In this document: piece after piece, positions 1-43,433 of the stretch
How positions within the stretch are numbered: the first letter of the stretch is position 1
Layout: the number at the start of each line of letters is the position of its first letter
Assembly (NCBI GenBank): GCA_025453415.1
Contig: JALOQL010000002.1
Coordinates: 1-43,433 of the forward strand
Length of the DNA stretch: 43,433 nt
From: Minisyncoccota bacterium
Lineage (GTDB): Bacteria; Patescibacteriota; Minisyncoccia; Minisyncoccales; UBA5738
Direction of reading: 5' to 3'
Program-made: the position numbers and the translations under genes
The notes under the pieces: model-generated
The model's input: the letters and a program-made list of their open reading frames with translations, nothing else
What the model was told of the DNA's origin: nothing
The model's database searches: none

Positions 1-1960
1 CTTCCTGGCGCAACGCGCCCGTGTGATACAGAACCGATTCCGTAACGGGATGTCCCGGAAAAATTGCTTCCGCTTTTTTGGCCCAGACATAAGCTTCATC
101 CATCCTCCCCTGATAGAAATACGCCTGGACCAACTCCAGATACGCCTGTTGGTTTTGCGGCCAAACGGCAACCATATCGTTCAAAATCGTTTCAACCAGG
201 GGGAATTTCGATTTGTCCACTATGGCCCAAGAATTGTAAAGACGGGCCAGGGCAAGGTAAGACTGGTAATCATATGCGGAATCACGGCAGCTTTTCATCA
301 GTTCTTCCGCCAGATACGAAAAAATCGAATTCGCCTGGTTGTTGGTAAGCTTTGACGATACGGTTTCCTCCCGCAAAGAATACAGCCACTGGCCCGAAAA
401 AAACATCCGATTCTGATAAATGCCCAGCGGCGACACCTCCAAGGCGTTACGGTAAGCGTCGATCTTTGCCGGAGAGTGATACGGCTCCCGGACCGCATCA
501 ATCACCTTTTTATCGGCAACAGTCGGGCTGATCACAAAAACGCTGAAACAAAGTACCGCCGCGATCAATGGAACGATCAGTTGCGCCGGTTTGAACGACA
601 GCGAAGCAATCCCCGCGCCTTCGACGCGCGAGCTTCCCAAAAACATGATAAATCCAAGGCTAATGTAAAGCATCACATAGCTGGCCACCATGTCGAACAC
701 CGTAAGGTTTTGGACGAAATACGCCGCGAAAAGCGCCGTAAAAACGCCCGCGGCGGCGAAATCGGCCCGCTTGGCAAAATACGCCTTCCAAAGCGTGAAA
801 ATCGCGGCGGCGAACAGTACAGCATACGCGACAAGGCCGACCATGCCGGTCTCGACCATAGTATCAAGAATAATATTGTGCGCCCGGTCATACCAGAGAT
901 CGTCGCCGCATTCCTGCGACCCCAAGCACGGATTGAAATGTTTTGCGAACGCATAACCGAAATTCTCCGGTCCCCATCCCAGCATCGGCCTTTCCAAAAA
1001 ACTTTGCCAAGCAATATCCCAAACCACAAGACGGCTGCCAATGGCGCCCTTGCCGAATTCGGTGATTGCCGTCCGGTAAACCGCGTTGTCTTTCTGAAAC
1101 ACAAACGCAGCCCCCATCAGTCCCGCGGCAACCGCCAAAGCCAGGGCCGCAAGAGTGAACCGGCGCACCTCATTTTTTGCCGAAACCAACAACCGCAACA
1201 CCCCCAGCAAAAGCAATCCTCCGACCAAGGAAAACTTGGCCGCCCGGGCGCCGTTACGGACAATATCGGAGAAAAACCCGGCGGGAAGAGCATCGGACGA
1301 TCCCTTAACGGCGAAGGTCAACAAATACGTGCTTTCGAAAACCAAACAAAAAGATATCGCCAAAAATGCGGCCGCAGAGAATATTTTTAACCAACGATAC
1401 TCACGCCAACCGTGCGAAAAGAAAAGGTACAGCGCGAAAAACGCGTTGAACAAAAGATAGGTTCCCAGGAACGAATCATTGCCGATAAACCCCCCGCCGC
1501 GCGCGTTTTTTAAAGGATTGAACACCGCGTCGATGCCGATATAAACGGCGGCGGCGGTACTGACGCCAAATATCCAAACCCAATTTTTCCGGTCCAAAAC
1601 CCGGGATGCGACAATCGCGAACGCCGCAAGGTGGAAAAACATTAAGATACCGCTCATCCTTTCGAATTTGGACCAAAAACTCGAGGAAAAATTCGCGCCG
1701 AACGCCCCGCTGACGGAGATTACCGCCAAAAACAGCAGCAATGCGATCAACAGCGGATTTTTGATGTCCGGCCGGTATTCCTTCCACCGCCACGCAAGCA
1801 CGGCCCACATAAAGAAAGCGATTTCGGCGCATGCCATGAAAAACAGCCCTTTTGGCCCGACGAACGGATAGTAAAAATTCATATTTACCGCAAAGGGAGC
1901 CAATACCGCGGCAAATAAAAAGATCCTGATCGCGGCAACTAAAAAATATTTGGAATTCAT
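1..1960 (-). CDS. O-antigen ligase/polymerase-family (Wzy_C-type) polytopic membrane protein with C-terminal TPR-like tail; partial, C-terminus lies beyond the window start
   Basis: Not in the supplied ORF track because it is open at the window edge. Hand translation of the minus strand from ATG 1960-1958 (in-frame TGA four codons upstream) stays open down to base 2 (653 codons). It begins MNSKYFLVAAIRIFLFAAVLAPF and has many hydrophobic spans. Wzy_C-like core: WGPENFGYAFAKHF...WYDRAHNIILDTMVETGMVGLVAYAVLF. Helical-repeat tail: YLALARLYNSW...AYLELVQAYFYQGRMDEAYVWAKKAEAI. The plus ORF 476..1390 is its antisense shadow. Confidence 0.75.
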   Translation of the reverse strand, partial: MNSKYFLVAAIRIFLFAAVLAPFAVNMNFYYPFVGPKGLFFMACAEIAFFMWAVLAWRWKEYRPDIKNPLLIALLLFLAVISVSGAFGANFSSSFWSKFERMSGILMFFHLAAFAIVASRVLDRKNWVWIFGVSTAAAVYIGIDAVFNPLKNARGGGFIGNDSFLGTYLLFNAFFALYLFFSHGWREYRWLKIFSAAAFLAISFCLVFESTYLLTFAVKGSSDALPAGFFSDIVRNGARAAKFSLVGGLLLLGVLRLLVSAKNEVRRFTLAALALAVAAGLMGAAFVFQKDNAVYRTAITEFGKGAIGSRLVVWDIAWQSFLERPMLGWGPENFGYAFAKHFNPCLGSQECGDDLWYDRAHNIILDTMVETGMVGLVAYAVLFAAAIFTLWKAYFAKRADFAAAGVFTALFAAYFVQNLTVFDMVASYVMLYISLGFIMFLGSSRVEGAGIASLSFKPAQLIVPLIAAVLCFSVFVISPTVADKKVIDAVREPYHSPAKIDAYRNALEVSPLGIYQNRMFFSGQWLYSLREETVSSKLTNNQANSIFSYLAEELMKSCRDSAYDYQSYLALARLYNSWAIVDKSKFPLVETILNDMVAVWPQNQQAYLELVQAYFYQGRMDEAYVWAKKAEAIFPGHPVTESVLYHTGALRQE

Positions 1961-1983
1961 TTTTTTGTTTCAAAAAACCCGGC

Positions 1984-2733
1984 CTAGGGATTACGCCACC
2001 ATTGGATCGCGAATACGGCAAATATCCCGGCAAACAGGCCGGCAACAGCCGCCAGAAAAATTTTTAACCCCGGGCTTAAAGGCAGCTGCTCGATGGCGGA
2101 TGCCGGCTGGATGACGCGGGTGTATTTTATGGATGACAGCGCCAGCTGGGAACAATTTTCCGCCTCCTCCAGTCCTGAAATACCGGAATAACGATCCGCG
2201 CTTGCCGCAAAGGGAGCGGCGCCTGACTTTAATTTAGCCAGGTCTTCGCGGATCCTGGATAACCGGCCCTCGAAATATTGCCTTTCGCGGTCGGCGATCT
2301 GCCGGTGGTCTTCCTCGATTATGCGGCAGACTTCCGCCATATAATCCCTTGCCTTATCCGGGTCGGCCGAATTTACAGACAGAAAGATGACGTTGGTCCC
2401 CATCGGATTGGATGAAAATATCTTCACTGCGTTACCGCCGATATTTTTCCGAGCCTGGATGCCATAGATGTCCCTTTCGATCTTTTCTTTTATTTGAAGC
2501 GGCGGCTCGATCGATTGACTGCCGATACCGCTGCATGCATTGGCCATGGCGCCGATCTCGATCGCGGCGCTGATCTGATAATGCTTTGGCGACAATGCCG
2601 AATATGCCGCCGCGGCACCGACGGCCAAAACCATCGCAATGACGACGGCTCTTTTATTTCTCAAGACGGTCCGCACCAATTCTCGCAGGTCGATCTCCCC
2701 GTTTTCAATTGTTTTTGGTTGGCTTTCTTGCAT
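1984..2733 (-). CDS. wzz: Wzz-type polysaccharide chain-length determinant (PCP family, no kinase domain)
   Basis: 249 aa. N-terminal IDLRELVRTVLRNKRAVVIAMVLAVGAAAAY (TM1), long hydrophilic/coiled middle, C-terminal TM LKIFLAAVAGLFAGIFAVFAIQWW. This is the two-TM Wzz architecture, placed between the dehydratase and the ligase-like gene. Confidence 0.8.
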   Translation of the reverse strand: MQESQPKTIENGEIDLRELVRTVLRNKRAVVIAMVLAVGAAAAYSALSPKHYQISAAIEIGAMANACSGIGSQSIEPPLQIKEKIERDIYGIQARKNIGGNAVKIFSSNPMGTNVIFLSVNSADPDKARDYMAEVCRIIEEDHRQIADRERQYFEGRLSRIREDLAKLKSGAAPFAASADRYSGISGLEEAENCSQLALSSIKYTRVIQPASAIEQLPLSPGLKIFLAAVAGLFAGIFAVFAIQWWRNP

Positions 2734-2739
2734 ATGTGT

Positions 2740-4584
2740 TCAGTAATTAGGCACCAGACGTTTTAAAGATTCTTTATAGCATGCTTCGTTATCGGCCGCT
2801 GCCGGCCCTTTTACCATCCTCTCCAGTTCCCGCTCCAATGATGAACTGTCCACCTCGGCAAGCCGGGCGACAAAGATCTTGTTGCTCGAAGTCGCCCGCG
2901 CGTTCTCCTGGGCGGTCAACAGCTCCTCGAAAAGCTTCTCTCCCGGCCGGATGCCGATATATACGATCGGGATGTCCTTGTCCGGCTCGAACCCCGATAA
3001 TTTTATCATTTCCTTGGCCAGGTCGAGGATCTTTATCGGCTGGCCCATATCCAGCACAAACACTTCCCCGCCGGCACCCATTGCCCCGGCCTGCATCACC
3101 AAAAGGCACGCCTCGGAAGTGAGCATGAAATAGCGCTTCATTTCCGGATGCGTCACCTCGACCGGCCCGCCCCGTTTGATCTGCGCCCGGAATATCGGGA
3201 TCACGCTGCCGCGACTTCCCAGGACATTGCCGAACCGCACCGAAACGAATCTGGTCTCACCCTTGCCGTTAAGGTACTGGCAAACCATTTCGCCGATCCT
3301 TTTGGTCGCACCCATCACCGATGTGGGATTGATCGCCTTGTCGGTGGAAATGAAGATGAAGTTGCGGGCGCCGTGCTCGATCGCGGCCTCGCCCACGTTC
3401 TTGGTGCCGAATATGTTGTTGCGCACCGCTTCACCCGAGTTGGCTTCCATCAAAGGTACGTGTTTGTAGGCCGCGGCATGGAAAACTATCTGCGGTTTAT
3501 ATTCTCGGAATATCTCAAAAATACGGCCGCGATTCTGGATGTCGGCAACCATGGGCGCGACGCTCAAACCGGGAAAAAATTTCTTGAGCTCGTTTTCCAT
3601 ATTGAAAACGCCGGTCTCGTCCTGGTCCAAAACCACCAGCTTTTCCGGATCGAACTTGGCCACTTGGCGGCACAGTTCGGAACCGATCGAGCCGGCGGCG
3701 CCCGTGATCATCACGGTCTTGCCCCGTATAAACCCGCCGATCATGGCCGTGTCCAAAGATACCTGGTCGCGTTCCAAAAGGTCCTCCACCTCCACCCGGC
3801 GCACGTTGGCCAGCGTGACGTTACCGTTCATGATCTCGGCCATCGGCGGCACGATCTTTATTTTGGAAATGCCGGCTTTCTTCCCAAGCCGCACCGCTTC
3901 TTTGATAAGCTTCGAACCGGACGCCAGGGTGATGATGATCTCCTCGACGCCGTAGCCCGAAACCACCTTGGGAATATCCTCCAGCCGCCCCAGAACCTTA
4001 ATATCGTGGATGATGCTCCCCTGCCGCGATTCGAGCGGATCGACAAAACCCACCGGATGGTAATGGCTGCTTGTCGCGCCGATGATACTGCGCAAAAGCT
4101 GCTCGCCCGTGTCGCCCGCGCCGACGATGAGTATCCGCGAACGGCCTTCGCTGGTCTTGGGCTTGAAAAGGTACAAATAGATCCTTTTGGCAAAACGCAA
4201 GGCGCCGCAAAAAACGAAGATGAAAAATGCCGCGATGAATATGGTCGAACGCGGAAACCCCGAAAACAGGCTAAAATTCTTAAAAACAAAAAGGAGCGCG
4301 ATCTGGGAAAGCAAAGCGATGCCCGTGGCGCGCGTGATCCCGATCAGTTCCTGGGTGCTCACGTAAGACCAGGAAAACGAATACAGGCGGTTCGCGACAA
4401 ACGACGGCAGATAAAATATCCATCCCAGCACCACCAACCGCAGGATGTTTTGGTAATATTGGCCGGGAATCTGGGCCTCGAAACGCACCATGAAGGCCAG
4501 CCAAACCGAAAGGGCGATCAGGATTGCATCGCAAACGAAAAAGAATATCTTTTTATTTTTCGCTAAAACGTTGATTATGCCCAT
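2740..4584 (-). CDS. Membrane-anchored NDP-sugar (UDP-GlcNAc) 4,6-dehydratase, CapD/WbpM/PglF family
   Basis: 614 aa. Hydrophobic N-terminal region, then two Rossmann motifs ILIVGAGDTGEQL and VMITGAAGSIGSEL. FHAAAYKHVPLME covers the YxxxK region. SD AGGAGGGG (rc of 4591-4598) lies 6 nt before the ATG. Confidence 0.9.
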   Translation of the reverse strand: MGIINVLAKNKKIFFFVCDAILIALSVWLAFMVRFEAQIPGQYYQNILRLVVLGWIFYLPSFVANRLYSFSWSYVSTQELIGITRATGIALLSQIALLFVFKNFSLFSGFPRSTIFIAAFFIFVFCGALRFAKRIYLYLFKPKTSEGRSRILIVGAGDTGEQLLRSIIGATSSHYHPVGFVDPLESRQGSIIHDIKVLGRLEDIPKVVSGYGVEEIIITLASGSKLIKEAVRLGKKAGISKIKIVPPMAEIMNGNVTLANVRRVEVEDLLERDQVSLDTAMIGGFIRGKTVMITGAAGSIGSELCRQVAKFDPEKLVVLDQDETGVFNMENELKKFFPGLSVAPMVADIQNRGRIFEIFREYKPQIVFHAAAYKHVPLMEANSGEAVRNNIFGTKNVGEAAIEHGARNFIFISTDKAINPTSVMGATKRIGEMVCQYLNGKGETRFVSVRFGNVLGSRGSVIPIFRAQIKRGGPVEVTHPEMKRYFMLTSEACLLVMQAGAMGAGGEVFVLDMGQPIKILDLAKEMIKLSGFEPDKDIPIVYIGIRPGEKLFEELLTAQENARATSSNKIFVARLAEVDSSSLERELERMVKGPAAADNEACYKESLKRLVPNY

Positions 4585-4607
4585 GGAAAGCCCCTCCTAC
4601 CCAAAAA

Positions 4608-5747
4608 TTATTTTTTAGCTTTTTTCGCCGGCGCGAAGAATTCCCTGACGCAGGCAATGACGTAATCGACTTCGGCGTCGGTAAGCTCCGGATAGATCGG
4701 CAAACGCACCAATTCCTTGGCGATGCGCTCGGTCACCGGCAAATCGAATTGCTCCAGCCCCAGACCCGGCAATTTGTGGTTGGGCGTGGTATCGCGGATC
4801 AGCAGCTCAACATTCTTGGACTGCATGAATTTCTTGAACTTCCAGATGTCGGGAACCTTGATGATGTATTCCTGGAAAATTTGCTGCGGCTGCTGCGTCG
4901 GCAATTCGATGGGCAGGTCTTTGAGCCCCTTCTCGTATTTCATGCCGATCGCCCGACGGCGGCGCAGCATCGCCGGATAGTATTTTATCTTGATGTTCAA
5001 TATCGCGGCCTGGATGTTGTCCAGCCGTGAATTGTAACCCCAATCCATTATTTTAGGCGCCTTGGGCTGGTGCCCCAGCAAGGCATTCTGCGTAATGTTC
5101 CAGTGGTTGCGCAAAAGCAGAAGTTTTTCATAGACCTTCCTGTCGTTGGTGATGATTCCGCCCGCGTCGCCCGCCCCACCCAAAGTCTTGGGGGAAATGA
5201 ACGAGAAACATCCGGTCGCGGCAAATGTCCCGGCTTGTTTTTTACCCAAATAAGCGCCCAGCGCCTGGCAGGCATCCTCAACCACCCACAAATTGTGTTT
5301 TTTGGCGATTGCCATGATCCGGGGCATATCGCAAACCTTGCCCGACAGATGCACCGGCACGATCCCCACGGTTTTTTCGGTAATGAGCCCCTCGAGCAGA
5401 TCGACGTTCATCAACGCGTCCTCGCCCACGTCAATCAATATCGGCTTGGCGCCCAAATGGACAATCTCCTCGATCGGCGCTAAAAACGTGTGCGACGGCA
5501 CGATCACCTCGTCGCCGGGCTTGATGCCCAGCGCCTTGTAGGAGATCTTCAAGGCATCGGTGCCGGAGTTGACGCCGACGGCGTATTTGGCGCCGCAAAA
5601 ATCAGCCAGGTTTTTCTCGAACTTGTCCACGTCCTCGCGCAAAACAAAATCCCCTTTCGAGAAGCATTTGTCCAAGGCCTTTAATATCTGGTCCTTATGG
5701 GCGGCGTAGTAACGGCGGTAACTGGAATTTATAAAATCAACCTTCAT
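4608..5747 (-). CDS. DegT/DnrJ/EryC1/StrS-family PLP aminotransferase (likely 4-keto-6-deoxy sugar 4-aminotransferase, PglE/WecE-like, by context)
   Basis: 379 aa. Motifs: GVNSGTDALKISYKALGIKPGDEVIVPSHTF, EDACQALGA, and the PLP-lysine region FSFISPKTLGGAGDAGGIITND. It sits directly upstream of the 4,6-dehydratase in the same block. A minus-strand TATAAT (rc of 5779-5784) lies 32 nt upstream of the ATG. Confidence 0.9.
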   Translation of the reverse strand: MKVDFINSSYRRYYAAHKDQILKALDKCFSKGDFVLREDVDKFEKNLADFCGAKYAVGVNSGTDALKISYKALGIKPGDEVIVPSHTFLAPIEEIVHLGAKPILIDVGEDALMNVDLLEGLITEKTVGIVPVHLSGKVCDMPRIMAIAKKHNLWVVEDACQALGAYLGKKQAGTFAATGCFSFISPKTLGGAGDAGGIITNDRKVYEKLLLLRNHWNITQNALLGHQPKAPKIMDWGYNSRLDNIQAAILNIKIKYYPAMLRRRRAIGMKYEKGLKDLPIELPTQQPQQIFQEYIIKVPDIWKFKKFMQSKNVELLIRDTTPNHKLPGLGLEQFDLPVTERIAKELVRLPIYPELTDAEVDYVIACVREFFAPAKKAKK

Positions 5748-5809
5748 TTTTTTGTAGGTTATAATTGATTACACTTTGATTATAAGCACAAAATTGATCA
5801 AAAAGAAAC

Positions 5810-5838
5810 TTGACAAAATTAAAAAATGACTGTATTTT
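5810..5838 (+). promoter_or_regulatory. Sigma70-like promoter for the plus-strand orphan gene
   Basis: TTGACA (5810-5815), 17-nt spacer, TATTTT (5833-5838) preceded by TG. AAGGAGG (5854-5860) lies 7 nt before ATG 5868. This is a pattern match only. Confidence 0.45.
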
Positions 5839-5867
5839 CTTGCCAGCGAGCTTAAGGAGGGCTCAAC

Positions 5868-6782
5868 ATGAAGATCTTTAAAACAAAATCATATTCAAAC
5901 CAAGGAACATCTCCGATTAAAGGTGTTCGCATTGTGGATTTAAGCCGAATATTTGGAGTGATTCAGGCCACAAATGAAGTATTTCTTCCTTCAATAGGAC
6001 CTAAAATCAGATATAATGGCCTCACTGGCGCAGAGCTGATGGCGGCGTCGATATTAAGAGATTTAGCCGGTTCGGAGCTTAGCTGCAAGAATATTGATCC
6101 AGTCGCAATACTGACCACGGTAAACCGCAAATTGCGGTCATTGTTACCCAATAAAGAAATGATCACACACACGCCTGCCTTTCTTCCTTACGCAAGATTC
6201 GCCCTGCTGTTTATTAGCGACAACGGCAAAGCCGAGGTCATTGCCGGAGGAGATTGTCAGGCGATTGCCCAAACTACGGAAGGAAAACTTCTTTGGACCG
6301 AAAACCAAGCTGGCCCCTACGATCTCGAGAATTATCGGATAATTGGCCTGCACATGGATGCACAAACAAAGAAATACGCCTCTGAAAATAAAATGGCGAT
6401 AGATGATCTCAAACGAGAAAACATCGAAAAAATCCGTGAAGCGATGTGGAAAAGATTTGCTCCGGAATTAGTTGATCGCCGCAACCGCGCAATCAACTCA
6501 ACTTTCGCTGCGCTCAACGGCAATCTTAGAATCACACAACGCTGGCAAAGATTGCCCTTAGGAAATCTGACCGATATTGAAAGAATTATCTGTTACACCG
6601 GGGGCTTTGTTAATATCGCAGCAACACAAAACATGAGAACCTTGGCGCACAAAATAATCAGCGATTACGATATGCACGGATTGAGATCGACCGTTCAAAC
6701 TGCCCAGAACATGTTCTCTCTCAATTGCCGCATGGCTCATATCACTAAACGTGAGGTTGGTGTAATGGTAATCGAGCCATGA
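5868..6782 (+). CDS. Hypothetical protein (orphan; faint, degenerate SpoIIE/PP2C-like resemblance)
   Basis: 304-aa ORF and the only plus-strand gene, with a strong SD. Hand-counted G+C is 21/60, 29/60, 21/60 and 25/60 on lines 5881, 6001, 6361 and 6601, versus 32/60 (line 3601) and 34/60 (line 7021) in the flanks. Weak PP2C/SpoIIE-like strings: NGLTGAELMAASILRDL, ARFALLFISDNGKAEVIAGGDCQAI, IICYTGGFVNI and C-terminal EVGVMVIEP. Several expected metal-binding Asp residues are not conserved. Confidence 0.6.
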   Translation: MKIFKTKSYSNQGTSPIKGVRIVDLSRIFGVIQATNEVFLPSIGPKIRYNGLTGAELMAASILRDLAGSELSCKNIDPVAILTTVNRKLRSLLPNKEMITHTPAFLPYARFALLFISDNGKAEVIAGGDCQAIAQTTEGKLLWTENQAGPYDLENYRIIGLHMDAQTKKYASENKMAIDDLKRENIEKIREAMWKRFAPELVDRRNRAINSTFAALNGNLRITQRWQRLPLGNLTDIERIICYTGGFVNIAATQNMRTLAHKIISDYDMHGLRSTVQTAQNMFSLNCRMAHITKREVGVMVIEP

Positions 6783-6816
6783 AGCTCCGAAACTAACACT
6801 TTTTGAGCTTTTTCTA

Positions 6817-7692
6817 TTACATAAGGCCAAAATGCCGGAGAACTTCCAGGATGCCGTTTTGGTCCACGTGCGGGCCGATGAAATTACGTTCTTTGTCGCG
6901 CCTTGAGACATTTTCCAAAACCTGCGGCACCGCATTTTCCAGCGTGGCGCGATAGCCGCAAAGCTTCATGAATTCCCAATCGACAACGCCATCGCCCGCG
7001 CCCAGAACATTCTCGAACGGAATACCCATATCGCCAATCAATCGCTCCAAACCGGTGGCCTTTGATATGCCCGCGGGCCCGAAAAAACCATAATGATATC
7101 CTTCCAGGAATAAATTATTTCCCCACAGCAAATTCAACCGGCCGCTAAACCCTCGGTAAATCCTTTCCATCGCTTCTTTGGCGCCGCTTTCTTTTGACTC
7201 GCCGGAAACATACAAAACATTTTTGCCGCAAACCGCTTCGACCAGGGATTCGACCGCTTCCGGCGTGATCTGCACCGACGCGGACAATAATTGGTTTATT
7301 TTGTTCCCCGCCTGGTCTTCTTGGACAAAGTAGCTTTCGGGAGTGAAGAAATTGGTAACGATCCCCTCTTGTAGCAGCTGCTGCACCAATCGCGACGAGT
7401 CCTCCTGTGAAACCGTTTTACATTCAAAAATTTCCCCCGACAGCGGGTTCATCGTCAAGCTGCCCATGTCGCCGATATGAAAGTTATTCAAATTCGCTTC
7501 TTTGATGATTGCGGCATTCGTCGGCGCGTAAAACGGCCGGCCGGTGCACAAAATCACCGGGGTCCCGGATTCTTTAATATTTTTTAGCGCGGCGATTATC
7601 TCCGGGCAAGGATCGGGAAAATTTTTTCCGCCCTTGAACCCGACCAGGATTCCGTCAACGTCCAGGACCACCGCCCGTATTTCGGACTTCAT
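6817..7692 (-). CDS. HAD-superfamily phosphatase, Cof/HAD-IIB type
   Basis: 291 aa. Motif I VVLDVDGILVG (DxD), LCTGRP, GISKATGL and GAGDGVVDWEFM, with a large cap insertion between motifs II and III. Confidence 0.85.
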   Translation of the reverse strand: MKSEIRAVVLDVDGILVGFKGGKNFPDPCPEIIAALKNIKESGTPVILCTGRPFYAPTNAAIIKEANLNNFHIGDMGSLTMNPLSGEIFECKTVSQEDSSRLVQQLLQEGIVTNFFTPESYFVQEDQAGNKINQLLSASVQITPEAVESLVEAVCGKNVLYVSGESKESGAKEAMERIYRGFSGRLNLLWGNNLFLEGYHYGFFGPAGISKATGLERLIGDMGIPFENVLGAGDGVVDWEFMKLCGYRATLENAVPQVLENVSRRDKERNFIGPHVDQNGILEVLRHFGLM

Positions 7693-8378
7693 GTTTTGGA
7701 AAAATAATTATTCAAAATCGCGGCCACCCGTTCCTTGAATTTCAGTTGATCGGTGATATTATTATCGACTTCCAAAGCGATCACTTCCCCGAATTCGCCT
7801 TTGGGCAATGACGATAAGTAATTGAAATCTTTCATGTCTTTGACGAAATGGACATCGTGATCGCCGATTTGGGAATAACCGCCCAAATGATTGCTGGAAA
7901 CTTTCGTGCCTTTGCGGGAGAGAATATAAAAAGCTTCGCCGGCGCCGCGGCTTATCGCCGCTTTCAAATGGGCCAGATCAACACAAAATCCGCCGATCTT
8001 TGAAACGTCGACATTCGCCGCGATCCGGTCGTCATAGTTCATTTCCAGGTATAATTTATCCCAATAACCCTGCCACCGGCTTAAAATATCAAAATTGCTT
8101 TCGTGAACATTGAAAAACTTCGTTTTGAATTTGTTGATGAAAAAATCGATTTCGGAGGCATCGGCATCGTGGCGCAAATGAACCAGCGGCACCGATTTGA
8201 TGCTTGATCTTAAAAGCGCGGCGTATAATTTATGCCGTTCGCCCCTTTCGAGCCTTTCTACGAAAACGGCGGCGGCGGCGATCCCCTGCCGGTTTATGTC
8301 GCGAACCTTGCGCCGCCAGCCGGAACCCTGCCCGGTGACGCTCACAAATATTCTTTGTTTAAAATCGATTTCTTCCAT
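7689..8378 (-). CDS. Hypothetical protein (possibly a metal-dependent TIM-barrel-like enzyme)
   Basis: The track ORF 7689..8561 overlaps the EamA gene by 172 nt in another frame. The first ATG clear of it is 8378 (MEEIDFKQRIF...), 11 nt after the EamA stop. It has a 4-nt ATGA overlap with the HAD gene. 229 aa with scattered H/D/E-rich strings HLRHDAD, NVHES, VDLAHL and NHLGGY. Family not recognised. Confidence 0.6.
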   Translation of the reverse strand: MEEIDFKQRIFVSVTGQGSGWRRKVRDINRQGIAAAAVFVERLERGERHKLYAALLRSSIKSVPLVHLRHDADASEIDFFINKFKTKFFNVHESNFDILSRWQGYWDKLYLEMNYDDRIAANVDVSKIGGFCVDLAHLKAAISRGAGEAFYILSRKGTKVSSNHLGGYSQIGDHDVHFVKDMKDFNYLSSLPKGEFGEVIALEVDNNITDQLKFKERVAAILNNYFSKT

Positions 8379-8389
8379 GGCCGGATTGG

Positions 8390-9241
8390 TTAGATCATGA
8401 TTATTATCAACCCCGCGGTCACGCCCGCGATACCCAGGCTTTTCTTCCGCGTTAGCTCGTCGCCGAAAAGCTTGACCGCCAGCAAGCTGATGATGGCCAC
8501 ATTGGCAATATGGATCGCGTTGACATAGCCCATGTTGGGCGCGTGCGTGAAGGCGTTCCACATGAAAATGTTGCCGAATCCCGAAGCAACGCCCATCAGC
8601 AGGAGCGGTCCCGCCTGTTTTTTATGGTCCAGAATGTTAATTTTGCGCAACATGGTCTCAGCATAAAAAAACGATAGCGACAACAGCATCGACCAGAACA
8701 AAAATACCAGCTGGTTTATCCCCGCCAACGTCGCGTATTTCACCGTAATCGATAACGCCGCGTAGGCAAAAAACGCCCCGAAAGAATATTTGGCCCAATG
8801 CCGGCCCGTTGCCTTTCTTTTCCCTTTTTCATTAGCCAAGATCAATAATTGGCTCGCTAAAATAAGCGCCACGCCGGCAATCTTGGCCCACGAAAACTCC
8901 CCGCCAAAAAGGAAAATGGATGCGGCTAAAGTGATCACCACATAGCTTTTGACGATCGCGGTACTATAACCGGGATTCGGGGCGCGATTGAACCCCCGGA
9001 TGCTGGAAGCGTTGCCGGCATAAATGCAAACCGCGGCGAAAACAACCAAAAAATATGCTCCCGGCGCCGATGTTCCAATTCCGGTGGCCGCGCCCGCGAC
9101 GAGAAAAACCAAAACCGCCACCGCGTAAGTGGCGAAATTGATCACTGAAAACGGCACGCCCGCGCGCCAGGTGGTCTTGCCGAGAACCTGCGTCAAAACG
9201 AAAAACATCAGCGCTAGCAAACTCTCGACAACCCAATTCAT
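8390..9241 (-). CDS. EamA/DMT-superfamily membrane transporter (two EamA halves, about 10 TM)
   Basis: 283 aa and almost entirely hydrophobic spans. There are two homologous halves, each carrying APNPGYSTAIVKS or APNMGYVNAIHIA. 4-nt overlap with the E1-beta stop. Confidence 0.85.
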   Translation of the reverse strand: MNWVVESLLALMFFVLTQVLGKTTWRAGVPFSVINFATYAVAVLVFLVAGAATGIGTSAPGAYFLVVFAAVCIYAGNASSIRGFNRAPNPGYSTAIVKSYVVITLAASIFLFGGEFSWAKIAGVALILASQLLILANEKGKRKATGRHWAKYSFGAFFAYAALSITVKYATLAGINQLVFLFWSMLLSLSFFYAETMLRKINILDHKKQAGPLLLMGVASGFGNIFMWNAFTHAPNMGYVNAIHIANVAIISLLAVKLFGDELTRKKSLGIAGVTAGLIIIMI

Positions 9242-10233
9242 AGGCTCATCGTTTTTTTAACCGCCGCGACTATTTGCTCAGCCTTGGGATAATAAGCCGC
9301 CTCAAGCGAACGGCTGGCCGGCGCCGGACAATCCGGCAAACAGACTTTTTCTATCGGCGCCTTCAATGTATATACTTTTGTATATACATGAGTATATACT
9401 CGGCAAGCGATTTCCGAAGAGACGCCAAAACTCTGCCAGGCGCCTTCGGCGATCACCAGGCGGCCGGTCTTTTTGACCGATCCCAGGATCAGCGGCATAT
9501 CAAGCGGTTTTATCGTGCGCGGGTCGATCACTTCGATATCGATTCCCTCTTTTGCCAAAATTTCGGCGGCCTTCAATGCCTCGGGCACCAGATATGATAT
9601 CGCGACCACGGTCGCGTCGGAACCGTTGCGCAGTAATTTTCCTTTGCCGATCGGCACTTCATACAGTTCTTCGGGAACCTCCTCCTCCAGGCCGTAAAGC
9701 CAGCGGTCATCCAAAAAGACCACCGGGTCCGCGTCGCGCACCGCGCTGACCAACAGCCCCTTGGCATCGTAGGGACCGGACGGCATCACCACTTTCAGGC
9801 CCGGCGCGTGGGCGAAGATCGCCTGGATCGCCTGCGAATGCTGGGCGGCCTGCTCGCCGCCGCGGTTGATTATTCCCCAAAACACCGCCGGCACATTGGA
9901 ATTGCCGCCGGCCATATAGCGCCAATTGGCCGCGCCGTTGATGATCGCGTCCAACGCGTAAAACATGAAATCCAAACGCGGATAGTTCATTACGGGTTTC
10001 AGTCCGTTCATCGCGCTGCCGGCCGCCACGCCGCTCATCGCGTTTTCGGAAATCGGCGTATCAATGACCCTTTCTTCGCCGAATTCCTGGATCAGGCCGT
10101 TGCAGGTATTGCCCACGTACCACGGGCTCTTCACCCCCTGGCCGATCACAAAAACCGCCGGGTCGCTTTCCATAAGCTGGCGCAAGGCTTCGTTGATCGC
10201 CAAACCAAATTTCAATTTCCTATTCGAAGACAT
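9238..10233 (-). CDS. ThDP-dependent 2-oxoacid/acetoin dehydrogenase E1 component, beta subunit
   Basis: 331 aa. Motifs: VFVIGQGV, RVIDTPISENAMSGVAAGSAMNGLKPV, VVMPSGPYDAKGLL, EVIDPRTIKPLD. These fit the Transket_pyr + transketolase_C architecture. Confidence 0.9.
   Translation of the reverse strand: MSSNRKLKFGLAINEALRQLMESDPAVFVIGQGVKSPWYVGNTCNGLIQEFGEERVIDTPISENAMSGVAAGSAMNGLKPVMNYPRLDFMFYALDAIINGAANWRYMAGGNSNVPAVFWGIINRGGEQAAQHSQAIQAIFAHAPGLKVVMPSGPYDAKGLLVSAVRDADPVVFLDDRWLYGLEEEVPEELYEVPIGKGKLLRNGSDATVVAISYLVPEALKAAEILAKEGIDIEVIDPRTIKPLDMPLILGSVKKTGRLVIAEGAWQSFGVSSEIACRVYTHVYTKVYTLKAPIEKVCLPDCPAPASRSLEAAYYPKAEQIVAAVKKTMSL
9368..9399. repeat. Three phased copies (12-nt period) of the palindromic octamer GTATATAC inside the E1-beta gene
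   Basis: gtatatac at 9368-9375, 9380-9387 and 9392-9399, separated by tttt and atga. On the coding strand this encodes VYTHVYTKVYT. Confidence 0.9.
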
Positions 10234-11191
10234 GTTTTTGCAAATCGCTTACGACCGGCCGCGGACTGTCGATCGCGTATTCCTGCGCTTTTTTAACTTT
10301 TTCGGTAATTTCCTGCTTCACGGTTTCCAATTCGTCCTTGTCAAAAATTTTGTTTTCCAATAAATATTTTTCAAACCGCATTACCGGGTCTTTCGCCCGC
10401 CATTCATCAACTTCCGCTTGCGGCCTGATATCGGTGTGCTGGCCCTGAATATTGTCATCCGGCCCCACGTGGCCGCGCATACGATACGTCAATGATTCGA
10501 TGAAATACGGCCCGAGACCGGCGCGGCAATGTTTGGCCGCAATCTTGGCGGCTTCGTAAACTTTCAAAATATCGTTACCGCCAACTTGCGCCGCCGCGAT
10601 ACCGAACGGCTCTGCTATTTTATAAAGAGGAATGCCGGGCCGGCACTCACGAATGTGAAGGTGCGTGGAGTACAGGTTGTTTTCGCAAACAAAAATTACC
10701 GGCAGGCATTTCAACGCCGCAAAATTAAGCGATTCGTAGATTATCCCTTCGCCCGCCGCGCCATCGCCAAAAAACGTCGCGGCGATCTGGCCGTTTTTCT
10801 TGATCGAATCCGCCAGCGCCGCCCCGACCGCCATCGCCACGGTCTGGGAAATTATCGGCGCCGAACCCATAAAATTGCAGTCTCGCGCCATAAGGTGCAT
10901 CGAACCGCCCCGGCCGCGGCTGCAACCGGTTTCCTTGGTATAGATCTCGGCCAGCATCCGGTTGAGGTCTCCCCCCTTGGCCAGATAATGGCCGTGGCCC
11001 CGGTGGTTCGAAAACACCTGGTCGCCGCTTTCCAGCGCGGCGCACACGCCCACCGCGGACGCTTCCTGGCCGGTATACAAATGGCACGGGGTTTTCACCT
11101 CGCCCTTCAATATCGGGTCGATCAGACATTCCTCGGCCAGCCGGATCGTCAGCATCTTCCGGTACAAATTTTCCAAAAATGATTTTTCCAT
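10220..11191 (-). CDS. ThDP-dependent 2-oxoacid/acetoin dehydrogenase E1 component, alpha subunit
   Basis: 323 aa. Motifs: HRGHGHYLAKGGD, GRGGSMHL, and the ThDP-binding GDGAAGEGIIYESLNFAALKCLPVIFVCENN. 14-nt overlap with the beta gene. Confidence 0.9.
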   Translation of the reverse strand: MEKSFLENLYRKMLTIRLAEECLIDPILKGEVKTPCHLYTGQEASAVGVCAALESGDQVFSNHRGHGHYLAKGGDLNRMLAEIYTKETGCSRGRGGSMHLMARDCNFMGSAPIISQTVAMAVGAALADSIKKNGQIAATFFGDGAAGEGIIYESLNFAALKCLPVIFVCENNLYSTHLHIRECRPGIPLYKIAEPFGIAAAQVGGNDILKVYEAAKIAAKHCRAGLGPYFIESLTYRMRGHVGPDDNIQGQHTDIRPQAEVDEWRAKDPVMRFEKYLLENKIFDKDELETVKQEITEKVKKAQEYAIDSPRPVVSDLQKHVFE

Positions 11192-11263
11192 TTTTTCTAC
11201 TAAAAACCCTGACCTAACTTTTTAAAATAATATTTTTTGGAGCATTATTTTACGCGGTCGGCC

Positions 11264-11299
11264 AAAAATACTAGGAAATTCGCCAGCCGGCGAATTTCC
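11264..11299 (-). terminator. Candidate intrinsic terminator after the initiating sugar transferase gene
   Basis: Perfect 11-bp stem ggaaattcgcc (11274-11284) / ggcgaatttcc (11289-11299) with a 4-nt loop. On the minus strand it is followed by TAGTATTTTTGG (T5 run at 11264-11268). It lies 35 nt after the stop at 11334, inside the only long (142 nt) gap among the co-directional genes. Confidence 0.45.
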
Positions 11300-11333
11300 G
11301 TGCTCCGCGAAAATGTTATTTTAAAAATTTAGA

Positions 11334-11927
11334 TCACTTAAAAACCTTTGCGATCGTCAAAAAGATTATCTTGATGTCGGTAAACAGCGATTTTTCCTTG
11401 ACGTATTTTTTTTGCAGCTCCAGTTTTTGGGGCCGGATAAGCCTCTGGTAGGCTTCCTCCGGGTCCTTGGCCCCTTTCAGCGCTTCCCCTTCATGGAAGT
11501 TCCAAAGGGACGCGTAATCGGTCATTCCCGGCCTCACGGACAAGATAACATCTTTTTCTTCCGGCGTCATCATATCCACATACATTTTCACTTCCGGCCG
11601 CGGCCCCACCAGGGACATCTGGCCTTTCAAGACGTTTATCAATTGCGGCAGTTCGTCCAGCTGGTATTTTTTCAGGAAGTTGCCGATGCGGGTCAGGCGC
11701 GGATCGTCGCTCGAAGTGGACGGCCCGCCCATTTTGTCGGCATCCACGACCATGGTCCTGAATTTTAACATTTTAAACGGTTTGCCGTTTTTGCCGACGC
11801 GCTCGCCCATGTAGAAAACCGGCCCGCGGTCATTGGCCTTTATCTTGGCCGCGACAAACAAAAACACCGGCGACAAAATCGCCAACCCCAAACCCGAACC
11901 CAGGATATCGATCAATCTTTTTATCAT
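11334..11927 (-). CDS. Small monotopic polyprenyl-phosphate sugar-1-phosphate transferase (Bac_transf; PglC/WbaP-C type initiating enzyme)
   Basis: 197 aa. N-terminal helix LGLAILSPVFLFVAAKI, then GKNGKPFKMLKFRTM and DELPQLINVLKGQMSLVGPRPE. Confidence 0.9.
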   Translation of the reverse strand: MIKRLIDILGSGLGLAILSPVFLFVAAKIKANDRGPVFYMGERVGKNGKPFKMLKFRTMVVDADKMGGPSTSSDDPRLTRIGNFLKKYQLDELPQLINVLKGQMSLVGPRPEVKMYVDMMTPEEKDVILSVRPGMTDYASLWNFHEGEALKGAKDPEEAYQRLIRPQKLELQKKYVKEKSLFTDIKIIFLTIAKVFK

Positions 11928-12706
11928 TTTATCGGACCGGTAAATTCAAACACGACCTTGAACGCGTATTTTTTCAAAAAAGGGATTTTCAAAAACAAGC
12001 GGTCGAACGGCTCGGCAACGTCCAGCAGCAGCCTTCCCCACGGCCGTCCGGAAACCGGAAAGAGCACCCAGTCGAACAAATGGAAATATTCAACATGTAC
12101 CTGCGTAAAATATTTTCTTGCCAAGGCAACGCCTTTCTCGTTGAAAATGTGGCTCGCGGCCCAGGCCGTGCGCTTCCCCGACCGGACATTACGGGCGCGG
12201 TTGGCGTTCGCCAGCGGGTTATGGCCGAAAGTTTCTATACCTATCAACATTCCGCCGGGACGCAGGATGCGCGCCATCTCCGGAAACGCTTTTTCGATAT
12301 CGATCGAAGAAAAGGTGCCGCCGTCAAAAATCACATCGAAACTATTGTCCGTAAAATCGGTTTTCTCGCAATCCATTTTCAAGAAACCAACCGTACCGTC
12401 CGATCCGGACGCCGCCGCATTTTTTTGGGCCGCTTCAAGCAATTTATCCGACAGGTCAATGCCCAGCACGCTTTTGACTCCCATTTTGCCGATCGGCATC
12501 GTGTGGACGCCATTGCCGCAACCCCAATCCAAAACCTCTTTGCTCATGCAATTTTTTTCCAATAATTCATGGGCGCGGCGAAAGCTGGACAGCCGCAACG
12601 GCTTGAATCCCTCGAAATCGACGGGTTCGCCCGCCCCGAACTCCGGAATCGCGGCACTGCCGGCCTGTTCGTAATATTCGATCTCTTCAGTTTTTCTGTC
12701 TTCCAT
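11924..12706 (-). CDS. Class I SAM-dependent methyltransferase
   Basis: 260 aa. Motif I VLDWGCGNGVHT, GIDLSDKLL, FDVIFDGG, LRPGGMLIGIE. 4-nt overlap with the downstream gene. Confidence 0.85.
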   Translation of the reverse strand: MEDRKTEEIEYYEQAGSAAIPEFGAGEPVDFEGFKPLRLSSFRRAHELLEKNCMSKEVLDWGCGNGVHTMPIGKMGVKSVLGIDLSDKLLEAAQKNAAASGSDGTVGFLKMDCEKTDFTDNSFDVIFDGGTFSSIDIEKAFPEMARILRPGGMLIGIETFGHNPLANANRARNVRSGKRTAWAASHIFNEKGVALARKYFTQVHVEYFHLFDWVLFPVSGRPWGRLLLDVAEPFDRLFLKIPFLKKYAFKVVFEFTGPIK

Positions 12707-13715
12707 GTTTTTCGGGAAACGATAATTTAATGATACCCCATACCGAGCCGAAACCGTAGCCGAAATGCCGCGCCGCGAATGCCGGCGGCAGCAATAACGC
12801 CAAGTACGGATCCCTTTCCTTTATAGCGGTTGCCATTGAAATTAATAATGAAAGCGCCAGGTAACCCGCGGCCAGTCCGGCCAGCAAATATGATGCCGGG
12901 TGCCAGAATAACGCGGCCGCGGCCAGTCCGGCCAGCAGTATCATGAAAAACAGCGGCGCGTAGTGGCGCGGCCTTAAAGGCATTTTCATGAATTTTAACG
13001 GATAAACCGCCCAGACGCCATCCCAAAAATTGTGGATAAAGAAATCCTTCAGGCTATCTTTGGGAAAATAGCCGACCACAATATCGGGATACAGCATGAT
13101 CCGGCCGCCGGCCTTTTTAAGCCGCATATTGAATTCCATGTCCTGGCTGCGTTTGAGCCGCTCATCAAACAAGCCAACCCGCCCGAAAACCTCTCTTTTA
13201 TAACAGCCGCCGAAAACCGTGTCCACCGCCATCGGCGCCGCAACCTTTTTGGTCTTGTAGTAGGCATTACCGGAACCAAACGCCGAAGATATCGCCTTGG
13301 CAATCGCCGCGGCCGCATGCTTGCCGTGTTGGGCGCGGATTTGGACAATGCCGCCGACATTGTCCGATCCCGATTCCTGCGCATGGATAACGCACTTGGA
13401 AATATAATCTCGGTTGTATCCGGCATGGGCGCCCATCATGATGATGTAATCGCCTTTCGCGGCGCGAACCCCGATATTGAAAGCGCTGGGAGTGAATTTT
13501 TTCGGATTTTCCAGCATCCGAACCAATGGATATTTATCGGAATAATTTTTAATTATCTCCCGGGTCTTGTCGGTGCTCATCCCGTCCACCACCATGACCT
13601 CGAAACGGTCGCGCGGATAATCCTGGTCCAAAACCGTTTCCAGGCATTTGCCCAGGAAACGCTCTTCATTCCGGCACGGAATCACTATTGAAACTAGGGG
13701 CAGGGTTCTTTCCAT
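12687..13715 (-). CDS. GT2-family glycosyltransferase with C-terminal membrane helices
   Basis: 342 aa. Motifs: VSIVIPCRNEERFLGKCLETVLDQDYP, VVDGMSTDKTREI, DTVFGGCYKREVF, QDMEFNMRLKKAGGRI, followed by several hydrophobic spans. It is a paralog of 16008..17018. Confidence 0.9.
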   Translation of the reverse strand: MERTLPLVSIVIPCRNEERFLGKCLETVLDQDYPRDRFEVMVVDGMSTDKTREIIKNYSDKYPLVRMLENPKKFTPSAFNIGVRAAKGDYIIMMGAHAGYNRDYISKCVIHAQESGSDNVGGIVQIRAQHGKHAAAAIAKAISSAFGSGNAYYKTKKVAAPMAVDTVFGGCYKREVFGRVGLFDERLKRSQDMEFNMRLKKAGGRIMLYPDIVVGYFPKDSLKDFFIHNFWDGVWAVYPLKFMKMPLRPRHYAPLFFMILLAGLAAAALFWHPASYLLAGLAAGYLALSLLISMATAIKERDPYLALLLPPAFAARHFGYGFGSVWGIIKLSFPEKHGRQKN

Positions 13716-13719
13716 GGAA

Positions 13720-14415
13720 TTAATTTTTCACCATTTGCCAGCAGTCCGCTCCCAATATTTTTACCACCCGGCCGCAATCAAAACCGCATTCGCGAATTTG
13801 GGTTTCTACCTCCGCAATCTTGATATTTCGGTCGTCGATTTCCCAGTAATGCGCCGGGTCTTTCCAAGTTATTTTTTTGACCACCTGCTGATAAAAAGAT
13901 TTCGGGCTGCTTTTTAACCACGCGGGCAAATCGATGATCCAGGGCTTTTTATAGGAAAGCGGCGTGGCCAGCAGAACGCGGCCGCGGCGGTGCGGCAGGG
14001 AAATGAGGGCTTGGCCGCCCGGGCGCAAATAGCGATTGATATTATTTAAATTGGTTTTCAAATCCTGGTAAGGCATGTGCTCTAAAACCTCGGTGCAAAT
14101 CACCGCGTCAAACCGTCCTTCCAGGCTTTCGTTAAAAACCCGAACATCGGCAACCACATCGGGCTGGAGCTTATCATTAATATCCATCACCATGTATTCT
14201 TCCGCGAATTGGGACGCGCAGTGTTTCACGATCCCGTCGCCGGAACCGATCTCCAAAATTTTTATCGGGCCCAAATCGAGCAGCCTGCGGATAATGAATT
14301 CATGCCGGCATAAACTCGGAATATCTATCCCCCGCAAATATTCTATCTTGTCTATAAAAAGCAATTTGTCGAAATCCTCTTTTTTATCCATGTAAATGTT
14401 AACCGTTAAAAACAA
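13720..14415 (-). CDS. Class I SAM-dependent methyltransferase
   Basis: The track start at 14415 is TTG. The first ATG is 14391 (MDKKEDF...), so the true start is uncertain. Motif I ILEIGSGDGI, VICTEVLEHM, LRPGGQALISLP. Confidence 0.8.
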   Translation of the reverse strand: MFLTVNIYMDKKEDFDKLLFIDKIEYLRGIDIPSLCRHEFIIRRLLDLGPIKILEIGSGDGIVKHCASQFAEEYMVMDINDKLQPDVVADVRVFNESLEGRFDAVICTEVLEHMPYQDLKTNLNNINRYLRPGGQALISLPHRRGRVLLATPLSYKKPWIIDLPAWLKSSPKSFYQQVVKKITWKDPAHYWEIDDRNIKIAEVETQIRECGFDCGRVVKILGADCWQMVKN

Positions 14416-14428
14416 TGGCCCCCGCGCA

Positions 14429-15334
14429 TCAAGCGGCCTGTCGGATTATACGGGCCGGGTTCCCGACCACCACCGCGCCGGCGGGCACCGATTTCAGCAC
14501 CACGGCGCCAAGCCCCACCGTAACCCGGTCGCCGACAACTATGCCGTTCATGATCGAGCTGTTGGGCGCGATCCAGCAATCGGCGCCGATCCGGGCGCTG
14601 CCGCACACCGCCGCGCCGGCGATAACCAGGGTCCGGGCGCCAATTTTGACATTATGGGCGACAAACACATTATCGTCAATTTTAACGTTGTCGGCGATCT
14701 CGGTGTCCGCAAGCGTGCCGCGGCAAATAACGCTGTTGGCGCCGATTTCCACATTATCGCCGATCACCACGCCGCCCAAATGCTTCAGAGGAAAAGGGAT
14801 CCGGTTTTCATCGCGTTCAAAACCAAAACCTTTCTGGCCCACCACCGCATTGGATTTAATGACCGTATTTTTGCCGATCCGCACGTTATCGGCAACGACC
14901 GCGCCGGCCATGACCACCGAACCGTCGCCGATGGCGACATTTTTTCCGATGACCGCGTATTCGCCAATGACAACGCGGCCGATCCGGCAACCCTCGCCGA
15001 TCAGCGCGGTGGGATGGATCTTGACTTCGAATTCCGGGGGCGTAAGGCGTTGGATCAATTTCGCAAACGCCAGCCGCGGATTTTGAACAACGACATAAGC
15101 CCGGCCGTTCTTTTGCGGCAATGTTGCGCCGCGGCGGCAAACCACGATCGAAGCGACGCTCTGCTCCAGAAACCGCGCCGCTTCTTCTCCCTGACGGCTG
15201 CAAAAGCAAAGCGATTCCCCGTTGGCGCGGTCAATGGGCAGGAAATTTGAAAAAGTCGCGGCCGGGTCGCCCTGAATTTCGATCTGCTCGCCGGCCAGAA
15301 CCTCTCTGACCGAATCCAATGTGTGTTTTTCCAT
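14429..15334 (-). CDS. LpxD-architecture left-handed beta-helix N-acyltransferase (nucleotide-sugar amine N-acyltransferase)
   Basis: 301 aa. The N-terminal domain resembles the LpxD uridine-binding domain (GDPAATFSNFLPIDRANGESLCFCS...ASIVVC). Hexapeptide repeats follow, with GQKGFGFERDE...VVIGDNVEIGANSVICRGTLADTEIADNVKIDDNVFVAHNVKIG. The LpxD C-terminal helical extension is absent. Confidence 0.85.
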   Translation of the reverse strand: MEKHTLDSVREVLAGEQIEIQGDPAATFSNFLPIDRANGESLCFCSRQGEEAARFLEQSVASIVVCRRGATLPQKNGRAYVVVQNPRLAFAKLIQRLTPPEFEVKIHPTALIGEGCRIGRVVIGEYAVIGKNVAIGDGSVVMAGAVVADNVRIGKNTVIKSNAVVGQKGFGFERDENRIPFPLKHLGGVVIGDNVEIGANSVICRGTLADTEIADNVKIDDNVFVAHNVKIGARTLVIAGAAVCGSARIGADCWIAPNSSIMNGIVVGDRVTVGLGAVVLKSVPAGAVVVGNPARIIRQAA

Positions 15335-15344
15335 GGTTTTCGCG

Positions 15345-15989
15345 CTAACGAATCGTCCATTTCACGACCTGGAAAGTTTCGGCGTATTCGGCATCGCCGC
15401 TCTGGCCCCCCCGGACTTTGGCCAGGCTGGAAATGAAATCGGGAGACATGTAAAAACGGTTCCCCTGCGATTTATAGCACGCAAGCGCGGCAATCTTCTT
15501 GTCCAGATCGCTTTTCCCAAGTACCACAAACGATTCGGTCTCAAAAGTCAGATTGTTCCAAGGGAGCTCATAGCCCAGAATGCTCACCTGGGTACCCTTG
15601 AACGCCCTCAAACCTTCTTGATACATGACTTGATGGTCCTGATGCACGTCAAAAACCGAAGGCAGCATCACAATGCCCGGATCGATCTTTCTCTTCAATC
15701 CGATCAGGTCGTCGAGGATTTGCTGGCGATGTCCGGGAAAATTCCTGACCGGATAATTGAAAAGGATAAGGTTTTCCGGCTTTAACCCCAAAATCCGGGT
15801 CGCTTCGCGCACTTCGGTTTTCAGGATATCGCGGGGAAATCCCGGCGGCACGGATTCGTCAGCCGAGGAAAAAGCCGCGTAAAACACTTCCTTGCCCTCC
15901 CGGATGAATTTGGCAATGGCGCCGCCGCAGCCCAATTCGCCGTCATCGGTATGGGGACATATTATCAATATTTTATCAAATGAATCCAT
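15345..15989 (-). CDS. PIG-L/LmbE-family N-acetyl-sugar deacetylase
   Basis: 214 aa. ILIICPHTDDGELGCGGAIAKF (PHxDD) and VFDVHQDHQ (HxDH) zinc-binding motifs. Confidence 0.9.
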   Translation of the reverse strand: MDSFDKILIICPHTDDGELGCGGAIAKFIREGKEVFYAAFSSADESVPPGFPRDILKTEVREATRILGLKPENLILFNYPVRNFPGHRQQILDDLIGLKRKIDPGIVMLPSVFDVHQDHQVMYQEGLRAFKGTQVSILGYELPWNNLTFETESFVVLGKSDLDKKIAALACYKSQGNRFYMSPDFISSLAKVRGGQSGDAEYAETFQVVKWTIR

Positions 15990-16007
15990 GGTTTTATTAT
16001 CCTAACA

Positions 16008-17018
16008 TTAATATTTTATTTTCCTCCGAGGCGGAATAAACAGCCTGGCGACGCCCATAATGGAACCCAGGCCGAACCCGAAATAACGAACGGTAAACGC
16101 CAGCGGTATTAGAAAAATGTAGGCCGGATTTTTTTCTCGGGCGGCGATCCTGGCCGCAAAGTTTAGGTTGGCGGCAAAATATACAGCACCCAATATCGCC
16201 AATAAGACCACGAAAGGCCACCAAATAAATGACAAGATGGCAAGACTAAAGGCACCCAAAATAAAAAGAAACGGAAGGTAATGGCGGAATTTCGAAGGAA
16301 ATTTTGCGAATTTTATCATGTAAACGACCCACATGCCGTCGCTGAATTCATGTTTCGCCAATTCTTTAAAACTGCTTTTCGCATAATAGCAAGACTTGAT
16401 GTCCGGAAACATCAGTATCCTGCCGCCGGATTTTTTCAACCGCATATTGAATTCCATATCCTGATGGCGTACTATTCCTTCGTTAAACATGCCAACCCTT
16501 TTAAAAACATCTTTTTTATAACAACCCCCAAAAACGGTATCCACCTCTATAAATGGACGATTGACCGATTCATCCAATCTTCTCGATTTGAACAAGCTCG
16601 ATAATGAAAAAACGATCGCTTTGGCGGTCAATGTATCCGCCATCGTTTTTACCATCAGCATTCCGCCCACATTGTCCGCGCCCGACGATTTCAAAGCCGC
16701 GACGCATTTTGAAATATAATCGCGCGGATATTCCGCGTGTGCGCCCATGATCATGATGCACTCTCCGCGGGCCGCTTTGATACCGATGTTAAAGGCGCAT
16801 GGAGTCGTCATAAGGGGATTATCCATCATCTTGACCCATGGACAGCGCCGCTCATAACCGGCGACTATCGAACGCGTACCGTCTTTTGACATTCCGTCAA
16901 CCACGATGACTTCCATCGATTCTTTCGGAAAAGACTGCTTTTCAAGCGAATCTAAACAAATCGCGATGTATTTTTCCTCGTTCCGGCAGGGAATGACAAT
17001 TGTGGCAATTATCGGCAT
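16008..17018 (-). CDS. GT2-family glycosyltransferase with C-terminal membrane helices (paralog of 12687..13715)
   Basis: 336 aa. Motifs: ATIVIPCRNEEKYIAICLDSLEKQSFP, VVDGMSKDGTRSI, DTVFGGCYKKDVF, QDMEFNMRLKKSGGRI, with a hydrophobic C-terminal third. Lower G+C than its paralog (20/60 on line 16261). Confidence 0.9.
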   Translation of the reverse strand: MPIIATIVIPCRNEEKYIAICLDSLEKQSFPKESMEVIVVDGMSKDGTRSIVAGYERRCPWVKMMDNPLMTTPCAFNIGIKAARGECIMIMGAHAEYPRDYISKCVAALKSSGADNVGGMLMVKTMADTLTAKAIVFSLSSLFKSRRLDESVNRPFIEVDTVFGGCYKKDVFKRVGMFNEGIVRHQDMEFNMRLKKSGGRILMFPDIKSCYYAKSSFKELAKHEFSDGMWVVYMIKFAKFPSKFRHYLPFLFILGAFSLAILSFIWWPFVVLLAILGAVYFAANLNFAARIAAREKNPAYIFLIPLAFTVRYFGFGLGSIMGVARLFIPPRRKIKY

Positions 17019-17038
17019 TTTGTAATTTAGAGTTTATT

Positions 17039-17914
17039 CTAGCCGGCCACCGATCCAGATACCGACTTTTTAAAAACCAGGATTTTGGGAGCCGTAGATC
17101 TGCGCGGCACAATAGGCATAAAATTATAATCAAACGGTTTTGCCGCGAATAATAGGCATTTTTTTCCAAAATCATACAACCGGTTTTTCTTGTTCGTCTC
17201 TTTCTGATCGATCAAATCATGCCTTAAGCGAGCACCCCTCCCCAAATTACCGCCCAAGGAAATCATCCATTTTGCCGTCTTGGCATAGCCCTCGCATAAT
17301 TTGACTCCAAGCTGGGGATAGTTCATTTCCGAAACAAGCGAGCAACGATTTTTTTCAAAAGCCGCCTTGTATTCTTCTTTGGCGCGCACAACTTGGTATT
17401 GATTTCCCGATATCGATTTGGCGGCAGGCGCGACCGTCTCGAAAATCAATATTATTCCTCCCGGCTTTACCGCTTCGACAAGCTTAACCGCCGTTTCCAA
17501 AAATGAATTTTCTTCGGTAATATGCTGCAGAACCGTAATGCTTATCGCAATATCGAAACTGCCGGCAACAAAATTCGACCGCGAAATATCGCCGGCGGAA
17601 AATTTCATATTAGCGTTACCGCCGAATCTCTTTTGCGCGTGCCTGATCGCTTCGCGGCTTATATCATTCCCCAGGACAAAAGCCCCTTTCTTGGCGAATT
17701 CGCCGGCAAAATCGCCCGTGCCGCAACCGATATCCAAAACTTTCGTCCCGGCGCCAACAGCAATCCCGGCGCGCTTCAGAGCCTTGGATACGGCCCGCAA
17801 CCGCAATGGTTGGTCATAAGCGTATATCAAATCATCGCTCCAGCCGGTATGAGCATATTCGCGGAATCGCTCACTCCACCAATTTTCCGAATCATAGTTA
17901 TCTTGCTTTGGCAT
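17039..17914 (-). CDS. Class I SAM-dependent methyltransferase
   Basis: 291 aa. Motifs: VLDIGCGTGDFAGEF, GNDISREAI, FDIAISITVLQH, VKPGGIILIFE. Confidence 0.85.
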   Translation of the reverse strand: MPKQDNYDSENWWSERFREYAHTGWSDDLIYAYDQPLRLRAVSKALKRAGIAVGAGTKVLDIGCGTGDFAGEFAKKGAFVLGNDISREAIRHAQKRFGGNANMKFSAGDISRSNFVAGSFDIAISITVLQHITEENSFLETAVKLVEAVKPGGIILIFETVAPAAKSISGNQYQVVRAKEEYKAAFEKNRCSLVSEMNYPQLGVKLCEGYAKTAKWMISLGGNLGRGARLRHDLIDQKETNKKNRLYDFGKKCLLFAAKPFDYNFMPIVPRRSTAPKILVFKKSVSGSVAG

Positions 17915-17918
17915 AATA

Positions 17919-19055
17919 CTATCTTAAAACTTCCCTTACGCTATGGATAACATGGTCTAAATCATTTCTTGACATCTTCGGATACAGCGGCAAAGAAACT
18001 TCCCTTTCGTAGACCCATTGGGCGTTGGGAAAATCTTCTTTTTTCAACCCGAAATTTTTCCGGTAATATGGCTGGAGATGCAAGGGAATGAAATGGACGC
18101 TGCATTGGACCCCGTTGGCGGACATTTTTTCAATGAACTCCGCCCGGTCGGCGTTTTCGAGCAAGATCGGATAAAGATGGTAAATATGTTTTCCGTATTC
18201 CATTTCCCGGGGAATGACTACTCCGCCGATTTTCGACAACTCTTGGTCGTATATTCCGGCATATTCCCTCCTGGTCCGGTTGAAACCGTCCAGCTTTTTA
18301 ATTTGGTGAATTCCCAAAGCCGCCTGAATATCCATCATATTATATTTCCAGCCGCATTCTTCGATCTCGTAATACCAATTGCCTTTCTTGGAATATCTTT
18401 TCCAGGCATCGCGGTTCATCCCGTGCAATTTCAAGACTTCGGCCTTCGCGGCGATGTCGGCGTCGTCGGTCGCGATCGCACCGCCTTCCCCGGTCGCCAA
18501 ATTCTTCGTCACGTAAAAACTGAAACAAGTGGCTTTGCCGATAGTCCCGATCTTTCTGCCTTTATATTCCGCGCCAATGGCATGCGCCGCGTCCTCGATG
18601 ACCGCCAATTTATATTCTCCGGCGATTTCCATAATTCGATCCATGTCGCAAGCTTGGCCGCCGTAATGGACGGGAATGATGGCTTTCGTTCTTATCGTGA
18701 TCGCCTTCCTTATTTTTTCCGGATCGATATTAAAAGAATCCCGATTGATATCCACGAAAACCGGCGTAGCGCCCACCTGAACGATCACGTTGGCTGTGGA
18801 AGCGAAGGTGAAAGTCGTAGTGATCACTTCATCGCCGGGGCCGATATTGAGCGCCAACAGGGAAAGATGCAGCGCCGCCGTGCACGAATTGACCGCGACG
18901 GCATATTTGGCGCCGACATATTCGGCGATCATTTTTTCGAATCTGACGGTCTTCGGGCCGGTCGTCAGCCAGCCGCTTTTCAGGGTATCGACCACCTCGT
19001 CAATCTCTTCTTGGCCGATCATTGGCTGGCAAAACGGGATGTATTTATTTTCCAT
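17919..19055 (-). CDS. DegT/DnrJ/EryC1/StrS-family PLP aminotransferase
   Basis: 378 aa. Motifs: PFCQPMIGQEEIDEVVDTLKSGWLTTGPKTVRFE, NSCTAALHLSLLALNIGPGDEVI, EDAAHAIGA, FSFYVTKNLATGEGGAI. Confidence 0.9.
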   Translation of the reverse strand: MENKYIPFCQPMIGQEEIDEVVDTLKSGWLTTGPKTVRFEKMIAEYVGAKYAVAVNSCTAALHLSLLALNIGPGDEVITTTFTFASTANVIVQVGATPVFVDINRDSFNIDPEKIRKAITIRTKAIIPVHYGGQACDMDRIMEIAGEYKLAVIEDAAHAIGAEYKGRKIGTIGKATCFSFYVTKNLATGEGGAIATDDADIAAKAEVLKLHGMNRDAWKRYSKKGNWYYEIEECGWKYNMMDIQAALGIHQIKKLDGFNRTRREYAGIYDQELSKIGGVVIPREMEYGKHIYHLYPILLENADRAEFIEKMSANGVQCSVHFIPLHLQPYYRKNFGLKKEDFPNAQWVYEREVSLPLYPKMSRNDLDHVIHSVREVLR

Positions 19056-20142
19056 AAGAGTTGCTTGCCAGTTGGCGGTAAATATCTTCCATTTTATCCA
19101 ATTCTTTGCGAAAGTTGTACTTTTCCTCGATCAGTTCGCGGTTGGCCTGTTTCAGTTCGGTCCGGCTTTGGCTGTTCTTTATCAGAAAAACTATCTTTCG
19201 CGCAAGCTGGCGCCAGTCGCGCAACGGCACCACGAAACCGTTGCGGCCGCCATTCAAGATCTCGCGGTTTTCCCCCGCGTCGGTTACGACCGGCACCATC
19301 CCCGAAGACATTGCTTCGAGAAGGCTGACCGAGGTACTGTCCGAAAGCGACGTGGAAACGTAGATATCGGCCGTCCGCAGATAGCGCGGCAGATCATTCT
19401 GGGGAATCCAGCCGATAAAACGGATATGATGGGCGCATTCCAGCCAGGCCGCCATTTCTTTCAGCTTCCTTCCCTGCGATCCCCGGCCGGCCACGATGAA
19501 TTTGGCGTTGGGGACTTCCTTAATAACCTCGGGCACCGCCCTGATCAGCGTTTCCACGTCGTAGATCGGCTCCAGGCTCCGGATGCTTATCACGGATACC
19601 GAATCTTCAAGGCCCAGCTCTTCGACGATCGCGCCGTCTTTGGGCCCGGGCGTAAATTTTTCTGTATCCACGCCGAAATATATTATCTTGATCTTTTGGG
19701 AAGGCACTCCCAGATTAATCAGCTCTTTTTTAACCATCTCGGCGTCGCAGGTGATGACATCGGCCCTTTCCAAAACCGCTTTGATAACGGGCCTGAAAGC
19801 GGCAAGCTGGGCCGTGATCAGGATATCCGAACCCCAGGCGGTCAAAACGAACGGATGGAAACCGCTCAACGCACCGATGATGCCGTTGATTCCCGCGTAA
19901 TGGGCATGAAAAACATCGGGGGCGATACGGTTGATGGCCGCCTTGACCGGCGCAACGTTCAACGCGGCGTTGGCTTCCTTAACCGCAAAATTCCGGAAAA
20001 TTTTTATTTCGGTATTGGAAATGCTGCCAAAACGGTTGGGTGTCAGCGTCAGCCAGCTGACTTGATGCCCTTTGTCGGCAAAATATTTTATCCACCGGTA
20101 GCTATGGATCGAATCGGCGCCGGCCAGAAAGCATAATTTCAT
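19045..20142 (-). CDS. GT4-family glycosyltransferase
   Basis: 365 aa with a two-Rossmann GT-B layout. C-terminal STSLSDSTSVSLLEAMSSGMVPVVTDAGENREIL. The N-terminus HSYRWIKYFADKGHQVSWLTL is paralogous to 32792..33913. Confidence 0.85.
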   Translation of the reverse strand: MKLCFLAGADSIHSYRWIKYFADKGHQVSWLTLTPNRFGSISNTEIKIFRNFAVKEANAALNVAPVKAAINRIAPDVFHAHYAGINGIIGALSGFHPFVLTAWGSDILITAQLAAFRPVIKAVLERADVITCDAEMVKKELINLGVPSQKIKIIYFGVDTEKFTPGPKDGAIVEELGLEDSVSVISIRSLEPIYDVETLIRAVPEVIKEVPNAKFIVAGRGSQGRKLKEMAAWLECAHHIRFIGWIPQNDLPRYLRTADIYVSTSLSDSTSVSLLEAMSSGMVPVVTDAGENREILNGGRNGFVVPLRDWRQLARKIVFLIKNSQSRTELKQANRELIEEKYNFRKELDKMEDIYRQLASNSYGK

Positions 20143-21455
20143 AATTTTTTATATCTCAATGCCGCCGAAAGAAAATTGCGGTAAAATTTGAAATCCTCTT
20201 TTTGTAAAAATAATACCGATCCGGCGCGATTGCCCGAAATATTTCCATAGACAAACACTGTCGCCGCAAACACAAGAAAATACGAGATCGATGTCGCCCA
20301 GGCGGCGCCCGAAATTCCAAATTTCGGGATAAATATAATATTGAGGAATACGTTTACCAGCAAAGAAACCCCGATAATGTAAGTATTGACCATGGGTTTT
20401 CCCCGGGCGGCGATATCATTGGCCAATATCCGCCATCCGGAAATGAACACGTTGCCAATCAATAAAATCTGCAGGGAATAAACAGCTTCGATGAATTCCT
20501 CCGAATAGAAAAACACCACCAGCCATCGGCTCAACAAGAAAACGGCCAAAGCGAGAAGGAAGGTCACGTAAAAAATGTTCCGGCAAACAAACGGAGTGAA
20601 TTTTTTCAGCCTATCGGCATCGGTTTCGGCCGCCACCCGGGGAAGAAGCACGGTTCCGGCCGAGGTCGATAAAAGCCAAGTGCCTTCGGCGATCCTGGTT
20701 GCGGCATAATAGATTCCGGTCGCGGCCGGATTCATAAAAAAATTGATCAGGAAAAGATCGGCCCGATAATGCAGGAAATTAAAAACACTGGCCAGCCATG
20801 ATTTCAATCCATAAAGCGCGGCATCATTAAAATACTTGCGGCTGAATTTTGCCGAAGGCCGCCCGATCTCGCCGACAACCATCAAAAACAGGAAACCGCC
20901 CGCAATTGCAAAAGAAACGGTCTGCGCCACAATCGCCGCGCCGATCCGGTATTTTGCGCCCAGCAACAACAAAACCGCCAGCGCCAAAAATAAAAGCGGC
21001 TGGAGCAGAGTAACGGCGTTATATTTACCGATCCTTTGCAATCCGAGCAGAATGCTGCTGGCAATATCGAAAAATATATAAAAAGGCAGCAGCAATAGCG
21101 CCAGGTAAAGGTAATAAGGCTCGACGCCGGGGAACAGCGCGCTTCCCCAAAAATGGACCGTGGCCGCGCCGCCCGCCAGCGTCACGACACCGATCGTAAC
21201 CGCCAACAAAATGCTTGAACCGAACACAACCTTCGCGGGATACTCCTTTCTGCCGACATGAAATACCGCCGCCATGCCCAGGCCAAAATTGGACAACACC
21301 AGGATTAATCCCGGCAGAAGCGTTGCCAGGGAATATATCCCTTGCCCTTGGGGACCCAGCGCCCGGGCAATAACCACGGTCGCAAGCATGCCCAAAACGA
21401 TCGTCATGATGCGGGTGATTAAAGTGGTCGTGGTATTTTTCAGAAATTCCGCCAT
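20139..21455 (-). CDS. wzx: Wzx-type oligosaccharide flippase (MOP superfamily polysaccharide biosynthesis protein)
   Basis: The track start at 21470 is TTG. The first ATG is 21455 (MAEFLKNTTT...). About 12 hydrophobic spans. Strings: ARALGPQGQGIYSLA, RADLFLINFF, LLPRVAAETD, GISGAAWATSISY. Confidence 0.85.
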   Translation of the reverse strand: MAEFLKNTTTTLITRIMTIVLGMLATVVIARALGPQGQGIYSLATLLPGLILVLSNFGLGMAAVFHVGRKEYPAKVVFGSSILLAVTIGVVTLAGGAATVHFWGSALFPGVEPYYLYLALLLLPFYIFFDIASSILLGLQRIGKYNAVTLLQPLLFLALAVLLLLGAKYRIGAAIVAQTVSFAIAGGFLFLMVVGEIGRPSAKFSRKYFNDAALYGLKSWLASVFNFLHYRADLFLINFFMNPAATGIYYAATRIAEGTWLLSTSAGTVLLPRVAAETDADRLKKFTPFVCRNIFYVTFLLALAVFLLSRWLVVFFYSEEFIEAVYSLQILLIGNVFISGWRILANDIAARGKPMVNTYIIGVSLLVNVFLNIIFIPKFGISGAAWATSISYFLVFAATVFVYGNISGNRAGSVLFLQKEDFKFYRNFLSAALRYKKL

Positions 21456-21466
21456 TTTAATTTCGA

Positions 21467-22396
21467 TCAATTATCCAAACTCATAAAATATCCGGCTGTC
21501 CTGCCGATGCCCTCCTCGATGCCAACCTTAGGTTCCCATCCCAGCTCGATCCTGATCTTGGATGAGTCAAGGCAGCTGCGCTTCTGTTCTCCCGCCAGCG
21601 CGGCGCCGTATTTTTTGTCGCATGGTTTGCCGCAAGCCTTCGCGACGAGCTCGAATATCCGGTTGATGTCGGTTTCGATGCCGGTACCGACGTTATAAAC
21701 TCCGTCGCCCCGGCGCGCCGCCAGCAAAAGCGCGGCAACGACGTCTTCAACATAAATGAAGTCCCGCGTCTGCCGGCCGTCGCCGCTGATCGCCGGCCCT
21801 ATGCCCGCCAGCATCCGGTTGCAAAAAAACGCTACCACGCCCGCTTCTGCATGGTAATTTTGGCGCGGACCGTAAACATTTGGCGGCCGCATGATCACTC
21901 GCGAAAGACTCCCCGTCTGATGGTAATAATTAAGATATTTTTCCACCGCCAGCTTGGCCACGCCATAGGGCGATACCGGCGCCGGATCGCAATTTTCCGA
22001 AGTCGGTATCGTGGCCGCATCGCCATATATCGCGCCGCCGGTGGACATGAATATGAATTTGGATTGCGGCGACGGCCGCCAACGTAAAAAATTTTCGATC
22101 ACATTCAGCGACCCCAGGATATTTATGCGGGCGTCGGTAATCGGGTCTTTCACCGATCGCCGGACATTGATATGCGCCGCAAGATGAAAAACCATATCCG
22201 GCCTTTCCTTTTCAAATATGCCGCCAATTTCCTCGCCGCAAATGTCGGCCTGATAGAACCGGCTGGCTTTATTGATATTTTTTTCCTCGCCCGTCGAAAG
22301 GTCATCGATCACCGCCGTATCAAAGCCTTCATTTACCAATTTGTCGGTCAGGTGGCTGCCGATAAAACCGGCGCCGCCGGTAATGATGCATTTCAT
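21467..22396 (-). CDS. NAD-dependent NDP-sugar epimerase/dehydratase (extended SDR; GalE/UXS-like)
   Basis: The track start at 22462 would overlap the upstream gene by 70 nt. ATG 22396 forms an ATGA overlap with the upstream stop. The protein begins MKCIITGGAGFIGSHL and carries SPYGVAKLAVE (YxxxK). Confidence 0.9.
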   Translation of the reverse strand: MKCIITGGAGFIGSHLTDKLVNEGFDTAVIDDLSTGEEKNINKASRFYQADICGEEIGGIFEKERPDMVFHLAAHINVRRSVKDPITDARINILGSLNVIENFLRWRPSPQSKFIFMSTGGAIYGDAATIPTSENCDPAPVSPYGVAKLAVEKYLNYYHQTGSLSRVIMRPPNVYGPRQNYHAEAGVVAFFCNRMLAGIGPAISGDGRQTRDFIYVEDVVAALLLAARRGDGVYNVGTGIETDINRIFELVAKACGKPCDKKYGAALAGEQKRSCLDSSKIRIELGWEPKVGIEEGIGRTAGYFMSLDN

Positions 22397-23604
22397 TGTT
22401 TTTCCCGCGCCGTTATCAGCTTCATCAGCTGCGCCGCGTTTTTTCGGGAATTGAACTCGCAATCGACCTTGGCCATACCCGCTTTCCGGATGGTCTCAAT
22501 ATCGATCTTCCCGTCAATTATGTCGCCAATAGTCCGGCCAAGCGCCGCCGCATCCTTTTCGGGCACGATAATCCCGGCGCCGCCGCCCAGCAATTCGGCA
22601 ATCCCGCCGGTATTGGTGGAAACGGCCAACACGCCATAGGCCATCGCCTCCATGAGCGAAACCGGAATCCCCTCGTGGCTCCCGTCGTTGGTATTGATGC
22701 TCGGGAGAATGATCACGTCGGCTTGGCCTTTTTCGTAAATTTCCATGATCGAATTGTGGGGAGCGGCGCCGCAAAACTCAATGCAATCCCGTAATCCCCT
22801 CAATTTTACCTGCCGCACCAACTTTTGCTTCAAATGACCGTCGCCGAAAAACCGGCATTTTATCCTCTCCCTCTTTTGCGGATCCAGCCGGCCGATGGCG
22901 TCGATCAGGTACCGGTGGCCCTTAACGTCGATAAGGTTGGCCGGCACCACGATTGCCAGCCGGCCGCCCCGATTCGCAATAGGCGGCAAGGTTTCAGGAA
23001 TGCTCACTCCCATATGGATCATCTTCAGCCGGCCTTCGAATTCGTTGCCGATGATCTTGCTCAAACCGCCCTTTCCCAGCTGCGAAATGCACCGCACGAA
23101 CGCCGCCGACCGGACTTTCTGGCGCAAAATATTATTCTCGGTGATATCCCACCGGTGAAGCGTGAAACTCCAGGGTATCCCGGTCATTTTCGAAATTACA
23201 AACGCCATCGTGGCCGTCGTTGTCCCCCAATGGGCGTGAATATGGCCCACATCCATCTTCCGGATTGTCCGCGCGACAAAGACCGCTTTGGGAAAGACTG
23301 CCAGGTTCTTCATCGCGATCACCAGATTGCGCGACGAGGCCACGATCGTAACGATCGTGTCCCAAAGAATCCGGTGCGAAAACAACATCTTGATAAAGTA
23401 AACCATCATTTGCCCGCTTATCAGCGGGGTCCAGATCGCGTTCTTGATGAGGTAACGGCCTTCCTTATGGAAAATATCCTCGGGCGGGTTGCGGGCGATT
23501 ATCAAAAAATCACCGCCCAAACGCTGGATGTCCAGCATCTCTTCGAAAATGAAGGCTTCGCCCTTGCCCCAGGGGGTTTGCGCGGTGATAAAAATCGTTT
23601 TCAT
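22393..23604 (-). CDS. GT4-family glycosyltransferase
   Basis: 403 aa. GSHEGIPVSLMEAMAYGVLAVSTNTGGIAELL (E-x7-E region). 4-nt overlaps on both sides. Confidence 0.85.
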   Translation of the reverse strand: MKTIFITAQTPWGKGEAFIFEEMLDIQRLGGDFLIIARNPPEDIFHKEGRYLIKNAIWTPLISGQMMVYFIKMLFSHRILWDTIVTIVASSRNLVIAMKNLAVFPKAVFVARTIRKMDVGHIHAHWGTTTATMAFVISKMTGIPWSFTLHRWDITENNILRQKVRSAAFVRCISQLGKGGLSKIIGNEFEGRLKMIHMGVSIPETLPPIANRGGRLAIVVPANLIDVKGHRYLIDAIGRLDPQKRERIKCRFFGDGHLKQKLVRQVKLRGLRDCIEFCGAAPHNSIMEIYEKGQADVIILPSINTNDGSHEGIPVSLMEAMAYGVLAVSTNTGGIAELLGGGAGIIVPEKDAAALGRTIGDIIDGKIDIETIRKAGMAKVDCEFNSRKNAAQLMKLITAREKQ

Positions 23605-25940
23605 CGCTTTTTATGGAATTCTTCGGCCGCCCGGCGCAAACAATCCCGCGTTTCCCGCGCCGCCCGCTCCCAGGAATAACGCTCGCAGGCCAGCCGGCGG
23701 CCGGCCCGTCCCATCGCTTCCAAATCTTTTTCCCTGGCAAAGATATCCTCGATTCTACTTGCCAAACTCTGCGCATCGCCCGCCCGGAAAACAAAACCGC
23801 AGCCGCTCTCTTCAATGGGTTCGGCAATCCCCCGCACCCCGCCCGCGAGCACCGGCAAACCGCAAGCCAGGTAATCGTAAAGCTTTAAAGGCGAAAAACC
23901 GTACCCAAGATCAAGTTTTGACCGCGAAATATAGCCGATGTCGAAAGAATTCAGATATTGCGGCAATTCTTCATAATCGACCCAGTCTCTGAAAATAAAT
24001 TCCTTTCCCAAACGCAGATCCTTCACCAATTTTTCCAAACTTGCCCGGCATTCGCCGCCGCCCACCAAAAGATAACGCACCGAACCGATGCCCCGGCTTT
24101 TGAGCCGCGCGGCCGCCTCGACCAATGTTTCCAGATCCTGCCATAAACCAATGGACCCGGCAAAACCGACGTAAAAAAAACCTTCGGCAAGGCCAATCCC
24201 GCGGCGACACGCCTGTTTGTCGAGCGGCCGGTAAATCCCGGTGTCGGTCCCGTTGGAGATCACTCTGACCGTATCTTCCCTTAATTTGAACCTTTTGACA
24301 AGCCGGTCTTTGATGCCGGCGGTGACGCAAATCACCTGCGCCGCCAGGCGGTAATTCACGCGCTCGGAAAACCCGAAAACCGCCAAAAGCCAGCCGGGAT
24401 AGCCGGCAAGCCGCAGTTCGTCATCGATCATGCCGTTGACCTCGACCACATAAGGCACGCCAAATATCCAACACCAAAGAGGTACGGCCAGATCAAACCT
24501 TTCCTTGCGGTTGTAGACCGCGTCGGGCCTAAACTTCACCAAAAGATAAGGCAGGTATAAAAACCGCATCAGCTCCGCGTAAAGGTAAGATTTAAATGAC
24601 CCTGGCTTAACCGGAATTTCCACGGTCCTCAAAGAAAATTTGCCGCCGGCCTTCGCGCCCCTTGCCACCTCATGGCGCGGCACCAGCAACAACAGATCGT
24701 CGCCCAGCGCCATAAGGTTTTTGGCGATTTGCGCGAAATGCCTTTTTTCCAAGACCGGGTCGATGCTTGGCGAAGTATAAATTATCTTCATGTCTTTGAA
24801 GGCGGGTTGAGCGCTCCGCCCCCCCATCCTTTGCGTCAGCAACGAAATCGCGCGGCGATAATATTCCAGGTCGGATTTTTGGACGAAAATGACTTCGAAA
24901 ACCCGGTTCCCCGATATCCGGCAATAAACCGCCACCATGACCGAAAAAAGGACCAGGCAGGAGATGGAAAACGACCATGCCGCCCCGTCCACGCCAAACC
25001 GAGGGATCAGGACCAACGACAACACCACGCTCGTAACCAGGGAAAGAATATTGATATAGGCATTGATCATGGGCTTGCCGCGGCCGGCAAAATCATTGCC
25101 CAGCGCAATTAGGCCGCTGGTGGCGACAATACCGATCAGGGAAATGTTCAGCGGCGAGACCGCGCCCAGGAAAGCAGTCGAATAAAGGAATAAGACTATG
25201 AAATGGCTGAAAATGTAAATCCCGGCGGCGGCAACTACGGACAAAAAAAGCACATTCCGCGAAACCAGCGGCGTTATCCGCTTCAGTTTTTCCGGATCGG
25301 TTTCGCAGGCGACCCGGGGAAAAAGCACCAAACCGGTCGACTGGGCGATGAGCCAGATCTTTTCCGAGATCCCTCGCGCGACCGAGTACAATCCGACCGC
25401 CGCCGGCGACAGGAAAAAATTTATTAAAAAAACATCGTTGCGCTGGCGCAAAAATGAAAAAAGCGACCCCAGGTAAATTTTACCCCCGTAAACAAGCATG
25501 TCCCTGGCATATGAACCGTTGAATGCGAACGAAAAGCCGCCGGCCGCCCGCTTGCTCCAAACCCAAAGCAAAAAAAATACCGCGACATAAGATAAATATT
25601 CCGGGCCGATATTGGGGAAAAGCCGCCCGCCGAACAATACCACCGCGGCGGCACCCGCCGCCAATGCCAGCAAGGAAACCAAAAAGGAAAGAATGACGGT
25701 ATTTCCCAAAGCCTGCGCCGGAAGATATTTTTTCCGGCCGATATTGTAGATAGCGGCCGAACCGATGCCCGGGTTGGCAAATGTCGCCAAAAGCGACGCG
25801 AAAAGCGCCGCCATGGCATAAATACCTTTTCCTTCGGGATCAAGCGCCCGCGCCACGATCACCGACGAAACCAACGTCAGGAAAAAACCGGCGATATTGG
25901 CGGCGAAAGTAAAAATCGTATCTTTCAGGAATTTTCCCAT
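23601..25940 (-). CDS. Fusion protein: N-terminal Wzx-like (MOP) membrane domain + C-terminal GT4 glycosyltransferase
   Basis: 779 aa. Residues ~1-385 are paralogous to 20139..21455 (ARALDPEGKGIYAMA, RNDVFLINFF, LFPRVACETD, GVDGAAWSFSIS, ISGNRV). Residues ~400-779 form a GT-B domain (KIIYTSPS...LLLLVPRH..., FSPLKLYDYLACGLPVLAGGVRGIAEPI). Confidence 0.8.
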   Translation of the reverse strand: MGKFLKDTIFTFAANIAGFFLTLVSSVIVARALDPEGKGIYAMAALFASLLATFANPGIGSAAIYNIGRKKYLPAQALGNTVILSFLVSLLALAAGAAAVVLFGGRLFPNIGPEYLSYVAVFFLLWVWSKRAAGGFSFAFNGSYARDMLVYGGKIYLGSLFSFLRQRNDVFLINFFLSPAAVGLYSVARGISEKIWLIAQSTGLVLFPRVACETDPEKLKRITPLVSRNVLFLSVVAAAGIYIFSHFIVLFLYSTAFLGAVSPLNISLIGIVATSGLIALGNDFAGRGKPMINAYINILSLVTSVVLSLVLIPRFGVDGAAWSFSISCLVLFSVMVAVYCRISGNRVFEVIFVQKSDLEYYRRAISLLTQRMGGRSAQPAFKDMKIIYTSPSIDPVLEKRHFAQIAKNLMALGDDLLLLVPRHEVARGAKAGGKFSLRTVEIPVKPGSFKSYLYAELMRFLYLPYLLVKFRPDAVYNRKERFDLAVPLWCWIFGVPYVVEVNGMIDDELRLAGYPGWLLAVFGFSERVNYRLAAQVICVTAGIKDRLVKRFKLREDTVRVISNGTDTGIYRPLDKQACRRGIGLAEGFFYVGFAGSIGLWQDLETLVEAAARLKSRGIGSVRYLLVGGGECRASLEKLVKDLRLGKEFIFRDWVDYEELPQYLNSFDIGYISRSKLDLGYGFSPLKLYDYLACGLPVLAGGVRGIAEPIEESGCGFVFRAGDAQSLASRIEDIFAREKDLEAMGRAGRRLACERYSWERAARETRDCLRRAAEEFHKKR

Positions 25941-25951
25941 CTCCTGTTTGA

Positions 25952-27772
25952 TTAGTTATCCGGAAAAAAACGCCTTAAGAAAAGTTCGAAGGTTGCGATA
26001 TACATTATCTTCATTGAATTATCCCTTTGCCCGGAATATTGCTGGTCAAAAAGCTTGGCAATATATCTTTTACTAAGATAGCGTTGCGATAAAAGATTTC
26101 TTTCATCCGACAAAAGTTTCCCGAAGAATTCCCGCCATGAGCCTTCTTTGGCAAACCATTTTTCAAAATCGACATAATTGCGCTTTGTCCAAAAAGCAAC
26201 CTTTCCGGCGGTCGCTTGCCGCACAATTTGCCGGACCGTATCCAGCCGGCTCCGAAAATTGGCGCCTGCCTGCCACAGCCATCGCGGCGCGTCGGCGCGC
26301 ACGCCGGTGGAATTATATGGTATGGCAGCCAGCTTGGGAAAACGCTTCGCCAGCAATCGGCGGTAAATGCGATGCTGGCTTCTCATGCCAGGCGGCAACG
26401 CCATTATGACATCAATAAAACCATTGTCCATCGCCGGTGAAGAGTGTTCGACCTGCGACCGCATCAGGCGGTAGCCTTCCATCGTGAACCGCCTCACGTG
26501 ATTATCCAAGAAAAATTTATCGATATGGTTGGCTAAATCTTCGCAAGAAGACGCGGCAAAACTCTCCTCCAGGGAAAACCGCGGCCATTCTTGGGATTTA
26601 TCGTAAAAACCGGCGTTAAAAAGCTCTCCCCTCTCTTCATGGGAAAAGAGCGCCGTTTGGTATATCGCTTCTTTCAATCGTTCCCGGTCATGGACATGAG
26701 AGAACTTGTCCAAATAGCTGCCTCCCAAAGTCAGGTCAAGCGCAAAACCATCAAATACGACCTCGGCATCGCGCGCCGCCAATTTATGGATAGGCGGAAT
26801 ATACCCCACGCCAATATAATCCATGCCTTCAGTTATTTCCACTGCCTCGGACGCGCCCTGGGTAATTATTTGCGGCTCAATATCAAAGCAATTCCAGGGC
26901 AGATTTAAACGATTGGCCACCTTTTGGGCAATCCGGACTTCTTCGCAATCGGCGCCGCCAAAAGAAAACGCCCGGAAGTTACCCCTGGCATCCGCCGGAA
27001 TAAGGCCGGCCACCAAACGCGAATCCAGGCCACCGCTCAGTGATACCGAGCCAGTCCGGGAAGGTCGCGTCCGTAAGACCATCGCCCGATCAAGCGTCTG
27101 CGCCAATTCGTCAACGAATCGCGCCTCGCTTTTTACATTGTCGGGCGAATATGGAAAATCCCAATACCGATCAAAATCCGCCTTCCCGCCTTGAAAAGAG
27201 AATATCGTCCCGGCCGGAAAAGCGCGCACGCCTCCGAAAAATGTCTTATCGCCCAATAACTTTCCGAAAGCAAACCAATCCGCGACCGCGGCCTCATCTA
27301 GTCGCGGCGCACCTCCGGCCCGTGCCACCGCCGCGGCGGACGGGGCAAGCATAAAATAATTTGAATCTATCGCGAAGAAATGCGGCCGGGAACCAAAACG
27401 GTCGCTGGCAACCAATGTCTTTCTTTGATTAAAATCGTGGATACAGATAATAAATGAACCGTTTAAGCGGTGAATAAAATCCACGCCTTCTTTCTCGTAA
27501 AGACCAAGGCACAACTTGGCATCATTTCCGCTCTCCGCGGTTCCATACAGTTCACCGTCAAGCATGACCGCCACGCTCCGGTCATGGTTAAAAACCGGCT
27601 GCGGCCCAGGATTGAATGTTCCTAAATGAAGGCGAGCTCCGCAAAATGAAGCATGGCAAAAACGGTCGGTTTGGAAATGGCCGCGACCCATTGCTGCGGA
27701 AATCATTTTTTCCAGCAATGCTCCATCGATGGCAATATTTGACGATGGCGCAACACAGATCAATCCAGGCAT
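25952..27772 (-). CDS. Asparagine synthetase (AsnB)-like amidotransferase/amide ligase, N-terminal nucleophile Cys absent
   Basis: The track start at 27865 overlaps the upstream GT4 by 80 nt. ATG 27772 lies 13 nt after that stop. The N-terminus reads MPGLICVAPS where AsnB has MCG/MCS. PP-loop SVSLSGGLDSRLVAG is present. 606 aa. Confidence 0.85.
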   Translation of the reverse strand: MPGLICVAPSSNIAIDGALLEKMISAAMGRGHFQTDRFCHASFCGARLHLGTFNPGPQPVFNHDRSVAVMLDGELYGTAESGNDAKLCLGLYEKEGVDFIHRLNGSFIICIHDFNQRKTLVASDRFGSRPHFFAIDSNYFMLAPSAAAVARAGGAPRLDEAAVADWFAFGKLLGDKTFFGGVRAFPAGTIFSFQGGKADFDRYWDFPYSPDNVKSEARFVDELAQTLDRAMVLRTRPSRTGSVSLSGGLDSRLVAGLIPADARGNFRAFSFGGADCEEVRIAQKVANRLNLPWNCFDIEPQIITQGASEAVEITEGMDYIGVGYIPPIHKLAARDAEVVFDGFALDLTLGGSYLDKFSHVHDRERLKEAIYQTALFSHEERGELFNAGFYDKSQEWPRFSLEESFAASSCEDLANHIDKFFLDNHVRRFTMEGYRLMRSQVEHSSPAMDNGFIDVIMALPPGMRSQHRIYRRLLAKRFPKLAAIPYNSTGVRADAPRWLWQAGANFRSRLDTVRQIVRQATAGKVAFWTKRNYVDFEKWFAKEGSWREFFGKLLSDERNLLSQRYLSKRYIAKLFDQQYSGQRDNSMKIMYIATFELFLRRFFPDN

Positions 27773-27785
27773 ATTTTTTTGGCAA

Positions 27786-28964
27786 TCATCGCTTTTTTGA
27801 GATTTGGCAGTATGCTTCGTGCAGCTGTTTACCCACGGCCGCAAGGCTGAAATTATCCGCGGCATACCTGTTCAACTCTTTTGGCGCATAATCCTGGCAA
27901 TGATCCAGCATTCGGACCACCGCGGCGGCCAATGAGGATTTGTCGCCCAACGGCACCAGTATTCCCCGGTTCGCGCTGATAGTCCGGCGAAATGCCGGAA
28001 TATCATAGGCCACCACCGGAATACCGCAAGCCAAAGCCTCGACCGTGCTGGCGCCAAAAGTTTCCCCATAGCTGGGATGCAGCATAAAATCACATTGCCG
28101 CATCATCCGGGCAACCTCCTGTTTTGGCTGTAAACCATGGAAAATGGCCCGATCGCCGATCCCCAATTGCCGCGCCATTTCTTCGTAATCTCCCTGACGC
28201 GGCCCGCCGCCGAAAATATGCATTTGCCAACCGGAACGCTCCCTTAGCTTTACCAGCACCTCCAATATATCGCCGATCCCCTTTTCCGGAAGCAGATTTC
28301 CGACGAACACGATCCGCTTGGGCCGCCCATCGATTCCGCACTTTGACTCCGGAAAAAAAATCGAAGTATCCACCGCGTTGGGAATGACGCGGAAATTAGC
28401 TTTGATCCCGTAGGATTGGATCGCTGCCATCAACGGCTGGCTCACCGGCAACACCGCGTCCGCCAAGCCGAACGCCAAACGGGCTTTTAATATCTCTGAC
28501 GCCGGCAAAGCTTTGCGAGAAAAAATACTCCAATGTTCGGTGACCGCGACCGGAATACCGAGGCGCCGGCCAATGGCAACCGCCGCCAATCCGGAAACAT
28601 AGACATGGGCATGAATCACATCCGGGGTAAAACCACTTCTTTTAATTTGCCGGAAAGCGCGGCCGACACACCATAGATATGTTGCCAGCGAAGTTCCCGG
28701 CAAACGCGGTTTTCGGTAAAACAATCTGTAAGTGACAATCCCCTGCGCCACTTCCGGGTCGCTTTCCTCCTCAATCTGCCACAATCGTCTTGCCCCCGAA
28801 TCCGCCTGGATCCAATACAGAACCCGCACGTCATCATTTATCTTTGCGGCTTTCGCGTGTTCGCGCACAAAAACGTTATCGGCCGGATGGTCTTTGGTGG
28901 GATAGCTTCCGGTGATAAAAAGCACCTTCAACCGGCGTTTGCCGGTTACGCTTTCGGACACCAT
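27786..28964 (-). CDS. GT4-family glycosyltransferase
   Basis: 392 aa. Strings: KVLFITGSYP, HPSYGETFGASTVEALACGIPVVAYDIPAFRRTI. Confidence 0.85.
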   Translation of the reverse strand: MVSESVTGKRRLKVLFITGSYPTKDHPADNVFVREHAKAAKINDDVRVLYWIQADSGARRLWQIEEESDPEVAQGIVTYRLFYRKPRLPGTSLATYLWCVGRAFRQIKRSGFTPDVIHAHVYVSGLAAVAIGRRLGIPVAVTEHWSIFSRKALPASEILKARLAFGLADAVLPVSQPLMAAIQSYGIKANFRVIPNAVDTSIFFPESKCGIDGRPKRIVFVGNLLPEKGIGDILEVLVKLRERSGWQMHIFGGGPRQGDYEEMARQLGIGDRAIFHGLQPKQEVARMMRQCDFMLHPSYGETFGASTVEALACGIPVVAYDIPAFRRTISANRGILVPLGDKSSLAAAVVRMLDHCQDYAPKELNRYAADNFSLAAVGKQLHEAYCQISKKR

Positions 28965-28967
28965 GCT

Positions 28968-30011
28968 TCAAATATTATTACAGGGGCAGGTCCGGCAAGG
29001 GGCAAGTTCGGGCCGTCTTTTATCCAAGAAATCCCGCCGCCGTTCCTGGAAGTGGGCGTTGTTCCAAACGTCCTTGTCGTAGAATTTGCCATTGCCGCGC
29101 ATGTTCAGTATCTGGCCGGTGCAGCCGCCCACGTCCCCTTCGCCGTCGACCCGGATCAGGCGGAAATAATCCGCGCAGTAACGCTCCCGGCGGTTGCGGT
29201 CCAAAAGCGTGGGCATATTGATCTTCAGGCCGCAATCCCCTTTCTTCACTTGGTCCAAGATCTTGACCGCATCGGCATCATCGCGAAACAACGACCGCTC
29301 CTCGGCGGTGAATCCCGGCGAGGGCGAGGGCAGGAAGTTATGGAAAGTCGCGCCGTCAACGCCGCATTGGCGCGCGTAGTCGATCATCTTGAAAATATCT
29401 TTGACATTCTGCCGGTCCAAAATATAAGAAAATGTTATTTCGAGCTGCGATTTCCGCGCGTTCCTTTCGGCAACCAGCTTGATCACGTTCTCACGGACCT
29501 TGGCATGGAATTCCCTGGGCTGGCCGGTCATGCGGAAGAATTCTTCCTCGTTGTGGCCGTCAACGCTGATCTCGATCGCCGCCAACCCGCATTCCAGAAC
29601 GTCGTTTATCTTGTCATCCAGCACGGTGCCGTTGGAAACCGTTACGGCATTCATCTTGCGCTCAAACACCGCGTAACGGACCATCTTGAAAAAATCCGGA
29701 TTAAGCAGCGGCTCGCCGGTACCGATGAAAGAGATCCCTTGCGCGTTGCGGAATCTATCCGCGAAACGGCGGAAAGTTTCAAAATCGATGTCGCGGCCGC
29801 CGGGGTAGTTGTAGCCGCTGTGTTTGATCTTTTTGGAATGGGTCTGGCACATGTCGCAAGCATAAGTGCACCGATTGGTAACGTGTATCGACAGCTCGAT
29901 CGGATCGTAAAACAGCCGCGGGCCCCGGGGCAGGAATTTATATTTGGCGTAATTGATGACCTGGCCGGGGGTTATTTGGCCGGTAATTAGTTTTTTAATG
30001 ATTGGTTTCAT
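28968..30011 (-). CDS. Radical SAM enzyme with Cys-rich SPASM/twitch-like C-terminal region
   Basis: The track start at 30086 overlaps the upstream GT2. ATG 30011 (MKPIIKKLI...) lies 22 nt after that stop. CxxxCxxC cluster in HVTNRCTYACDMCQ, then GTGEPLLNP. C-terminal cysteines: CADYFRLIRVDGEGDVGGC and CRTCPC. Confidence 0.85.
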   Translation of the reverse strand: MKPIIKKLITGQITPGQVINYAKYKFLPRGPRLFYDPIELSIHVTNRCTYACDMCQTHSKKIKHSGYNYPGGRDIDFETFRRFADRFRNAQGISFIGTGEPLLNPDFFKMVRYAVFERKMNAVTVSNGTVLDDKINDVLECGLAAIEISVDGHNEEEFFRMTGQPREFHAKVRENVIKLVAERNARKSQLEITFSYILDRQNVKDIFKMIDYARQCGVDGATFHNFLPSPSPGFTAEERSLFRDDADAVKILDQVKKGDCGLKINMPTLLDRNRRERYCADYFRLIRVDGEGDVGGCTGQILNMRGNGKFYDKDVWNNAHFQERRRDFLDKRRPELAPCRTCPCNNI

Positions 30012-30033
30012 ATTATGAATCTTCAATAGTAAA

Positions 30034-31050
30034 CTAACACGCAGGCGGTGCATTATCAACCGCCGGCACCGTTTTTTTGCCCGCAACCGTATCGTTGAAA
30101 AAATCCAGCCGGCCGGCCTTGATCGGGTTTCGATGGCGCCAACAATACCAAAAAGCCGCGGCCAGCCATTTTAATTCCGCAAACGCCGCCTTCCGGTCTT
30201 TTGAAAAAAGAACTCTTGCCAGGGTAAAACCCAGCTCGCCGGCGCGGCTCCAAACATAGCAAAAGCGATCGCGGCGGCCGCGGCCAAAGAGCTTGCAAAA
30301 AAGATACCATCCGTAAACCTGGCGCATGTAAATGAATTCTTTGGCCGCCGCCCGGCCCGCCGGCGAGCTTTTATGGACAAGTTTTGCCGCCGGAGTGATG
30401 AAAAGCGAACCGGGATATTTTTTGAAAACGCGGTAGGAAAATTCCAGGTCCTCGCCGTCGGAATATTTCTTTAGGTTTTCGTCATAAAAGAATTCGCCGT
30501 ACACCCGCCTCTTGAAAGAATGGTTGGCGCCGGAAAGCCATTCGCAGCCTATTACCCGGTCCAGCCGCGCCGGATAGGTCGCGCTCACGGACGGCAAGGC
30601 CCGACAGCGATTGTTCTCCAAATGGTAATGGCAAAACATCCGGCGAAAAAAATTCCTTTTTAAAGAAAACCTTTCCTGCTTGATATATCCCTGCACTCCC
30701 AGCGCCTGGCGCTGCTTGCGGTAAACCGCCGATATTCCGCGGACATAATCCTTGTCCAGGATCACATCGTCATCCAAAAAAATAATGATCTCGCCATGGG
30801 TCGCTTTGACGCCAAGGTTGCGCGCCACGGTCAAACTATTCTCTTGGCGGTTCTCCAAATAATCCAATCGGACGCCGCGGCGCGCGAATTCGTCTTTCCT
30901 TCGCGACACCAAAGAGCGGGTCGGGGCATCATCGCCGTTATCGACCACCAGCACCTCGACGGGCAATTCGCTTTGCGCCAAGATCGACCCCAGGCATTCG
31001 TCAAGATCGCGCGTTCGCTTGTATGTTGGAATGATGACTGAAATTTCCAT
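30034..31050 (-). CDS. GT2-family glycosyltransferase (soluble type)
   Basis: 338 aa. Motifs: ISVIIPTYKRTRDLDECLGSILAQ, VLVVDNGDD, IIFLDDDV (DxD). Confidence 0.85.
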   Translation of the reverse strand: MEISVIIPTYKRTRDLDECLGSILAQSELPVEVLVVDNGDDAPTRSLVSRRKDEFARRGVRLDYLENRQENSLTVARNLGVKATHGEIIIFLDDDVILDKDYVRGISAVYRKQRQALGVQGYIKQERFSLKRNFFRRMFCHYHLENNRCRALPSVSATYPARLDRVIGCEWLSGANHSFKRRVYGEFFYDENLKKYSDGEDLEFSYRVFKKYPGSLFITPAAKLVHKSSPAGRAAAKEFIYMRQVYGWYLFCKLFGRGRRDRFCYVWSRAGELGFTLARVLFSKDRKAAFAELKWLAAAFWYCWRHRNPIKAGRLDFFNDTVAGKKTVPAVDNAPPAC

Positions 31051-31053
31051 GTT

Positions 31054-31788
31054 TCAAATCTCGATATTTTTTACCGAGACCAAATAACCGGCTTCCTGCC
31101 AATTCTTGTCCGGCCAAACATCGGCCGGTATTTTTTCCGCGGTGATCTTATCCGCGGCGACATATTTTCCCAAGAGCCGGCGGTAATCGCGGCGCCAGCA
31201 GCCGCGCCAGTATTCCCCCCGGCCACGAGCCGAATCCGAATGCCATTCAAGCAGGAAAAGCGACTTCCGCGCGATCCGCAGCAAATTGCCGATTACATTT
31301 TCAATAATTTCCGGACCCGCGTAAAGCAGGACCGCGTCCGTAAAGACCGCGTCATAGCTTTTATCCGGGATCTTATCCAATTCCGTCATTTTCATCGCCG
31401 CCAGTTCGACATTTGTCAAATTATTTTTGACAAATAATCGCCGCCCCTGCTCGATCGAACGCGGATCAAGATCAATGCCGGTTAAGCGAGCTTGGGGAAA
31501 TTCCCGAGCCAGCCAATAAAGGTTGGCGCCATAGCCGCATCCCGCTTCCAAGACCGACTCAAACGGCCCCGCCGCGGCAATTTTTTTTGCCAAAAACGCG
31601 CGATGCGGATGGTTAAGGTTCTCCAGGTCCTTAGCCACTTCCTCCCGGGATCGGCCCAGCCAGCGGCGCCGCGCCATACTTGCGCCGGCAATCACGGCCA
31701 AAATCCCTAAAACAGCCCAATACGTCTTTTTGGACAGCGAATGCAGTATCGGATAACGGCTGATGAACGCTATTATTTTCTCTTTCAT
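31054..31788 (-). CDS. Class I SAM-dependent methyltransferase with N-terminal membrane anchor
   Basis: 244 aa. TM TYWAVLGILAVIAGA, motif I VLEAGCGYGANLYWL, GIDLDPRSI, YDAVFTDAVLLY. Confidence 0.85.
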   Translation of the reverse strand: MKEKIIAFISRYPILHSLSKKTYWAVLGILAVIAGASMARRRWLGRSREEVAKDLENLNHPHRAFLAKKIAAAGPFESVLEAGCGYGANLYWLAREFPQARLTGIDLDPRSIEQGRRLFVKNNLTNVELAAMKMTELDKIPDKSYDAVFTDAVLLYAGPEIIENVIGNLLRIARKSLFLLEWHSDSARGRGEYWRGCWRRDYRRLLGKYVAADKITAEKIPADVWPDKNWQEAGYLVSVKNIEI

Positions 31789-31803
31789 GAAAAGCGGAAA
31801 TTT

Positions 31804-32808
31804 TTATAACTCCTGGGCCTGCAAAAAGTAAAGCTGGTTAAAATCCGCGGCATTTTCAATGCGGGATTCGACTTCTTCTGACGCCACTCCGCCAATCCGT
31901 CCAAACCCCAGCGCTTTCATGCCATTGGCCGTGGCCATCCGAATCGCTTCTTTTGCCGGGATTTTGCCAGCGTCGCAATTAACGCCCTTTTGGAGCAGGG
32001 CCGCGAATTTGGCCGCTTCCCAAACGTCCAAACGGTTGGAACTGGCCGCGCCATCAGTCCCCAAACACACATTAATGCCCGCTTTTAACATCTTCTCCAC
32101 CGGCGCGATTCCCGAACCAAGCTTCAGATTGCTTAGCGGACAATGGGCGACATTTGCTTTCCGCCGGGCGATGATCTCGATATCATGGTCGGTCACCCAA
32201 ACGCAATGAGCCAATAGCGCCCGCTCGTCCAGCAATCCCAAGCGGTCAATATATTCCACCGGCGAGCAATGGTTGGTTTTTTGGCAATCATCGAATTCCT
32301 TCTTGGTTTCGGCCAAATGGATGTGCAACAGGGTTCCGTATTTGTCGGCAAGTTTTTTGCATTTCAACAGCGTCGCTTCGGAAACGGTATAAATAGCGTG
32401 GGGCGAGACTGCAACCTTAATGTATTCGCTGGCGCGATATTTCGCGATCAGTTTCTCGGTAGCCTCCAGCGCTTCCCCGCTATTAGCCGCGCTGGGAGTC
32501 GGAAAATCAAGGATTCCCTCCCCGACCACCGCCGCCATTCCCATCTCCTCGGCCGCGCGCGCCGCTTCGTCTTCGAAAAAATACATATCGCGAAAGAGCC
32601 CAACGCGGTTGGCCCGCATTTCCGCGATCGCGGCCTTTGTTTGCTCATACACAAACGCCGGCGTAACCCGGGCGCGTTCGGCCGGAAAAATATGTTCGTT
32701 CAGCCAAACCTCCAGAGGCAAGTCCTCGGCCAAACCGCGAAAGCCCACCATGGCCGCGTGGGCATGGGCATTGACGAGCGGCAATGTGAAATTATTGTTC
32801 GTGTCCAT
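31804..32808 (-). CDS. Amidohydrolase-superfamily deaminase, MtaD/DadD-like (MTA / SAH / 5'-deoxyadenosine deaminase type), short form
   Basis: 334 aa. Motifs: PLVNAHAHAAM (HxH), LPLEVWLNEHIFPAE, HIHLAETKKE, LAHCVW, CPLSNLKLGSGIAP, LGTDGAASSN. It starts directly at the HxH motif, without the usual N-terminal beta-sandwich segment. Confidence 0.8.
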   Translation of the reverse strand: MDTNNNFTLPLVNAHAHAAMVGFRGLAEDLPLEVWLNEHIFPAERARVTPAFVYEQTKAAIAEMRANRVGLFRDMYFFEDEAARAAEEMGMAAVVGEGILDFPTPSAANSGEALEATEKLIAKYRASEYIKVAVSPHAIYTVSEATLLKCKKLADKYGTLLHIHLAETKKEFDDCQKTNHCSPVEYIDRLGLLDERALLAHCVWVTDHDIEIIARRKANVAHCPLSNLKLGSGIAPVEKMLKAGINVCLGTDGAASSNRLDVWEAAKFAALLQKGVNCDAGKIPAKEAIRMATANGMKALGFGRIGGVASEEVESRIENAADFNQLYFLQAQEL

Positions 32809-33913
32809 GGTTTTTATTTCCGATCATCCGGCGATAAATGGCGTCGATACCCGCCATTTCCTTATAATAATTGTTCTTTTCCCAAATAACGGCGCGGTTT
32901 ATTTTGCCAAACGCCGCCCTGGCCGCATCATTATCAAACAAATATAATATCTTTTCCGCCAATAATTCATAGTCTTTCAAAGGAATCACAAACCCGCCTT
33001 CCCCGTCTTTGATCCAGAGCCGGATATCGCCCGAATCCGTATTGATGACCGGCAGCTCGCAAGCCATCGCCTCCGCGGTACTGGCGGCCAAACCGCTTTC
33101 CGACAAGGAAGTGGAAACGTAAATATCAGCGGTTTGCAGACAGGAAACCATCCGGGCTTCCGAAACCCGGCCGGAAAATTCGATGTTTCCGGCAATACCC
33201 AGATCAGTGGCCAGCTTTTGGAGATAACCTTTTTGTTCGCCATCGCCAACCAAAACGAATTTTGCTTCGGGAACTTTCCTTATAACGATCGCGGCGGCTC
33301 TTACCAAGGTCTCCACGTCGTGGACCGGAGTCAGAAAACGCGTACTGACCACGGCCTTTCCCCGTGCCGCGTCGCCGGCCGGCGGTTTGAATTTATCGAT
33401 ATCAACCCCGAAAGTGAACAATTTTATCTTTTCTTCCGGAATTCCAAAATTCTTTACCGCTTCCTTGGTATTTTCACCGTCGCATACGACCAGATCAGCC
33501 CGGCGCAAAGCAAACCCGGTCATCATCCTTGCCACCCGGTCGGCCTTGGCATGGATCAAGACGTCGCTACCCCACGGCGTGACGATCAACGGATGGAAAC
33601 CGCAAAGCGCCGCCAGCCACGAATTCCCGCCCAGATCCTGGCCATGGATGATATCCGGCCGCACTTTTCGCAAAATCATTTTGGCGGCAAAAAATGCCGG
33701 CACGATGTTGGCCAGGCGCGCCACGGGGCCGGCGGCATTGACGGTTTTTTTAATGACATGGACCTTAACCGGTCCGTAATCGTCAACCAATTCGCCGTTC
33801 AAAGTAACGACATGGACTTGGTAACCCTGCTGGGCAAAATAGCGCGTCCAGCGCCAAAGATGCCGCGCCGCGGCGTCGCCGAAAAAACAAATTATGGGTT
33901 TGCCATCGATCAT
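32792..33913 (-). CDS. GT4-family glycosyltransferase
   Basis: 373 aa. HLWRWTRYFAQQGYQVHVVTL (paralogous to 19045..20142) and STSLSESGLAASTAEAMACELPVINTDSGDIRLWI. 17-nt overlap with the downstream gene. Confidence 0.85.
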   Translation of the reverse strand: MIDGKPIICFFGDAAARHLWRWTRYFAQQGYQVHVVTLNGELVDDYGPVKVHVIKKTVNAAGPVARLANIVPAFFAAKMILRKVRPDIIHGQDLGGNSWLAALCGFHPLIVTPWGSDVLIHAKADRVARMMTGFALRRADLVVCDGENTKEAVKNFGIPEEKIKLFTFGVDIDKFKPPAGDAARGKAVVSTRFLTPVHDVETLVRAAAIVIRKVPEAKFVLVGDGEQKGYLQKLATDLGIAGNIEFSGRVSEARMVSCLQTADIYVSTSLSESGLAASTAEAMACELPVINTDSGDIRLWIKDGEGGFVIPLKDYELLAEKILYLFDNDAARAAFGKINRAVIWEKNNYYKEMAGIDAIYRRMIGNKNHGHEQ

Positions 33914-35253
33914 GCGTTTATATTTGATTCTTGGCTGTCTCCGGCCAGCCGCGCCATCAGGCCGTTGGGCATCGCCAATAAGTAAAAAAACATGGCGTCA
34001 AGCATATTTATGACCGGAAGCCACAAAATTGCGATTGCCAATCCCGATACCAGCAAAAAACGATTTTTATTCCCGTTCACGAACATAACGGCCAGCGCGG
34101 CGAAAGAAAAATTCAACAGCAATAGGAAAATCCCGACATAACCGGTATCCACCAGCAATGCCGTGAATCCCTCGGTCGATTCGTTGGCGCCCACCCCGGC
34201 GGCCAGCTCCGGAAATCCCTTTTCTTCATAAAGCCGGCGCAAATAAGGCCCGATGACATTGCCGTGGACGCGATAACCGTAGCCGAAAAGCGCGACCTGC
34301 CAATTGCCGCCCACCGCCATGAAACTGCTCTCCAAATGCACACGTCGGTCAATATCCTTGGGTGAATTTTCCCAAAAACGGATGTTTTGCACCGCGCCGT
34401 AAAGCGATTTGGCCACGGCGCCGCTTATGCGCGCCAATTCGCCGCGATTTTCCACGCCATACACCAAACCGATCATCAAGACGGAAAATACCGCGAAAAC
34501 CGCGATCCTTTTGAGGCCGAGGTGAAATACCGACGTCAAAACAAACGCGACGATCGCCAAAAGCGCGATGCGCGCCGAATAATAAAGCGAGGCCAAAACC
34601 GCCAGGCCCAAAGTCAAACCGCCGATAACGCGATATGAGCGGGACTTGTCCATCATCAGAATGATCGCCGCCGGCACGCCGATGACCGCGGGAAAAAGCG
34701 CGTAAGCGGTCGTTGACCATTCGCCCGGCTGGATGGCGTAGCGGCTCAAACCGCGCAATTTTTCGGTCAAAAAACCGTAAACGATATAGTAAAAAAGATA
34801 GGCCGCAAAACTTCCCGAAACCAGCAATGCCAGCCGGCGGCCGGAAGGCATCGGAAAATTTTTCTTGGATGCGATAAAACCGACCAGCCCAAGCATCAGG
34901 AAAAAAACTATCCAGCGCGCTTTCTCGGGGCTTGCCATGACCGCCATGCCGCGCAGGCTTTCAAAAACCATGTATGAAACAAGCAAGGCAAATGCCACGC
35001 CATGCAACGATTCCGCTATCCCCTTTTTCCTTTCATAAAATTTCACCCTTCCCAGGAACAACGCGAAAATGCCGCCGGCAAGCGCGCAACCGATAAAATA
35101 TTCGTCGAAAAAGGTATATCCTGCCGCCATCAAGCCCGCGGAAAAAACCGACGCGGCGACCAGAACCGGCCAAAATAATTTCGGCCTGACAATGACGGCC
35201 GCGGCAAGCAAGATACCGGCGGCAAAATAAATTGTTGCGAGGCTTAACAGCAT
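33910..35253 (-). CDS. Wzy-like O-antigen polymerase / O-antigen-ligase-domain membrane protein
   Basis: 447 aa with about 10-12 hydrophobic spans. It has a large loop, RVHLESSFMAVGGNWQVALFGYGY...ANESTEGFTALLVDTGYVGIFLLLL, resembling the Wzy_C loop/helix. Confidence 0.65.
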   Translation of the reverse strand: MLLSLATIYFAAGILLAAAVIVRPKLFWPVLVAASVFSAGLMAAGYTFFDEYFIGCALAGGIFALFLGRVKFYERKKGIAESLHGVAFALLVSYMVFESLRGMAVMASPEKARWIVFFLMLGLVGFIASKKNFPMPSGRRLALLVSGSFAAYLFYYIVYGFLTEKLRGLSRYAIQPGEWSTTAYALFPAVIGVPAAIILMMDKSRSYRVIGGLTLGLAVLASLYYSARIALLAIVAFVLTSVFHLGLKRIAVFAVFSVLMIGLVYGVENRGELARISGAVAKSLYGAVQNIRFWENSPKDIDRRVHLESSFMAVGGNWQVALFGYGYRVHGNVIGPYLRRLYEEKGFPELAAGVGANESTEGFTALLVDTGYVGIFLLLLNFSFAALAVMFVNGNKNRFLLVSGLAIAILWLPVINMLDAMFFYLLAMPNGLMARLAGDSQESNINA

Positions 35254-35279
35254 TTTTTTGGTCCGCCGCTTGCCGGGTG

Positions 35280-36362
35280 TTATCTTGCGGACGCCATTTT
35301 TTCGAGCATGGCGGTTATCCTGCCGGCGGCATTGCCGTCCCCGAATTCATTGCCGGGGCGAGTTTGCGGCACCGGGGCGGCAATGGCCTTTTCCATCTTG
35401 CCAATATCCGTCCCCGCCAAAGTGTTCCATCCCGCGGCCACAGTTTCCGGCCAGCAATTTTCTTCCAAAAGAGTCACGCAGGGAACTTCGGTCCAATAGG
35501 CCTCTTTTTGGATGCCGCCGCTGTCGGTAACGATCTTTTTAGCTCCGGATTGAAGCGCCATCATGTCCAGATAACCGACCGGATCGATAAGCTTGATGTT
35601 TTCCGCCGGCCGAATCTTGTTTTTATCCATTGCGGCGCGCGTACGCGGATGGACCGGGAAAACCGCCGGCCCGGTATTGGCAAGCGCTCCCAGGATCCGG
35701 CCCAAAACCGCCGGATCATCCACGTTCTGAGGCCGGTGGATCGTGACCAGCAAATATGTATTTTTTGCCAGCCCGGTTTTTTCGATGATCGTCGAATTGT
35801 CGGCAAAACGTTTTCCGCGCCGGAAAGAATCATACATCAGATCGCCGACGTTATGCGCCCGCTCGCCCAGGCCTTCCCGTTCCAGATTGGCCACCGAAGA
35901 TCGGACCGGGCAAAAGAGCGCGTCCGAAACATGGTCGGCCACCAGCCGGTTGATCTCTTCGGGCATCGCCCGATTGAAAGCGCGCGGCCCGGCTTCGATA
36001 TGGGCAACCAGTATATGCATTTTTGCCGCCACCAGGGCGCCGGCAAGTGTGGAATTGACATCCCCCACCACCGCCACGATATCCGGCGTTTCTTTTTGCA
36101 AAACCTCTTCGATCGCTTCCATCATCCTGGCCGTCTGGCGCGCATGCGTGTCCGAACCGATACCCAGGTTGTAATCCGGTTTGGGAATTTCCAGGTCCTG
36201 GAAAAAAACCTGCGACATCTCATAGTCGTAATGCTGGCCCGTATGGACCAAGACCGGTAAAAAATCAGGATGGTTTCGCCATTGCCAAAAAAGAGGCGCG
36301 ATCTTTATGAAATTCGGCCGCGCCCCCACGACAATGGCAATCTTTTTTTTGTTATCCCCCAT
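35280..36362 (-). CDS. wecB: UDP-N-acetylglucosamine(-uronate) 2-epimerase, non-hydrolysing (WecB/WbpI family)
   Basis: 360 aa. Motifs: IAIVVGARPNFIKIAPL, VHTGQHYDYEMSQVFFQDLEIPKPDYNLGIGS, VVGDVNSTLAGAL, DSGGIQKEA. Confidence 0.9.
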   Translation of the reverse strand: MGDNKKKIAIVVGARPNFIKIAPLFWQWRNHPDFLPVLVHTGQHYDYEMSQVFFQDLEIPKPDYNLGIGSDTHARQTARMMEAIEEVLQKETPDIVAVVGDVNSTLAGALVAAKMHILVAHIEAGPRAFNRAMPEEINRLVADHVSDALFCPVRSSVANLEREGLGERAHNVGDLMYDSFRRGKRFADNSTIIEKTGLAKNTYLLVTIHRPQNVDDPAVLGRILGALANTGPAVFPVHPRTRAAMDKNKIRPAENIKLIDPVGYLDMMALQSGAKKIVTDSGGIQKEAYWTEVPCVTLLEENCWPETVAAGWNTLAGTDIGKMEKAIAAPVPQTRPGNEFGDGNAAGRITAMLEKMASAR

Positions 36363-37458
36363 AGAATTCTTTAATTGTTTTTAGCGCTATTTCCTGTTCA
36401 TCGGCGGAAAATTCCGGATAGATCGGCAAGCTAATAACTTTTTGCGAAATTAGCGCCGCGTTCGGGCAGCTACCGGCCTCGATCCCGAGGTATTCGAATG
36501 CCGGCTGGGAATGCAATGGCACCGAATAATAAACCATCGTCGGGATCTGGCGTTCTTTTAAAAATTTTTGCAGCGCATCCCGCCGGTCGGTCGTGATCGT
36601 GTATTGGTGAAAAACGCATTCCCGGCCGCTTCCGATCCCCGGAAAAATCATATCGCCCGCTCCCGCCAAACTTTCGTTGTATTTTTCGGCAATTCCGATC
36701 CGCAAATCGTTACAGTCGTTCAAATGGCGCAATTTCACCCGCAGGACCGCGGCCTGGATCGCGTCCAGGCGCGAATTGACCCCCAGGGTCAAATGCAAAT
36801 ATTTGTTTGTCGGCGAAGAACCGTGAGCGCGCAATAATTTTATTTTTTGCGCGATATCGTCGTTATCGGTCGTCAGCATTCCCCCGTCGCCGTAAGCCCC
36901 CAAATTCTTGGTCGGGAAAAAGGAAAAACAGCCGATATCGCCGACGGTGCCGCAAAATTTTTGACCGCACTTTGCACCCATCGCCTGCGCCGCGTCCTCG
37001 ATGACATACAAATTACCGTCCTTGGCGATTTTGGAAATCGCCGTCATATCCGCGGCCCGGCCGAAAAGATGGACCGGGATGATCGCTTTGGTTCTGGAAG
37101 TTATCTTTTTTTCGATATCTTCGGGATCGATATTGAACGTTACCGGATCGATATCGACGAAAACCGGCACGGCGCCGCACTGGGCCACCGTTTCGGCCGT
37201 GGCGATGAAAGTAAAATCCGGTACCAGCACTTCATCGCCCGGCCCGATATCCAAGGCTTTCAATGCCAGGTAAAGCGCGTCCGTACCCGAATTGAGAGTA
37301 ATCGCGTGCGCGGTCTCCAAAAAAACGGCCGCCTCTTTTTCAAAAGCCGCCACTTCGGGGCCGCCGATAAAAACGCCGTTTTCCAGCGTTCTCAAAACCG
37401 CCCCGTCAATTTCTTCCTTTATCGATTGATACTGTTTTTTAAGGTCGAAAAATTCCAT
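36352..37458 (-). CDS. wbpE: DegT-family aminotransferase, WbpE/WlbC-like (3-keto-UDP-GlcNAcA aminotransferase by context)
   Basis: 368 aa. Motifs: FFDLKKQYQSIKEEIDGAVLRTLENGVFIGGPEVAAFE, NSGTDALYLALKALDIGPGDEVLVP, EDAAQAMGA, FSFFPTKNLGAYGDGG. The symbol is assigned from neighbourhood only. Confidence 0.85.
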   Translation of the reverse strand: MEFFDLKKQYQSIKEEIDGAVLRTLENGVFIGGPEVAAFEKEAAVFLETAHAITLNSGTDALYLALKALDIGPGDEVLVPDFTFIATAETVAQCGAVPVFVDIDPVTFNIDPEDIEKKITSRTKAIIPVHLFGRAADMTAISKIAKDGNLYVIEDAAQAMGAKCGQKFCGTVGDIGCFSFFPTKNLGAYGDGGMLTTDNDDIAQKIKLLRAHGSSPTNKYLHLTLGVNSRLDAIQAAVLRVKLRHLNDCNDLRIGIAEKYNESLAGAGDMIFPGIGSGRECVFHQYTITTDRRDALQKFLKERQIPTMVYYSVPLHSQPAFEYLGIEAGSCPNAALISQKVISLPIYPEFSADEQEIALKTIKEFYGG

Positions 37459-37467
37459 AATCGATTA

Positions 37468-37896
37468 TTATTTCCCTATTAAAAAAATCCCGAAAATCAC
37501 GCACAAGATACCGGCAAATGAGTAAACGCCCAAGGAAGAATGGAACAGTATCGGCGCGAGCAAAGCAACGAGGACGAATTGGCATGATTTCAATGTTGTC
37601 GCGTAACCAGGATTCGGTGCCATTTTTATCGCGTTAACATCAAAAAAATTAGCAAAAAGCGAAAATATCGCGGCAATGGCAAAAAATAGAAACATTTTCG
37701 GCGTCACGGCGTAAAGATCGCTTTTCTCAATGGCATTCCAGATGAAAAAACCCAGGAACACCAGCCCGAAAAGGAAAAAATTCAAGACCAAGGGTTTGAC
37801 GCCCATCAATAACAATTTTTTATAAACCAATATCATCGCCCCGTAAAAAACCGCGGCCAGCAATCCGCTCACGAACCAATTTTGTATTATTGGCAT
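37468..37896 (-). CDS. Single-EamA-domain small membrane protein (half-size DMT)
   Basis: 142 aa with about 5 hydrophobic spans. It carries APNPGYATTLKSCQFV, the same motif as both halves of 8390..9241. Confidence 0.7.
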   Translation of the reverse strand: MPIIQNWFVSGLLAAVFYGAMILVYKKLLLMGVKPLVLNFFLFGLVFLGFFIWNAIEKSDLYAVTPKMFLFFAIAAIFSLFANFFDVNAIKMAPNPGYATTLKSCQFVLVALLAPILFHSSLGVYSFAGILCVIFGIFLIGK

Positions 37897-37923
37897 AAGA
37901 TTGATCCTCGCCTCTTGCGATAA

Positions 37924-38775
37924 CTAATATTCATAAAAACCCTTTTTTGTTTTACGCCCTAAATATCCTCGTTCTACCATTTCCCGGATAAGCGGACAAG
38001 GACGGTATTTTTTGTCGGAAAAACCCTGCTCAAGACCTTCCATTATCCTCAAACAAACGTCCAAACCAATCAAATCGGCCAGCTCCAGCGGCCCCATGGG
38101 AAATTTGCCGCCTAATTTCATTATTCTGTCGATATCCTCTTTTGACGCAATCCCCTCCTGCAAACAAAAAGCTGCTTCATTGATCATGGGCAAAAGCAGG
38201 CGGTTCAGCAAAAAACCCGGGGAATCCTTGACCAATACCGGAACCTTGCCCAGGTTTCGCGCGAATTCCATCGTTCTTTCCACGGTCTTAGCCGAAGTGT
38301 CCGCGCCGGGCGCGACTTCCACCAGATCGATGATGAACGGCGGATTCATAAAATGCATCCCCGTGATCCGCTCCCTTCCGGACAAATCACGCGCGATCTC
38401 GGAAATCGTGATCGCCGAAGTGTTTGATGCCAAGATCGTTTCCGGCGGACAAGCGCGATCCAGCTCGGCAAAAAGCGCTTTTTTGCTGGCCAAATCCTCA
38501 TTGATCGCTTCGCAAACGAACGCCGCGCCGGCGGCCTCGCCGATATCATCGATAATTCGAACCTGTTTGAGCGCCTTTTCAAAATCGGGCTGGGTGATCT
38601 TTCCTTTTTGAAAATCCTTGCCGAATATTTTGCTGATTTCCGCCGCTGCCCGTTGCCGGGCGGCCGCATCGGGTTCGCAAACCAGCACCGCGTAGCCGCG
38701 TCGGGCGCATAAAACGGCGATTCCCTGCCCCATGACCCCCCCGCCAATGACCGCGATTTTATCCATGGGCTGCAT
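37924..38775 (-). CDS. hbd: 3-hydroxyacyl-CoA (3-hydroxybutyryl-CoA) dehydrogenase
   Basis: 283 aa. Motifs: KIAVIGGGVMGQGIA, ASNTSAITISEIA, GMHFMNPP, SPGFLLNRLLLPMINEA, GPLELADLIGLDV. Confidence 0.9.
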   Translation of the reverse strand: MQPMDKIAVIGGGVMGQGIAVLCARRGYAVLVCEPDAAARQRAAAEISKIFGKDFQKGKITQPDFEKALKQVRIIDDIGEAAGAAFVCEAINEDLASKKALFAELDRACPPETILASNTSAITISEIARDLSGRERITGMHFMNPPFIIDLVEVAPGADTSAKTVERTMEFARNLGKVPVLVKDSPGFLLNRLLLPMINEAAFCLQEGIASKEDIDRIMKLGGKFPMGPLELADLIGLDVCLRIMEGLEQGFSDKKYRPCPLIREMVERGYLGRKTKKGFYEY

Positions 38776-38788
38776 ATTAAAATTGATT

Positions 38789-39370
38789 TTAAGCTAATCC
38801 GACCTCCTGACCTTTCTTGGTATATTTCCGGCCGCAAGCCGAACAGCTTCCCGCTTCTTGGCCACCGGATCCAGAAACAAATTCCAATTTAATGCCGCAT
38901 TCGCAGACCCAACCGATCTGCTTGGCCGGCACGCCCACCATCAACGCGTGATCGGGAACTTGGCCTTTGACCACCGCGCCGGCGCCAATGAGCGCCCATT
39001 TGCCGATGGTCGAACCGCAAACGACCGTCGAGTTGGCGCCAAGAGTAGCACCTTCTTTGACCAGCGTCGGCAACCATTCTTCCTTGGTCTTTGGATATTT
39101 TGCCCGCGGATTCAAATCGTTGGTAAATACCGCCGACGGACCCACAAAAACATAATCCTCCAAGGTAACCTTATGCCAAACATCGGTGTTGGACTGGATC
39201 TTGACGCCGTTGCCGACAGTCACTTCGCCGACCAAGCAATTATGGCCGATAACGCAATTTTCTCCAATGACCGCTCCCTCGAGCACTTGGGCGTTGTGCC
39301 AAATCTTTGTTCCGTCGCCGATAACGGCCTTCGGGGAAACTTCGGCGGTACTATGAATGGTAATCGGCAT
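38789..39370 (-). CDS. wbpD: Hexapeptide-repeat N-acetyltransferase, WbpD/WlbB-like, with C-terminal CxxC...CxxC tail
   Basis: 193 aa. IHSTAEVSPKAVIGDGTKIWHNAQVLEGAVIGENCVIGHNCLV, then the tail WVCECGIKLEF...CSACGRKY. The symbol is assigned from neighbourhood. Confidence 0.85.
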   Translation of the reverse strand: MPITIHSTAEVSPKAVIGDGTKIWHNAQVLEGAVIGENCVIGHNCLVGEVTVGNGVKIQSNTDVWHKVTLEDYVFVGPSAVFTNDLNPRAKYPKTKEEWLPTLVKEGATLGANSTVVCGSTIGKWALIGAGAVVKGQVPDHALMVGVPAKQIGWVCECGIKLEFVSGSGGQEAGSCSACGRKYTKKGQEVGLA

Positions 39371-40151
39371 ATAATTTTTCGATAAGTTCGATGGGCGGCA
39401 AAACCTCGGCGGGAGTCACGCCCTTTCCCCGCGTCAAGTCGCGGTAAACGAACTGGTGCAGGTTTTCTTCGGCTAAATTTTCCTTCTTTGAAAAATTTAC
39501 CTGCTCGCCATTAATGGTAAATTCCCTTTTCCACGGCTCATCGATCTTGGCGCCGACGCTAACCCGCCACGCGCAATCATAGTTCGCGCCTTTAATGATC
39601 CCGGTGCCGGTCTTACCGTCAAACGCATCCATTCTCGCTTCGGTCGCTGGTCCGAAAAGATTCAACAACAGCTCAAAATAGTGAGGGCCTAAAACGAAGA
39701 GCGGGCCGCCCGACCGATCGATATCACCTTTCCAACCCTCGAAATAGTGCCGGTCGCGGTAAACAAAAATATCCATTTTAATATCGTATCGCTCCTTGGC
39801 GGAAATTTCCTTTTCCAAGCGTTGGTATTCCGGATGGTAACGCAATTGCTGGACCACGAATATGTTTTGGCGTTTCATCAAATCGCGGATGTGTTCGGAT
39901 TTGATCGCCATGGGTTTTTCGCTCAAAACGATCTTCCCCGCCTCGTTGGCCGCGACCGCGATCGGATAATGCAGATAATTGGGCGCCAGCACGACAGCGC
40001 AATCCGCCTCGGGATTGGCAACCAATTTTTTCCACTCTTCTCCCCGGCCGTGCGTGATATCGCAAACGTCAACAATCTCGCCGCCGGTTTCGCGGATGGC
40101 CCGCAAATGGTTGCGGAAAATAAATCCTGTACCAATGATAACAAACTTCAT
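39351..40151 (-). CDS. wbpB: Gfo/Idh/MocA-family oxidoreductase, WbpB/WlbA-like (short form)
   Basis: The track start at 40250 overlaps the upstream gene. ATG 40151 (MKFVIIGTGFIFRNHL...) lies 4 nt after the upstream stop. LSEKPMA (EKP motif). 266 aa. 20-nt overlap with the downstream gene. Confidence 0.8.
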   Translation of the reverse strand: MKFVIIGTGFIFRNHLRAIRETGGEIVDVCDITHGRGEEWKKLVANPEADCAVVLAPNYLHYPIAVAANEAGKIVLSEKPMAIKSEHIRDLMKRQNIFVVQQLRYHPEYQRLEKEISAKERYDIKMDIFVYRDRHYFEGWKGDIDRSGGPLFVLGPHYFELLLNLFGPATEARMDAFDGKTGTGIIKGANYDCAWRVSVGAKIDEPWKREFTINGEQVNFSKKENLAEENLHQFVYRDLTRGKGVTPAEVLPPIELIEKLYADYHS

Positions 40152-40155
40152 ATGA

Positions 40156-41478
40156 TTAGAATCGAAAAACATTTTTATGATTGCGCGATTTGACCGCATT
40201 GCGGGTATCGATGACCAGCTTGGCGTTTTCGGCCAATTTTTCATAATCAAAACCCGAATGGTCGGTTAAAATGACCACCGCGTCATAGTCTTCGGCCGCG
40301 CCAATGCCTTCGGCCAAGGAACGCAGCGCTACCGGATGGCCGTTTTTCAGCATGTAATTTCCGGCCGGGACAGAAAATTCGGAAATATGGGGATCGAAAT
40401 AATCAACCTTGGCGCCTTTGCGCAAAAGATTGGCGATGATATCGGCCGCGCCGCCTTCGCGCGGATCGTTGATATCCCTTTTATAGGCCACGCCCCAGAT
40501 CAATATCTTGGAACCGTTGAGGGGTTTCCCGGCCCGGTTGAGCGCAAACCCGGTTTTAGCAACGACATTGTGCGGCATCTGCTCGTTGATCTCCCCGGCA
40601 AGTTCGATAAAACGCAGCCAGAAGTTGTACTCTTTGGCTTTCCATGAAAGATAGAACGGGTCGAGAGGGATGCAATGGCCGCCAACCTTTGGCGAAGGAT
40701 AAAAGGCCTGGAATCCGTAGGGCTTGGTCTTGGCCGCCTCGATCACTTCCCAAATATCAATATCCATCTTGCCGCAAAGGAGCGCCAGCTCATTGATGGC
40801 GGAAATATTGATCAACCGGTAGGTATTTTCCAGGATCTTGGTCATTTCCGCGGCACGCGCCGACGAAACCGGATGGACGTGCTTCAAAAACTGCGAATAG
40901 AACAACGCGGCCAGCTTGGTGCACTCGGGCGTAATCCCGCCCACCACCTTGGGCACTTCGTTGAGCGGCATGGTATTGCCCGGGTCGATGCGCTCGGGCG
41001 CGAACGCCAAATAAAAATCCTGGCCGCACTTCAGCTCGCCTTCCTCGAACATCGGCAAAAGCACCTCGTCGGTCGTACCCGGATAAGTGGTGCTTTCCAG
41101 GACGATCAGCTGCCCCGGCCGCAAATATTTTTTAATTTCCCTTGCCGAATTTTGGATATAGGAAATATCGGGAATCTTGTATTTGTCCAAAGGCGTGGGC
41201 ACGCAAATGATTATCACATCGGCATTCTTGAGCGACGCGAAATCAATCGAAGCGGTAAATTTTTCCGCTTCGATTATTTTTTTGAGGTCGCCGTCTTTCA
41301 CGTCCTGGATGTAGGATTCCCCGCGGTTCAGCGCTTCCACCCTTTTTTGCTGGATATCCAACCCGATGACATTCATCCCGGCATTGGCGATCTCCAGCGC
41401 GTGCGGCAGCCCCACATACCCCATTCCGATTATCGCGACCTTCGCCTCCTTCCTCCCGATCAGTTCATTTAGGTTCAT
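40156..41478 (-). CDS. wbpA: UDP-N-acetyl-hexosamine 6-dehydrogenase (WbpA/WecC/Cap5O family)
   Basis: 440 aa. Motifs: KVAIIGMGYVGLPHALEIANAG, VPTPLD, GGHCIPLDPFYLSWKA. The symbol is assigned from neighbourhood. Confidence 0.9.
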   Translation of the reverse strand: MNLNELIGRKEAKVAIIGMGYVGLPHALEIANAGMNVIGLDIQQKRVEALNRGESYIQDVKDGDLKKIIEAEKFTASIDFASLKNADVIIICVPTPLDKYKIPDISYIQNSAREIKKYLRPGQLIVLESTTYPGTTDEVLLPMFEEGELKCGQDFYLAFAPERIDPGNTMPLNEVPKVVGGITPECTKLAALFYSQFLKHVHPVSSARAAEMTKILENTYRLINISAINELALLCGKMDIDIWEVIEAAKTKPYGFQAFYPSPKVGGHCIPLDPFYLSWKAKEYNFWLRFIELAGEINEQMPHNVVAKTGFALNRAGKPLNGSKILIWGVAYKRDINDPREGGAADIIANLLRKGAKVDYFDPHISEFSVPAGNYMLKNGHPVALRSLAEGIGAAEDYDAVVILTDHSGFDYEKLAENAKLVIDTRNAVKSRNHKNVFRF

Positions 41479-41485
41479 ATTGCCT

Positions 41486-43222
41486 TTATTGGCTTAAAAT
41501 TTCGTTTAATTTCTTGCGCGTCGCCGGGCCCACGTAACCGGTGCCGTTCTTGTACCCGTAGGGCGTCAGGATCGCCGCCGCGTATTTTTCCTGGAATTTG
41601 GTCACCGCCGCTTTGGTTTCTTCGGAATACCGGCCGTTGAGCGTCACCGCCATACCTTCGTTTTTCAAGATCTGCTGGAGGCAGTAGACCTGGTTGTAGT
41701 TTTCGATGCCAAAATACAGGTCGGCGGTTACTTGTTTGCAGGAATAATTCACATTTGCCGTCGCCACAGCCAGTTTGGCTAAAAGAAGCGCGCGCAGCCG
41801 CGCGATCTCTTTTTTCAAATAATCGATCTGCGCCAAAAGCTTTGCCTGCAGATCCTGGTCGTTTTGGCCCGCGCTTGGCTGCGCCAGCGTTACCTGCAAC
41901 GAATACAATAAATGCCCGCCGCTGCCGTTGCTGCCGAATCTCGAGGTTTTTCCGGCCGCGAACGGCATAAGCATCAGCGAAGCATATTGTTTGCCGAAAT
42001 CCGGCAAAGATAAATTCGCCTTCCCGTCGCCGCCCACCGCCAGATCGCCCACTTTGCAGTTTTGGTTATCGGTCGAACAAAGCATATACGGAACCATAAA
42101 ACCGGCTTCGGGCCCGCCCGCAAATGTCAGCGTCAAATTGCCGCCGCCGCCCACGATCTTTTGCCAGCTTCCGGAAAAATAATCCGCGTTATAAGTAACC
42201 CCCAGCGATACCTGGTCGGAACTCGGCAGGAAATTGATGCGCGGAGCGACATTATAGTTTTTGAGGCCCGTGAATTTATAGCAATATTGGCCGCCCAAAC
42301 GGCAATCGTTAGCCGCCAGCGCCACAAGCCAGTTGCGGAAAACCTGGATGAAATCAATGTTATGGCCGTTTTTACGCAAAGCATAATTAAAAGAATCGAT
42401 ACCGGTCTTTTCGGTGAGCATCGTGTCGGCGATCACGCCCGTTCCGTACTGGTCCACAACGTACTGCATGAAAAGATGCGCCGCGCCGTAGTTTGCCGGT
42501 TTGTTCGCCCACTCCACCAAACTCTTGGTCGTGTCTCCAGAAAACGATTTTACCCGCTGTTCGAAATTGCTGCCCGCATAGGGATTGTCGTATCCCAGAA
42601 CAGTCGACGAATAATCCGCGCGCGCCTCGTTGGCCCAAACCTCATCGGTCACGCCACGCAGGCGATCCTTTTGGTTGAAAGTTATCAAATGGGTAAACTC
42701 ATGCGCCAAATAGGCCTTGGCCAGCGCCGCATCGACGAATTTGGTATTAAAATAGACCATTTCCCGCTCGTTGGAGGCCGGCACCTGGTTTTTGGTGTAG
42801 CCATCGCCGGTGTTAATATAACCGCCGGCATCCTTGATCATGGGATGGACCAGGACCGTGATCTTGCCGTCCTTATTGACCACCGGATTGACATCGGTAC
42901 CCCAAAGCGAGGTCAGCTTAGGGGAAATATTGTTGTGAAATTCCGTATCCAGGCTTTGAAACGCGGCGCTGTACTTCACCTTATCGCCGGCCGCCAGGCT
43001 ATTCCACCATTGGTCGTCGACATAAAAATATATCCGGCCACCCACCCAGACCAGAGTGGCCGAAAGCTTGGCGCGGCCGGTCAAATCATAAGTTTTGTCG
43101 ATATTGAAAGTAAAATTGTTGCCGTAAGTGTCGGCAAAAACGCCGTACGGCAAAGATACCGCCAGCGCCGCAAAAACGAGACAAAACAAAAAAGTACCGG
43201 TTTTTACCGCAAAGTTTCGCAT
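41486..43222 (-). CDS. Secreted/anchored putative zinc metallopeptidase (HExxH) with coiled coil and C-terminal peptidoglycan-binding (PG_binding_1-like) domain
   Basis: 578 aa. N-terminal signal/anchor TGTFLFCLVFAALAVSLPYGVFA. Metallopeptidase strings AYLAHEFTHLITF ... WANEARADY. Coiled coil LQAKLLAQIDYLKKEIARLRALLLAKL. C-terminal LQQILKNEGMAVTLNGRYSEETKAAVTKFQEKY. Confidence 0.7.
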   Translation of the reverse strand: MRNFAVKTGTFLFCLVFAALAVSLPYGVFADTYGNNFTFNIDKTYDLTGRAKLSATLVWVGGRIYFYVDDQWWNSLAAGDKVKYSAAFQSLDTEFHNNISPKLTSLWGTDVNPVVNKDGKITVLVHPMIKDAGGYINTGDGYTKNQVPASNEREMVYFNTKFVDAALAKAYLAHEFTHLITFNQKDRLRGVTDEVWANEARADYSSTVLGYDNPYAGSNFEQRVKSFSGDTTKSLVEWANKPANYGAAHLFMQYVVDQYGTGVIADTMLTEKTGIDSFNYALRKNGHNIDFIQVFRNWLVALAANDCRLGGQYCYKFTGLKNYNVAPRINFLPSSDQVSLGVTYNADYFSGSWQKIVGGGGNLTLTFAGGPEAGFMVPYMLCSTDNQNCKVGDLAVGGDGKANLSLPDFGKQYASLMLMPFAAGKTSRFGSNGSGGHLLYSLQVTLAQPSAGQNDQDLQAKLLAQIDYLKKEIARLRALLLAKLAVATANVNYSCKQVTADLYFGIENYNQVYCLQQILKNEGMAVTLNGRYSEETKAAVTKFQEKYAAAILTPYGYKNGTGYVGPATRKKLNEILSQ

Positions 43223-43253
43223 ATTTGTAATATATTACAATTCCCCTTGATTG

Positions 43254-43280
43254 AAAAGCACAGAGGCCTTGCCTCTGTGC
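43254..43280 (-). terminator. Intrinsic terminator of an upstream (off-window) minus-strand transcription unit
   Basis: Perfect 10-bp GC-rich stem gcacagaggc (43258-43267) / gcctctgtgc (43271-43280) with a 3-nt loop. On the minus strand it is followed directly by TTTT (43254-43257). It lies 36 nt upstream of ATG 43222. Confidence 0.5.
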
Positions 43281-43433
43281 CAAACCGCTTGCCTTGATCT
43301 CCATACGAAGATTGCCCTCTGCATGGCCCCAATCTATTTCCTCCTATTGGTGAAGGTGCAGGTCACCTTCATCCCCTTGGACATCTTGAAGCTTTGGACA
43401 AAATTTATTTGCGACATGCTCGACGAGCACGAC

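Follow-up and report, generated by a model that had tools for sequence, protein, structure and literature searches.

Bacterial PPM/PP2C phosphatases such as Stp1 (5f1m), MspP (2jfr), tPphA (2j82) and RsbX (3w40) are built on an alpha-beta-beta-alpha sandwich and carry, in this order, the motifs ED, GVxDG, GD and SDG and a C-terminal acidic residue; both the fold and the motif order recur in the protein family described here. To our knowledge, every characterised PPM uses the ED of motif I, the Asp of motif II and the Asp of SDG to hold or bridge its metals M1 and M2. TAB1 and the C-terminal domain of RssB are inactive and act by binding or regulation rather than by catalysis. RssB is an adaptor of E. 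coli, the C-terminal domain of which is described as PPM-folded (PMC6546054), and the PPM domain of PHLPP2 is described as inactive (PMC12002173).

We analysed a 43,433-nt stretch of DNA from a Minisyncoccota bacterium (GCA_025453415.1, contig JALOQL010000002.1, positions 1 to 43,433), here referred to as the window, that contains a PP2C-like gene. Compared by Pfam domains only, the neighbours of this gene resemble the pgl clusters of Campylobacter and Neisseria in having Polysacc_synt_2 (CapD), DegT, Bac_transf, Wzy_C, GT2, methyltransferase and flippase domains. In pgl clusters, PglF is a dehydratase, PglE an aminotransferase, PglC a phosphoglycosyl transferase, and PglL (Wzy_C) a ligase; we know of no described pgl cluster that contains a PP2C-like gene.

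The PP2C-like gene extends from position 5868 to 6782 on the plus strand, starts with ATG and encodes a protein of 304 aa with a predicted PPM/PP2C fold and a degenerate metal site. On one side, it shares a 120-nt intergenic region with a divergent minus-strand gene for a DegT-type aminotransferase (4608-5747). On the other side, it is convergent with a minus-strand gene for a Cof-type HAD hydrolase (6817-7692), from which it is separated by the 34-nt spacer (6783-6816) already reported in a preliminary description of this DNA. The other plus-strand ORFs of at least 150 aa in the window are each overlapped by a longer minus-strand ORF, and these minus-strand ORFs have Pfam domains as far as position 21.5 kb of the window. 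Therefore, the ORF at 5868-6782 is the sole credible plus-strand gene of the window, as had been proposed.

Upstream of this gene, we identified a sigma-70-type promoter on the plus strand (5810-5838) with a −35 box TTGACA (5810-5815), a 17-nt spacer and a −10 box TATTTT (5833-5838), followed by the conserved 5' leader CCAGCGAGCTTAAGGAGGGCTCAA (5839-5867, plus strand) with the SD sequence AAGGAGG (5854-5860), 7 nt before the ATG. The preliminary description had noted the same promoter and the same perfect SD sequence, and had ranked the promoter as the best in the window. By consensus alone, its score of 10/12 is level with three other sites in the window, which contains 22 promoter-like sites compared with 20.2 ± 4.1 in shuffled sequences. 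The bare match is unexceptional; what lends it weight is where it lies and that related genomes have conserved it. At the downstream end (6781-6816, plus strand), the stop codon is overlapped by a hairpin, behind which lies a U run; this element is a probable intrinsic terminator based on its folding energy (dG −8.3 kcal/mol and z −3.3 in the window). The corresponding hairpins in three orthologous units have −6 to −7 kcal/mol; across all units, the hairpin is followed by U5-6 and has a z of −2.2 to −3.3 and a dG of −6 to −8.3 kcal/mol. No Rfam RNA families were found within positions 5600-7000. The PP2C-like gene is predicted to be monocistronic and transcribed from a promoter of its own that lies back-to-back with that of DegT, and the idea that it is expressed independently is supported by a promoter, an SD sequence and a terminator that are all conserved in relatives.

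On its own, the 304-aa protein matched nothing in Pfam, NCBIfam or the PDB sequences, in agreement with the earlier statement that no family could be named for it; the Pfam PP2C models gave no match even at E ≤ 10, and a word-indexed search of a 5.8-billion-protein index returned one relative only, P0002, with 53% identity. It had also been called an orphan, which it is not: when 1.84 billion cluster representatives were scanned exhaustively with HMMER, 132 homologues emerged at E ≤ 1e-3, nearly all of which have a length of 270-310 aa. Among 84 aligned homologues, the near-invariant columns are E19, D20, V31, D33, S36, G55 and D129 in the first half and W194, N210, N217, G218, D245, G246 and E296 in the second half (numbering of the window protein). 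Fifty of the 84 family members match PP2C_2 at E ≤ 0.1 (best 1.6e-6), six match SpoIIE and two match PP2C. When the family profile was compared with the PDB, the best matches were plant and Toxoplasma PP2Cs (E 0.006 and 0.013), and the alignment paired the ED, GVxDG, GD and SDG motifs.

A single-sequence AlphaFold model of the window protein was unusable (pLDDT 33.5), and AlphaFold2 supplied with the 84 homologues gave a model with a pLDDT of 96.6 and a pTM of 0.93. The predicted structure has the alpha-beta-beta-alpha sandwich that defines the PP2C fold, and, without exception, its best 50 Foldseek matches among PDB structures are PPM/PP2C proteins (TM 0.4-0.66, probability 1.0, E about 1e-7). 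These matches include TAP38, Stp1, RsbX, MspP, tPphA, PPM1K, PDP1 and ABI1/HAB1 as well as the Anopheles orthologue of the pseudophosphatase TAB1 (2irm). The modest TM scores would fit with an extra two-helix hairpin in the model (helices 149-173 and 183-208) that is missing from canonical PP2Cs and coincides with a long helical insertion that had been placed at residues ~150-225. Based on the alignment and the model helices, this hairpin is extended by the 20 residues 169-188 (KYASENKMAIDDLKRENIEK; codons at 6372-6431, plus strand), an insert found only in the window protein, P0002, P0003 and P0004. Its presence in P0004, which has an intact metal site, indicates that the insert is older than the loss of metal ligands.

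We regard a PPM/PP2C fold of the window protein as virtually certain, and the faint SpoIIE/PP2C-like pattern seen earlier has thereby acquired a structural counterpart. The protein scores below the gathering thresholds of PF13672, PF00481 and PF07228, and it is a soluble member of an unnamed PPM/PP2C family. As most family members have the full set of acidic metal ligands, they are predicted to be Mn/Mg-dependent phosphatases.

By HMM alignment to PP2C structures, E19-D20 of the family correspond to the ED of motif I, D33 to the bridging Asp of motif II, D129 to the GD motif and D245 to the SDG Asp, while E296 is assigned to the C-terminal acidic residue by position only. The key columns read E-D-D-S-D-D-E in 112 of 158 family sequences, the remainder being mostly fragments. 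P0004, P0005 and the homologue encoded in genome G006 all have this complete set. By comparison, the columns read G-V-Q-N-D-G-E in the window protein, G-A-S-N-D-G-E in P0002 and E-T-S-S-D-G-E in P0003. In the window protein, G19, V20, Q33 and G245 replace E, D, D and D of the family, and D129 and E296 are kept. The non-canonical residues that had been suspected at the metal-binding positions are, therefore, replacements of four of the six family-invariant acidic residues; four are also replaced in P0002 and three in P0003. The window protein lacks the binuclear Mn/Mg ligand set of an active PPM enzyme. The three degenerate proteins also have in common that Pro295 beside E296 is changed to Arg and that Gln127 is changed to Ala or Thr; Arg295 could possibly compensate for the charge of a lost cation.

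In a maximum-likelihood tree of 142 family members, the window protein groups with P0002 (support 98), and these two group with P0003 (support 100). This clade is sister to the intact P0004, P0005 and G006 proteins (support 100). The monophyly of the degenerate trio next to intact proteins supports that the ligands were lost in a single event within a clade whose other members are intact. Measured from the common node, the degenerate branches are 0.93-1.09 substitutions per site long versus 0.50-0.60 for the intact ones. For the window gene and its orthologue on contig L002, which are 53% identical, dN/dS is 0.22-0.29, a rough value because dS (1.2-1.6) is near saturation. These dN/dS values, together with ORFs of 300-304 codons that are intact in three lineages, argue for continued purifying selection on the protein. 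The window protein, thus, combines a retained PP2C fold, lost catalytic residues and signs of purifying selection, the features of a pseudophosphatase, and based on these it is most likely a catalytically dead pseudo-phosphatase. It probably has no canonical phosphatase activity. The guess of a pseudo-phosphatase in the preliminary description, one of several offered there, agrees with the fold, the lost ligands and a dN/dS of about 0.25.

A protein under purifying selection that has kept D129 and E296 could also be an active phosphatase or hydrolase with a remodelled site, formed by these two residues and perhaps E37 or D24; its substrate would possibly be a phosphorylated non-protein component of the glycan pathway. 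The site might be mononuclear or altered in some other way, and because the genomes that carry the family mostly lack Hanks kinases and the five examined for STAS proteins have none, even the intact family may use non-canonical substrates. However, Q has taken the place of the motif II Asp, G that of the SDG Asp, and G and V those of the motif I ED, and the shared Pro-to-Arg change beside E296 resembles charge compensation for a lost cation. Moreover, inactivity has been reported for other PPM domains whose sites are degenerate to a similar degree, as described for PHLPP2 (PMC12002173). We, therefore, consider an active enzyme unlikely.

The faster evolution of the degenerate proteins relative to the intact sister clade, and a low GC3 suggestive of weak codon selection, would agree with the alternative that the gene is a decaying, functionless relic. 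In that case, the persistence of the ORF would be accidental, and any role would lie in the promoter and terminator, which could, for instance, insulate the transcription of the two glycan sub-operons from each other. Flanks that are better conserved than the coding sequence would be expected for such a relic, and other copies of the family are pseudogenes (five stops in G110, and one TAG each in G196 and G175). Against this stand the three lineages with intact ORFs of 300-304 codons at near-saturated synonymous sites and a dN/dS of 0.22-0.29, as well as the retention of fold-determining and family-specific residues in a protein that is predicted with confidence to fold. A relic is, accordingly, improbable, and the window gene is probably functional rather than decaying.

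To place the gene in its genomic context, we compared loci within the genus. DegT orthologues with 80-85% identity are present in six of the 12 congeners sampled and the PP2C-like gene in three. In G006, a complete genome, a 280-aa homologue is encoded divergently from the orthologous DegT, which is 85% identical. On the short contigs L002 and L069, which encode P0002 and P0003, respectively, the PP2C-like gene has the N-terminus of DegT upstream on the opposite strand and the C-terminus of a convergent HAD or EamA protein downstream. Identity among the four units (window, L002, L069 and G006) is 68-84% over the 70 nt that precede the gene and 80-87% over the 40 nt that follow it, compared with 47-63% for the coding sequences and 30-48% for their third positions. 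The conserved upstream elements of the four units are AAACTTGACAA, the −10 box and CCAGCGAGCTTAAGGAGGGCTCAA; the −35 box and the position of the −10 box are maintained in the L002, L069 and G006 units. The terminator element stays with the PP2C-like gene despite a different next gene (HAD, EamA or a 192-aa ORF). The idea that the conserved flanks represent a repeated genomic element was rejected, as each flank motif has this locus as its only site in the genome. In G001 and G012, the slot next to DegT contains a much more divergent PP2C-like gene that is co-directional with DegT, and in G009 and G005 it contains unrelated genes.

In its base composition, the gene deviates as the preliminary description had indicated from hand counts. 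Its GC content is 0.443, versus 0.533 for DegT and 0.511 for HAD, and its GC3 is 0.449, versus 0.732 and 0.616, respectively. Among 726 ORFs of at least 150 aa in the genome (1.02 Mb, 117 contigs, 71% complete), with a mean GC of 0.516 (sd 0.045) and a mean GC3 of 0.620 (sd 0.089), it ranks in the 7th percentile by GC and in the 4th by GC3. Its GC3 is the lowest among the real genes of the window and 0.17-0.28 below that of its immediate neighbours. Low GC3 is common to the nearest orthologues (0.43, 0.40 and 0.46) and is, therefore, a trait of this fast-evolving subclade and no mark of recent transfer. A general AT shift of the family was considered and rejected: in other genomes, GC3 of the family gene equals or exceeds that of its flanks, by 0.05 on average (e.g. 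+0.18 in L051), making the shift of −0.17 in the window an exception within the family. The low GC3 would be compatible with weak codon selection.

This composition was part of the reason why the gene had been proposed to be a recently acquired one, in other words an orphan that entered horizontally and split the glycan locus. A GC3 in the 4th percentile and 0.17-0.28 below the neighbours, a single close homologue in the 5.8-billion-protein index and a presence in only three of 12 congeners would all agree with such an origin. The preliminary description itself stated that homology to a family which relatives retain at the same site would speak against it, and this is what we observed. G006, L002 and L069 have syntenic orthologues in the same slot by DegT with conserved noncoding flanks, and the gene tree groups exactly the syntenic copies with a support of 100. 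In addition, the family occurs antisense in the same cluster across many families of the order. We found no tRNA genes in the window, only chance-level short repeats flanking the PP2C-like gene and no mobility genes beside it, its neighbours being glycan enzymes, and the low GC3 is common to the orthologues (0.40-0.46). At four-fold sites, identity between the window and G006 is 0.26 (n = 38) for the PP2C-like gene and 0.46-0.57 for seven neighbours; given unequal codon bias and a dS that is at saturation throughout (1.6-2.7), these values speak neither for nor against an allele replacement. The syntenic orthologues, the conserved flanks and the gene tree together support that the gene is an old, fast-evolving resident and not a recent import, and we regard recent acquisition as highly improbable.

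Beyond the genus, the family was detected in 34 of 401 sampled genomes of the order (27 of 246 genera) and in 12 of 400 further genomes across the phylum; all carrier genomes have a size of 0.4-1.2 Mb, which suggests that these uncultured bacteria belong to the Candidate Phyla Radiation / Patescibacteria. For 20 matches, drawn from 17 families, we examined 8 kb on either side. At 13 of these 20 loci, the family gene is antisense to surrounding glycan genes and is located beside Bac_transf, beside DegT-CapD-Wzy_C or between both blocks. At one further locus, it is co-directional and adjoins Bac_transf, and at five loci it lies beside unrelated housekeeping genes. The 40-kb contig that encodes P0004 has a glycan cluster as in the window. 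Because the genome of the window has one copy each of Bac_transf, CapD and this Wzy_C, the adjacency of the family gene and the glycan cluster is far beyond chance. Consistently, 26 of 34 genomes with the family have a CapD-type gene, versus 86 of 367 genomes without the family (odds ratio 10.6; Fisher p 9e-10, which is overstated as related genomes are not independent). Of the 112 genomes with a CapD-type gene, 86 lack the family; as most clusters do not have the family gene, it is an accessory component of the cluster.

The expression signals recur outside the genus. A TTGACA-like −35 box with TAnnnT within 110 nt upstream was found for 16 of 24 family genes, compared with 3.7% of random windows, and an AGGAGG SD sequence precedes most of these 24 genes in other genomes. 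In pairwise comparisons, the family gene diverges to an extent that is only moderately correlated with the divergence of CapD, DegT and Bac_transf (rho 0.26-0.52), which would be compatible with co-inheritance and is no strict test of it. Judged from this neighbourhood, we favour, with some reserve, that the role of the window protein is connected with the glycan cluster.

We searched carrier genomes for the classical partners of PP2C phosphatases. A Hanks-type kinase is absent from four of five near-complete carrier genomes, STAS proteins were found in none of these five, and none has a PP2C_2 match reaching the Pfam cut-off. In the window's own genome (71% complete), we found neither a Hanks kinase nor a PP2C_2 match. 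HATPase_c_2 matches in carrier genomes are weak and lie within large proteins. With few Hanks kinases and no STAS proteins, the usual PP2C substrates seem to be missing from the carrier genomes. A role in anti-phage defence, or an origin as the phage-related factor mentioned as an option in the preliminary description, was rejected, as the window protein has no match in PADLOC or PHROGs. Its relatives gave sub-threshold PADLOC matches only, two to a generic PP2C model and one to PDC-M21C, a candidate system (E 0.004-0.008). More speculatively, the family could comprise PPM enzymes of ultra-small bacteria that lack classical PP2C partners, dedicated to the glycan cluster. Their substrate would then be a non-canonical one, for instance a pathway enzyme phosphorylated by a kinase of unknown type, or a phospho-sugar or phospho-lipid intermediate, and the window lineage would have become a substrate-trapping regulator of surface glycosylation. 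We offer this as a tentative idea that we consider rather unlikely.

Altogether, the best explanation for these observations is that the gene is an old resident of the glycan cluster that encodes a PP2C pseudo-phosphatase, and we assign this reading a probability of roughly 0.68. The family gene is typically a predicted monocistronic unit with a −35 TTGACA promoter of its own, a strong SD sequence and a hairpin terminator. It typically lies antisense between a GT2-methyltransferase-Bac_transf (PglC-like) and a DegT-CapD-Wzy_C (PglE/PglF/PglL-like) sub-operon of a surface-glycan cluster. In the lineage of the window protein, P0002 and P0003, the ligands of the binuclear centre were lost once, with D20, D33 and D245 going first and E19 later. 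In the same degenerate lineage, the Pro-to-Arg change arose beside the retained E296, and the protein evolved about twice as fast as the intact sister branch. The fold, the family-specific motifs (W194, N210, N217-G218, G246) and the regulatory flanks were retained after this loss, as was purifying selection. We infer by analogy that the pseudo-phosphatase may still bind the phospho-substrate or partner of the family. It may then regulate the glycan pathway, or serve it as an adaptor, without catalysis, and be expressed independently of the pathway operons.

The PP2C fold and the concept of pseudo-enzymes are already known. New is that this phylum has an unnamed PPM subfamily, that its genes lie antisense and as predicted monocistronic units in a glycan cluster in a conserved manner, and that it occurs where the classical partner kinases are missing. 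Also new is a presumptive pair of dead and alive orthologues at one locus. A literature search on this bacterial group yielded no description of the family or of its placement in the cluster. Surface glycans of this group probably mediate attachment to hosts. The conserved antisense placement and the strong promoter of its own in a pgl-like cluster suggest a regulatory layer of glycan synthesis; we know of no description of such a layer. For a family without annotation (no precomputed Pfam match) in a poorly understood bacterial group, the analysis provides a fold and a testable function. The natural pair of a predicted active and a predicted dead orthologue, i.e. the G006 protein or P0004 versus the window protein, offers a clean system to study the role of a bacterial PP2C pseudo-enzyme. 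The locus also calls for caution: a deviant GC content, an opposite strand and a lack of matches mimicked horizontal transfer in what is actually an old, fast-evolving resident.

Compared with the models for PP2C_2 (PF13672), PP2C (PF00481) and SpoIIE (PF07228), the window protein matches no Pfam model and misses four of six ligands. The family differs from the bacterial PPM/PP2C phosphatases in having motifs of its own (W194, N210 and LNG at 216-218) as well as the long two-helix hairpin, and in lying in glycan clusters and not beside a kinase. TAB1, the C-terminal domain of RssB and PHLPP2 likewise have a PP2C fold with degenerate metal ligands, and the best-supported interpretation by analogy is that the window protein would, like these, act by binding rather than by catalysis. 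Nevertheless, these proteins belong to unrelated lineages, and the window protein is a stand-alone bacterial protein and neither an adaptor domain nor a eukaryotic scaffold. In addition, and as a further difference from TAB1, RssB and PHLPP2, the ligand loss in the window lineage is recent enough that intact orthologues exist in the same genus and at the same locus.

The unnamed PPM/PP2C-fold family to which the gene at 5868-6782 belongs varies in copy number, and some genomes carry it as tandem or near-tandem paralogues. We identified two paralogues each in G140 (locus L057, G140:C5, 7998-8894 and 9064-9882) and G200 (L060, G200:C4, 7081-7899 and 7998-8894) and three copies in G196 (L062, G196:C35, 7998-8882, 9479-9889, and 10903-11790), where one of the three is broken by a TAG and an EamA gene sits between copies. 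These tandem paralogues, together with the broken G196 copy, are consistent with rapid birth-and-death evolution of the family. The copy at G110:C4:3904-4717 has five in-frame stops and that at G175:C31:8167-8964 one in-frame TAG, and both are therefore apparent pseudogenes in other lineages.

Five loci place the family gene outside the surface-sugar (glycan) cluster. Within two genes on either side of the family gene, near position 8000, we found cell-wall genes in two of them: MraW is the second gene downstream in L049 (G244), where ClpB lies directly upstream, and a Mur ligase gene and a formyltransferase gene are the second genes on either side in L055 (G155). Of the remaining three family genes, one lies beside a DEAD helicase gene, one beside a LemA gene, and one beside a gene for an HTH protein.

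Two congeners, G001 and G012, have a far more divergent PP2C-like gene (profile E values of 1e-23 to 1e-27) that likewise occupies the slot upstream of DegT but is co-directional with DegT. The metal-site key columns read E-D-D-K-D-D in G001 (L015, 2811-3764, minus strand) and E-G-D-K-D-D in G012 (L017, 437-1369, plus strand). This arrangement could reflect an inversion, or a different subfamily could have replaced the gene. In the complete congener genome G006 (L053), a 192-aa ORF that the window does not have separates the PP2C-like gene from the HAD orthologue; the latter appears as two overlapping matches in different frames (9859-10263 and 10206-10739), suggesting a frameshift or split gene.

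In L070, the locus of the close homologue P0004, the DegT start present in other orthologous units was not seen in the 139 nt 5' of the P0004 gene (1-139). Read by eye, a divergent ORF at this contig edge seems to start MKKETRKKHKK. L070 also has a 228-aa gene adjoining EamA, the counterpart, by position alone, of the window ORF at 7689-8561. The latter has no Pfam match and, from its GTG start, encodes 290 aa and overlaps EamA by 172 nt; the size of the L070 gene suggests instead that the window ORF starts at the ATG at 8378, giving 229 aa. We consider the product of the window ORF a candidate partner.

Searches of the whole genomes of G000, G006, G017, G031, and G191 found no Hanks-type kinase and no PP2C_2 match at the Pfam cut-off, and no STAS domain was found in those of the four relatives (G006, G017, G031, and G191). 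The usual Ser/Thr phospho-signaling partners seem to be absent from these small genomes, which keep the PP2C-like family.

Follow-up and report, generated by a model that had tools for sequence, protein, structure and literature searches.

The E1 alpha/E1 beta pair encoded in the window (the whole 43,433-nt stretch of DNA that was analysed) is most likely not a dehydrogenase but a sugar-branching type of thiamine enzyme within a widely conserved surface-glycan cassette. The EamA, 229-aa and HAD genes that follow the pair are optional or unrelated passengers. The earlier note on this DNA had proposed an AviB-like, C2-branching E1 pair within a separate five-gene unit; the first part of that proposal is supported, whereas the separate unit is not.

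Gene arrangement and phylogeny of the E1 subunits

The pair lies among the following features of the window.

2740-4584, minus strand: membrane-anchored PglF/CapD-type UDP-HexNAc 4,6-dehydratase (614 aa; Polysacc_synt_2, E 7.6e-118)
4608-5747, minus strand: DegT/PseC-type sugar aminotransferase (379 aa; PF01041, E 1.2e-87)
6817-7692, minus strand: Cof-type HAD-IIB phosphatase (291 aa; PF08282, 80 bits)
7689-8378, minus strand: endonuclease-IV-like TIM-barrel ORF (229 aa from the ATG at 8378)
8390-9241, minus strand: EamA/DMT membrane protein (283 aa; PF00892, two repeats)
9238-10233, minus strand: E1 beta-like subunit (331 aa; Transket_pyr and Transketolase_C)
10220-11191, minus strand: E1 alpha-like ThDP subunit (323 aa; PF00676, E 1.3e-70)
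11192-11333, minus strand: intergenic gap of 142 nt with a terminator-like hairpin (11299-11274)
11334-11927, minus strand: small monotopic PglC-like polyprenyl-phosphate PGT (197 aa; PF02397, E 5.8e-60)
11924-12706, minus strand: class I SAM methyltransferase (260 aa; Methyltransf_11/25)
12687-13715, minus strand: GT2 glycosyltransferase of GtrB/ArnC/DPM1-like architecture (PF00535; two C-terminal TM helices)

ORF calls and spacings confirmed the five ORFs described earlier, from E1 alpha to the HAD phosphatase and all on the minus strand, together with their overlaps and the preceding gap with its hairpin. E1 alpha and E1 beta overlap by 14 nt, E1 beta and the EamA gene by 4 nt, and the 229-aa ORF and the HAD gene by 4 nt; the EamA gene and the 229-aa ORF are 11 nt apart. 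The 142 nt between the PGT gene and E1 alpha had been called the only long gap, and it is the sole interval above 35 nt between adjacent same-strand genes within 2740-37458. Its hairpin consists of an 11-bp stem (GGAAATTCGCC/GGCGAATTTCC) and a 4-nt loop, followed by a T-rich tail (TAGTATTTTT). As had also been noted, no gene for an E2 (lipoyl/2-oxoacid_dh) or an E3 (dihydrolipoyl dehydrogenase) was found among 41 Pfam-annotated ORFs of 150 aa or more, a selection that takes in the whole non-overlapping gene set of the 43-kb window.

The relationships of both subunits were assessed with neighbour-joining trees, which are distance-based and draw on tblastn/ORF-derived sequences from one biased genome sample. 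In the E1 alpha tree (87 sequences), the window's subunit falls in a clade of 35 sequences with 60/60 bootstrap support (98/100 in an earlier set of 73 sequences), and the E1 beta tree (80 sequences) has the same bipartition, again with 60/60. This sugar clade is known solely from sugar-biosynthesis contexts. An E2 or E3 gene occurs within 6-7 kb in none of its 35 members vs 38 of the 52 sequences outside it, and a DegT gene is present in the locus of 19 of the 35 vs none of the 52. The earlier view that this is not a conventional PDH or acetoin E1 is borne out by both subunits. The window's own sub-clade is distinct (99/100 bootstrap). The trees leave out AviB1, KbDH and AlmDI themselves; the sugar clade includes the E1 pair of a Streptomyces cluster (L052), which is Pau11/Pau12-like and homologous to AviB1/AviB2. 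This cluster was assigned to the paulomycin type because its neighbouring genes (ADIC-synthase-like, P450-like, EryCIII-like GT, NDP-hexose 2,3-dehydratase, 3,5-epimerase, and EF-G) match the paulomycin cluster table (PMC4425429). Since a Pau11/Pau12-type pair shares the 60/60 clade with the window pair, the analogy with AviB and the C2-branching role put forward earlier are the best-supported reading.

The window pair has the fold, the ThDP motif and the catalytic Glu and His in common with the alpha2beta2 E1 of PDH and acetoin dehydrogenase: E1 alpha retains the GDG...ENN ThDP motif and the catalytic GH, and E1 beta the cofactor-activating Glu (E63) and the His of QHSQ (H132). However, it belongs to a separate clade, neither the window nor the surroundings of any clade member include an E2 or E3, and the pair differs at several positions. 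These are a clade-specific insertion of 5-6 aa after the catalytic GH of E1 alpha (residues 249-254), in the loop past the catalytic His; the change of the E2-type motif GEDV to GQGV in E1 beta; and the presence of G264 where all E2-linked E1 beta subunits carry a Glu, which is thus lost here. Within the sugar clade, G243 of E1 alpha and R86 and R177 of E1 beta are invariant, and R124 of E1 beta is 97% conserved. E1 alpha is 37-43% identical to E2-linked E1 alpha subunits.

The cassette in related loci

In relatives, the E1 pair is part of a conserved cassette with genes for a SAM methyltransferase, a PglC-like PGT, E1 alpha, E1 beta, a DegT aminotransferase and a PglF-like UDP-HexNAc 4,6-dehydratase. 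This six-gene set co-occurs in Paceibacteria-like CPR, Saccharibacteria, Omnitrophota, Thermodesulfovibrio, Nitrospira, Actinomycetota, Planctomycetota and Terriglobia, and the combination of E1 alpha, E1 beta and DegT is also present in Dehalococcoidales and one Nitrososphaeria archaeon. The PGT, with one N-terminal hydrophobic helix by hydropathy, adjoins E1 alpha upstream in L007-L011, L015 and L090-L092 (54-84% identity), and lies inside the cassette in L016, L017, L026 and L094. The SAM methyltransferase gene is directly upstream of the PGT gene in L007, L009, L010, L090 and L092; it also belongs to the cassette of L008, with DegT between the two, and of L091, with an SDR between them. 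On the other side, DegT, whose best NCBIfam match is PseC, directly follows E1 beta in L011, L012, L013, L016 and L092, and the PglF-like dehydratase, which carries a PseB-type dehydratase domain (E 1.4e-56), is found in the cassette of L007, L008, L009, L011, L026, L090, L092 and L094. Upstream of the cassette, L007, L009, L010, L011, L015 and L091 all retain the GT2 gene (hydropathy peaks at residues 253-295).

In relatives, the E1 pair is thus tied to PGT and methyltransferase genes on its upstream side and to those for DegT and the PglF-like dehydratase on the other, downstream side, which speaks against a separate five-gene unit, and the five-gene block itself is not conserved across related loci. 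Nor is the 142-nt gap a general boundary, as five of the six relatives read have 0-4 nt between the end of the PGT gene and the beginning of E1 alpha, or an overlap of the two; they abut or overlap in L007, L008, L009 and L091, and L090 has a gap of 104 nt. In L092, a gene for an aldo-keto reductase stands between the PGT gene and E1 alpha, directly before the latter, an arrangement that parallels Pau7.

The accompanying genes

By hydropathy, the EamA product is a membrane protein with multiple passes. In L007/L093 and L090 its gene comes after E1 beta with the 4-nt overlap, a translational coupling kept in the closest relatives; the gene also follows E1 beta in L094, and is missing in L008, L009, L011 and L092. 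It is a lineage-restricted accessory of the cassette that recurs in the closest relatives only, in one sub-lineage, and its product is possibly a transporter or flippase. The HAD protein (motif I DVDG at residue 11) has six homologues at E<=1e-20 in a search of 5.8 billion proteins. Its gene follows EamA in L007/L093 and L095 and is missing in L090, L094, L008, L009 and L092; remoter homologues follow an RmlD-like SDR without E1. It is a rare accessory loosely linked to the cassette, rather than a unit member as previously assumed, and the dephosphorylation and subsequent export proposed with it find their sole support in gene adjacency.

The 229-aa protein, left unrecognised by the earlier note, has no Pfam or NCBIfam match, and its sequence matches no PDB chain significantly. 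The ATG at 8378 was favoured over a longer GTG ORF because its homologues (214-260 aa) are mostly 219-240 aa long. Its AF2 model (pLDDT 91) led Foldseek to xylose isomerase, Endo IV and tagatose-epimerase folds, and its residues H67, H92, E112, D134, H137, H164, D175, H177 and E203 parallel the nine metal ligands of E. coli Nfo (H69, H109, E145, D179, H182, H216, D229, H231 and E261), both in their order and in their local motifs. Like Nfo, the protein is modelled as a TIM barrel with H-H-E-D-H-H-D-H-E at the C-terminal ends of the beta-strands; unlike Nfo, it is about 55 residues shorter and lacks a Pfam AP_endonuc_2 match, and hhalign of the two gave a low-probability match covering the D-x-x-H segment only. 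From the model, it looks like a compact or mini endonuclease-IV-like TIM barrel. Its gene occurs in none of the related E1 loci, the window being the only case where it stands beside E1, and is found stand-alone in CPR/DPANN contigs (L001, L003 and L005) among housekeeping genes. It is an unrelated passenger in the operon and not a member of the cassette.

Proposed pathway and rival readings

The closest known systems are AviB1/AviB2 (avilamycin), Pau11/Pau12 (paulomycin), AlmDI/DII (aldgamycin) and KbDH-alpha/beta (kibdelomycin). The alpha-KADH2 alpha/beta enzymes put pyruvate-derived C2 branches at C3 or C4 of keto-sugars, as KbDH-alpha/beta does in vitro, and the branch ketone is then reduced, methylated, oxidised or transaminated (PMC12247030). 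In the paulomycin cluster, pau11 and pau12 are the AviB1/AviB2 homologues, and knockout of pau11 abolishes production (PMC4425429). Like these enzymes, the window pair consists of two subunits without E2 or E3, and it lies beside a 4,6-dehydratase that makes a 4-keto-6-deoxy sugar, with branch-tailoring kinds of enzyme nearby (an aminotransferase in the window, a reductase in L092, and a methyltransferase); with the Pau11/12-type pair it also shares its clade. Unlike them, the window type is found in surface glycan loci of CPR and many phyla instead of actinomycete antibiotic clusters, its scaffold derives from UDP-HexNAc (PglF-type dehydratase) where theirs is a TDP-deoxyhexose, its genes are physically linked to that of a PglC-like initiating PGT, with EamA as a further linked gene in this lineage, and its distinct sub-clade is known from sequence alone.

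With a probability of roughly 60%, the E1 pair is an αKADH2-type ThDP carboligase that adds a pyruvate-derived C2 branch to a 4-keto-6-deoxy-HexNAc intermediate. Working outside a dehydrogenase complex, it would provide one step of a conserved module for the first, lipid-linked sugar of a surface glycan. The PglF-like dehydratase would convert UDP-HexNAc to UDP-2-acetamido-2,6-dideoxy-4-hexulose; the E1 pair would decarboxylate pyruvate, and the hydroxyethylidene-ThDP carbanion would add to the keto carbon, giving a C-acetyl branch on a tertiary alcohol. Further tailoring could come from DegT and the SAM methyltransferase: a transamination like that in kibdelomycin may act on the branch ketone, or, in L092, the aldo-keto reductase may reduce this ketone, as happens with Pau7 in paulomycin. 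The small PglC-like PGT would finally place the finished sugar-phosphate on polyprenyl phosphate. We infer the donor (pyruvate), the acceptor (a 4-keto sugar) and the order of the steps, and branching may take place on the nucleotide sugar or after transfer. In place of the phospho-sugar acceptor suggested earlier, a nucleotide-activated 4-keto-6-deoxy-HexNAc is likelier.

The proposed chemistry and the surface-glycan setting are shared with YerE/ErwE-type enzymes (yersiniose, erwiniose and caryophyllose LPS sugars), in which the acyl anion on ThDP attacks a nucleotide-activated 4-keto-6-deoxy sugar, with reduction or other tailoring next (PMC9306805). However, YerE-like enzymes consist of one chain and belong to the decarboxylase (acetolactate-synthase-like) superfamily instead of forming E1 alpha/beta heteromers, and they use CDP-3,6-dideoxy sugars; YerE is described as a flavoprotein. 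A review assigns LPS branching to YerE-like enzymes and secondary metabolites to alpha-KADH2 enzymes.

Some features count against C2 branching. If the 4-keto sugar is the acceptor, the conserved DegT could not aminate C4 of the same molecule and would need the branch ketone or a second sugar as substrate, while by sequence it looks like an ordinary C4 aminotransferase of the PseC/LegC/ArnB type. The cassette also resembles the PglF-PglE-PglD-PglC modules for di-N-acetylbacillosamine (and AAT-type sugars) in its PglF-like dehydratase, DegT aminotransferase and small monotopic PglC-like PGT, and in being clustered at the initiating end of a glycan locus; it differs in having no PglD-type acetyltransferase, the E1 pair and SAM methyltransferase taking that place, so that by position N-acylation fits equally. 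The pair might then stand in for PglD, giving a bacillosamine-like pathway whose N-acylation is unusual, with acyl-ThDP passing a pyruvate-derived acyl group to the amine of the UDP-4-amino-4,6-dideoxy-HexNAc made by DegT. The position of DegT directly after E1 beta in many loci agrees with this, as does the lack of a hexapeptide acetyltransferase (Hexapep/PglD-like) gene within 8-10 kb in all five Pfam-tabled relatives (L007, L008, L009, L090 and L092). Such a replacement is nevertheless unlikely: oxidation of hydroxyethyl-ThDP to acetyl-ThDP requires a two-electron acceptor, the cassette encodes no lipoyl, FAD or ferredoxin domain, strict anaerobes are common among carriers, an LpxD-like N-acyltransferase is encoded about 3 kb upstream in the window itself, and all characterised members of the alpha/beta class form C-C bonds (PMC12247030).

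It is highly improbable that the pair is a genuine PDH or acetoin dehydrogenase E1 with E2 and E3 elsewhere in the genome and a fortuitous position in the glycan locus. Among solved structures, PDH E1 of human and bacterial origin matches best, E1 beta barely meets the NCBIfam PDH E1-beta subfamily cut-off (322.6 vs 321), the catalytic residues are intact, and the search for E2 and E3 spanned the 43-kb window. However, E1 alpha is well under both PDH equivalog cut-offs (307.5 against 393.85 for TIGR03182, PDH E1 alpha), and the clade membership of both subunits, the lost Glu of E1 beta and the gene order with PGT, DegT and PglF-like genes, repeated in unrelated phyla, all argue against it. A self-contained five-gene pathway, in which ThDP-dependent acyloin formation on a phosphosugar is followed by isomerisation by the 229-aa protein, dephosphorylation by HAD and export by EamA, has very little likelihood. 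It would account for the tight packing or overlap of the genes on one strand after a hairpin-containing gap, for the fold that the 229-aa protein shares with sugar isomerases and epimerases, and for the renewed EamA-HAD adjacency in L007 and L095. The comparative data already largely refute it, as the 229-aa gene is absent from related E1 loci, its product retains the full nine-ligand endonuclease IV set, the HAD and EamA genes are each missing from the relatives named above, and most relatives have no gap before E1 alpha.

Gene content of the E1 region and its related loci

The region 6817-11191 comprises five minus-strand ORFs:

10220-11191, minus strand: E1 alpha, 323 aa, E1_dh (Pfam)
9238-10233, minus strand: E1 beta, 331 aa, Transket_pyr and Transketolase_C (Pfam)
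8390-9241, minus strand: EamA membrane protein, 283 aa, PF00892
7689-8378, minus strand: 229-aa ORF, without a Pfam or NCBIfam match
6817-7692, minus strand: Cof-type HAD-IIB phosphatase, 291 aa, PF08282

The earlier note had described these ORFs correctly, with Pfam and NCBIfam agreeing for four families, and the overlaps of 14 nt between E1 alpha and E1 beta and 4 nt between E1 beta and EamA were also as described; the 229-aa ORF and the HAD gene overlap by 4 nt. The 142-nt gap located 5' of E1 alpha, the sole gap of more than 35 nt between same-strand neighbours from 2740 to 37458, contains a hairpin (11-bp stem) followed by a T-rich tail (11299-11274). Pfam annotation identified a large glycan locus in the window, with GT1, GT2, GT4, a Wzx-like flippase, Wzz, and three DegT, together with a WbpA/B/D/E/I-like set, methyltransferases, radical SAM, and amidotransferase genes. 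The absence of E2 and E3 was borne out as well, as neither was found by Pfam among 41 of the ORFs of at least 150 aa in the 43-kb window, which represent its gene set. The EamA protein had been presented as a 10-TM transporter; its two EamA repeats (PF00892 42.5 > 28.2, two stretches) and several hydrophobic segments along the whole protein are in line with this, the exact TM number not being fixed by the crude scan.

Additional E1 alpha loci were obtained from a species-level genome scan, and the loci used to compare the neighbourhood of the pair included the following.

Related loci and the identity of their E1 alpha to that of the window
Locus, source, identity
L007, metagenome contig, 77%
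L090, metagenome contig, 73%
L091, metagenome contig, 70%
L092, metagenome contig, 62%
L009, Parcubacteria, 61%
L008, Thermodesulfovibrio (complete genome), 59%

The recurring set of genes, hereafter the cassette, comprised a SAM methyltransferase, a small PglC-like phosphoglycosyl transferase (PGT), E1 alpha, E1 beta, a DegT aminotransferase, and a PglF-like 4,6-dehydratase, often with GT2 upstream and Wzz downstream. The PGT stop and the E1 alpha start adjoin or overlap in L007 (9998/10001), L008 (10004/10001), L009 (9996/10001), and L091 (7997/8001), and a 104-nt gap precedes E1 alpha in L090. Because the spacing between PGT and E1 alpha differs among relatives, the gap and hairpin of the window are regarded as a local feature and not as a module boundary. 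In the 62%-identical cassette of L092, an aldo-keto reductase (7036-7965) is placed between PGT and E1 alpha; its top NCBIfam match, methylglyoxal reductase YdjG, is below the cut-off, and the gene parallels Pau7, the branch ketoreductase of paulomycin.

The gene neighbourhoods at 10 related E1 and 5 EamA loci ruled out the proposal that the five ORFs constitute a separate unit, since joint conservation is limited to two of the five genes, the intact block does not recur in related loci, and the 229-aa gene is present in none of them. EamA is found 3' of E1 beta in L007/L093, L090, and L094 (in L007/L093 and L090 again with a 4-nt overlap), and it is absent from L008, L009, L011, and L092. A role as an ArnE/F-like flippase is speculation, to which NCBIfam lends no support. 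The HAD protein (PF08282 80.2 > 20.9), with the DxDG nucleophile motif present as DVDG at residue 11, scored below the cut-off of the TIGR00099 Cof subfamily (65.8 vs 137). Besides the window, L007/L093 and L095 are the only loci in which the HAD gene was detected 3' of EamA; a search of 5.8 billion proteins retrieved just six homologues at E<=1e-20, and more distant ones are located 3' of an RmlD-like SDR without E1. For annotation, it is relevant that neither close spacing nor gene overlap in this single genome marked out a functional unit.

Cof phosphatases include HMP-PP phosphatase, and a role in thiamine salvage was considered, with HAD as the HMP-PP phosphatase and EamA as a vitamin transporter; this was rejected, as the NCBIfam match is weak (9.7e-5, well below the cut-off) and conserved linkage is lacking. 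Between HAD and DegT, an opposite-strand ORF of 304 aa (5868-6782, plus strand) without a Pfam or NCBIfam match has equally placed and oriented counterparts in L007 (40%) and L097 (31%), and L009 carries at this place an opposite-strand gene with a faint PP2C_2 match. The product of this ORF may act as a regulator or phosphatase encoded within the cassette.

Phylogeny and sequence features of the E1 subunits

ORFs called in 83 loci with E1 alpha relatives were clustered, resulting in three context classes:

Class A: PGT/DegT/PglF-type cassettes
Class B: heptose-type sugar clusters (GmhA-like SIS, RfaE-like, radical SAM, SDR, DegT), one in a Pelagibacter genome
Class C: classical E1a-E1b-E2(-E3) operons

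Classes A and B were cleanly split from class C in the trees, all of them neighbour-joining (NJ) trees of a sample shaped by a pattern scan. The E1 alpha tree (n=87) contained a sugar clade of 35 members with a bootstrap of 60/60, and the same bipartition was obtained for E1 beta (60/60, NJ); in a first set of 73 sequences, the sugar clade received 98/100 and the window's own sub-clade 99/100. The window pair belongs to the sugar clade in both subunits, which is the outcome of the E1 phylogeny proposed earlier, with AviB1 and KbDH outside the sample of the tree. E2 or E3 within ~6-7 kb was found for 0/35 members of the sugar clade vs 38/52 E1s outside it, and DegT in the locus for 19/35 vs 0/52, the comparison set being a biased sample of mostly distant E1s among the matches listed in a single-E1 alpha genome scan.

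The sugar clade also includes a Streptomyces locus, L052 (60/60 in both subunits), whose neighbours are an ADIC-synthase-like gene, a DesVIII-like P450, an EryCIII-like GT, an NDP-hexose 2,3-dehydratase, a 3,5-epimerase, and EF-G. Because of these neighbour genes, L052 is considered a paulomycin-type cluster, and its pair was assigned by gene context as the Pau11/12 orthologue. The genes pau11 and pau12 are homologues of AviB1/AviB2 and have been proposed to add the C2 branch of paulomycose (PMC4425429; PMC4753412), and paulomycin production is abolished by pau11 knockout (PMC4425429); the comparison of the window pair with AviB1/AviB2 drawn in the earlier note is thus apt.

A deeper branch of the sugar-type clade (L018, L021, L024, L030, L033, L037, L043, and L046, and also L061 of Pelagibacter, L062, and L078) is found in heptose-type clusters with GmhA-like SIS, RfaE-like kinase/transferase, SDRs, and DegT, often with radical SAM genes on both sides of the pair. 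This context suggests ThDP-dependent branching or chain extension of heptose-derived sugars.

The E1 alpha subunit retains the GDG...ENN ThDP motif and the catalytic GH, and E1 beta the cofactor-activating E63 and the QHSQ histidine H132, all in universally conserved columns. With the ThDP motif, the cofactor Glu, and both catalytic His kept, the pair should therefore be catalytically competent, as judged from sequence. Sugar-clade alpha subunits have an insertion of 5-6 residues right after the catalytic GH, with G243 invariant, at a site that aligns to the segment HGHSMSDPGV of human E1 alpha, a phosphorylation loop lining the lipoyl channel. In the beta subunits of this clade, GEDV is replaced by G-Q/E-G-V (G33 100% conserved), and three arginines stand out, the invariant R86 and R177 and the 97%-conserved R124. 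A Glu present in 100% of E2-linked beta subunits is missing here (G264 in the window). The new arginines would suit a nucleotide-diphosphate substrate. Regarding family models, E1 alpha scored below the PDH/acetoin equivalog cut-offs (TIGR03182, 307.5 < 393.85; TIGR03181, 206.3 < 411.35), and E1 beta scored below equivalog NF008854 (314.9 < 454) and barely reached the broad subfamily model NF006667 (322.6 vs 321).

Within E1 beta, the 8-bp palindrome GTATATAC is present three times at a 12-nt spacing (9368-9399). It occurs nowhere else in the window (0.13 copies expected; 0/100 shuffles reach 3), and the three copies encode VYT-H-VYT-K-VYT, with a 3-aa insertion relative to all relatives. The repeat may have arisen as a small tandem duplication or may serve as a protein-binding or restriction-type site within the gene.

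Proposed role of the E1 pair

The kind of enzyme considered here is already known. The alpha/beta enzymes of the alpha-KADH2 class use pyruvate to add a C2 acetyl branch at C3 or C4 of keto-sugars in the pathways to aldgamycin, kosinostatin, kibdelomycin, paulomycin, trioxacarcin, and avilamycin, and ketone carboligation has been demonstrated in vitro for KbDH-alpha/beta (PMC12247030). The branch ketone is later reduced, methylated, oxidised, or transaminated, the last in kibdelomycin, and alpha-KADH2 enzymes have been assigned to secondary metabolites and LPS branching to unrelated YerE-like enzymes (PMC12247030). The window pair resembles AviB1/B2, Pau11/12, and KbDH in its separate, adjacent subunit genes (with the 14-nt overlap), its location in a sugar cluster, the PglF-like dehydratase of its cassette, and the lack of E2/E3 in the window. 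Unlike the E1 of PDH or acetoin dehydrogenase, it has no E2/E3 in the 43-kb window, and the same applies to the flanks of all 35 clade members.

The reading favoured here, considered more likely than not, is C2 branching of the 4-keto sugar followed by tailoring and transfer. It is proposed by analogy because the cassette supplies partners matching alpha-KADH2 pathways: the PglF-like dehydratase would make the 4-keto-6-deoxy-HexNAc, the E1 pair would place the C2 branch on the 4-keto sugar, the aminotransferase and methyltransferase would tailor the branched sugar, and the PGT would attach the completed sugar to the carrier lipid. A more far-reaching reading, to which a probability of only about 0.35 is assigned, is that these cassettes are widespread and so far undescribed surface-glycan initiating modules, in which an alpha-KADH2 pair C2-branches UDP-4-keto-6-deoxy-HexNAc and DegT converts the branch to 1-aminoethyl, so that the reducing-end sugar would be a C-branched amino sugar of a kind known only from the antibiotic kibdelomycin. 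The hosts would comprise CPR, Thermodesulfovibrio, Omnitrophota, Nitrospira, Planctomycetota, Actinomycetota, and Terriglobia, with a related heptose-type form in Pelagibacter.

The cassette also resembles the PglF-PglE-PglD-PglC module in that the window clusters a 4,6-dehydratase, a C4 aminotransferase, and a small PGT, which are kept in relatives; however, no PglD-type hexapeptide N-acetyltransferase was found in the window between 2740 and 13715, nor within 8-10 kb in 5/5 relatives (L007, L008, L009, L090, and L092). The weak point of the branching reading is that DegT appears by sequence to be an ordinary C4 aminotransferase. With a C4-like DegT and the PglD-type gene missing from the cassette, N-acylation of the 4-amino sugar by the E1 pair would therefore fit its position. 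Such a role is considered improbable; the oxidant it would need is lacking, and enzymes of this class offer no precedent for it.

Searchable literature contained no E1 pairs in O-antigen/capsule loci or CPR, although an earlier description is possible. In the same literature, no description was found of alpha-KADH2 enzymes as conserved members of PglF-DegT-PGT-type surface-glycan modules, of their presence in CPR, Thermodesulfovibrio, Omnitrophota, Nitrospira, Planctomycetota, Actinomycetota, or Terriglobia, or of their presence in heptose-type clusters. The survey of Krug et al. 2024, reportedly with ~120 BGCs, may already list such glycan clusters. If C2 branching by the pair is true, E1-like ThDP carboligases would extend beyond actinomycete antibiotic pathways and represent a common tool to branch the first sugar of cell-envelope glycans in many uncultivated lineages, with new branched (amino)sugars predicted in surface glycans of CPR and others. 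It would also explain "PDH E1" genes in genomes without a PDH complex, which may be misread in metabolic reconstructions, and provide new ketone-accepting carboligases for biocatalysis.

The 229-aa protein and other genes of the glycan locus

The 229-aa protein has 142 homologues, all named hypothetical proteins, in Nealson-, Portnoy-, Staskawicz-, and Buchananbacteria and in Nanoarchaeota/DPANN; family members (P0002-P0120; loci L001, L003, and L005) are 214-260 aa long, mostly 219-240 aa. The gene was solitary in 3/3 long CPR/DPANN contigs, amid housekeeping genes (gyrase, UvrD, Obg, and ribosomal proteins). No Pfam or NCBIfam match was obtained at E<=0.01, AP_endonuc_2 included, its profile had no match among PDB sequences, and a viral fold search likewise added nothing. 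The structure search suggested in the earlier note was run with an AlphaFold (AF2) model (pLDDT 91, pTM 0.90; 40-sequence alignment), a compact TIM barrel for which the top PDB folds by Foldseek were xylose isomerase, E. coli endonuclease IV, and tagatose-epimerase-like proteins (E 8e-5 to 9e-4, TM ~0.5), with E values of 1.8e-4 to 4.1e-4 for Endo IV. Nine invariant or near-invariant residues (H67, H92, E112, D134, H137, H164, D175, H177, and E203) are situated at the C-terminal ends of successive strands. Their E. coli Nfo counterparts, in the same order and local motif, are H69, H109, E145, D179, H182, H216, D229, H231, and E261, as confirmed on the translated K-12 gene; these nine Nfo residues are its trinuclear-metal ligands. 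The paired motifs are CVDLAH and CIDTCH, ALEVDN and ILETIN, and HDVH and VDRH (229-aa protein and Nfo, respectively), and hhalign aligned the two proteins only over the D-x-x-H segment (probability 1.9%, 25 columns). The modelled structure and ligand pattern point to a compact endonuclease-IV-like enzyme that would be a passenger in the operon, and the family may account for the AP endonuclease that is missing from many of the reduced CPR/DPANN genomes. A role as a sugar isomerase of the pathway was ruled out by the solitary position (3/3 contigs) and the Endo IV ligand set.

An LpxD-like N-acyltransferase (14429-15334, minus strand), above the NCBIfam LpxD subfamily cut-off (220 vs 207) and under the equivalog cut-off, adjoins a PIG-L family de-N-acetylase (15345-15989, minus strand). 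The organism is probably a CPR member and hence without lipid A, and the two genes hint that the glycan contains an amino sugar bearing an N-acyl, possibly fatty-acyl, group. Past a 465-nt gap (37459-37923), a 3-hydroxybutyryl-CoA dehydrogenase-like gene (37924-38775, minus strand) at the edge of the WbpA/B/D/E/I-like block (35280-41478) could be the source of a 3-hydroxybutyryl group for N-acylation of an amino sugar. Finally, a 779-aa ORF (23601-25940, minus strand) combines N-terminal Polysacc_synt (Wzx-like flippase) segments with a C-terminal GT4/GT1 domain; it is either an unusual fusion or the result of a frameshift that joined two genes.

Follow-up and report, generated by a model that had tools for sequence, protein, structure and literature searches.

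A PIG-L/LpxD-like gene pair in a Patescibacteria glycan locus as a putative module for N-acyl exchange on a nucleotide-activated amino sugar

The stretch of DNA analysed for the current report (the window) comprises 43,433 nucleotides of a Minisyncoccota bacterium (contig JALOQL010000002.1) and is occupied over its whole 43 kb by a glycan locus with nearly all of its genes on a single strand. The host belongs to the Patescibacteria (CPR) and is represented by an assembly of ~1 Mb that is 71% complete. The features of interest, listed in Table 1, include a gene for a zinc de-N-acetylase of the PIG-L/LmbE family and, downstream of it, a gene for a short acyltransferase of the LpxD fold; the spacer between the two ORFs is exactly 10 nt (TAG CGCGAAAACC ATG). 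The coordinates agree with a preliminary description of this DNA, which had placed a zinc de-N-acetylase of this family 10 nt upstream of the acyltransferase.

Table 1. Features of the glycan locus discussed in the text
Feature	Coordinates	Strand	Pfam match or position
Thiamine-dependent E1 alpha/beta pair	9238-11191		Just downstream of cassette
Small PglC-type phosphoglycosyl transferase (Bac_transf), 197 aa	11334..11927	minus	PF02397, 202 bits
Membrane-anchored GT2 glycosyltransferase, 342 aa	12687..13715	minus	Glycos_transf_2
Short LpxD-fold N-acyltransferase, 301 aa	14429..15334	minus	PF04613 + Hexapep
PIG-L/LmbE-family zinc de-N-acetylase, 214 aa	15345..15989	minus	PF02585
AsnB-like amidotransferase (WbpS-like context gene)	25952..27865	minus	Asn_synthase + GATase_7
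WbpA / WbpB / WbpD-like / (hbd) / WbpE / WbpI-like set, for UDP-2,3-diamino-uronic acid	35280..41478	minus	UDPG_MGDP_dh, GFO_IDH_MocA, Hexapep, DegT, Epimerase_2
3-Hydroxybutyryl-CoA dehydrogenase (Hbd), 283 aa	37924..38775	minus	3HCDH_N + 3HCDH
WbpD-like acetyltransferase	38789-39370		Adjoins hbd

Orthologues of the GT2 glycosyltransferase lie directly 3' of, or overlap, the LpxD-like gene at four other loci (L042, L044, L048 and L051, with scores of up to 339 bits), and the enzyme is a candidate user of the re-acylated sugar considered below. The conserved cassette closes with the PglC-type phosphoglycosyl transferase, which keeps this position in L042, L044 and L048, and the same three loci also carry the thiamine diphosphate-dependent (ThDP) enzyme pair downstream of the cassette. 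Homologues of the AsnB-like protein, which scores only 117 bits on TIGR03108, far under the cutoff, are found near the PIG-L/LpxD-like pair in L021, L046, L047, L049 and L053. The Wbp-like set is a candidate source of the substrate sugar and recurs on the flanks of the pair in loci from Bacteroidales, Sporomusa and Blastocatellia. Collectively, the neighbourhoods of the pair differ from locus to locus and feature Wbp genes, WecB, an AsnB-like gene or PglF/PglE.

The deacetylase matches PF02585 over profile positions 1-128 of 129 with 61.5 bits (cutoff 28.2), and its zinc motifs, PHTDD at residue 12 and HQDH, are kept in 18 of the 18 checked orthologues that partner LpxD-like genes. Its best solved relatives, TT1542, diacetylchitobiose deacetylase and BshB, are all distant only, and it is 45-73% identical to the products of PIG-L genes that adjoin LpxD-like genes in other phyla. 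We propose on these sequence grounds that it takes the first of two steps, stripping a (UDP-)HexNAc-type sugar of its N-acetyl group.

The acyltransferase matches the LpxD N-terminal domain (PF04613) at residues 30-95 with 38.8 bits (cutoff 30.8) and the Hexapep family with 103 bits. The top 25 Foldseek matches to its AF2 model (pLDDT 95.7) are all LpxD proteins (TM 0.85 over 310-316 aligned columns). Of two short strings noted earlier, GFGF is present at residues 168-171 and the other, given as of the IAHNV type, reads VAHNV at 225-229. Alignment A1 shows no variation at residues H227, D220, N228 and G245, which match H239, D232, N240 and G257 of E. coli LpxD, the first three of which we take to be catalytic and the last to form the oxyanion site; the equivalent of F41 in the E. 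coli enzyme is also conserved, and the uridine-binding and catalytic residues are thus retained.

The LpxD layout that had been ascribed to this protein holds for the N-terminal domain and the beta-helix and fails at the C-terminus. One coil of the helix is missing relative to LpxD, and the C-terminal ACP-binding helical domain is wholly absent: the match to the LpxD profile stops at position 317 of 345, and the protein ends ~35 residues short of the end of E. coli LpxD, after GNPARIIRQAA, with beta strands as the last elements of the AF2 model. Its score on the lpxD equivalog model TIGR01853 (207.3 bits) is below the cutoff of 242.5, as compared with 436.6 for E. coli LpxD, whereas it passes the LpxD "subfamily" model NF002060 of NCBIfam (220 bits, cutoff 207). 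Residues 189-295 match positions 94-202 of the 202 in TIGR03570 (116.7 bits, below the cutoff of 160.8), and the C-terminal third likewise aligns as far as the final positions of the WbbJ, Maa, CysE and EpsC models; E. coli LpxD aligns with NeuD/PglD, WbbJ, Maa and CysE-type models through internal coils only. The GNPAR ending fits the G-x-P-A-K/R motif of CoA-dependent hexapeptide acyltransferases of the PglD/WbpD/NeuD type, and the N-terminal domain is of the LpxD and not the PglD type. The protein is proposed to take the second step, acylation of the amine so exposed, for which 3-hydroxybutyryl-CoA is the probable donor.

A tree was built from 133 LpxD-family proteins, with genuine LpxDs, the main yield of a profile-based locus scan with generic patterns, as background. 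The acyltransferase falls into a clade of its own, 28 rows in size (SH-aLRT 99), so that the placement against LpxD for which the preliminary description had called sets it outside the genuine LpxDs sampled. The adjacency of the two genes is not a product of chance: all 20 rows that have an adjacent PIG-L gene lie inside this clade and no row outside it has a PIG-L neighbour; within 2.4 kb, PIG-L is found at 22 of the 28 clade loci and at none of the loci outside the clade. Neither fabZ nor lpxA is a neighbour at any of the 28 clade loci. The pair occurs, in both gene orders, in Bacteroidota, Pseudomonadota, Acidobacteriota, Bacillota and Fibrobacterota as well as in the CPR genome studied here, and LpxD-like genes that are not accompanied by PIG-L occur in Pseudobutyrivibrio and one Bacillus MAG. 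The distance matrices of the two proteins correlate (Mantel r 0.50, a value that none of 2000 permutations reached). The family is large, with at least 150 clusters at 50% identity that exceed 317 bits on a profile of the clade, and it extends over six or more bacterial phyla. The literature searched yielded no paper that characterises the pair, which is widespread and uncharacterised.

As the preliminary description had it, no genes resembling lpxA, lpxC, lpxB or lpxK are present in the 43-kb window. The genome-wide search that it had proposed found no lpxA, lpxC, lpxB or bamA in the 71%-complete host genome; FabZ was not found there by tblastn, and lpxC is present in none of 30 relatives, 27 of which are at least 90% complete. 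That the gene is a true LpxD, with the rest of the lipid A pathway lying in the 29% of the genome that is missing from the assembly or with the contig mis-binned, might be suggested by the NF002060 score and by the incomplete assembly, and yet it is barely conceivable in view of the sub-equivalog score, the lost ACP-binding domain, the separate clade, the clade neighbourhoods just described and the record of the relatives. We reject a lipid A remnant on the grounds of score, domain loss, clade placement and pathway absence, and a role independent of lipid A, as first suggested from the sequence, is upheld by the same observations. Composition likewise fits the MAG (GC content 51.9% for the contig and 50.2% for the MAG; tetranucleotide r 0.981, median 0.964), on which basis we also reject mis-binning from a Gram-negative organism. 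A RecA fragment of the assembly has its best matches in Patescibacteria; rplB and rpoB are both absent from the assembly. The LpxD-like gene itself was found in 0 of 40 relatives, for which reason vertical inheritance of the cassette within the lineage is rejected and the cassette is regarded as accessory and probably acquired horizontally.

Indications of the acyl group come from the hbd gene, which had been taken to point to N-(3-hydroxyacyl) amino sugars. No other hbd was found in the host genome, this one lies within the glycan locus, and the best NCBIfam match of its product is 3-hydroxybutyryl-CoA dehydrogenase (331 bits). In the window it is 22 kb away from the pair; in the closest relatives, hbd (L042/43 and L048) or thiolase plus hbd (L044/45) sits between the PIG-L and LpxD-like genes, an arrangement that strengthens the earlier suggestion, and the window's Hbd is 48-50% identical to the products encoded there in L042 and L048. 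Other loci carry further acyl-supply genes inside the module: an SDR ketoreductase gene in Pseudoalteromonas rubra (L062), SDR and FabH-like genes in Sporomusa (L012) and Cloacimonadota (L131/132), and an AMP-ligase gene in L133. At many of the loci that bear the pair, acyl-supply genes are lacking altogether, and the acyl group may therefore vary from one locus to another.

We infer that Hbd supplies the acyl donor, which is most likely 3-hydroxybutyryl-CoA and not an acyl-ACP. The preference for the CoA thioester follows from the loss of the ACP-docking domain, the CoA-type C-terminus and the lack of an ACP in the lineage: a motif scan and a PF00550 search detected no ACP or PP-binding ORF in the host genome or in any of nine same-genus genomes (9/9), and an acyl-ACP donor is rejected for this reason. 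No thiolase was found in the 71%-complete host assembly, which leaves the source of acetoacetyl-CoA missing; a thiolase-family ORF is present in 9/9 of the same-genus genomes. The thiamine-dependent pair just downstream of the cassette, here as in L042, L044 and L048, raises the thought that this E1 enzyme, or the split transketolase of related cassettes, might furnish a C2 or C3 unit instead of 3-hydroxybutyryl, a notion that we hold to be highly improbable since in the relatives it is hbd, and not the ThDP genes, that lies between the paired genes, and since neither the host nor the same-genus genomes have an ACP, E2 or PP-binding ORF.

The position of hbd next to the WbpD-like gene and not next to the pair could also mean that hbd serves the WbpD-like enzyme or some other role, with the LpxD-like protein acting as an ordinary N-acetyltransferase that uses acetyl-CoA. 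The resemblance of its C-terminal third to acetyltransferases and the many pair-bearing loci with no acyl-supply gene would be compatible with such an activity. Removal of an acetyl group followed by its re-addition would be pointless, however, and the deacetylase is the conserved partner of the enzyme; moreover, at six or more independent loci the module encloses Hbd, thiolase, FabH-like or ketoreductase genes, and orthologues of the WbpD-like protein in Sporomusa and Bacteroidales (187-189 bits) are encoded without an adjoining hbd. An acetyltransferase is improbable on these counts.

Taken together, the observations lead us to regard the pair, with a probability of about 60%, as a module that swaps the N-acyl group of a nucleotide-activated amino sugar destined for a surface glycan. 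In the first step of such a scheme, in which substrates, order of steps, regiochemistry and acyl group are all putative, the soluble zinc-dependent PIG-L protein would hydrolyse the N-acetyl group of a UDP-HexNAc-type sugar, most likely the 2-N-acetyl group of UDP-GlcNAc/ManNAc or of a uronic or 2,3-diamino-uronic derivative made by the Wbp-like genes of the locus. The LpxD-derived, trimeric beta-helix enzyme would then hold the UDP moiety through its retained uridine-binding domain and, with the conserved His227 as general base, move a short 3-hydroxyacyl group, most likely from 3-hydroxybutyryl-CoA made by the Hbd of the locus, onto the freed amine. The re-acylated sugar might next be taken by the conserved GT2 enzyme downstream. 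That the amine re-acylated is the one that was deacetylated is likewise putative, and comparative genomics supports the deacetylate-then-re-acylate logic put forward in the preliminary description through the conserved adjacency, the correlated distances and a set of seven pair-bearing loci at which no DegT aminotransferase is encoded within the fetched flanks (6-10 kb), so that the amine freed by deacetylation is the only one available there.

The two enzymes might instead act on different nitrogens. The LpxD-like protein would then be an analogue of WbpD or PglD that acylates an aminotransferase-made amine, at C3 of UDP-GlcNAc3NA or at C4 of a PglF/PglE-type product, and the PIG-L protein would separately unmask a 2-amine that is either left free, as in a zwitterionic glycan, or used by another enzyme. 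Bacteroidales loci lend themselves to this interpretation, as the LpxD-like gene there occupies the exact place of WbpD and, in five of them, overlaps a preceding WbpE-like aminotransferase gene, with WbpD not detected. The LpxD-like genes of Pseudobutyrivibrio L054 and of L011 lie amid WbpA/B/E without PIG-L, those of the L044 and L048 cassettes, in which a PglF/DegT pair and a PglC-type transferase are also encoded, specify the sole acyltransferase there, and the window itself has three DegT aminotransferases to two acyltransferases, so that the LpxD-like enzyme may serve an aminotransferase-made amine. Against this stand the seven loci devoid of a nearby aminotransferase gene; PIG-L adjacency is, moreover, the most conserved feature of the clade, with acyl-supply genes inserted between the paired genes, and the ancestral acceptor of LpxD in the Raetz pathway is the 2-amine of a UDP-GlcN derivative. 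We consider action on different nitrogens rather unlikely.

The proposed reaction logic is that of LpxC and LpxD in the Raetz pathway, in which a zinc enzyme de-N-acetylates a UDP-glucosamine derivative and an N-acyltransferase then adds a 3-hydroxyacyl group to its 2-amine. The enzyme studied here has in common with LpxD the fold (TM 0.85), the uridine-binding domain, the catalytic His and Asp and the oxyanion Gly, and differs from it in the absent coil and ACP helices, the CoA-type C-terminus and the separate clade; the PIG-L/LmbE-family deacetylase is unrelated to LpxC. The context of lpxA, lpxC, lpxB and fabZ that characterises lipid A synthesis is lacking, no ACP was found in the lineage, and the acyl chain, which in lipid A is C12-C16, is here probably C4. 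In the biosynthesis of teicoplanin and A40926, an LmbE-type enzyme removes the N-acetyl group of GlcNAc and another acyl chain is then attached from acyl-CoA; in that case the sugar is bound to the glycopeptide instead of to a nucleotide, the acyltransferase is not known to be a beta-helix protein and the chain is long.

An acyl exchange has also been proposed for the linking sugar of the Wbp/Vim pathway in Porphyromonas gingivalis and Tannerella forsythia, in which the 2-N-acetyl group of UDP-GlcNAc3NAcA would be removed before re-acylation (Veith et al. 2020, PMC7468200) and an AsnB-type amidotransferase (WbpS) would make the uronamide (PMC7468200). WbpA/B/D/E and AsnB-like genes are likewise found in the locus studied here and around many of the pairs. 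In contrast, VimE belongs to the CE4 esterases, and VimA, an aminoacyl transferase of the FemAB/GNAT type, attaches Ser or Gly; the PIG-L protein and the LpxD-fold beta-helix enzyme are not homologous to them, and the added group is here probably a hydroxy acid. A Pfam search found no CE4 or FemAB domain among the proteins of the window; a FemAB-like gene is present in the relative L042. In Pseudomonas aeruginosa, the putative PIG-L de-N-acetylase DnpA of an LPS locus is proposed to unmask a HexNAc amine for renewed acylation, the core there containing GalN(L-Ala) (PMC10579960), although its substrate is probably lipid-linked, alanine is the group added, and it has no LpxD-like partner. FdhC (E. 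coli O103 / Salmonella O55) and QdhC (Acinetobacter), which PMC4869667 cites, resemble the proposed second enzyme in that they put 3-hydroxybutanoyl on an amino sugar nucleotide during O-antigen synthesis. As described there, where they are not likened to LpxD, they are set apart by their dTDP-3-amino-3,6-dideoxyhexose substrates, the amine of which derives from an aminotransferase with no deacetylase involved.

O-antigens are known to contain hexosamines with N-acyl groups other than acetyl at C2, as for example GlcN(R-3-hydroxybutanoyl) in that of Hafnia alvei PCM1221 (PMC4869667); no established biosynthetic route to them was found in the literature searched, and the module is a testable candidate. 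There is roughly an even chance that the pair represents a general route in bacteria and archaea by which the 2-N-acetyl group of UDP-HexNAc is swapped for other acyl groups, here 3-hydroxybutyryl from CoA. If so, the origin of sugars such as GlcN(3-hydroxybutanoyl) would be explained, the deacetylase would be the first member of the PIG-L family with a nucleotide sugar as substrate, and its partner would have descended from LpxD with a change of donor from acyl-ACP to acyl-CoA, so that the fold of an essential lipid A enzyme was re-used. Where monoderm, CPR or archaeal genomes carry an "LpxD" annotation, it would then not be a trace of lipid A. Because the clade passes NF002060, its members in Gram-positive, CPR and other genomes carry the name "UDP-3-O-(3-hydroxymyristoyl)glucosamine N-acyltransferase", which might be misread as a sign of lipid A or of an outer membrane. 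For the host itself, a 43-kb glycan locus that holds the only hbd of a ~1 Mb CPR assembly amounts to a heavy investment in the tailoring of its surface glycan.

The gene pair in the window is read here as a deacetylate-and-re-acylate step, with a PIG-L enzyme for the first half and an LpxD-derived, CoA-type acyltransferase for the second. The two-step reading, which was already that of the preliminary description, is supported by comparative genomics, in that a PIG-L gene lies within 2.4 kb of the acyltransferase gene in 22 of 28 short-type loci (a count that includes near-duplicate loci) and acyl-supply genes occur within the module. Both ORFs were found exactly where they had been placed, separated by a 10-nt spacer, CGCGAAAACC. 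LpxC and LpxD follow the same logic, as does the Wbp/Vim pathway of Porphyromonas gingivalis and Tannerella forsythia, although the enzymes of the latter are unrelated to the PIG-L and LpxD-like proteins here. In that pathway VimE (CE4) has been proposed to strip the 2-N-acetyl group of UDP-GlcNAc3NAcA, VimA attaches Ser or Gly, and amidation of the acid falls to WbpS (PMC7468200). dTDP-3-amino sugars have known 3-hydroxybutanoyl transferases, FdhC and QdhC, and GlcN(R3Hb) is a known Hafnia alvei O-antigen residue, the de-acetylation step of which the source paper leaves unexplained (PMC4869667). The pair would be a new form of this known logic, and no description of it was found in the literature searched.

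Features of the window that are discussed in the text
Feature	Position	Strand	Properties
PIG-L/LmbE deacetylase	15345-15989	-	214 aa; PIG-L/LmbE domain, 61.5 bits; intact PHTDD and HQDH metal motifs
LpxD-like acyltransferase	14429-15334	-	301 aa; Pfam LpxD N-terminal domain, 38.8 bits, and hexapeptide repeats; GFGF, VAHNV
hbd (3-hydroxybutyryl-CoA dehydrogenase)	37924-38775	-	the only hbd found in the genome; 48-50% identity to cassette hbds
Unannotated ORF	37468-37896	-	142 aa; ~4 hydrophobic helices; occupies the 465-nt "gap" that separates hbd from the gene for the WbpE-like aminotransferase
Methyltransferase	13720-14415	-	follows the acyltransferase; listed TTG start at 14415; in-frame ATG at ~14392 (MDKKEDF...)
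E1 alpha/beta ThDP pair	9238-11191		downstream of the cassette

Save for one short plus-strand ORF, the window (contig C33 of a 1.02-Mb host assembly of 117 contigs, 71% complete) is a single minus-strand glycan locus, with genes for Wzy, Wzz, Wzx, a PglF-like dehydratase, three DegT aminotransferases, GT2 and GT4 transferases, methyltransferases, an AsnB-like amidotransferase, a radical SAM enzyme and a WbpA/WbpB/WbpD-like/WbpE/WbpI set. The contig fits the assembly in composition (GC 51.9% vs 50.2%; tetranucleotide r 0.981 vs a median of 0.964), and the host RecA fragment shares 92% and 87% identity with RecAs of Patescibacteria MAGs. Genome sizes are 0.8-1.2 Mb within the genus and 0.3-0.8 Mb within the order. 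The LpxD-like gene is absent from 40 of 40 relatives and the module is therefore accessory, probably acquired horizontally. The proposed setting outside lipid A synthesis was upheld by a full-genome search, in which lpxA, lpxC, lpxB and bamA were not found in the 71%-complete host; lpxC was likewise not found in any of 30 relatives, of which 27 are ≥90% complete. Elsewhere in the locus, the ATG seems the more plausible methyltransferase start, and the 142-aa ORF resembles a small membrane protein of the SMR/EamA-half type. At the position syntenic with the E1 pair, three related loci carry a transketolase split into N and C halves (L042:12562-14024, L044:14269-15577 and L048:6266-8004), which hints that different ThDP enzymes may stand in for one another at one step.

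The acyltransferase is predicted to have the LpxD fold. Its AlphaFold model (52 homologues; pLDDT 95.7) has LpxDs as all of its best 25 PDB matches (TM 0.85 and rmsd 2.3 Å to E. coli LpxD), and the positions aligned to F41, D232, H239, N240 and G257 of the E. coli enzyme are kept. Of the LpxD layout noticed earlier, the N-terminal domain, hexapeptide helix and both motifs stand, but one 18-residue beta-helix coil is missing, as is the entire C-terminal helical extension, which serves for acyl-ACP docking in LpxD (the LpxD-ACP structures 4ihf-4ihh are among the PDB matches). The protein ends instead in GNPAR, and its final ~100 residues align through to the last positions of the acetyltransferase models for NeuD/PglD, WbbJ, Maa, CysE and EpsC, unlike those of E. 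coli LpxD. Against the lpxD equivalog model (TIGR01853, cutoff 242.5) the protein scores 207 bits, compared to 437 for E. coli LpxD. Genuine LpxD membership was rejected on this score, the missing parts and the CoA-type ending; a truncated LpxD architecture is supported. The practical consequence lies in annotation, because the NCBIfam model NF002060 (cutoff 207) labels such proteins as lipid A LpxD: the window protein, the short homologue P0017 and L013:5674-6675 pass it with 220, 237 and 217 bits and all fail TIGR01853, a mismatch that systematically gives rise to false "LpxD" names in genomes that lack lipid A.

Among 5.8 billion proteins searched there were thousands of matches, the best 120 of them ~250-320 aa long; a profile run against 1.84 billion cluster representatives gave at least 150 representatives of ~292-405 aa, all above 317 bits, and 8,574 matches at E ≤1e-30, genuine LpxDs included. 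The sample comprised 28 short-type and ~100 genuine LpxD loci, and in a maximum-likelihood tree of 133 proteins, with E. coli LpxA as the root, the short proteins fall into a clade of their own (SH-aLRT 99). Its 28 rows comprise 20 that are PIG-L-adjacent and 8 that are not, with none beside fabZ or lpxA; outside the clade, no protein in the tree has a PIG-L neighbour. The paired genes mostly overlap or lie <100 bp apart, in either order, in hosts that include Bacteroidales, Comamonas, Noviherbaspirillum, a gammaproteobacterium, Pseudoalteromonas rubra, Blastocatellia, Sporomusa and Fibrobacter. The PIG-L partners group into a single tight subfamily (45-73% identity to that of the window), and the distances among them are correlated with the distances among the acyltransferases (Mantel r 0.50; 0 of 2000 permutations reached this value), which is evidence of co-inheritance, not of function.

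Some loci depart from this arrangement. Two from Cloacimonadota (L131:4998-9283 and L132) hold, in a module without an LpxD-like gene, the PIG-Ls that come closest to the window's within the genome collection (57% identity); the order there is PIG-L, FabH-like KAS III, SDR ketoreductase, divergent 285-aa hexapeptide acyltransferase and WecB-type 2-epimerase. L133:4974-8818 has two LpxD-like genes in tandem together with PIG-L and an AMP-dependent ligase. In L054:7989-10885 and L011 (Pseudobutyrivibrio and a Bacillus MAG) there is no PIG-L, and two LpxD-like paralogues lie among WbpA/B/E genes.

The suggested link to 3-hydroxyacyl groups gained support from the closest relatives, where acyl-supply genes part the pair: the order is PIG-L, Hbd, LpxD-like in L042/L043 (62% identity) and L048 (54%), and PIG-L, thiolase, Hbd, LpxD-like in L044/L045 (52%). 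Farther afield, an SDR ketoreductase follows the pair in P. rubra, an SDR and a FabH-like condensing enzyme separate its genes in Sporomusa, the Cloacimonadota module likewise has a FabH-like enzyme and an SDR after PIG-L, and an AMP-ligase is the supply gene in a deltaproteobacterial MAG; these non-homologous routes, the AMP-ligase excepted, yield short 3-hydroxyacyl thioesters. The donor is probably some acyl-CoA. An ACP was not found in the host genome or in nine same-genus genomes (PP-binding/ACP ORFs in 0 of 9), and a thiolase was not found in the 71%-complete host assembly; each of the nine encodes one thiolase-family ORF of ~385 aa. Taken together, the hbd within the glycan locus, the negative ACP searches, the same-genus thiolases and the CoA-type C-terminus make 3-hydroxybutyryl-CoA the most likely donor here.

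The weakest point of the proposal is that the re-acylated amine is the freed 2-amine, which three observations favour and three oppose. It is a deacetylase that is conserved beside the acyltransferase, seven loci with the pair lack a DegT aminotransferase in their 6-10 kb flanks, and the ancestral acceptor of LpxD is the 2-amine of UDP-GlcN. Against this, five Bacteroidales loci have the LpxD-like gene after a WbpE-like aminotransferase gene, at the place expected of WbpD, two loci have LpxD-like genes in a Wbp context without PIG-L, and PglF/DegT/PglC-type cassettes occur without any other acyltransferase. The common neighbours of the pair (WecB-type 2-epimerases, WbpA/B/E genes and AsnB-like amidotransferases) point to a sugar that would be a UDP-GlcNAc/ManNAc-derived uronic or diamino-uronic acid. 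Throughout the window's sub-clade a membrane GT2 gene directly follows the acyltransferase gene, and its product is the likely user of the re-acylated sugar. In the closest relative locus, a FemAB-like (Acetyltransf_6) gene, which belongs to the family of VimA-type aminoacyl transferases, lies upstream of PIG-L at a distance of a few genes (L042:4590-5573); the window has none.

What the first reader, a model, noticed from the sequence alone, without database searches (positions are those of the whole stretch)
23601..25940. Wzx-like flippase domain with an internal deletion fused in frame to a GT4 glycosyltransferase
This is a single 779-aa ORF. The first ~385 residues align by eye with the stand-alone Wzx at 20139-21455. 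Shared strings are ARAL.P.G.GIY, (R)xD(L/V)FLINFF, L(L/F)PRVA.ETD, GAAW and ISGNR. Between the shared anchors FP..(E/G)P and FLINFF, the fusion has 53 residues where the paralog has 117. About 64 residues, roughly 2-3 TM helices, are therefore missing. After a short linker (...LLTQRMGGRSAQPAFKD), a complete GT-B/GT4 domain follows. I do not know of a characterised Wzx-GT fusion. It could couple the last glycosyl transfer to flipping. Alternatively, a decayed flippase may serve only as a membrane anchor.
Basis: seen in the sequence. Interest (0 to 1): 0.7.

Follow-up and report, generated by a model that had tools for sequence, protein, structure and literature searches.

The report
Flippase-glycosyltransferase fusion, deletion allele
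In a sugar-coat gene cluster of an uncultured bacterium, a lipid-sugar flippase gene has run into the next glycosyltransferase gene through what looks like a one-base frameshift, and this particular copy has also lost two membrane helices of the flippase, so it is a real but recent and probably accidental fusion rather than a new kind of machine.

Summary
ORF 23601-25940(-) is a single 779-aa frame: a Wzx/MOP flippase lacking exactly 64 residues, a 15-aa linker, then a complete GT4 glycosyltransferase.

Context changes what this means.
1. A second assembly (JGI contig L004) is 100.000% identical to the window over 12.9 kb, except for 192 nt that restore an intact 12-TM flippase (843-aa fusion). 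The deletion is therefore an allele of this assembly only, not a fixed feature.
2. In the nearest relative (same gene order, 53-74% identical proteins), wzx and the GT4 are separate genes overlapping by ATGA. The window keeps that ATGA, and a G7 run sits 27 nt upstream. G6 would restore the two-gene layout exactly.
3. Independent Wzx-GT4 fusions occur sporadically elsewhere (P0077, P0127), each starting the GT at its old start Met.

The deletion removes most of TM4, all of TM5 and the first 10 residues of TM6. That includes cavity-lining TM4 and the conserved LQxIKKYN loop. In/out parity is kept, so the GT4 stays cytoplasmic (K+R 20 inside, 1 outside).

Best reading: a tolerated read-through fusion. 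In this allele the flippase is most likely dead and acts only as a membrane anchor for an intact GT4. Interest is modest.

The parts
23601..25940 (-). Whole 779-aa ORF: deleted Wzx flippase + linker + GT4
24837..25940 (-). Flippase (Wzx/MOP) part, aa 1-368, 10 predicted TM helices instead of 12, plus the conserved cytoplasmic C-terminal helix
   Evidence: Pfam; family alignment; AF2 model pLDDT 91.7; the intact version matches WzxE 9g9n with TM-score 0.74/0.80
25591..25593 (-). Deletion junction (between L116 and S117). 192 nt present in contig L004 (10350-10541) are absent here. Only 1 nt of microhomology.
25542..25604 (-). Chimeric helix PEYL|SYVAVFFLLWVWSKRAA: the first 4 residues of TM4 joined to the last 17 of TM6. 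It runs out-to-in like both parents. About 14 hydrophobic residues; lowest confidence in the model.
24792..24836 (-). Linker TQRMGGRSAQPAFKD (aa 369-383), the frameshifted former 3' tail of wzx
24819..24825 (-). G7 homopolymer (C7 on + strand). One G fewer gives a flippase ending ...QRMGGGALNPPSKT* on the TGA of the ATGA below.
24788..24791 (-). Relic ATGA, the ancestral stop/start overlap. ATG = M384, the start Met of stand-alone GT4 orthologues.
23601..24791 (-). GT4 (GT-B) glycosyltransferase domain, aa 384-779, all subfamily-invariant residues present
23601..23604 (-). ATGA overlap between the fusion's stop and the next GT gene (22393..23604). This is the normal gene junction in this operon.
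   Evidence: coordinates
20139..21455 (-). Intact paralogous flippase Wzx2 (42-48% identical), a candidate to take over flipping
19045..20142 (-). GT4 gene that overlaps the Wzx2 stop by ATGA (20139-20142). It is an internal control showing the unfused layout.

Best explanation
The 779-aa ORF is a deletion allele of a young, lineage-specific wzx-GT4 gene fusion.

Step 1 (origin of the fusion; shown by comparison). The ancestor had wzx and a GT4 gene as separate, translationally coupled genes overlapping by ATGA, as the nearest relative still does. A +1 frameshift in the last 44 nt of wzx moved the flippase frame off the TGA and onto the ATG of the GT4 gene. The most economical event is G6 to G7 at 24819-24825 (inferred). 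The result is an 843-aa protein: a 12-TM Wzx, a 15-aa linker and the GT4.

Step 2 (deletion; shown as a sequence fact). In the genome behind this window, a 192-nt in-frame deletion removed residues 117-180: most of TM4, all of TM5 and the first 10 residues of TM6.

Consequences (inferred).
- The remnant keeps 10 TM passes and its N-in/C-in topology, so the GT4 stays at the cytoplasmic face.
- The GT4 keeps all its conserved residues and most likely still adds one sugar to the undecaprenyl-PP-linked repeat unit.
- The flippase has lost part of its central cavity and the conserved TM4-TM5 loop. It is most likely transport-dead and serves only as a membrane anchor.
- Flipping would then fall to the intact paralog Wzx2, or that glycan is no longer exported.
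- Only in-frame deletions can survive in a fused gene if the downstream GT4 is needed, which would explain the clean multiple of three.
- The fusion itself looks like a tolerated accident rather than a selected design. It is confined to one strain, and similar fusions elsewhere are sporadic and narrowly distributed.
For: Contig L004 is 100.000% identical to window 35940-25592 and 25592-23005 (12.9 kb, 0 mismatches). The only difference is 192 nt, which encode the missing 64 aa.

Relative L001-L003 has the same gene order: AsnS - Wzx 446 aa - GT4 393 aa - GT - epimerase - Wzx2 - GT4 - DegT. Its Wzx stop and GT4 start overlap by 4 nt.

The window retains the ATGA. G6 restores a stop exactly on it, whereas G8 does not. 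A +1 insertion must lie in the 44 nt between the frame-1 TGA at 24838-24836 and the ATGA, and the G7 lies there. Only 3 G/C runs of 7 or more exist in 43.4 kb, so the chance of one falling in that interval is about 0.004.

GT4 residue 1 aligns with the start Met of ten stand-alone orthologues, and all invariant columns are kept.

The intact flippase half is 70.9% identical to its orthologue, among the best-conserved proteins of the cluster (range 50-74%). There was therefore no decay before the deletion.

AF2 helix map and WzxE match. In WzxE, TM4 lines the cavity, R143 maps into the deleted loop, both termini are cytoplasmic, and the C-terminal tail sits at the lumen entrance (PMC11706664).

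K+R counts are 20 inside and 1 outside.

No other protein among 5.8e9 clusters or 1.84e9 representatives shares this fusion at high identity. Independent fusions P0077 (two sequencing runs) and P0127/P0213 also begin the GT at a Met or Val.

All other genes in the window are intact and match their orthologues in size, despite 37 A/T runs of 7 or more. This argues against a homopolymer-error-prone assembly.
Against: No read-level data are available. I could not show that the two assemblies come from independent read sets. I also could not show that the G7 length and the deletion are majority alleles rather than consensus or bubble-popping choices.

Loss of flippase activity is inferred from structure, not tested. 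AF2 still models the remnant confidently (pLDDT 91.7), although that is expected from the alignment and says nothing about stability.

A wzx null is usually toxic because undecaprenyl-P is sequestered (general knowledge). A dead flippase therefore needs compensation by Wzx2 or an upstream block, and neither is shown.

The organism lacks Shine-Dalgarno motifs. Independent initiation of a free GT4 at M384 therefore cannot be excluded, in which case the anchor role would be irrelevant.

The G6-to-G7 event is the simplest origin, but the tail is too diverged from the relative (53-71% protein identity) to prove which indel occurred.
Confidence: 0.6

Rival explanations
1. Artefact. The organism really has two ordinary overlapping genes (wzx, GT4). 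The fusion is a +1 homopolymer miscall in a G-run, and/or the 192-nt deletion is a mis-assembly or library chimera.
For: The fusion is exactly one G in a G7 run away from the canonical ATGA layout. The deletion is seen in only one of two otherwise identical assemblies. The strain is known from only these two assemblies. Their independence could not be established.
Against: Both assemblies carry G7 with 0 mismatches in 12.9 kb. All of the roughly 37 other genes in the window are intact and match their orthologues in size, despite many A/T runs of 7-8, so the consensus is not error-prone. The deletion breakpoints share only 1 nt, and no repeat is long enough for a k-mer graph to jump. The junction must therefore exist in reads. 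The JGI gene caller also called the 843-aa fusion.
Confidence: 0.15
2. Selected bifunctional 'make-and-flip' enzyme. Tethering the GT4 to the Wzx C-terminal tail, which sits at the cytoplasmic entrance of the lumen, channels the finished lipid-linked repeat unit straight into the flippase. The architecture would be analogous to MprF (synthase + flippase). The window's deletion is then just a loss-of-function variant of it.
For: In the intact allele both halves are fully conserved, and the flippase half is among the best-conserved proteins of the cluster. The WzxE C-terminal tail is adjacent to the lumen entrance and essential. The same architecture arose independently at least twice more: P0077 in two runs, and P0127 in four members from NCBI, JGI and Logan. 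The leader of the internal ATG has lost the A/T-richness typical of starts in this genome (AT 0.45 against a mean of 0.71; the orthologue has A7), which is consistent with translation only as a fusion.
Against: Each fusion family is tiny (1-4 cluster members). The closest relatives of both halves are all stand-alone proteins. The fusion here has no detectable age: it is seen in one strain, and the nearest relative is unfused. No inter-domain contact could be modelled, because the mixed alignment failed. No characterised precedent was found in the literature.
Confidence: 0.15
3. Phase-variable switch. The G7 tract slips between G6 (two separate genes, with the GT4 made by termination-reinitiation coupling) and G7 (fusion), changing the dosage or activity of flippase and GT4 and hence the surface glycan.
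For: A homopolymeric G tract sits exactly in the 44-nt interval where a 1-nt change toggles the two layouts. Poly-G phase variation in surface-glycan loci is well known in other bacteria (general knowledge).
Against: G7 is short for efficient slippage. Two other C7/G7 runs exist in the window with no evident role. Both assemblies show the same length. The relative has no G tract there.
Confidence: 0.05
4. Pseudogenisation in progress. In the window's strain the whole fused gene, GT4 included, is non-functional, and this branch of the glycan pathway is being lost.
For: Two successive lesions (frameshift fusion, then a 64-aa deletion) hit the same gene. A second flippase/GT set exists in the locus.
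Against: The deletion is in frame and preserves topology. There are no stops, and no other substitutions relative to the intact allele. The GT4 invariants are all intact.
Confidence: 0.05

Closest known systems
Wzx O-unit / lipid III flippases of the MOP superfamily (solved example: E. coli WzxE, PDB 9g9n/9g95; Pfam PF01943, PF13440)
   Same: The flippase half matches the Pfam Wzx families. The family profile hits WzxE at E=4e-16. The AF2 model of the intact allele superposes on WzxE with TM-score 0.74/0.80. It has 12 TM helices in two six-helix bundles and sits in a Wzx/Wzy/Wzz-type locus.
   Different: The window's copy lacks most of TM4, all of TM5 and part of TM6 (10 TM). It carries a roughly 400-aa cytoplasmic enzyme on the C-terminal tail, which in WzxE is a short Arg-rich segment essential for activity.
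Stand-alone GT4 (GT-B, retaining) glycosyltransferases, e.g. PimB (3okc), MshA, and NCBIfam TIGR04063 / WcaI-like
   Same: Both Rossmann-like halves are detected (PF13439 + PF00534). The SPLKLY(E/D)YLACG motif and all subfamily invariants are present. It is 53% identical to the syntenic stand-alone orthologue P0216.
   Different: It has no start of its own in the annotated frame and is translated as the C-terminal domain of a polytopic membrane protein. It scores below the curated cut-off of every NCBIfam equivalog, so donor and acceptor are unknown.
MprF (lysyl-phosphatidylglycerol synthase fused to its flippase)
   Same: The architecture follows the same logic: an N-terminal membrane flippase domain plus a C-terminal cytoplasmic enzyme that makes the lipid-linked substrate to be flipped (PMC11980842, PMC5898192).
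   Different: There is no homology. The flippase fold, the enzyme and the lipid all differ. MprF is a widespread, conserved, experimentally proven fusion, whereas this one is confined to a single strain.
Other sporadic Wzx fusions in public data: P0077 (Wzx-GT4, 819 aa), P0127/P0213 (Wzx + GT4-like, 915/888 aa), P0078 (GT2-Wzx), P0064 and P0044 (Wzx-methyltransferase)
   Same: The principle is the same: a flippase joined to a cytoplasmic enzyme of the same pathway. In P0077 and P0213 the GT part again begins at a Met, which suggests the same read-through origin.
   Different: They are only about 30-35% identical, so they are independent events, and all have an intact flippase. None is characterised.

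Membership tests
Wzx / MOP-superfamily polysaccharide flippase (PF01943, PF13440) | Significant match to the family profiles | tested here: met
   PF01943 scores 49.1 bits (cut-off 28.2) and PF13440 scores 48.2 bits (cut-off 23), but each covers only part of the model, with a gap in the middle. Profile against WzxE: E=4e-16.
Wzx / MOP-superfamily polysaccharide flippase (PF01943, PF13440) | 12 TM helices in two six-helix bundles (TM1-6, TM7-12) | tested here: not met
   The window allele has 10 helices. Residues equivalent to 117-180 of the intact allele (TM4 from its fifth residue, TM5, first 10 residues of TM6) are absent. The intact allele in L004 meets the feature.
Wzx / MOP-superfamily polysaccharide flippase (PF01943, PF13440) | Family-conserved residues present | tested here: inconclusive
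   All invariant columns outside the deletion are kept, including R209 and the D283...R287-G-K-P290 motif. Five near-invariant columns inside the deletion are lost: L and P of TM4, Q and N of the LQxIKKYN loop, and L of TM5. WzxE R143 aligns to that Q.
Wzx / MOP-superfamily polysaccharide flippase (PF01943, PF13440) | N and C termini cytoplasmic | tested here: met
   Positive-inside count: K+R 20 in / 2 out (intact allele) and 20 in / 1 out (deleted allele), using AF2 helix boundaries. This agrees with the WzxE structure. It is a prediction, not an experiment.
Wzx / MOP-superfamily polysaccharide flippase (PF01943, PF13440) | Translocates Und-PP-linked oligosaccharide | not testable with these tools
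   This needs complementation of a wzx mutant or an in vitro flipping assay.
GT4 glycosyltransferase (GT-B fold; PF13439 + PF00534) | Both GT-B halves detected above the curated cut-offs | tested here: met
   PF13439 scores 58.8 bits (aa 400-567) and PF00534 scores 73.9 bits (aa 577-749). Sequence hits to solved GT4 enzymes 6kih, 6tvp, 3okc and 7qsg.
GT4 glycosyltransferase (GT-B fold; PF13439 + PF00534) | Subfamily-invariant (catalytic/nucleotide-sugar-binding region) residues intact | tested here: met
   All 13 invariant and 22 near-invariant columns of the alignment with 12 stand-alone relatives are kept. The SPLKLYDYLACG motif is present.
GT4 glycosyltransferase (GT-B fold; PF13439 + PF00534) | Glycosyl transfer; donor and acceptor identity | not testable with these tools
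   The best NCBIfam hits (TIGR04063, 97 bits against a cut-off of 442) are far below the equivalog thresholds.
MprF-type synthase-flippase fusion | Homology to the MprF flippase or synthase domains | tested here: not met
   No MprF-related family appears among the Pfam or NCBIfam hits. The resemblance is one of architecture only.
Phase-variable contingency locus | Homopolymer in coding sequence whose length change switches the reading frame | tested here: met
   The G7 run lies at 24819-24825. G6 gives two genes and G7 gives the fusion.
Phase-variable contingency locus | Observed tract-length polymorphism | tested here: not met
   Both available assemblies have G7. No read data are available. 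Two other G7 runs exist in the window.

The most novel reading that the evidence does not exclude
The intact 843-aa form is a working 'make-and-flip' enzyme. The GT4 that completes the lipid-linked repeat unit is tethered to the Wzx C-terminal tail, right at the cytoplasmic mouth of the flippase, and hands its product directly to the transporter. On this reading, independent Wzx-GT4, GT2-Wzx and Wzx-methyltransferase fusions elsewhere reflect a physical GT-flippase complex that normally exists non-covalently. The G7 tract could additionally let the population toggle between fused and split forms.
Probability: 0.15. Interest if true: 0.6.

Novelty: new variant of a known kind. Interest (0 to 1): 0.35.

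Why it matters
How Wzx flippases receive completed repeat units from the cytoplasmic glycosyltransferases, and how they check that the unit is complete, is still unclear. A natural covalent Wzx-GT4 fusion shows that a GT can be tolerated on the flippase's C-terminal tail, which in WzxE lies at the substrate entrance. This supports the idea that the last GT and the flippase work side by side.

The material offers a ready-made allelic series for testing that idea: split genes in the relative, the intact fusion in L004, and the fusion with a gutted flippase in the window.

As it stands, however, the evidence points to a recent, strain-level accident (a one-base frameshift plus a deletion) rather than a conserved new system. 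Its main practical value is as an annotation caveat. This 'bifunctional' protein in NCBI nr is a deletion allele, and its flippase half should not be assumed functional.

Tried and rejected
1. A mixed alignment of flippases and GT4s for full-length AF2 (A2) was rejected. MAFFT stacked the GT4 sequences on the flippase half, so only the two flippase domains were folded and no inter-domain geometry was obtained.

2. Scans of metagenome contigs and genome contigs with P0062 found no relative.

3. Exact-product look-ups gave no additional contigs. I tried P0001, the hypothetical stand-alone GT4, the downstream GT and the upstream GT4. Only the same JGI contig came back, so independence of the two assemblies and allele frequencies remain open.

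4. I looked for direct repeats at the deletion breakpoints that could explain slippage or assembly collapse. There is only 1 nt of microhomology and a weak imperfect similarity about 19 nt upstream.

5. I looked for a Shine-Dalgarno motif before the internal ATG to judge independent GT4 translation. This was uninformative, because almost no gene in the window has one.

6. P0070 and P0161 looked like Wzx-GT4 fusions by length but are GT4-GT4 proteins.

7. I tested whether the two wzx-GT4 pairs in the window are a recent module duplication. The flippases are 38-48% identical but the GT4s only 23%, so this was rejected.

8. Taxonomic placement via the nucleotide-sugar dehydrogenase failed. The best named hits are scattered uncultured MAGs.

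9. Five literature queries found no described natural Wzx-GT fusion. Absence from this library is not proof of absence.


Full report
OBSERVATION

The ORF at 23601..25940 on the minus strand is a single 779-codon frame starting with ATG. Pfam finds the Wzx-type flippase families Polysacc_synt and Polysacc_synt_3 in two separated pieces (aa 5-101 and 120-261). These are followed by both halves of a GT4 glycosyltransferase: Glyco_transf_4 at 400-567 and Glycos_transf_1 at 577-749. BLASTP against the stand-alone flippase at 20139..21470 gives two collinear blocks, 1-113 against 6-118 and 140-366 against 209-435. That leaves 26 residues in the fusion where the paralog has 90, so 64 residues are missing. 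A MAFFT alignment with twelve 436-461-aa homologues shows the same 64-column gap only in the window's protein.

THE DELETION IS AN ALLELE, NOT A FIXED FEATURE

The 90%-identity cluster of the window's protein contains an 843-aa member, P0062, from JGI/IMG. It is identical to the 779-aa protein at every position except for 64 extra residues after L116. Its contig, L004 (JGI 3300037461, 18.5 kb), matches window 35940-25592 and 25592-23005 at 100.000% identity with no mismatch in 12.9 kb. The sole difference is 192 nt present in L004 and absent in the window. The breakpoints share only one nucleotide, and no repeat is long enough for an assembler to collapse. The junction must therefore exist in reads. 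The simplest reading is a genuine in-frame deletion variant within one clonal population, although I could not inspect reads.

THE FUSION IS DERIVED AND ONE BASE AWAY FROM TWO GENES

The closest other flippase, P0002 (71% identical), lies in a locus (L001-L003) with the same gene order as the window. That order is asparagine-synthase-like amidotransferase, flippase, GT4, GT, epimerase, second flippase, GT4, DegT aminotransferase. Protein identities range from 50 to 74%. In that locus the flippase (446 aa) and the GT4 (393 aa) are separate genes whose stop and start overlap as ATGA. The same ATGA junction joins the fusion to the next GT gene and joins Wzx2 to its GT4 inside the window.

The window still has the ATGA at 24791-24788, and its ATG codes for M384. 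M384 aligns with the initiator Met of ten stand-alone orthologues (MKI[IL]YTSPSIDP). However, the flippase frame reads through it. Twenty-seven nucleotides upstream lies a G7 run (24819-24825). With G6 the flippase would end ...QRMGGGALNPPSKT* exactly on the TGA of the ATGA, whereas G8 does not restore it. A +1 insertion that created the fusion has to lie in the 44 nt between a stop in the alternative frame (24838-24836) and the ATGA. Only three G/C runs of 7 or more exist in the 43.4-kb window, so finding one in that interval has a chance of roughly 0.004. This is a post hoc estimate, and it supports G6-to-G7 slippage as the origin.

Both assemblies carry G7. All other genes in the window are intact and the same size as their orthologues, despite 37 A/T runs of 7-8 nt. 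A systematic homopolymer error is therefore unlikely.

HOW UNUSUAL IS THE ARCHITECTURE?

No other protein shares this fusion at high identity. This holds for the 5.8 billion clusters searched by words and for the 1.84 billion representatives searched exhaustively. The nearest relatives of both halves are all stand-alone proteins. The exhaustive search did reveal independent, distantly related cases (30-35% identity), whose domains were confirmed with Pfam:
- P0077 (819 aa) is a full Wzx plus GT4. It is found in two different sequencing runs inside a heptose/Wzy cluster.
- P0127/P0213 (915/888 aa) is Wzx plus a GT4-like domain, with four members from NCBI, JGI and Logan.
- P0078 is GT2-Wzx.
- P0064 and P0044 are Wzx-methyltransferase fusions.

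In P0077 and P0213 the GT part again begins with a Met, which points to the same read-through origin. The architecture is thus rare, recurrent and narrowly distributed each time. Five literature queries found no described natural Wzx-GT fusion. The nearest functional analogue is MprF, a lipid synthase fused to its flippase (PMC11980842, PMC5898192).

WHAT THE DELETION DOES

AF2 models the intact flippase domain with pLDDT 93.8 and pTM 0.90. The helices include TM4 at 113-138, TM5 at 142-166 and TM6 at 171-197. Foldseek's best PDB match is the Wzx flippase WzxE (9g9n, TM-score 0.74/0.80), and the family profile hits WzxE by sequence at E=4e-16.

The deletion (residues 117-180) removes TM4 from its fifth residue, all of TM5 and the first ten residues of TM6. 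It leaves a chimeric helix, PEYL|SYVAVFFLLWVWSKRAA, which runs outside-to-inside as both parent helices do. Two passes are lost and parity is kept. K+R counts are 20 on the predicted cytoplasmic side against 2 (intact allele) or 1 (deleted allele) outside.

In the deleted model, confidence drops to 61-75 around residues 101-120, and the remnant helix is only 15 residues long. The high confidence elsewhere is expected from the alignment and says nothing about stability.

According to the WzxE structure paper, the central cavity is formed by TM1-2, TM7-8 and part of TM4 and TM10, and a cytoplasmic arginine pair includes R143. In the profile alignment R143 falls on the near-invariant Q of the LQxIKKYN TM4-TM5 loop, which lies inside the deleted segment. 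I therefore infer that the window's flippase domain cannot transport. This is an inference, not a test.

WHAT THE REST DOES

The GT4 half keeps all 13 invariant and 22 near-invariant columns of its subfamily, including the SPLKLY(E/D)YLACG motif. It also matches solved GT4 enzymes by sequence. It is most likely an active cytoplasmic-face transferase acting on the undecaprenyl-PP-linked repeat unit. Its donor and acceptor are unknown, since all NCBIfam equivalog scores are far below cut-off.

The intact flippase half is 70.9% identical to its orthologue, among the highest values in the cluster. It was therefore under normal constraint until the deletion. In WzxE both termini are cytoplasmic, and the C-terminal tail lies next to the cytoplasmic entrance of the lumen. 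A GT4 on that tail would sit at the substrate entrance. That is compatible with hand-over of product, but it does not prove it.

This organism has essentially no Shine-Dalgarno motifs and uses A/T-rich leaders (mean A+T 0.71 over 23 starts). The 20 nt before M384 have A+T of 0.45, the lowest value, whereas the orthologue has an A7 run there. This weakly suggests that the GT4 is now made only as a fusion. If so, only in-frame deletions upstream would preserve it, which fits the 192-nt length.

LOCUS CONTEXT

The window is one long minus-strand surface-polysaccharide locus. It contains:
- a Wzz-like protein, a CapD-like dehydratase and three DegT aminotransferases;
- a UDP-sugar dehydrogenase and 2-epimerase;
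- at least eight GTs, several methyltransferases and a PIG-L deacetylase;
- a radical-SAM enzyme, an amidohydrolase and an AsnB-like amidotransferase;
- two flippases.

The second flippase, Wzx2 (20139-21455), is intact and is also conserved in the relative. It could take over flipping, but Wzx proteins are usually substrate-selective, so this is speculative.

VERDICT

The finding is real and was well described. What it represents is a very recent, strain-level event pair:
- a one-base frameshift that fused two translationally coupled genes, and
- in this assembly only, a 192-nt in-frame deletion that guts the flippase while keeping an intact GT4 tethered to the inner face of the membrane.

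It is a new variant of known kinds (Wzx, GT4) and not a new system. Interest is modest (0.35). It would rise if the intact fusion proved to channel substrate, or if the G tract proved phase-variable.

Noticed in passing
window-wide; gene starts listed: Almost none of about 28 gene starts has a Shine-Dalgarno motif. Leaders are A/T-rich instead (mean A+T 0.71 in positions -20..-1). This suggests an SD-independent initiation style, as in some bacterial phyla. Taxonomy could not be resolved.
   Followed up: partly
window 1490, 10971, 15406, 24819, 31215, 38736: All six G/C homopolymers of 6 or more are C on the + strand, which is G on the coding (-) strand. There are none of the opposite polarity. 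GC skew is negative across the whole window, in line with nearly all genes lying on the minus strand.
   Followed up: no
window 33910-35253 (-): A 447-aa ORF has no Pfam or NCBIfam hit. It is conserved (57% identity, same length and position) in the relative's locus, between the 2-epimerase and a GT4. It may be the missing Wzy-type polymerase, but this is not verified.
   Followed up: partly
window 28968-30086, 25952-27865, 31804-32808 (-): A radical-SAM/SPASM-like enzyme (the most conserved protein of the cluster, 73.7% to the relative), an AsnB-like amidotransferase and an amidohydrolase are embedded among the GTs. This hints at unusual sugar modification, such as amidation or C-methylation.
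   Followed up: no
window 9238-11191 (-), 8390-9241, 6817-7692: Alpha and beta subunits of a thiamine-dependent E1 dehydrogenase, an EamA transporter and a HAD hydrolase sit inside the polysaccharide locus. This is an uncommon set for a glycan cluster.
   Followed up: no
window 25952-27865 / 27786-28964 and 28968-30086 (-): The longest-ORF starts overlap the upstream genes by 80 nt and 53 nt. The JGI gene caller used shorter products for the same DNA (606 aa rather than 637, and 347 aa rather than 372), so the true starts are probably downstream.
   Followed up: partly
public proteins P0078, P0064, P0044, P0230-P0233: Other sporadic fusions of pathway enzymes turned up: GT2-Wzx (825 aa), Wzx-methyltransferase (982 and 693 aa), and GT4 fused to a Bac_transf phosphoglycosyl transferase (about 610 aa). 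Tightly packed glycan operons seem prone to read-through fusions.
   Followed up: partly
cluster of P0001: A 34-aa 'hypothetical protein' (P0061, JGI) is grouped in the same 90% cluster as the 779-aa protein, although it has no obvious resemblance. This is probably a clustering artefact.
   Followed up: no

Follow-up and report, generated by a model that had tools for sequence, protein, structure and literature searches.

The window, meaning the whole stretch of 43,433 nucleotides that was analysed, comes from a Patescibacteria MAG of about 1-1.4 Mb that belongs to the genus of Ca. Nealsonbacteria DGGOD1a. It carries a co-directional glycan locus of 43 kb, which encodes, among others, an AsnB-type amidotransferase. 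The minus strand carries WbpA-, WbpB-, WbpD/WlbB-, WbpE- and WbpI-type genes in a head-to-tail array at 35280-41478, and genes for a 3-hydroxybutyryl-CoA dehydrogenase (Hbd) and a single-domain EamA protein sat between the acetyltransferase and the aminotransferase, so that the cassette reads A-B-D-(Hbd-EamA)-E-I. An ORF check recovered eight minus-strand ORFs at their coordinates. The genes of this part of the locus are, in the order of reading:

41486..43222, minus strand: PG_binding_1 protein, 578 aa (PF01471 C-terminal domain, 25.6 bits), first gene of the unit
40156..41478, minus strand: WbpA-type UDP-N-acetyl-hexosamine 6-dehydrogenase, 440 aa (TIGR03026, 423 bits; cut-off 190)
39351..40151, minus strand: short WbpB-type UDP-GlcNAcA 3-dehydrogenase, 266 aa (GFO_IDH_MocA, 56.9 bits)
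38789..39370, minus strand: WbpD/WlbB-type hexapeptide N-acetyltransferase (AT193), 193 aa (hexapeptide profile; PDB 3MQG WlbB)
37924..38775, minus strand: NAD-dependent 3-hydroxybutyryl-CoA dehydrogenase (Hbd), 283 aa (3HCDH_N 204 bits and 3HCDH 125 bits)
37468..37896, minus strand: half-size EamA/DMT membrane protein, 142 aa (PF00892, 46 bits, residues 8-140)
36352..37458, minus strand: WbpE-type UDP-3-keto-GlcNAcA aminotransferase, 368 aa (DegT, 410 bits)
35280..36362, minus strand: WbpI/WlbD-type UDP-2,3-diacetamido-2,3-dideoxy-glucuronate 2-epimerase, 360 aa (Epimerase_2 323 bits; TIGR00236 288 bits)

The junctions between the genes measured -20 to +27 nt and contained no site resembling a terminator, and a promoter-like site was located at 43257-43229, ahead of the PG_binding_1 gene. 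The latter gene stands ahead of the Wbp cassette in all related loci, and its orthologs (47-64% identity) immediately precede the WbpA or WbpB gene in L001, L003, L004 and L016-L021.

Profile-HMM and structure searches upheld the family assignments, and with them the proposal of the sequence-only reading that the five enzyme families of the Wbp route are gathered here. The WbpA-type protein contains three of three UDPG_MGDP_dh domains (Pfam), has 4R16 and Cap5O as its best PDB matches (217 bits), and is 73-78% identical to its counterparts in related cassettes. The WbpB-type gene most likely starts at ATG 40151 (266 aa) and not at TTG 40250, in line with all relatives. Its product has 50 residues fewer than solved WbpB and matches it best among PDB entries at low scores (3O9Z, 79 bits; 3OA2, 73 bits); orthologs in relatives have 265-270 aa and 67-77% identity, and the JGI name for members of this cluster is UDP-N-acetyl-2-amino-2-deoxyglucuronate dehydrogenase. 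AT193 matched WlbB 3MQG best among solved structures (178 bits, E 1.5e-51). The WbpE-type protein, 52-63% identical to its counterparts in related cassettes, scored 293 bits against WbpE 3NYU, with the sugar aminotransferases 7B0D and 2OGA ranking above it, and the epimerase scored 352 bits against a UDP-2,3-diacetamido-2,3-dideoxy-glucuronate 2-epimerase (8SXV) and 269 bits against the UDP-GlcNAc 2-epimerase 4NEQ.

The region thus resembles the Wbp/Wlb systems (P. aeruginosa WbpA/B/E/D/I and Bordetella WlbA-D, for UDP-2,3-diacetamido-2,3-dideoxy-D-mannuronic acid) in having five enzyme families in one operon, with solved WbpB, diNAc-uronate 2-epimerase and WlbB as top matches and WbpE as a strong but not top match. 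It differs from them in its gene order, in a WbpB of only 266 aa and in the inserted Hbd and half EamA; in addition, its host is a monoderm-type member of the Patescibacteria, whereas the known system belongs to a Gram-negative O-antigen producer. Judged by its sequence, this is a genuine cassette of the Wbp/Wlb type, with UDP-2,3-diamino-2,3-dideoxy-hexuronic acid as its predicted product.

Comparisons with near relatives bore out that the two inserted genes interrupt this cassette: six genomes of the same genus or family carry it without Hbd or EamA, and in them the acetyltransferase and aminotransferase genes directly adjoin. The half-size EamA protein has one domain with about five hydrophobic (TM) segments by count and a gene GC of 0.417, and shares 27-28% identity with each half of a 283-aa EamA protein encoded at 8390-9241. 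It was found in no other cassette seen, and 60 relatives contained no ortholog, only matches of at most 35% identity to halves of 10-TM proteins. By this gene-context evidence, the half-size EamA gene was added at this locus alone and lies outside the conserved module.

The window Hbd aligned with PDB Hbds at 262-275 bits and fell below all curated NCBIfam Hbd cut-offs (331 bits against 408). It shares fold, length and 45-50% identity with the Hbds of EC 1.1.1.157 from C. butyricum, C. acetobutylicum and F. prausnitzii, and has their catalytic Ser, His, Glu and Asn as well as their CoA-binding lysines. In the alignment, S120, H141, E153 and N191 were invariant, the NAD-binding residues were also intact, and K57 and K59 were invariant in the clade to which the window Hbd belongs. 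These two lysines are the counterparts of K54 and K56 in the F. prausnitzii enzyme, which hold the ribose and 3'-phosphate of CoA (PMC11476959), and their invariance points to a CoA thioester substrate. In contrast to the clostridial and butyrate-pathway enzymes, the window Hbd has no thiolase, crotonase or bcd/etf neighbour, and its clade has a changed catalytic-loop signature HxFxPxxxMxLxE, with Met replaced by Ile at 149, as well as His replaced by Phe at 225, so that the substrate preference may differ from that of classical Hbd. Many of the changes at conserved positions are common to several members of the clade; at positions conserved to at least 97% elsewhere, the window Hbd carries 13 changes and the seven other members of its clade (support 99/96) carry 14-25. 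The gene has a GC of 0.523, and its GC and GC3 match those of the neighbouring genes, which fits long residence. As far as its sequence tells, the window Hbd gene is not decaying.

The glycan-locus Hbds form one clade (support 99/96) whose context is exclusively glycan loci, and a hexapeptide sugar N-acyltransferase directly adjoins Hbd in all 11 loci examined (in L197, it adjoins a thiolase-Hbd pair). Seven diverged loci, the window included, hold Hbd in the Wbp slot, between an acyltransferase and WbpE, and the other four hold it between the genes for a PIG-L deacetylase and for an acyltransferase of the LpxD-like kind. The window Hbd, the sole 3HCDH homologue in its genome, groups most closely with the Wbp-slot Hbds, with its nearest relative at about 42% sequence divergence; none of 60 related genomes had an Hbd homologue. 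Because at least seven diverged loci share it, the position of Hbd in the cassette is, on these comparisons, not a matter of chance, and the inserted gene is not a stray fatty-acid gene but a member of a glycan-locus clade.

The window also encodes a second pair of genes, of the kind that flanks Hbd in the other slot:

15345..15989, minus strand: PIG-L/LmbE-family de-N-acetylase, 214 aa (PF02585, 61.5 bits)
14429..15334, minus strand: LpxD-architecture hexapeptide N-acyltransferase, 301 aa (LpxD N-domain and Hexapep)

Orthologs of the PIG-L protein (50-75% identity) adjoin Hbd or thiolase-Hbd in L109, L196 and L197, and orthologs of the LpxD-like protein (51-62% identity) directly follow Hbd in L109, L191, L196 and L197. 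The order in L197 is PIG-L, thiolase, Hbd and LpxD-like, which places a full route from acetyl-CoA between the deacetylase and the acyltransferase. The window pair (14429-15989) carries no Hbd of its own. Together with the GT2, Bac_transf and EamA genes of the window, it is syntenic with L196/L207 (PIG-L 75%, LpxD-like 62%, GT2 57%, Bac_transf 72% and EamA 54% identity), where Hbd is placed between the PIG-L and LpxD-like genes. In L198/L206 the pair occurs with no Hbd within 10 kb, so it is not strictly dependent on a neighbouring Hbd. The LpxD-like enzyme shares with Hbd its absence from all 60 relatives. It scored 115-119 bits against PDB LpxD in an alignment that stops near LpxD residue 300-310, and is therefore missing the greater part of the C-terminal region for ACP recognition; no ACP gene was found in the lineage.

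Both the sequence-only reading and our analysis have Hbd supplying 3-hydroxybutyryl-CoA for sugar N-acylation, and this part is well supported in comparative genomics, by the glycan-only clade beside N-acyltransferases and by the intact residues. The two differ in the main recipient. The earlier proposal, in which the adjacent WbpD/WlbB-like enzyme (38789-39370) acylates the 3-amine with the Hbd product to give UDP-GlcNAc3N(3-hydroxybutanoyl)A or its manno epimer, has clear attractions: the AT193 gene lies 13 nt from Hbd in the same operon, whereas the LpxD-like gene is 22 kb away; in the tree, the window Hbd falls within the Wbp-slot Hbds, which in six other loci are flanked by an acyltransferase and WbpE; and GlcNAc3N(3-hydroxybutyryl)A is known from Plesiomonas shigelloides O51 (PMC3210612). 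AT193 also has a four-residue loop deletion after NPRAKYPK that sets it apart from the orthologs of Hbd-less relatives, but this deletion only restores the loop length of WlbB, a proven acetyltransferase. Moreover, the Hbd neighbours in the other Wbp-slot loci are QdtC-like enzymes of 242-270 aa, and AT193 is only 35-36% identical to the 242-aa one, whereas it is 58-69% identical to the same-position enzyme of the six relatives without Hbd. Since such orthologs occur without Hbd, this type of enzyme would work with acetyl-CoA, and AT193 most likely still acetylates the 3-amine; we regard its use of the Hbd product as rather unlikely. The acyltransferase at 14429, which had also been named as a candidate, fared better, with orthologs beside Hbd in four loci and the above absence from relatives. 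On balance, we lean towards a reading in which Hbd makes (S)-3-hydroxybutyryl-CoA for sugar N-acylation and its most likely user is the PIG-L/LpxD-like pair rather than the neighbouring enzyme of the WbpD type.

Another reading takes the window Hbd as an unused passenger. Its sister, P0002 (support 100/99), lies beside a 242-aa acyltransferase that is not of the WbpD type, and its end branch of 0.76 is the longest of the six Wbp-slot members (0.35 for the sister). Recombination could have replaced an ancestral QdtC-like partner by a canonical WbpD-type enzyme, leaving Hbd unused and all N-acyl groups acetyl, which would agree with an assembly that lacks a thiolase. We consider this improbable, because the ORF is unbroken and keeps every residue for catalysis, NAD binding and CoA binding, it breaks fewer conserved positions than other clade members, its base composition speaks for long residence, and an unused gene is unlikely to last through about 42% divergence in a small genome under reductive pressure. 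A ready consumer, the PIG-L/LpxD-like pair with its own Hbd in other loci, is also present in the same operon-like array.

If Hbd does supply the LpxD-like enzyme, Acs, whose gene is present in the genome, would convert acetate to acetyl-CoA, a genus-conserved thiolase would form acetoacetyl-CoA, and Hbd would reduce this with NADH to (S)-3-hydroxybutyryl-CoA, as its homology and intact residues suggest. The PIG-L deacetylase would begin the N-acyl swap by stripping the N-acetyl group from a UDP-amino sugar, and the LpxD-like hexapeptide acyltransferase, as the main 3-hydroxybutyryl-CoA user, would place 3-hydroxybutanoyl instead of acetyl on the freed amine, following the deacetylate-then-reacylate logic of LpxC/LpxD and VimE/VimA. 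It could instead acylate an aminotransferase-made amine, because the window encodes three sugar aminotransferases against only two N-acyltransferases. As had been pointed out before, the window has no thiolase gene, and none was found in the assembled 71% of the genome. The worry that this raises is softened by a 380-aa thiolase in 13 of 14 family genomes; the copies that were compared are 84-94% conserved, and the enzyme shares 42% identity with the thiolase encoded within L197. Contig C74 of this genome ends about 0.8 kb beyond a gene with a syntenic counterpart in the thiolase neighbourhood of a complete relative, and extrapolation from relatives makes a thiolase outside the assembled part a plausible source of acetoacetyl-CoA. 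Searches of this genome and of four relatives, one of them complete, recovered no crotonase, FabH-type enzyme, ACP or HMG-CoA reductase, which leaves Hbd, as the sole 3HCDH, with no metabolic context besides the glycan locus.

The viosamine island of Pseudomonas syringae pv. tabaci (vioS, vioR, acp, vioB; PMC3927599) likewise has an in-locus 3-hydroxybutyryl supply beside a hexapeptide N-acyltransferase, and a vioR mutant loses the modified sugar (PMC3927599). The supply there is ACP-based, with KAS III, an SDR reductase and ACP, whereas that of the window is predicted to be CoA-based and of the 3HCDH family, in a genome without ACP and with the condensing enzyme encoded elsewhere. Since the viosamine scheme has dTDP-N-acetoacetylviosamine before the VioR reductase step (PMC3927599), Hbd might not make a donor at all but reduce an N-acetoacetyl group already on the sugar nucleotide, or mainly re-oxidise the NADH of the short WbpB; the Wbp-slot Hbd lies two genes after this NAD-dependent 3-dehydrogenase, and the substitutions near the catalytic loop are shared across the Hbd clade. 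Such roles appear very unlikely, given that the invariant lysines indicate a CoA thioester, that the same 266-aa WbpB works in relatives without any Hbd, and that four clade members occupy the PIG-L/LpxD-like slot, away from WbpB.

The proposed N-acyl swap has further parallels. Lipid A synthesis also uses a zinc-type de-N-acetylase followed by a UDP-sugar N-acyltransferase with an LpxD N-domain and a left-handed beta-helix that moves a 3-hydroxyacyl group. The window differs in that its deacetylase is PIG-L and not LpxC, its truncated acyltransferase is predicted to take a C4 chain from CoA and not from ACP, and the pair belongs to a Wzx/Wzy-type glycan locus. In the Wbp/Vim pathway of Porphyromonas gingivalis and Tannerella forsythia, the acetyl group at C-2 of the Wbp product is taken off before reacylation (PMC7468200). 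The predicted scheme for the window is alike in removing acetyl from one nitrogen and re-acylating it differently, and both loci contain an AsnB-type amidotransferase gene. The enzymes are PIG-L and an LpxD-like beta-helix in the window but CE4 VimE and VimA in the Vim pathway, the predicted group is 3-hydroxybutanoyl instead of seryl or glycyl, and the Wbp product is only a candidate substrate in the window. 3-Hydroxybutanoyl transferases that act on a nucleotide-sugar amine are known from O-antigen and capsule loci and include QhbC (PMC9676051) and QhbA of A. baumannii, Psb5 as predicted for Shigella boydii type 7 (PMC3628348, also for QhbA) and the E. coli O103 enzyme, whose gene is cited in PMC3726653; in the descriptions consulted, these loci are presented with the transferase only, and a supply gene within the locus is not mentioned. 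In the window, a tiny-genome bacterium of the candidate phyla radiation has kept a lone fatty-acid-type enzyme within a cell-surface sugar operon, where it would probably serve the N-acylation of a sugar.

The glycan genes were arranged in a single minus-strand array that fills nearly all of the window, which constitutes the whole of contig C33 (43.4 kb) in a metagenome-assembled genome of 1.02 Mb that is 71% complete. The cassette at 35280-41478 contains a 3-hydroxyacyl-CoA dehydrogenase gene, here called Hbd, and its neighbouring genes overlap by up to 20 nt or are separated by up to 27 nt, with no terminator-like sites found between them. The gene content and order proposed for this segment by the sequence-only reading were confirmed by family assignments, as listed below.

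Genes of the cassette and the gene preceding it, in the order of transcription
41486-43222, minus strand, PG_binding_1-domain protein (domain search)
40156-41478, minus strand, nucleotide-sugar 6-dehydrogenase (family profiles)
39351-40151, minus strand, short GFO/IDH/MocA oxidoreductase, 266 aa (start at ATG 40151)
38789-39370, minus strand, hexapeptide transferase, 193 aa (family profiles)
37924-38775, minus strand, Hbd, 283 aa, with 3HCDH_N and 3HCDH domains (family profiles)
37468-37896, minus strand, single-domain EamA protein, 142 aa (family profiles)
36352-37458, minus strand, DegT aminotransferase (family profiles)
35280-36362, minus strand, non-hydrolysing 2-epimerase (family profiles)

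Comparisons with profiles and solved structures supported four of the five Wbp roles well, while the fifth, WbpB, was supported mainly by position. The 6-dehydrogenase matched TIGR03026 above cut-off (423 bits) with all three UDPG_MGDP_dh domains, as expected of WbpA, and is predicted to be a 6-dehydrogenase of UDP-GlcNAc or possibly UDP-ManNAc. The aminotransferase matched Pseudomonas aeruginosa WbpE (3NYU) over its full length at 293 bits, with 7B0D and 2OGA scoring higher, and has the features of a predicted 3-aminotransferase (WbpE/WlbC). Residues 4-184 of the acetyltransferase aligned with WlbB (3MQG; 178 bits, E 1.5e-51), in line with a predicted 3-N-acetyltransferase (WbpD/WlbB). The epimerase scored 352 bits with the UDP-2,3-diacetamido-2,3-dideoxy-glucuronate 2-epimerase 8SXV versus 269 bits with UDP-GlcNAc 2-epimerase, which fits a 2-epimerase predicted to be specific for the diacetamido-uronate (WbpI/WlbD). 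The best structural matches of the oxidoreductase were WbpB of Thermus and Pseudomonas (3O9Z and 3OA2), at only 79 and 73 bits; it has 266 aa versus 312-318 aa for solved WbpB and reached no NCBIfam cut-off. Its probable WbpB role is supported mainly by cassette position, by conservation and by WbpB being the best match. The start is almost certainly ATG 40151, matching every relative. Throughout the lineage (the window and loci L008-L015), the WbpB-type dehydrogenase has 265-270 aa, about 50 residues under the solved length, and its C-terminal domain was matched only weakly. At another compared locus, the WbpE-type gene (L001:10852-12153) was called as 433 aa, and two blocks of it align to the window protein with an insert of about 60 residues between them.

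We compared the cassette with genomes of the same lineage, including the complete same-genus genome of Candidatus Nealsonbacteria bacterium DGGOD1a and other relatives from Minisyncoccales and Paceibacterota, with genome sizes of 0.3-1.4 Mb. Six same-genus or same-family genomes carry the PG-binding protein, (WbpA), WbpB, the 193-aa acetyltransferase, WbpE and (WbpI), with about 47% to 78% identity to the window proteins. In all six, the acetyltransferase gene is followed directly by the aminotransferase gene, so the claim that the cassette is interrupted holds relative to its own genus. This comparison places the contig in the Nealsonbacteria-genus lineage. Mis-binning was ruled out by the 61-77% identity of WbpB, WbpA and the product of the PG-binding gene to their counterparts in same-genus genomes, and by the matching GC content (0.519 for the contig versus 0.503 for the genome). 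In the lineage, the Wbp cassette is always preceded by a protein of about 580 aa that has a peptidoglycan-binding domain at its C-terminal end, at 47-64% identity (41486-43222 of the window compared with L001, L003, L004 and L016-L021), which suggests that this protein and the glycan are functionally linked in a fixed manner.

The two inserted genes differ in their distribution. The 142-aa EamA gene, an addition specific to this locus, was absent from every other cassette and had no ortholog in the 60 compared relatives, and its GC content is low (0.417). Its product contains one EamA domain (residues 8-140) with about five hydrophobic segments rather than the two tandem domains and 10 transmembrane segments of a full EamA/DMT member, which it would need to dimerise to resemble. 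Each half of the 10-segment EamA protein encoded at 8390-9241 shares 27-28% identity with it.

The Hbd feature is real. The protein has the two-domain 3HCDH architecture (PF02737, 204 bits; PF00725, 125 bits), and solved Hbds match it at 262-275 bits. In an alignment of the Hbd clade described below, S120, H141, E153 and N191 are invariant, corresponding to S117, H136, E148 and N186 of A2HBD, the Faecalibacterium prausnitzii Hbd; K57 and K59 are likewise invariant and correspond, as mapped by motif offset and not by structure, to K54 and K56 of A2HBD, which hold the CoA ribose and 3'-phosphate (PMC11476959). Because the catalytic residues and CoA lysines are kept as in the F. prausnitzii enzyme, we read the window protein as a predicted true NAD-dependent 3-hydroxyacyl-CoA dehydrogenase. 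Its product would be the (S)-isomer, as is established for this enzyme family. The protein scored under the curated NCBIfam cut-offs (NF004474, 330.9 versus 408; NF005715, 281 versus 420; NF005875, 257 versus 319), and belongs to a diverged sub-clade. Besides Hbd, the genome has no 3HCDH-family gene, and no homologues were found in the 60 relatives. Its GC and GC3 values equal those of its neighbours, and neither the window nor the assembled genome showed a butyrate or beta-oxidation context (thiolase, crotonase, acyl-CoA dehydrogenase).

The closest homologues of the window Hbd are only 48-58% identical to it, and all of them are located in glycan loci. In a maximum-likelihood tree, eight glycan-locus Hbds formed one clade (support 99/96), with the rest branching beside it; shared changes of the Hbd clade include Met149 to Ile, in the catalytic-loop signature, and His225 to Phe. 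At positions conserved in at least 97% of 111 ordinary Hbds, the window protein has 13 changes and the other seven members of the clade have 14-25, so its decay is no faster than in the rest of the clade. The related loci have the following gene orders.

Gene contexts of Hbd in the compared loci
L001, L003, L004, L028, L106, L193: WbpA, WbpB, QdtC-like acyltransferase of 242-270 aa, Hbd, WbpE
L109, L191, L196: PIG-L deacetylase, Hbd, LpxD-like acyltransferase, GT2
L197: PIG-L, thiolase, Hbd, LpxD-like acyltransferase, GT2, methyltransferase, Bac_transf

A hexapeptide N-acyltransferase directly adjoins Hbd, or the thiolase-Hbd pair, in 11 of 11 loci. The Hbd in L197 (3898-4995; 365 aa), which adjoins the in-locus thiolase, carries about 90 additional residues at its N-terminus, which matched no Pfam family and might serve for docking to the thiolase. 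L028 (JAQUYY010000309.1), a 2.6-kb contig labelled Candidatus Gastranaerophilales, resembles the Patescibacteria loci and encodes WbpB (78% across the 36 residues that it contains), a 242-aa acyltransferase, Hbd and WbpE; it may be mis-binned. A metagenome scan with the Hbd-clade alignment, which is no measure of cassette frequency, returned 80 loci, almost all of them ordinary Hbds without glycan neighbours. A DegT gene followed Hbd only in L111, where an Hbd of ordinary appearance (51% identity to that of the window) precedes an aminotransferase of the DegT family (30% identity to the WbpE-type protein of the window; L111:6947-9240). Hbd may be tied to a glycan locus here too, independently of the other cases. 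We rejected an obligate module in which the 242-aa QdtC-like acyltransferase and Hbd together replace WbpD, because this acyltransferase type also occurs in Wbp cassettes without Hbd: contigs of Dehalococcoidia, Thermotogae, Nautiliaceae and Caldisericales metagenome-assembled genomes (L026-L035) have a QdtC-like enzyme of about 240 aa at the WbpD position and no Hbd nearby, and these enzymes are 44-69% identical to the Hbd-adjoining one of L001.

The proposal that Hbd supplies 3-hydroxybutyryl-CoA for sugar N-acylation was right in kind, but the adjacent acyltransferase (38789-39370), which had been favoured as the user, is probably not the one. This WbpD-like enzyme is 58-69% identical to counterparts in relatives without any Hbd and shares only 35-36% identity with the QdtC-like enzymes adjoining Hbd elsewhere; its type evidently works with acetyl-CoA, judging from these relationships, and its one peculiarity is a 4-residue loop deletion that gives back the WlbB loop length. 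A second candidate is encoded at 14429-15989, where a PIG-L deacetylase gene and the gene of a 301-aa LpxD-like acyltransferase lie 10 nt apart. These are 50-75% (PIG-L) and 50-62% (LpxD-like) identical to orthologous pairs enclosing Hbd in L109, L196 and L197, and the downstream segment is syntenic with L196/L207 (GT2, 57%; Bac_transf, 72%; EamA, 54% identity). The LpxD-like gene, like Hbd, was found in none of the 60 relatives. Since the LpxD-like gene shares the phyletic pattern and the loci of Hbd, while the nearest kin of the 38789 product are in relatives lacking Hbd, the most likely user of the Hbd product would be the PIG-L/LpxD-like pair, which the single Hbd of the locus would feed. 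In one locus (L198/L206), the pair also occurs without Hbd within 10 kb. It is possible, though less likely, that the WbpD-like enzyme next to Hbd uses the product, and this is compatible with use by the PIG-L/LpxD-like pair.

The product of 14429-15334 contains an N-terminal uridine-binding domain (PF04613, 38.8 bits) and a left-handed beta-helix (Hexapep, 103 bits), and matched LpxD structures at 115-119 bits. These alignments end at residues 283-297 of 301, 4-18 residues short of the C-terminus, corresponding to chain positions of about 301-337 of 341-374, varying by entry. Little room would thus be left for the ACP-recognition helices. No PP-binding (ACP) gene was found in the genome or in four relatives. 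The short C-terminus and the lack of an ACP gene fit an acyl-CoA donor. Deacetylation by PIG-L followed by reacylation by the LpxD-like enzyme would follow the logic of the LpxC/LpxD steps and that of VimE/VimA, which act on a Wbp product in Porphyromonas (PMC7468200). Three sugar aminotransferases (4608-5747, 17919-19055 and 36352-37458) versus two N-acyltransferases (14429-15334 and 38789-39370) are encoded in the window, so at least one introduced amine may be left free, methylated, or share an acyltransferase; the locus also encodes five methyltransferases.

The observation that the window has no thiolase was borne out and extends to the assembled genome. When the search was widened, a thiolase of 380 aa turned up in 11 of 12 genomes of the same genus and 2 of 2 of the sister genus (13 of 14 in the family), which weakens the view that the organism is wholly unable to make acetoacetyl-CoA. 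Contig C74 of the genome is colinear with the region around the thiolase gene in the complete relative and ends about 0.8 kb past a shared gene, before the thiolase position, so the thiolase gene probably lies in the missing 29% of the genome. The genus keeps one thiolase per genome, of the Thiolase_C_1 type (G006:C1:1065729-1066868, equal to L205:3227-4369, and likewise on G001:C54, G012:C39 and G013:C29). It is highly conserved, with 84-94% identity across four genomes, and shares 42% identity with the thiolase encoded inside the L197 locus. A bona fide acetate-CoA ligase (869 bits) occurs in the lineage, and no FabH-type enzyme, crotonase or HMG-CoA reductase was found in it; given the lack of HMG-CoA reductase, the family thiolase does not belong to a mevalonate pathway. 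In the Nealsonbacteria-genus genomes with the thiolase, Hbd, crotonase, HMG-CoA reductase, FabH-type enzymes and ACP are all absent.

Surface sugars of bacteria commonly bear N-acyl groups other than acetyl, especially 3-hydroxybutanoyl. GlcNAc3N(3-hydroxybutyryl)A itself occurs in Plesiomonas shigelloides O51 (PMC3210612), and amino sugars with an (S)-3-hydroxybutanoyl group are frequent in Acinetobacter capsules (PMC9676051). The published descriptions of 3-hydroxybutanoyl-sugar loci that were consulted report only an encoded transferase and describe no gene for acyl-donor supply; a published example of in-locus supply is the viosamine island of Pseudomonas syringae, with KAS III, an SDR reductase and an ACP (PMC3927599). 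We found no published description of a 3HCDH-type Hbd in an O-antigen, capsule or Wbp locus, a weak negative from a search covering few subscription journals. The window arrangement is that of an Hbd with no in-locus thiolase, in an ultra-reduced Patescibacteria genome, with its probable user at a distance.

We consider it improbable that the glycan-locus Hbds constitute a distinct subfamily, marked by the catalytic-loop changes and having dedicated hexapeptide N-acyltransferase partners, in which the members located between the cassette acyltransferase and WbpE also close the WbpB redox loop. If this were true, the NADH from C-3 oxidation by the short WbpB would be spent by Hbd on exactly one 3-hydroxybutyryl-CoA, which would acylate the amine installed at C-3, coupling the oxidation of the sugar stoichiometrically to the reduction of the acyl donor.

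The window and at least ten related loci reveal a recognisable Hbd clade that travels with sugar N-acyltransferases and offers a sequence marker to predict hydroxybutanoylated glycans from genomes. The two homes of this one clade, in the Wbp cassette and between PIG-L and the LpxD-like gene, point to a deacetylate-and-reacylate route. The surface glycans of Patescibacteria, to our knowledge unstudied, probably mediate attachment to the host. An ultra-small symbiotic bacterium that has shed fatty-acid metabolism would here keep one such enzyme only for decorating its surface.
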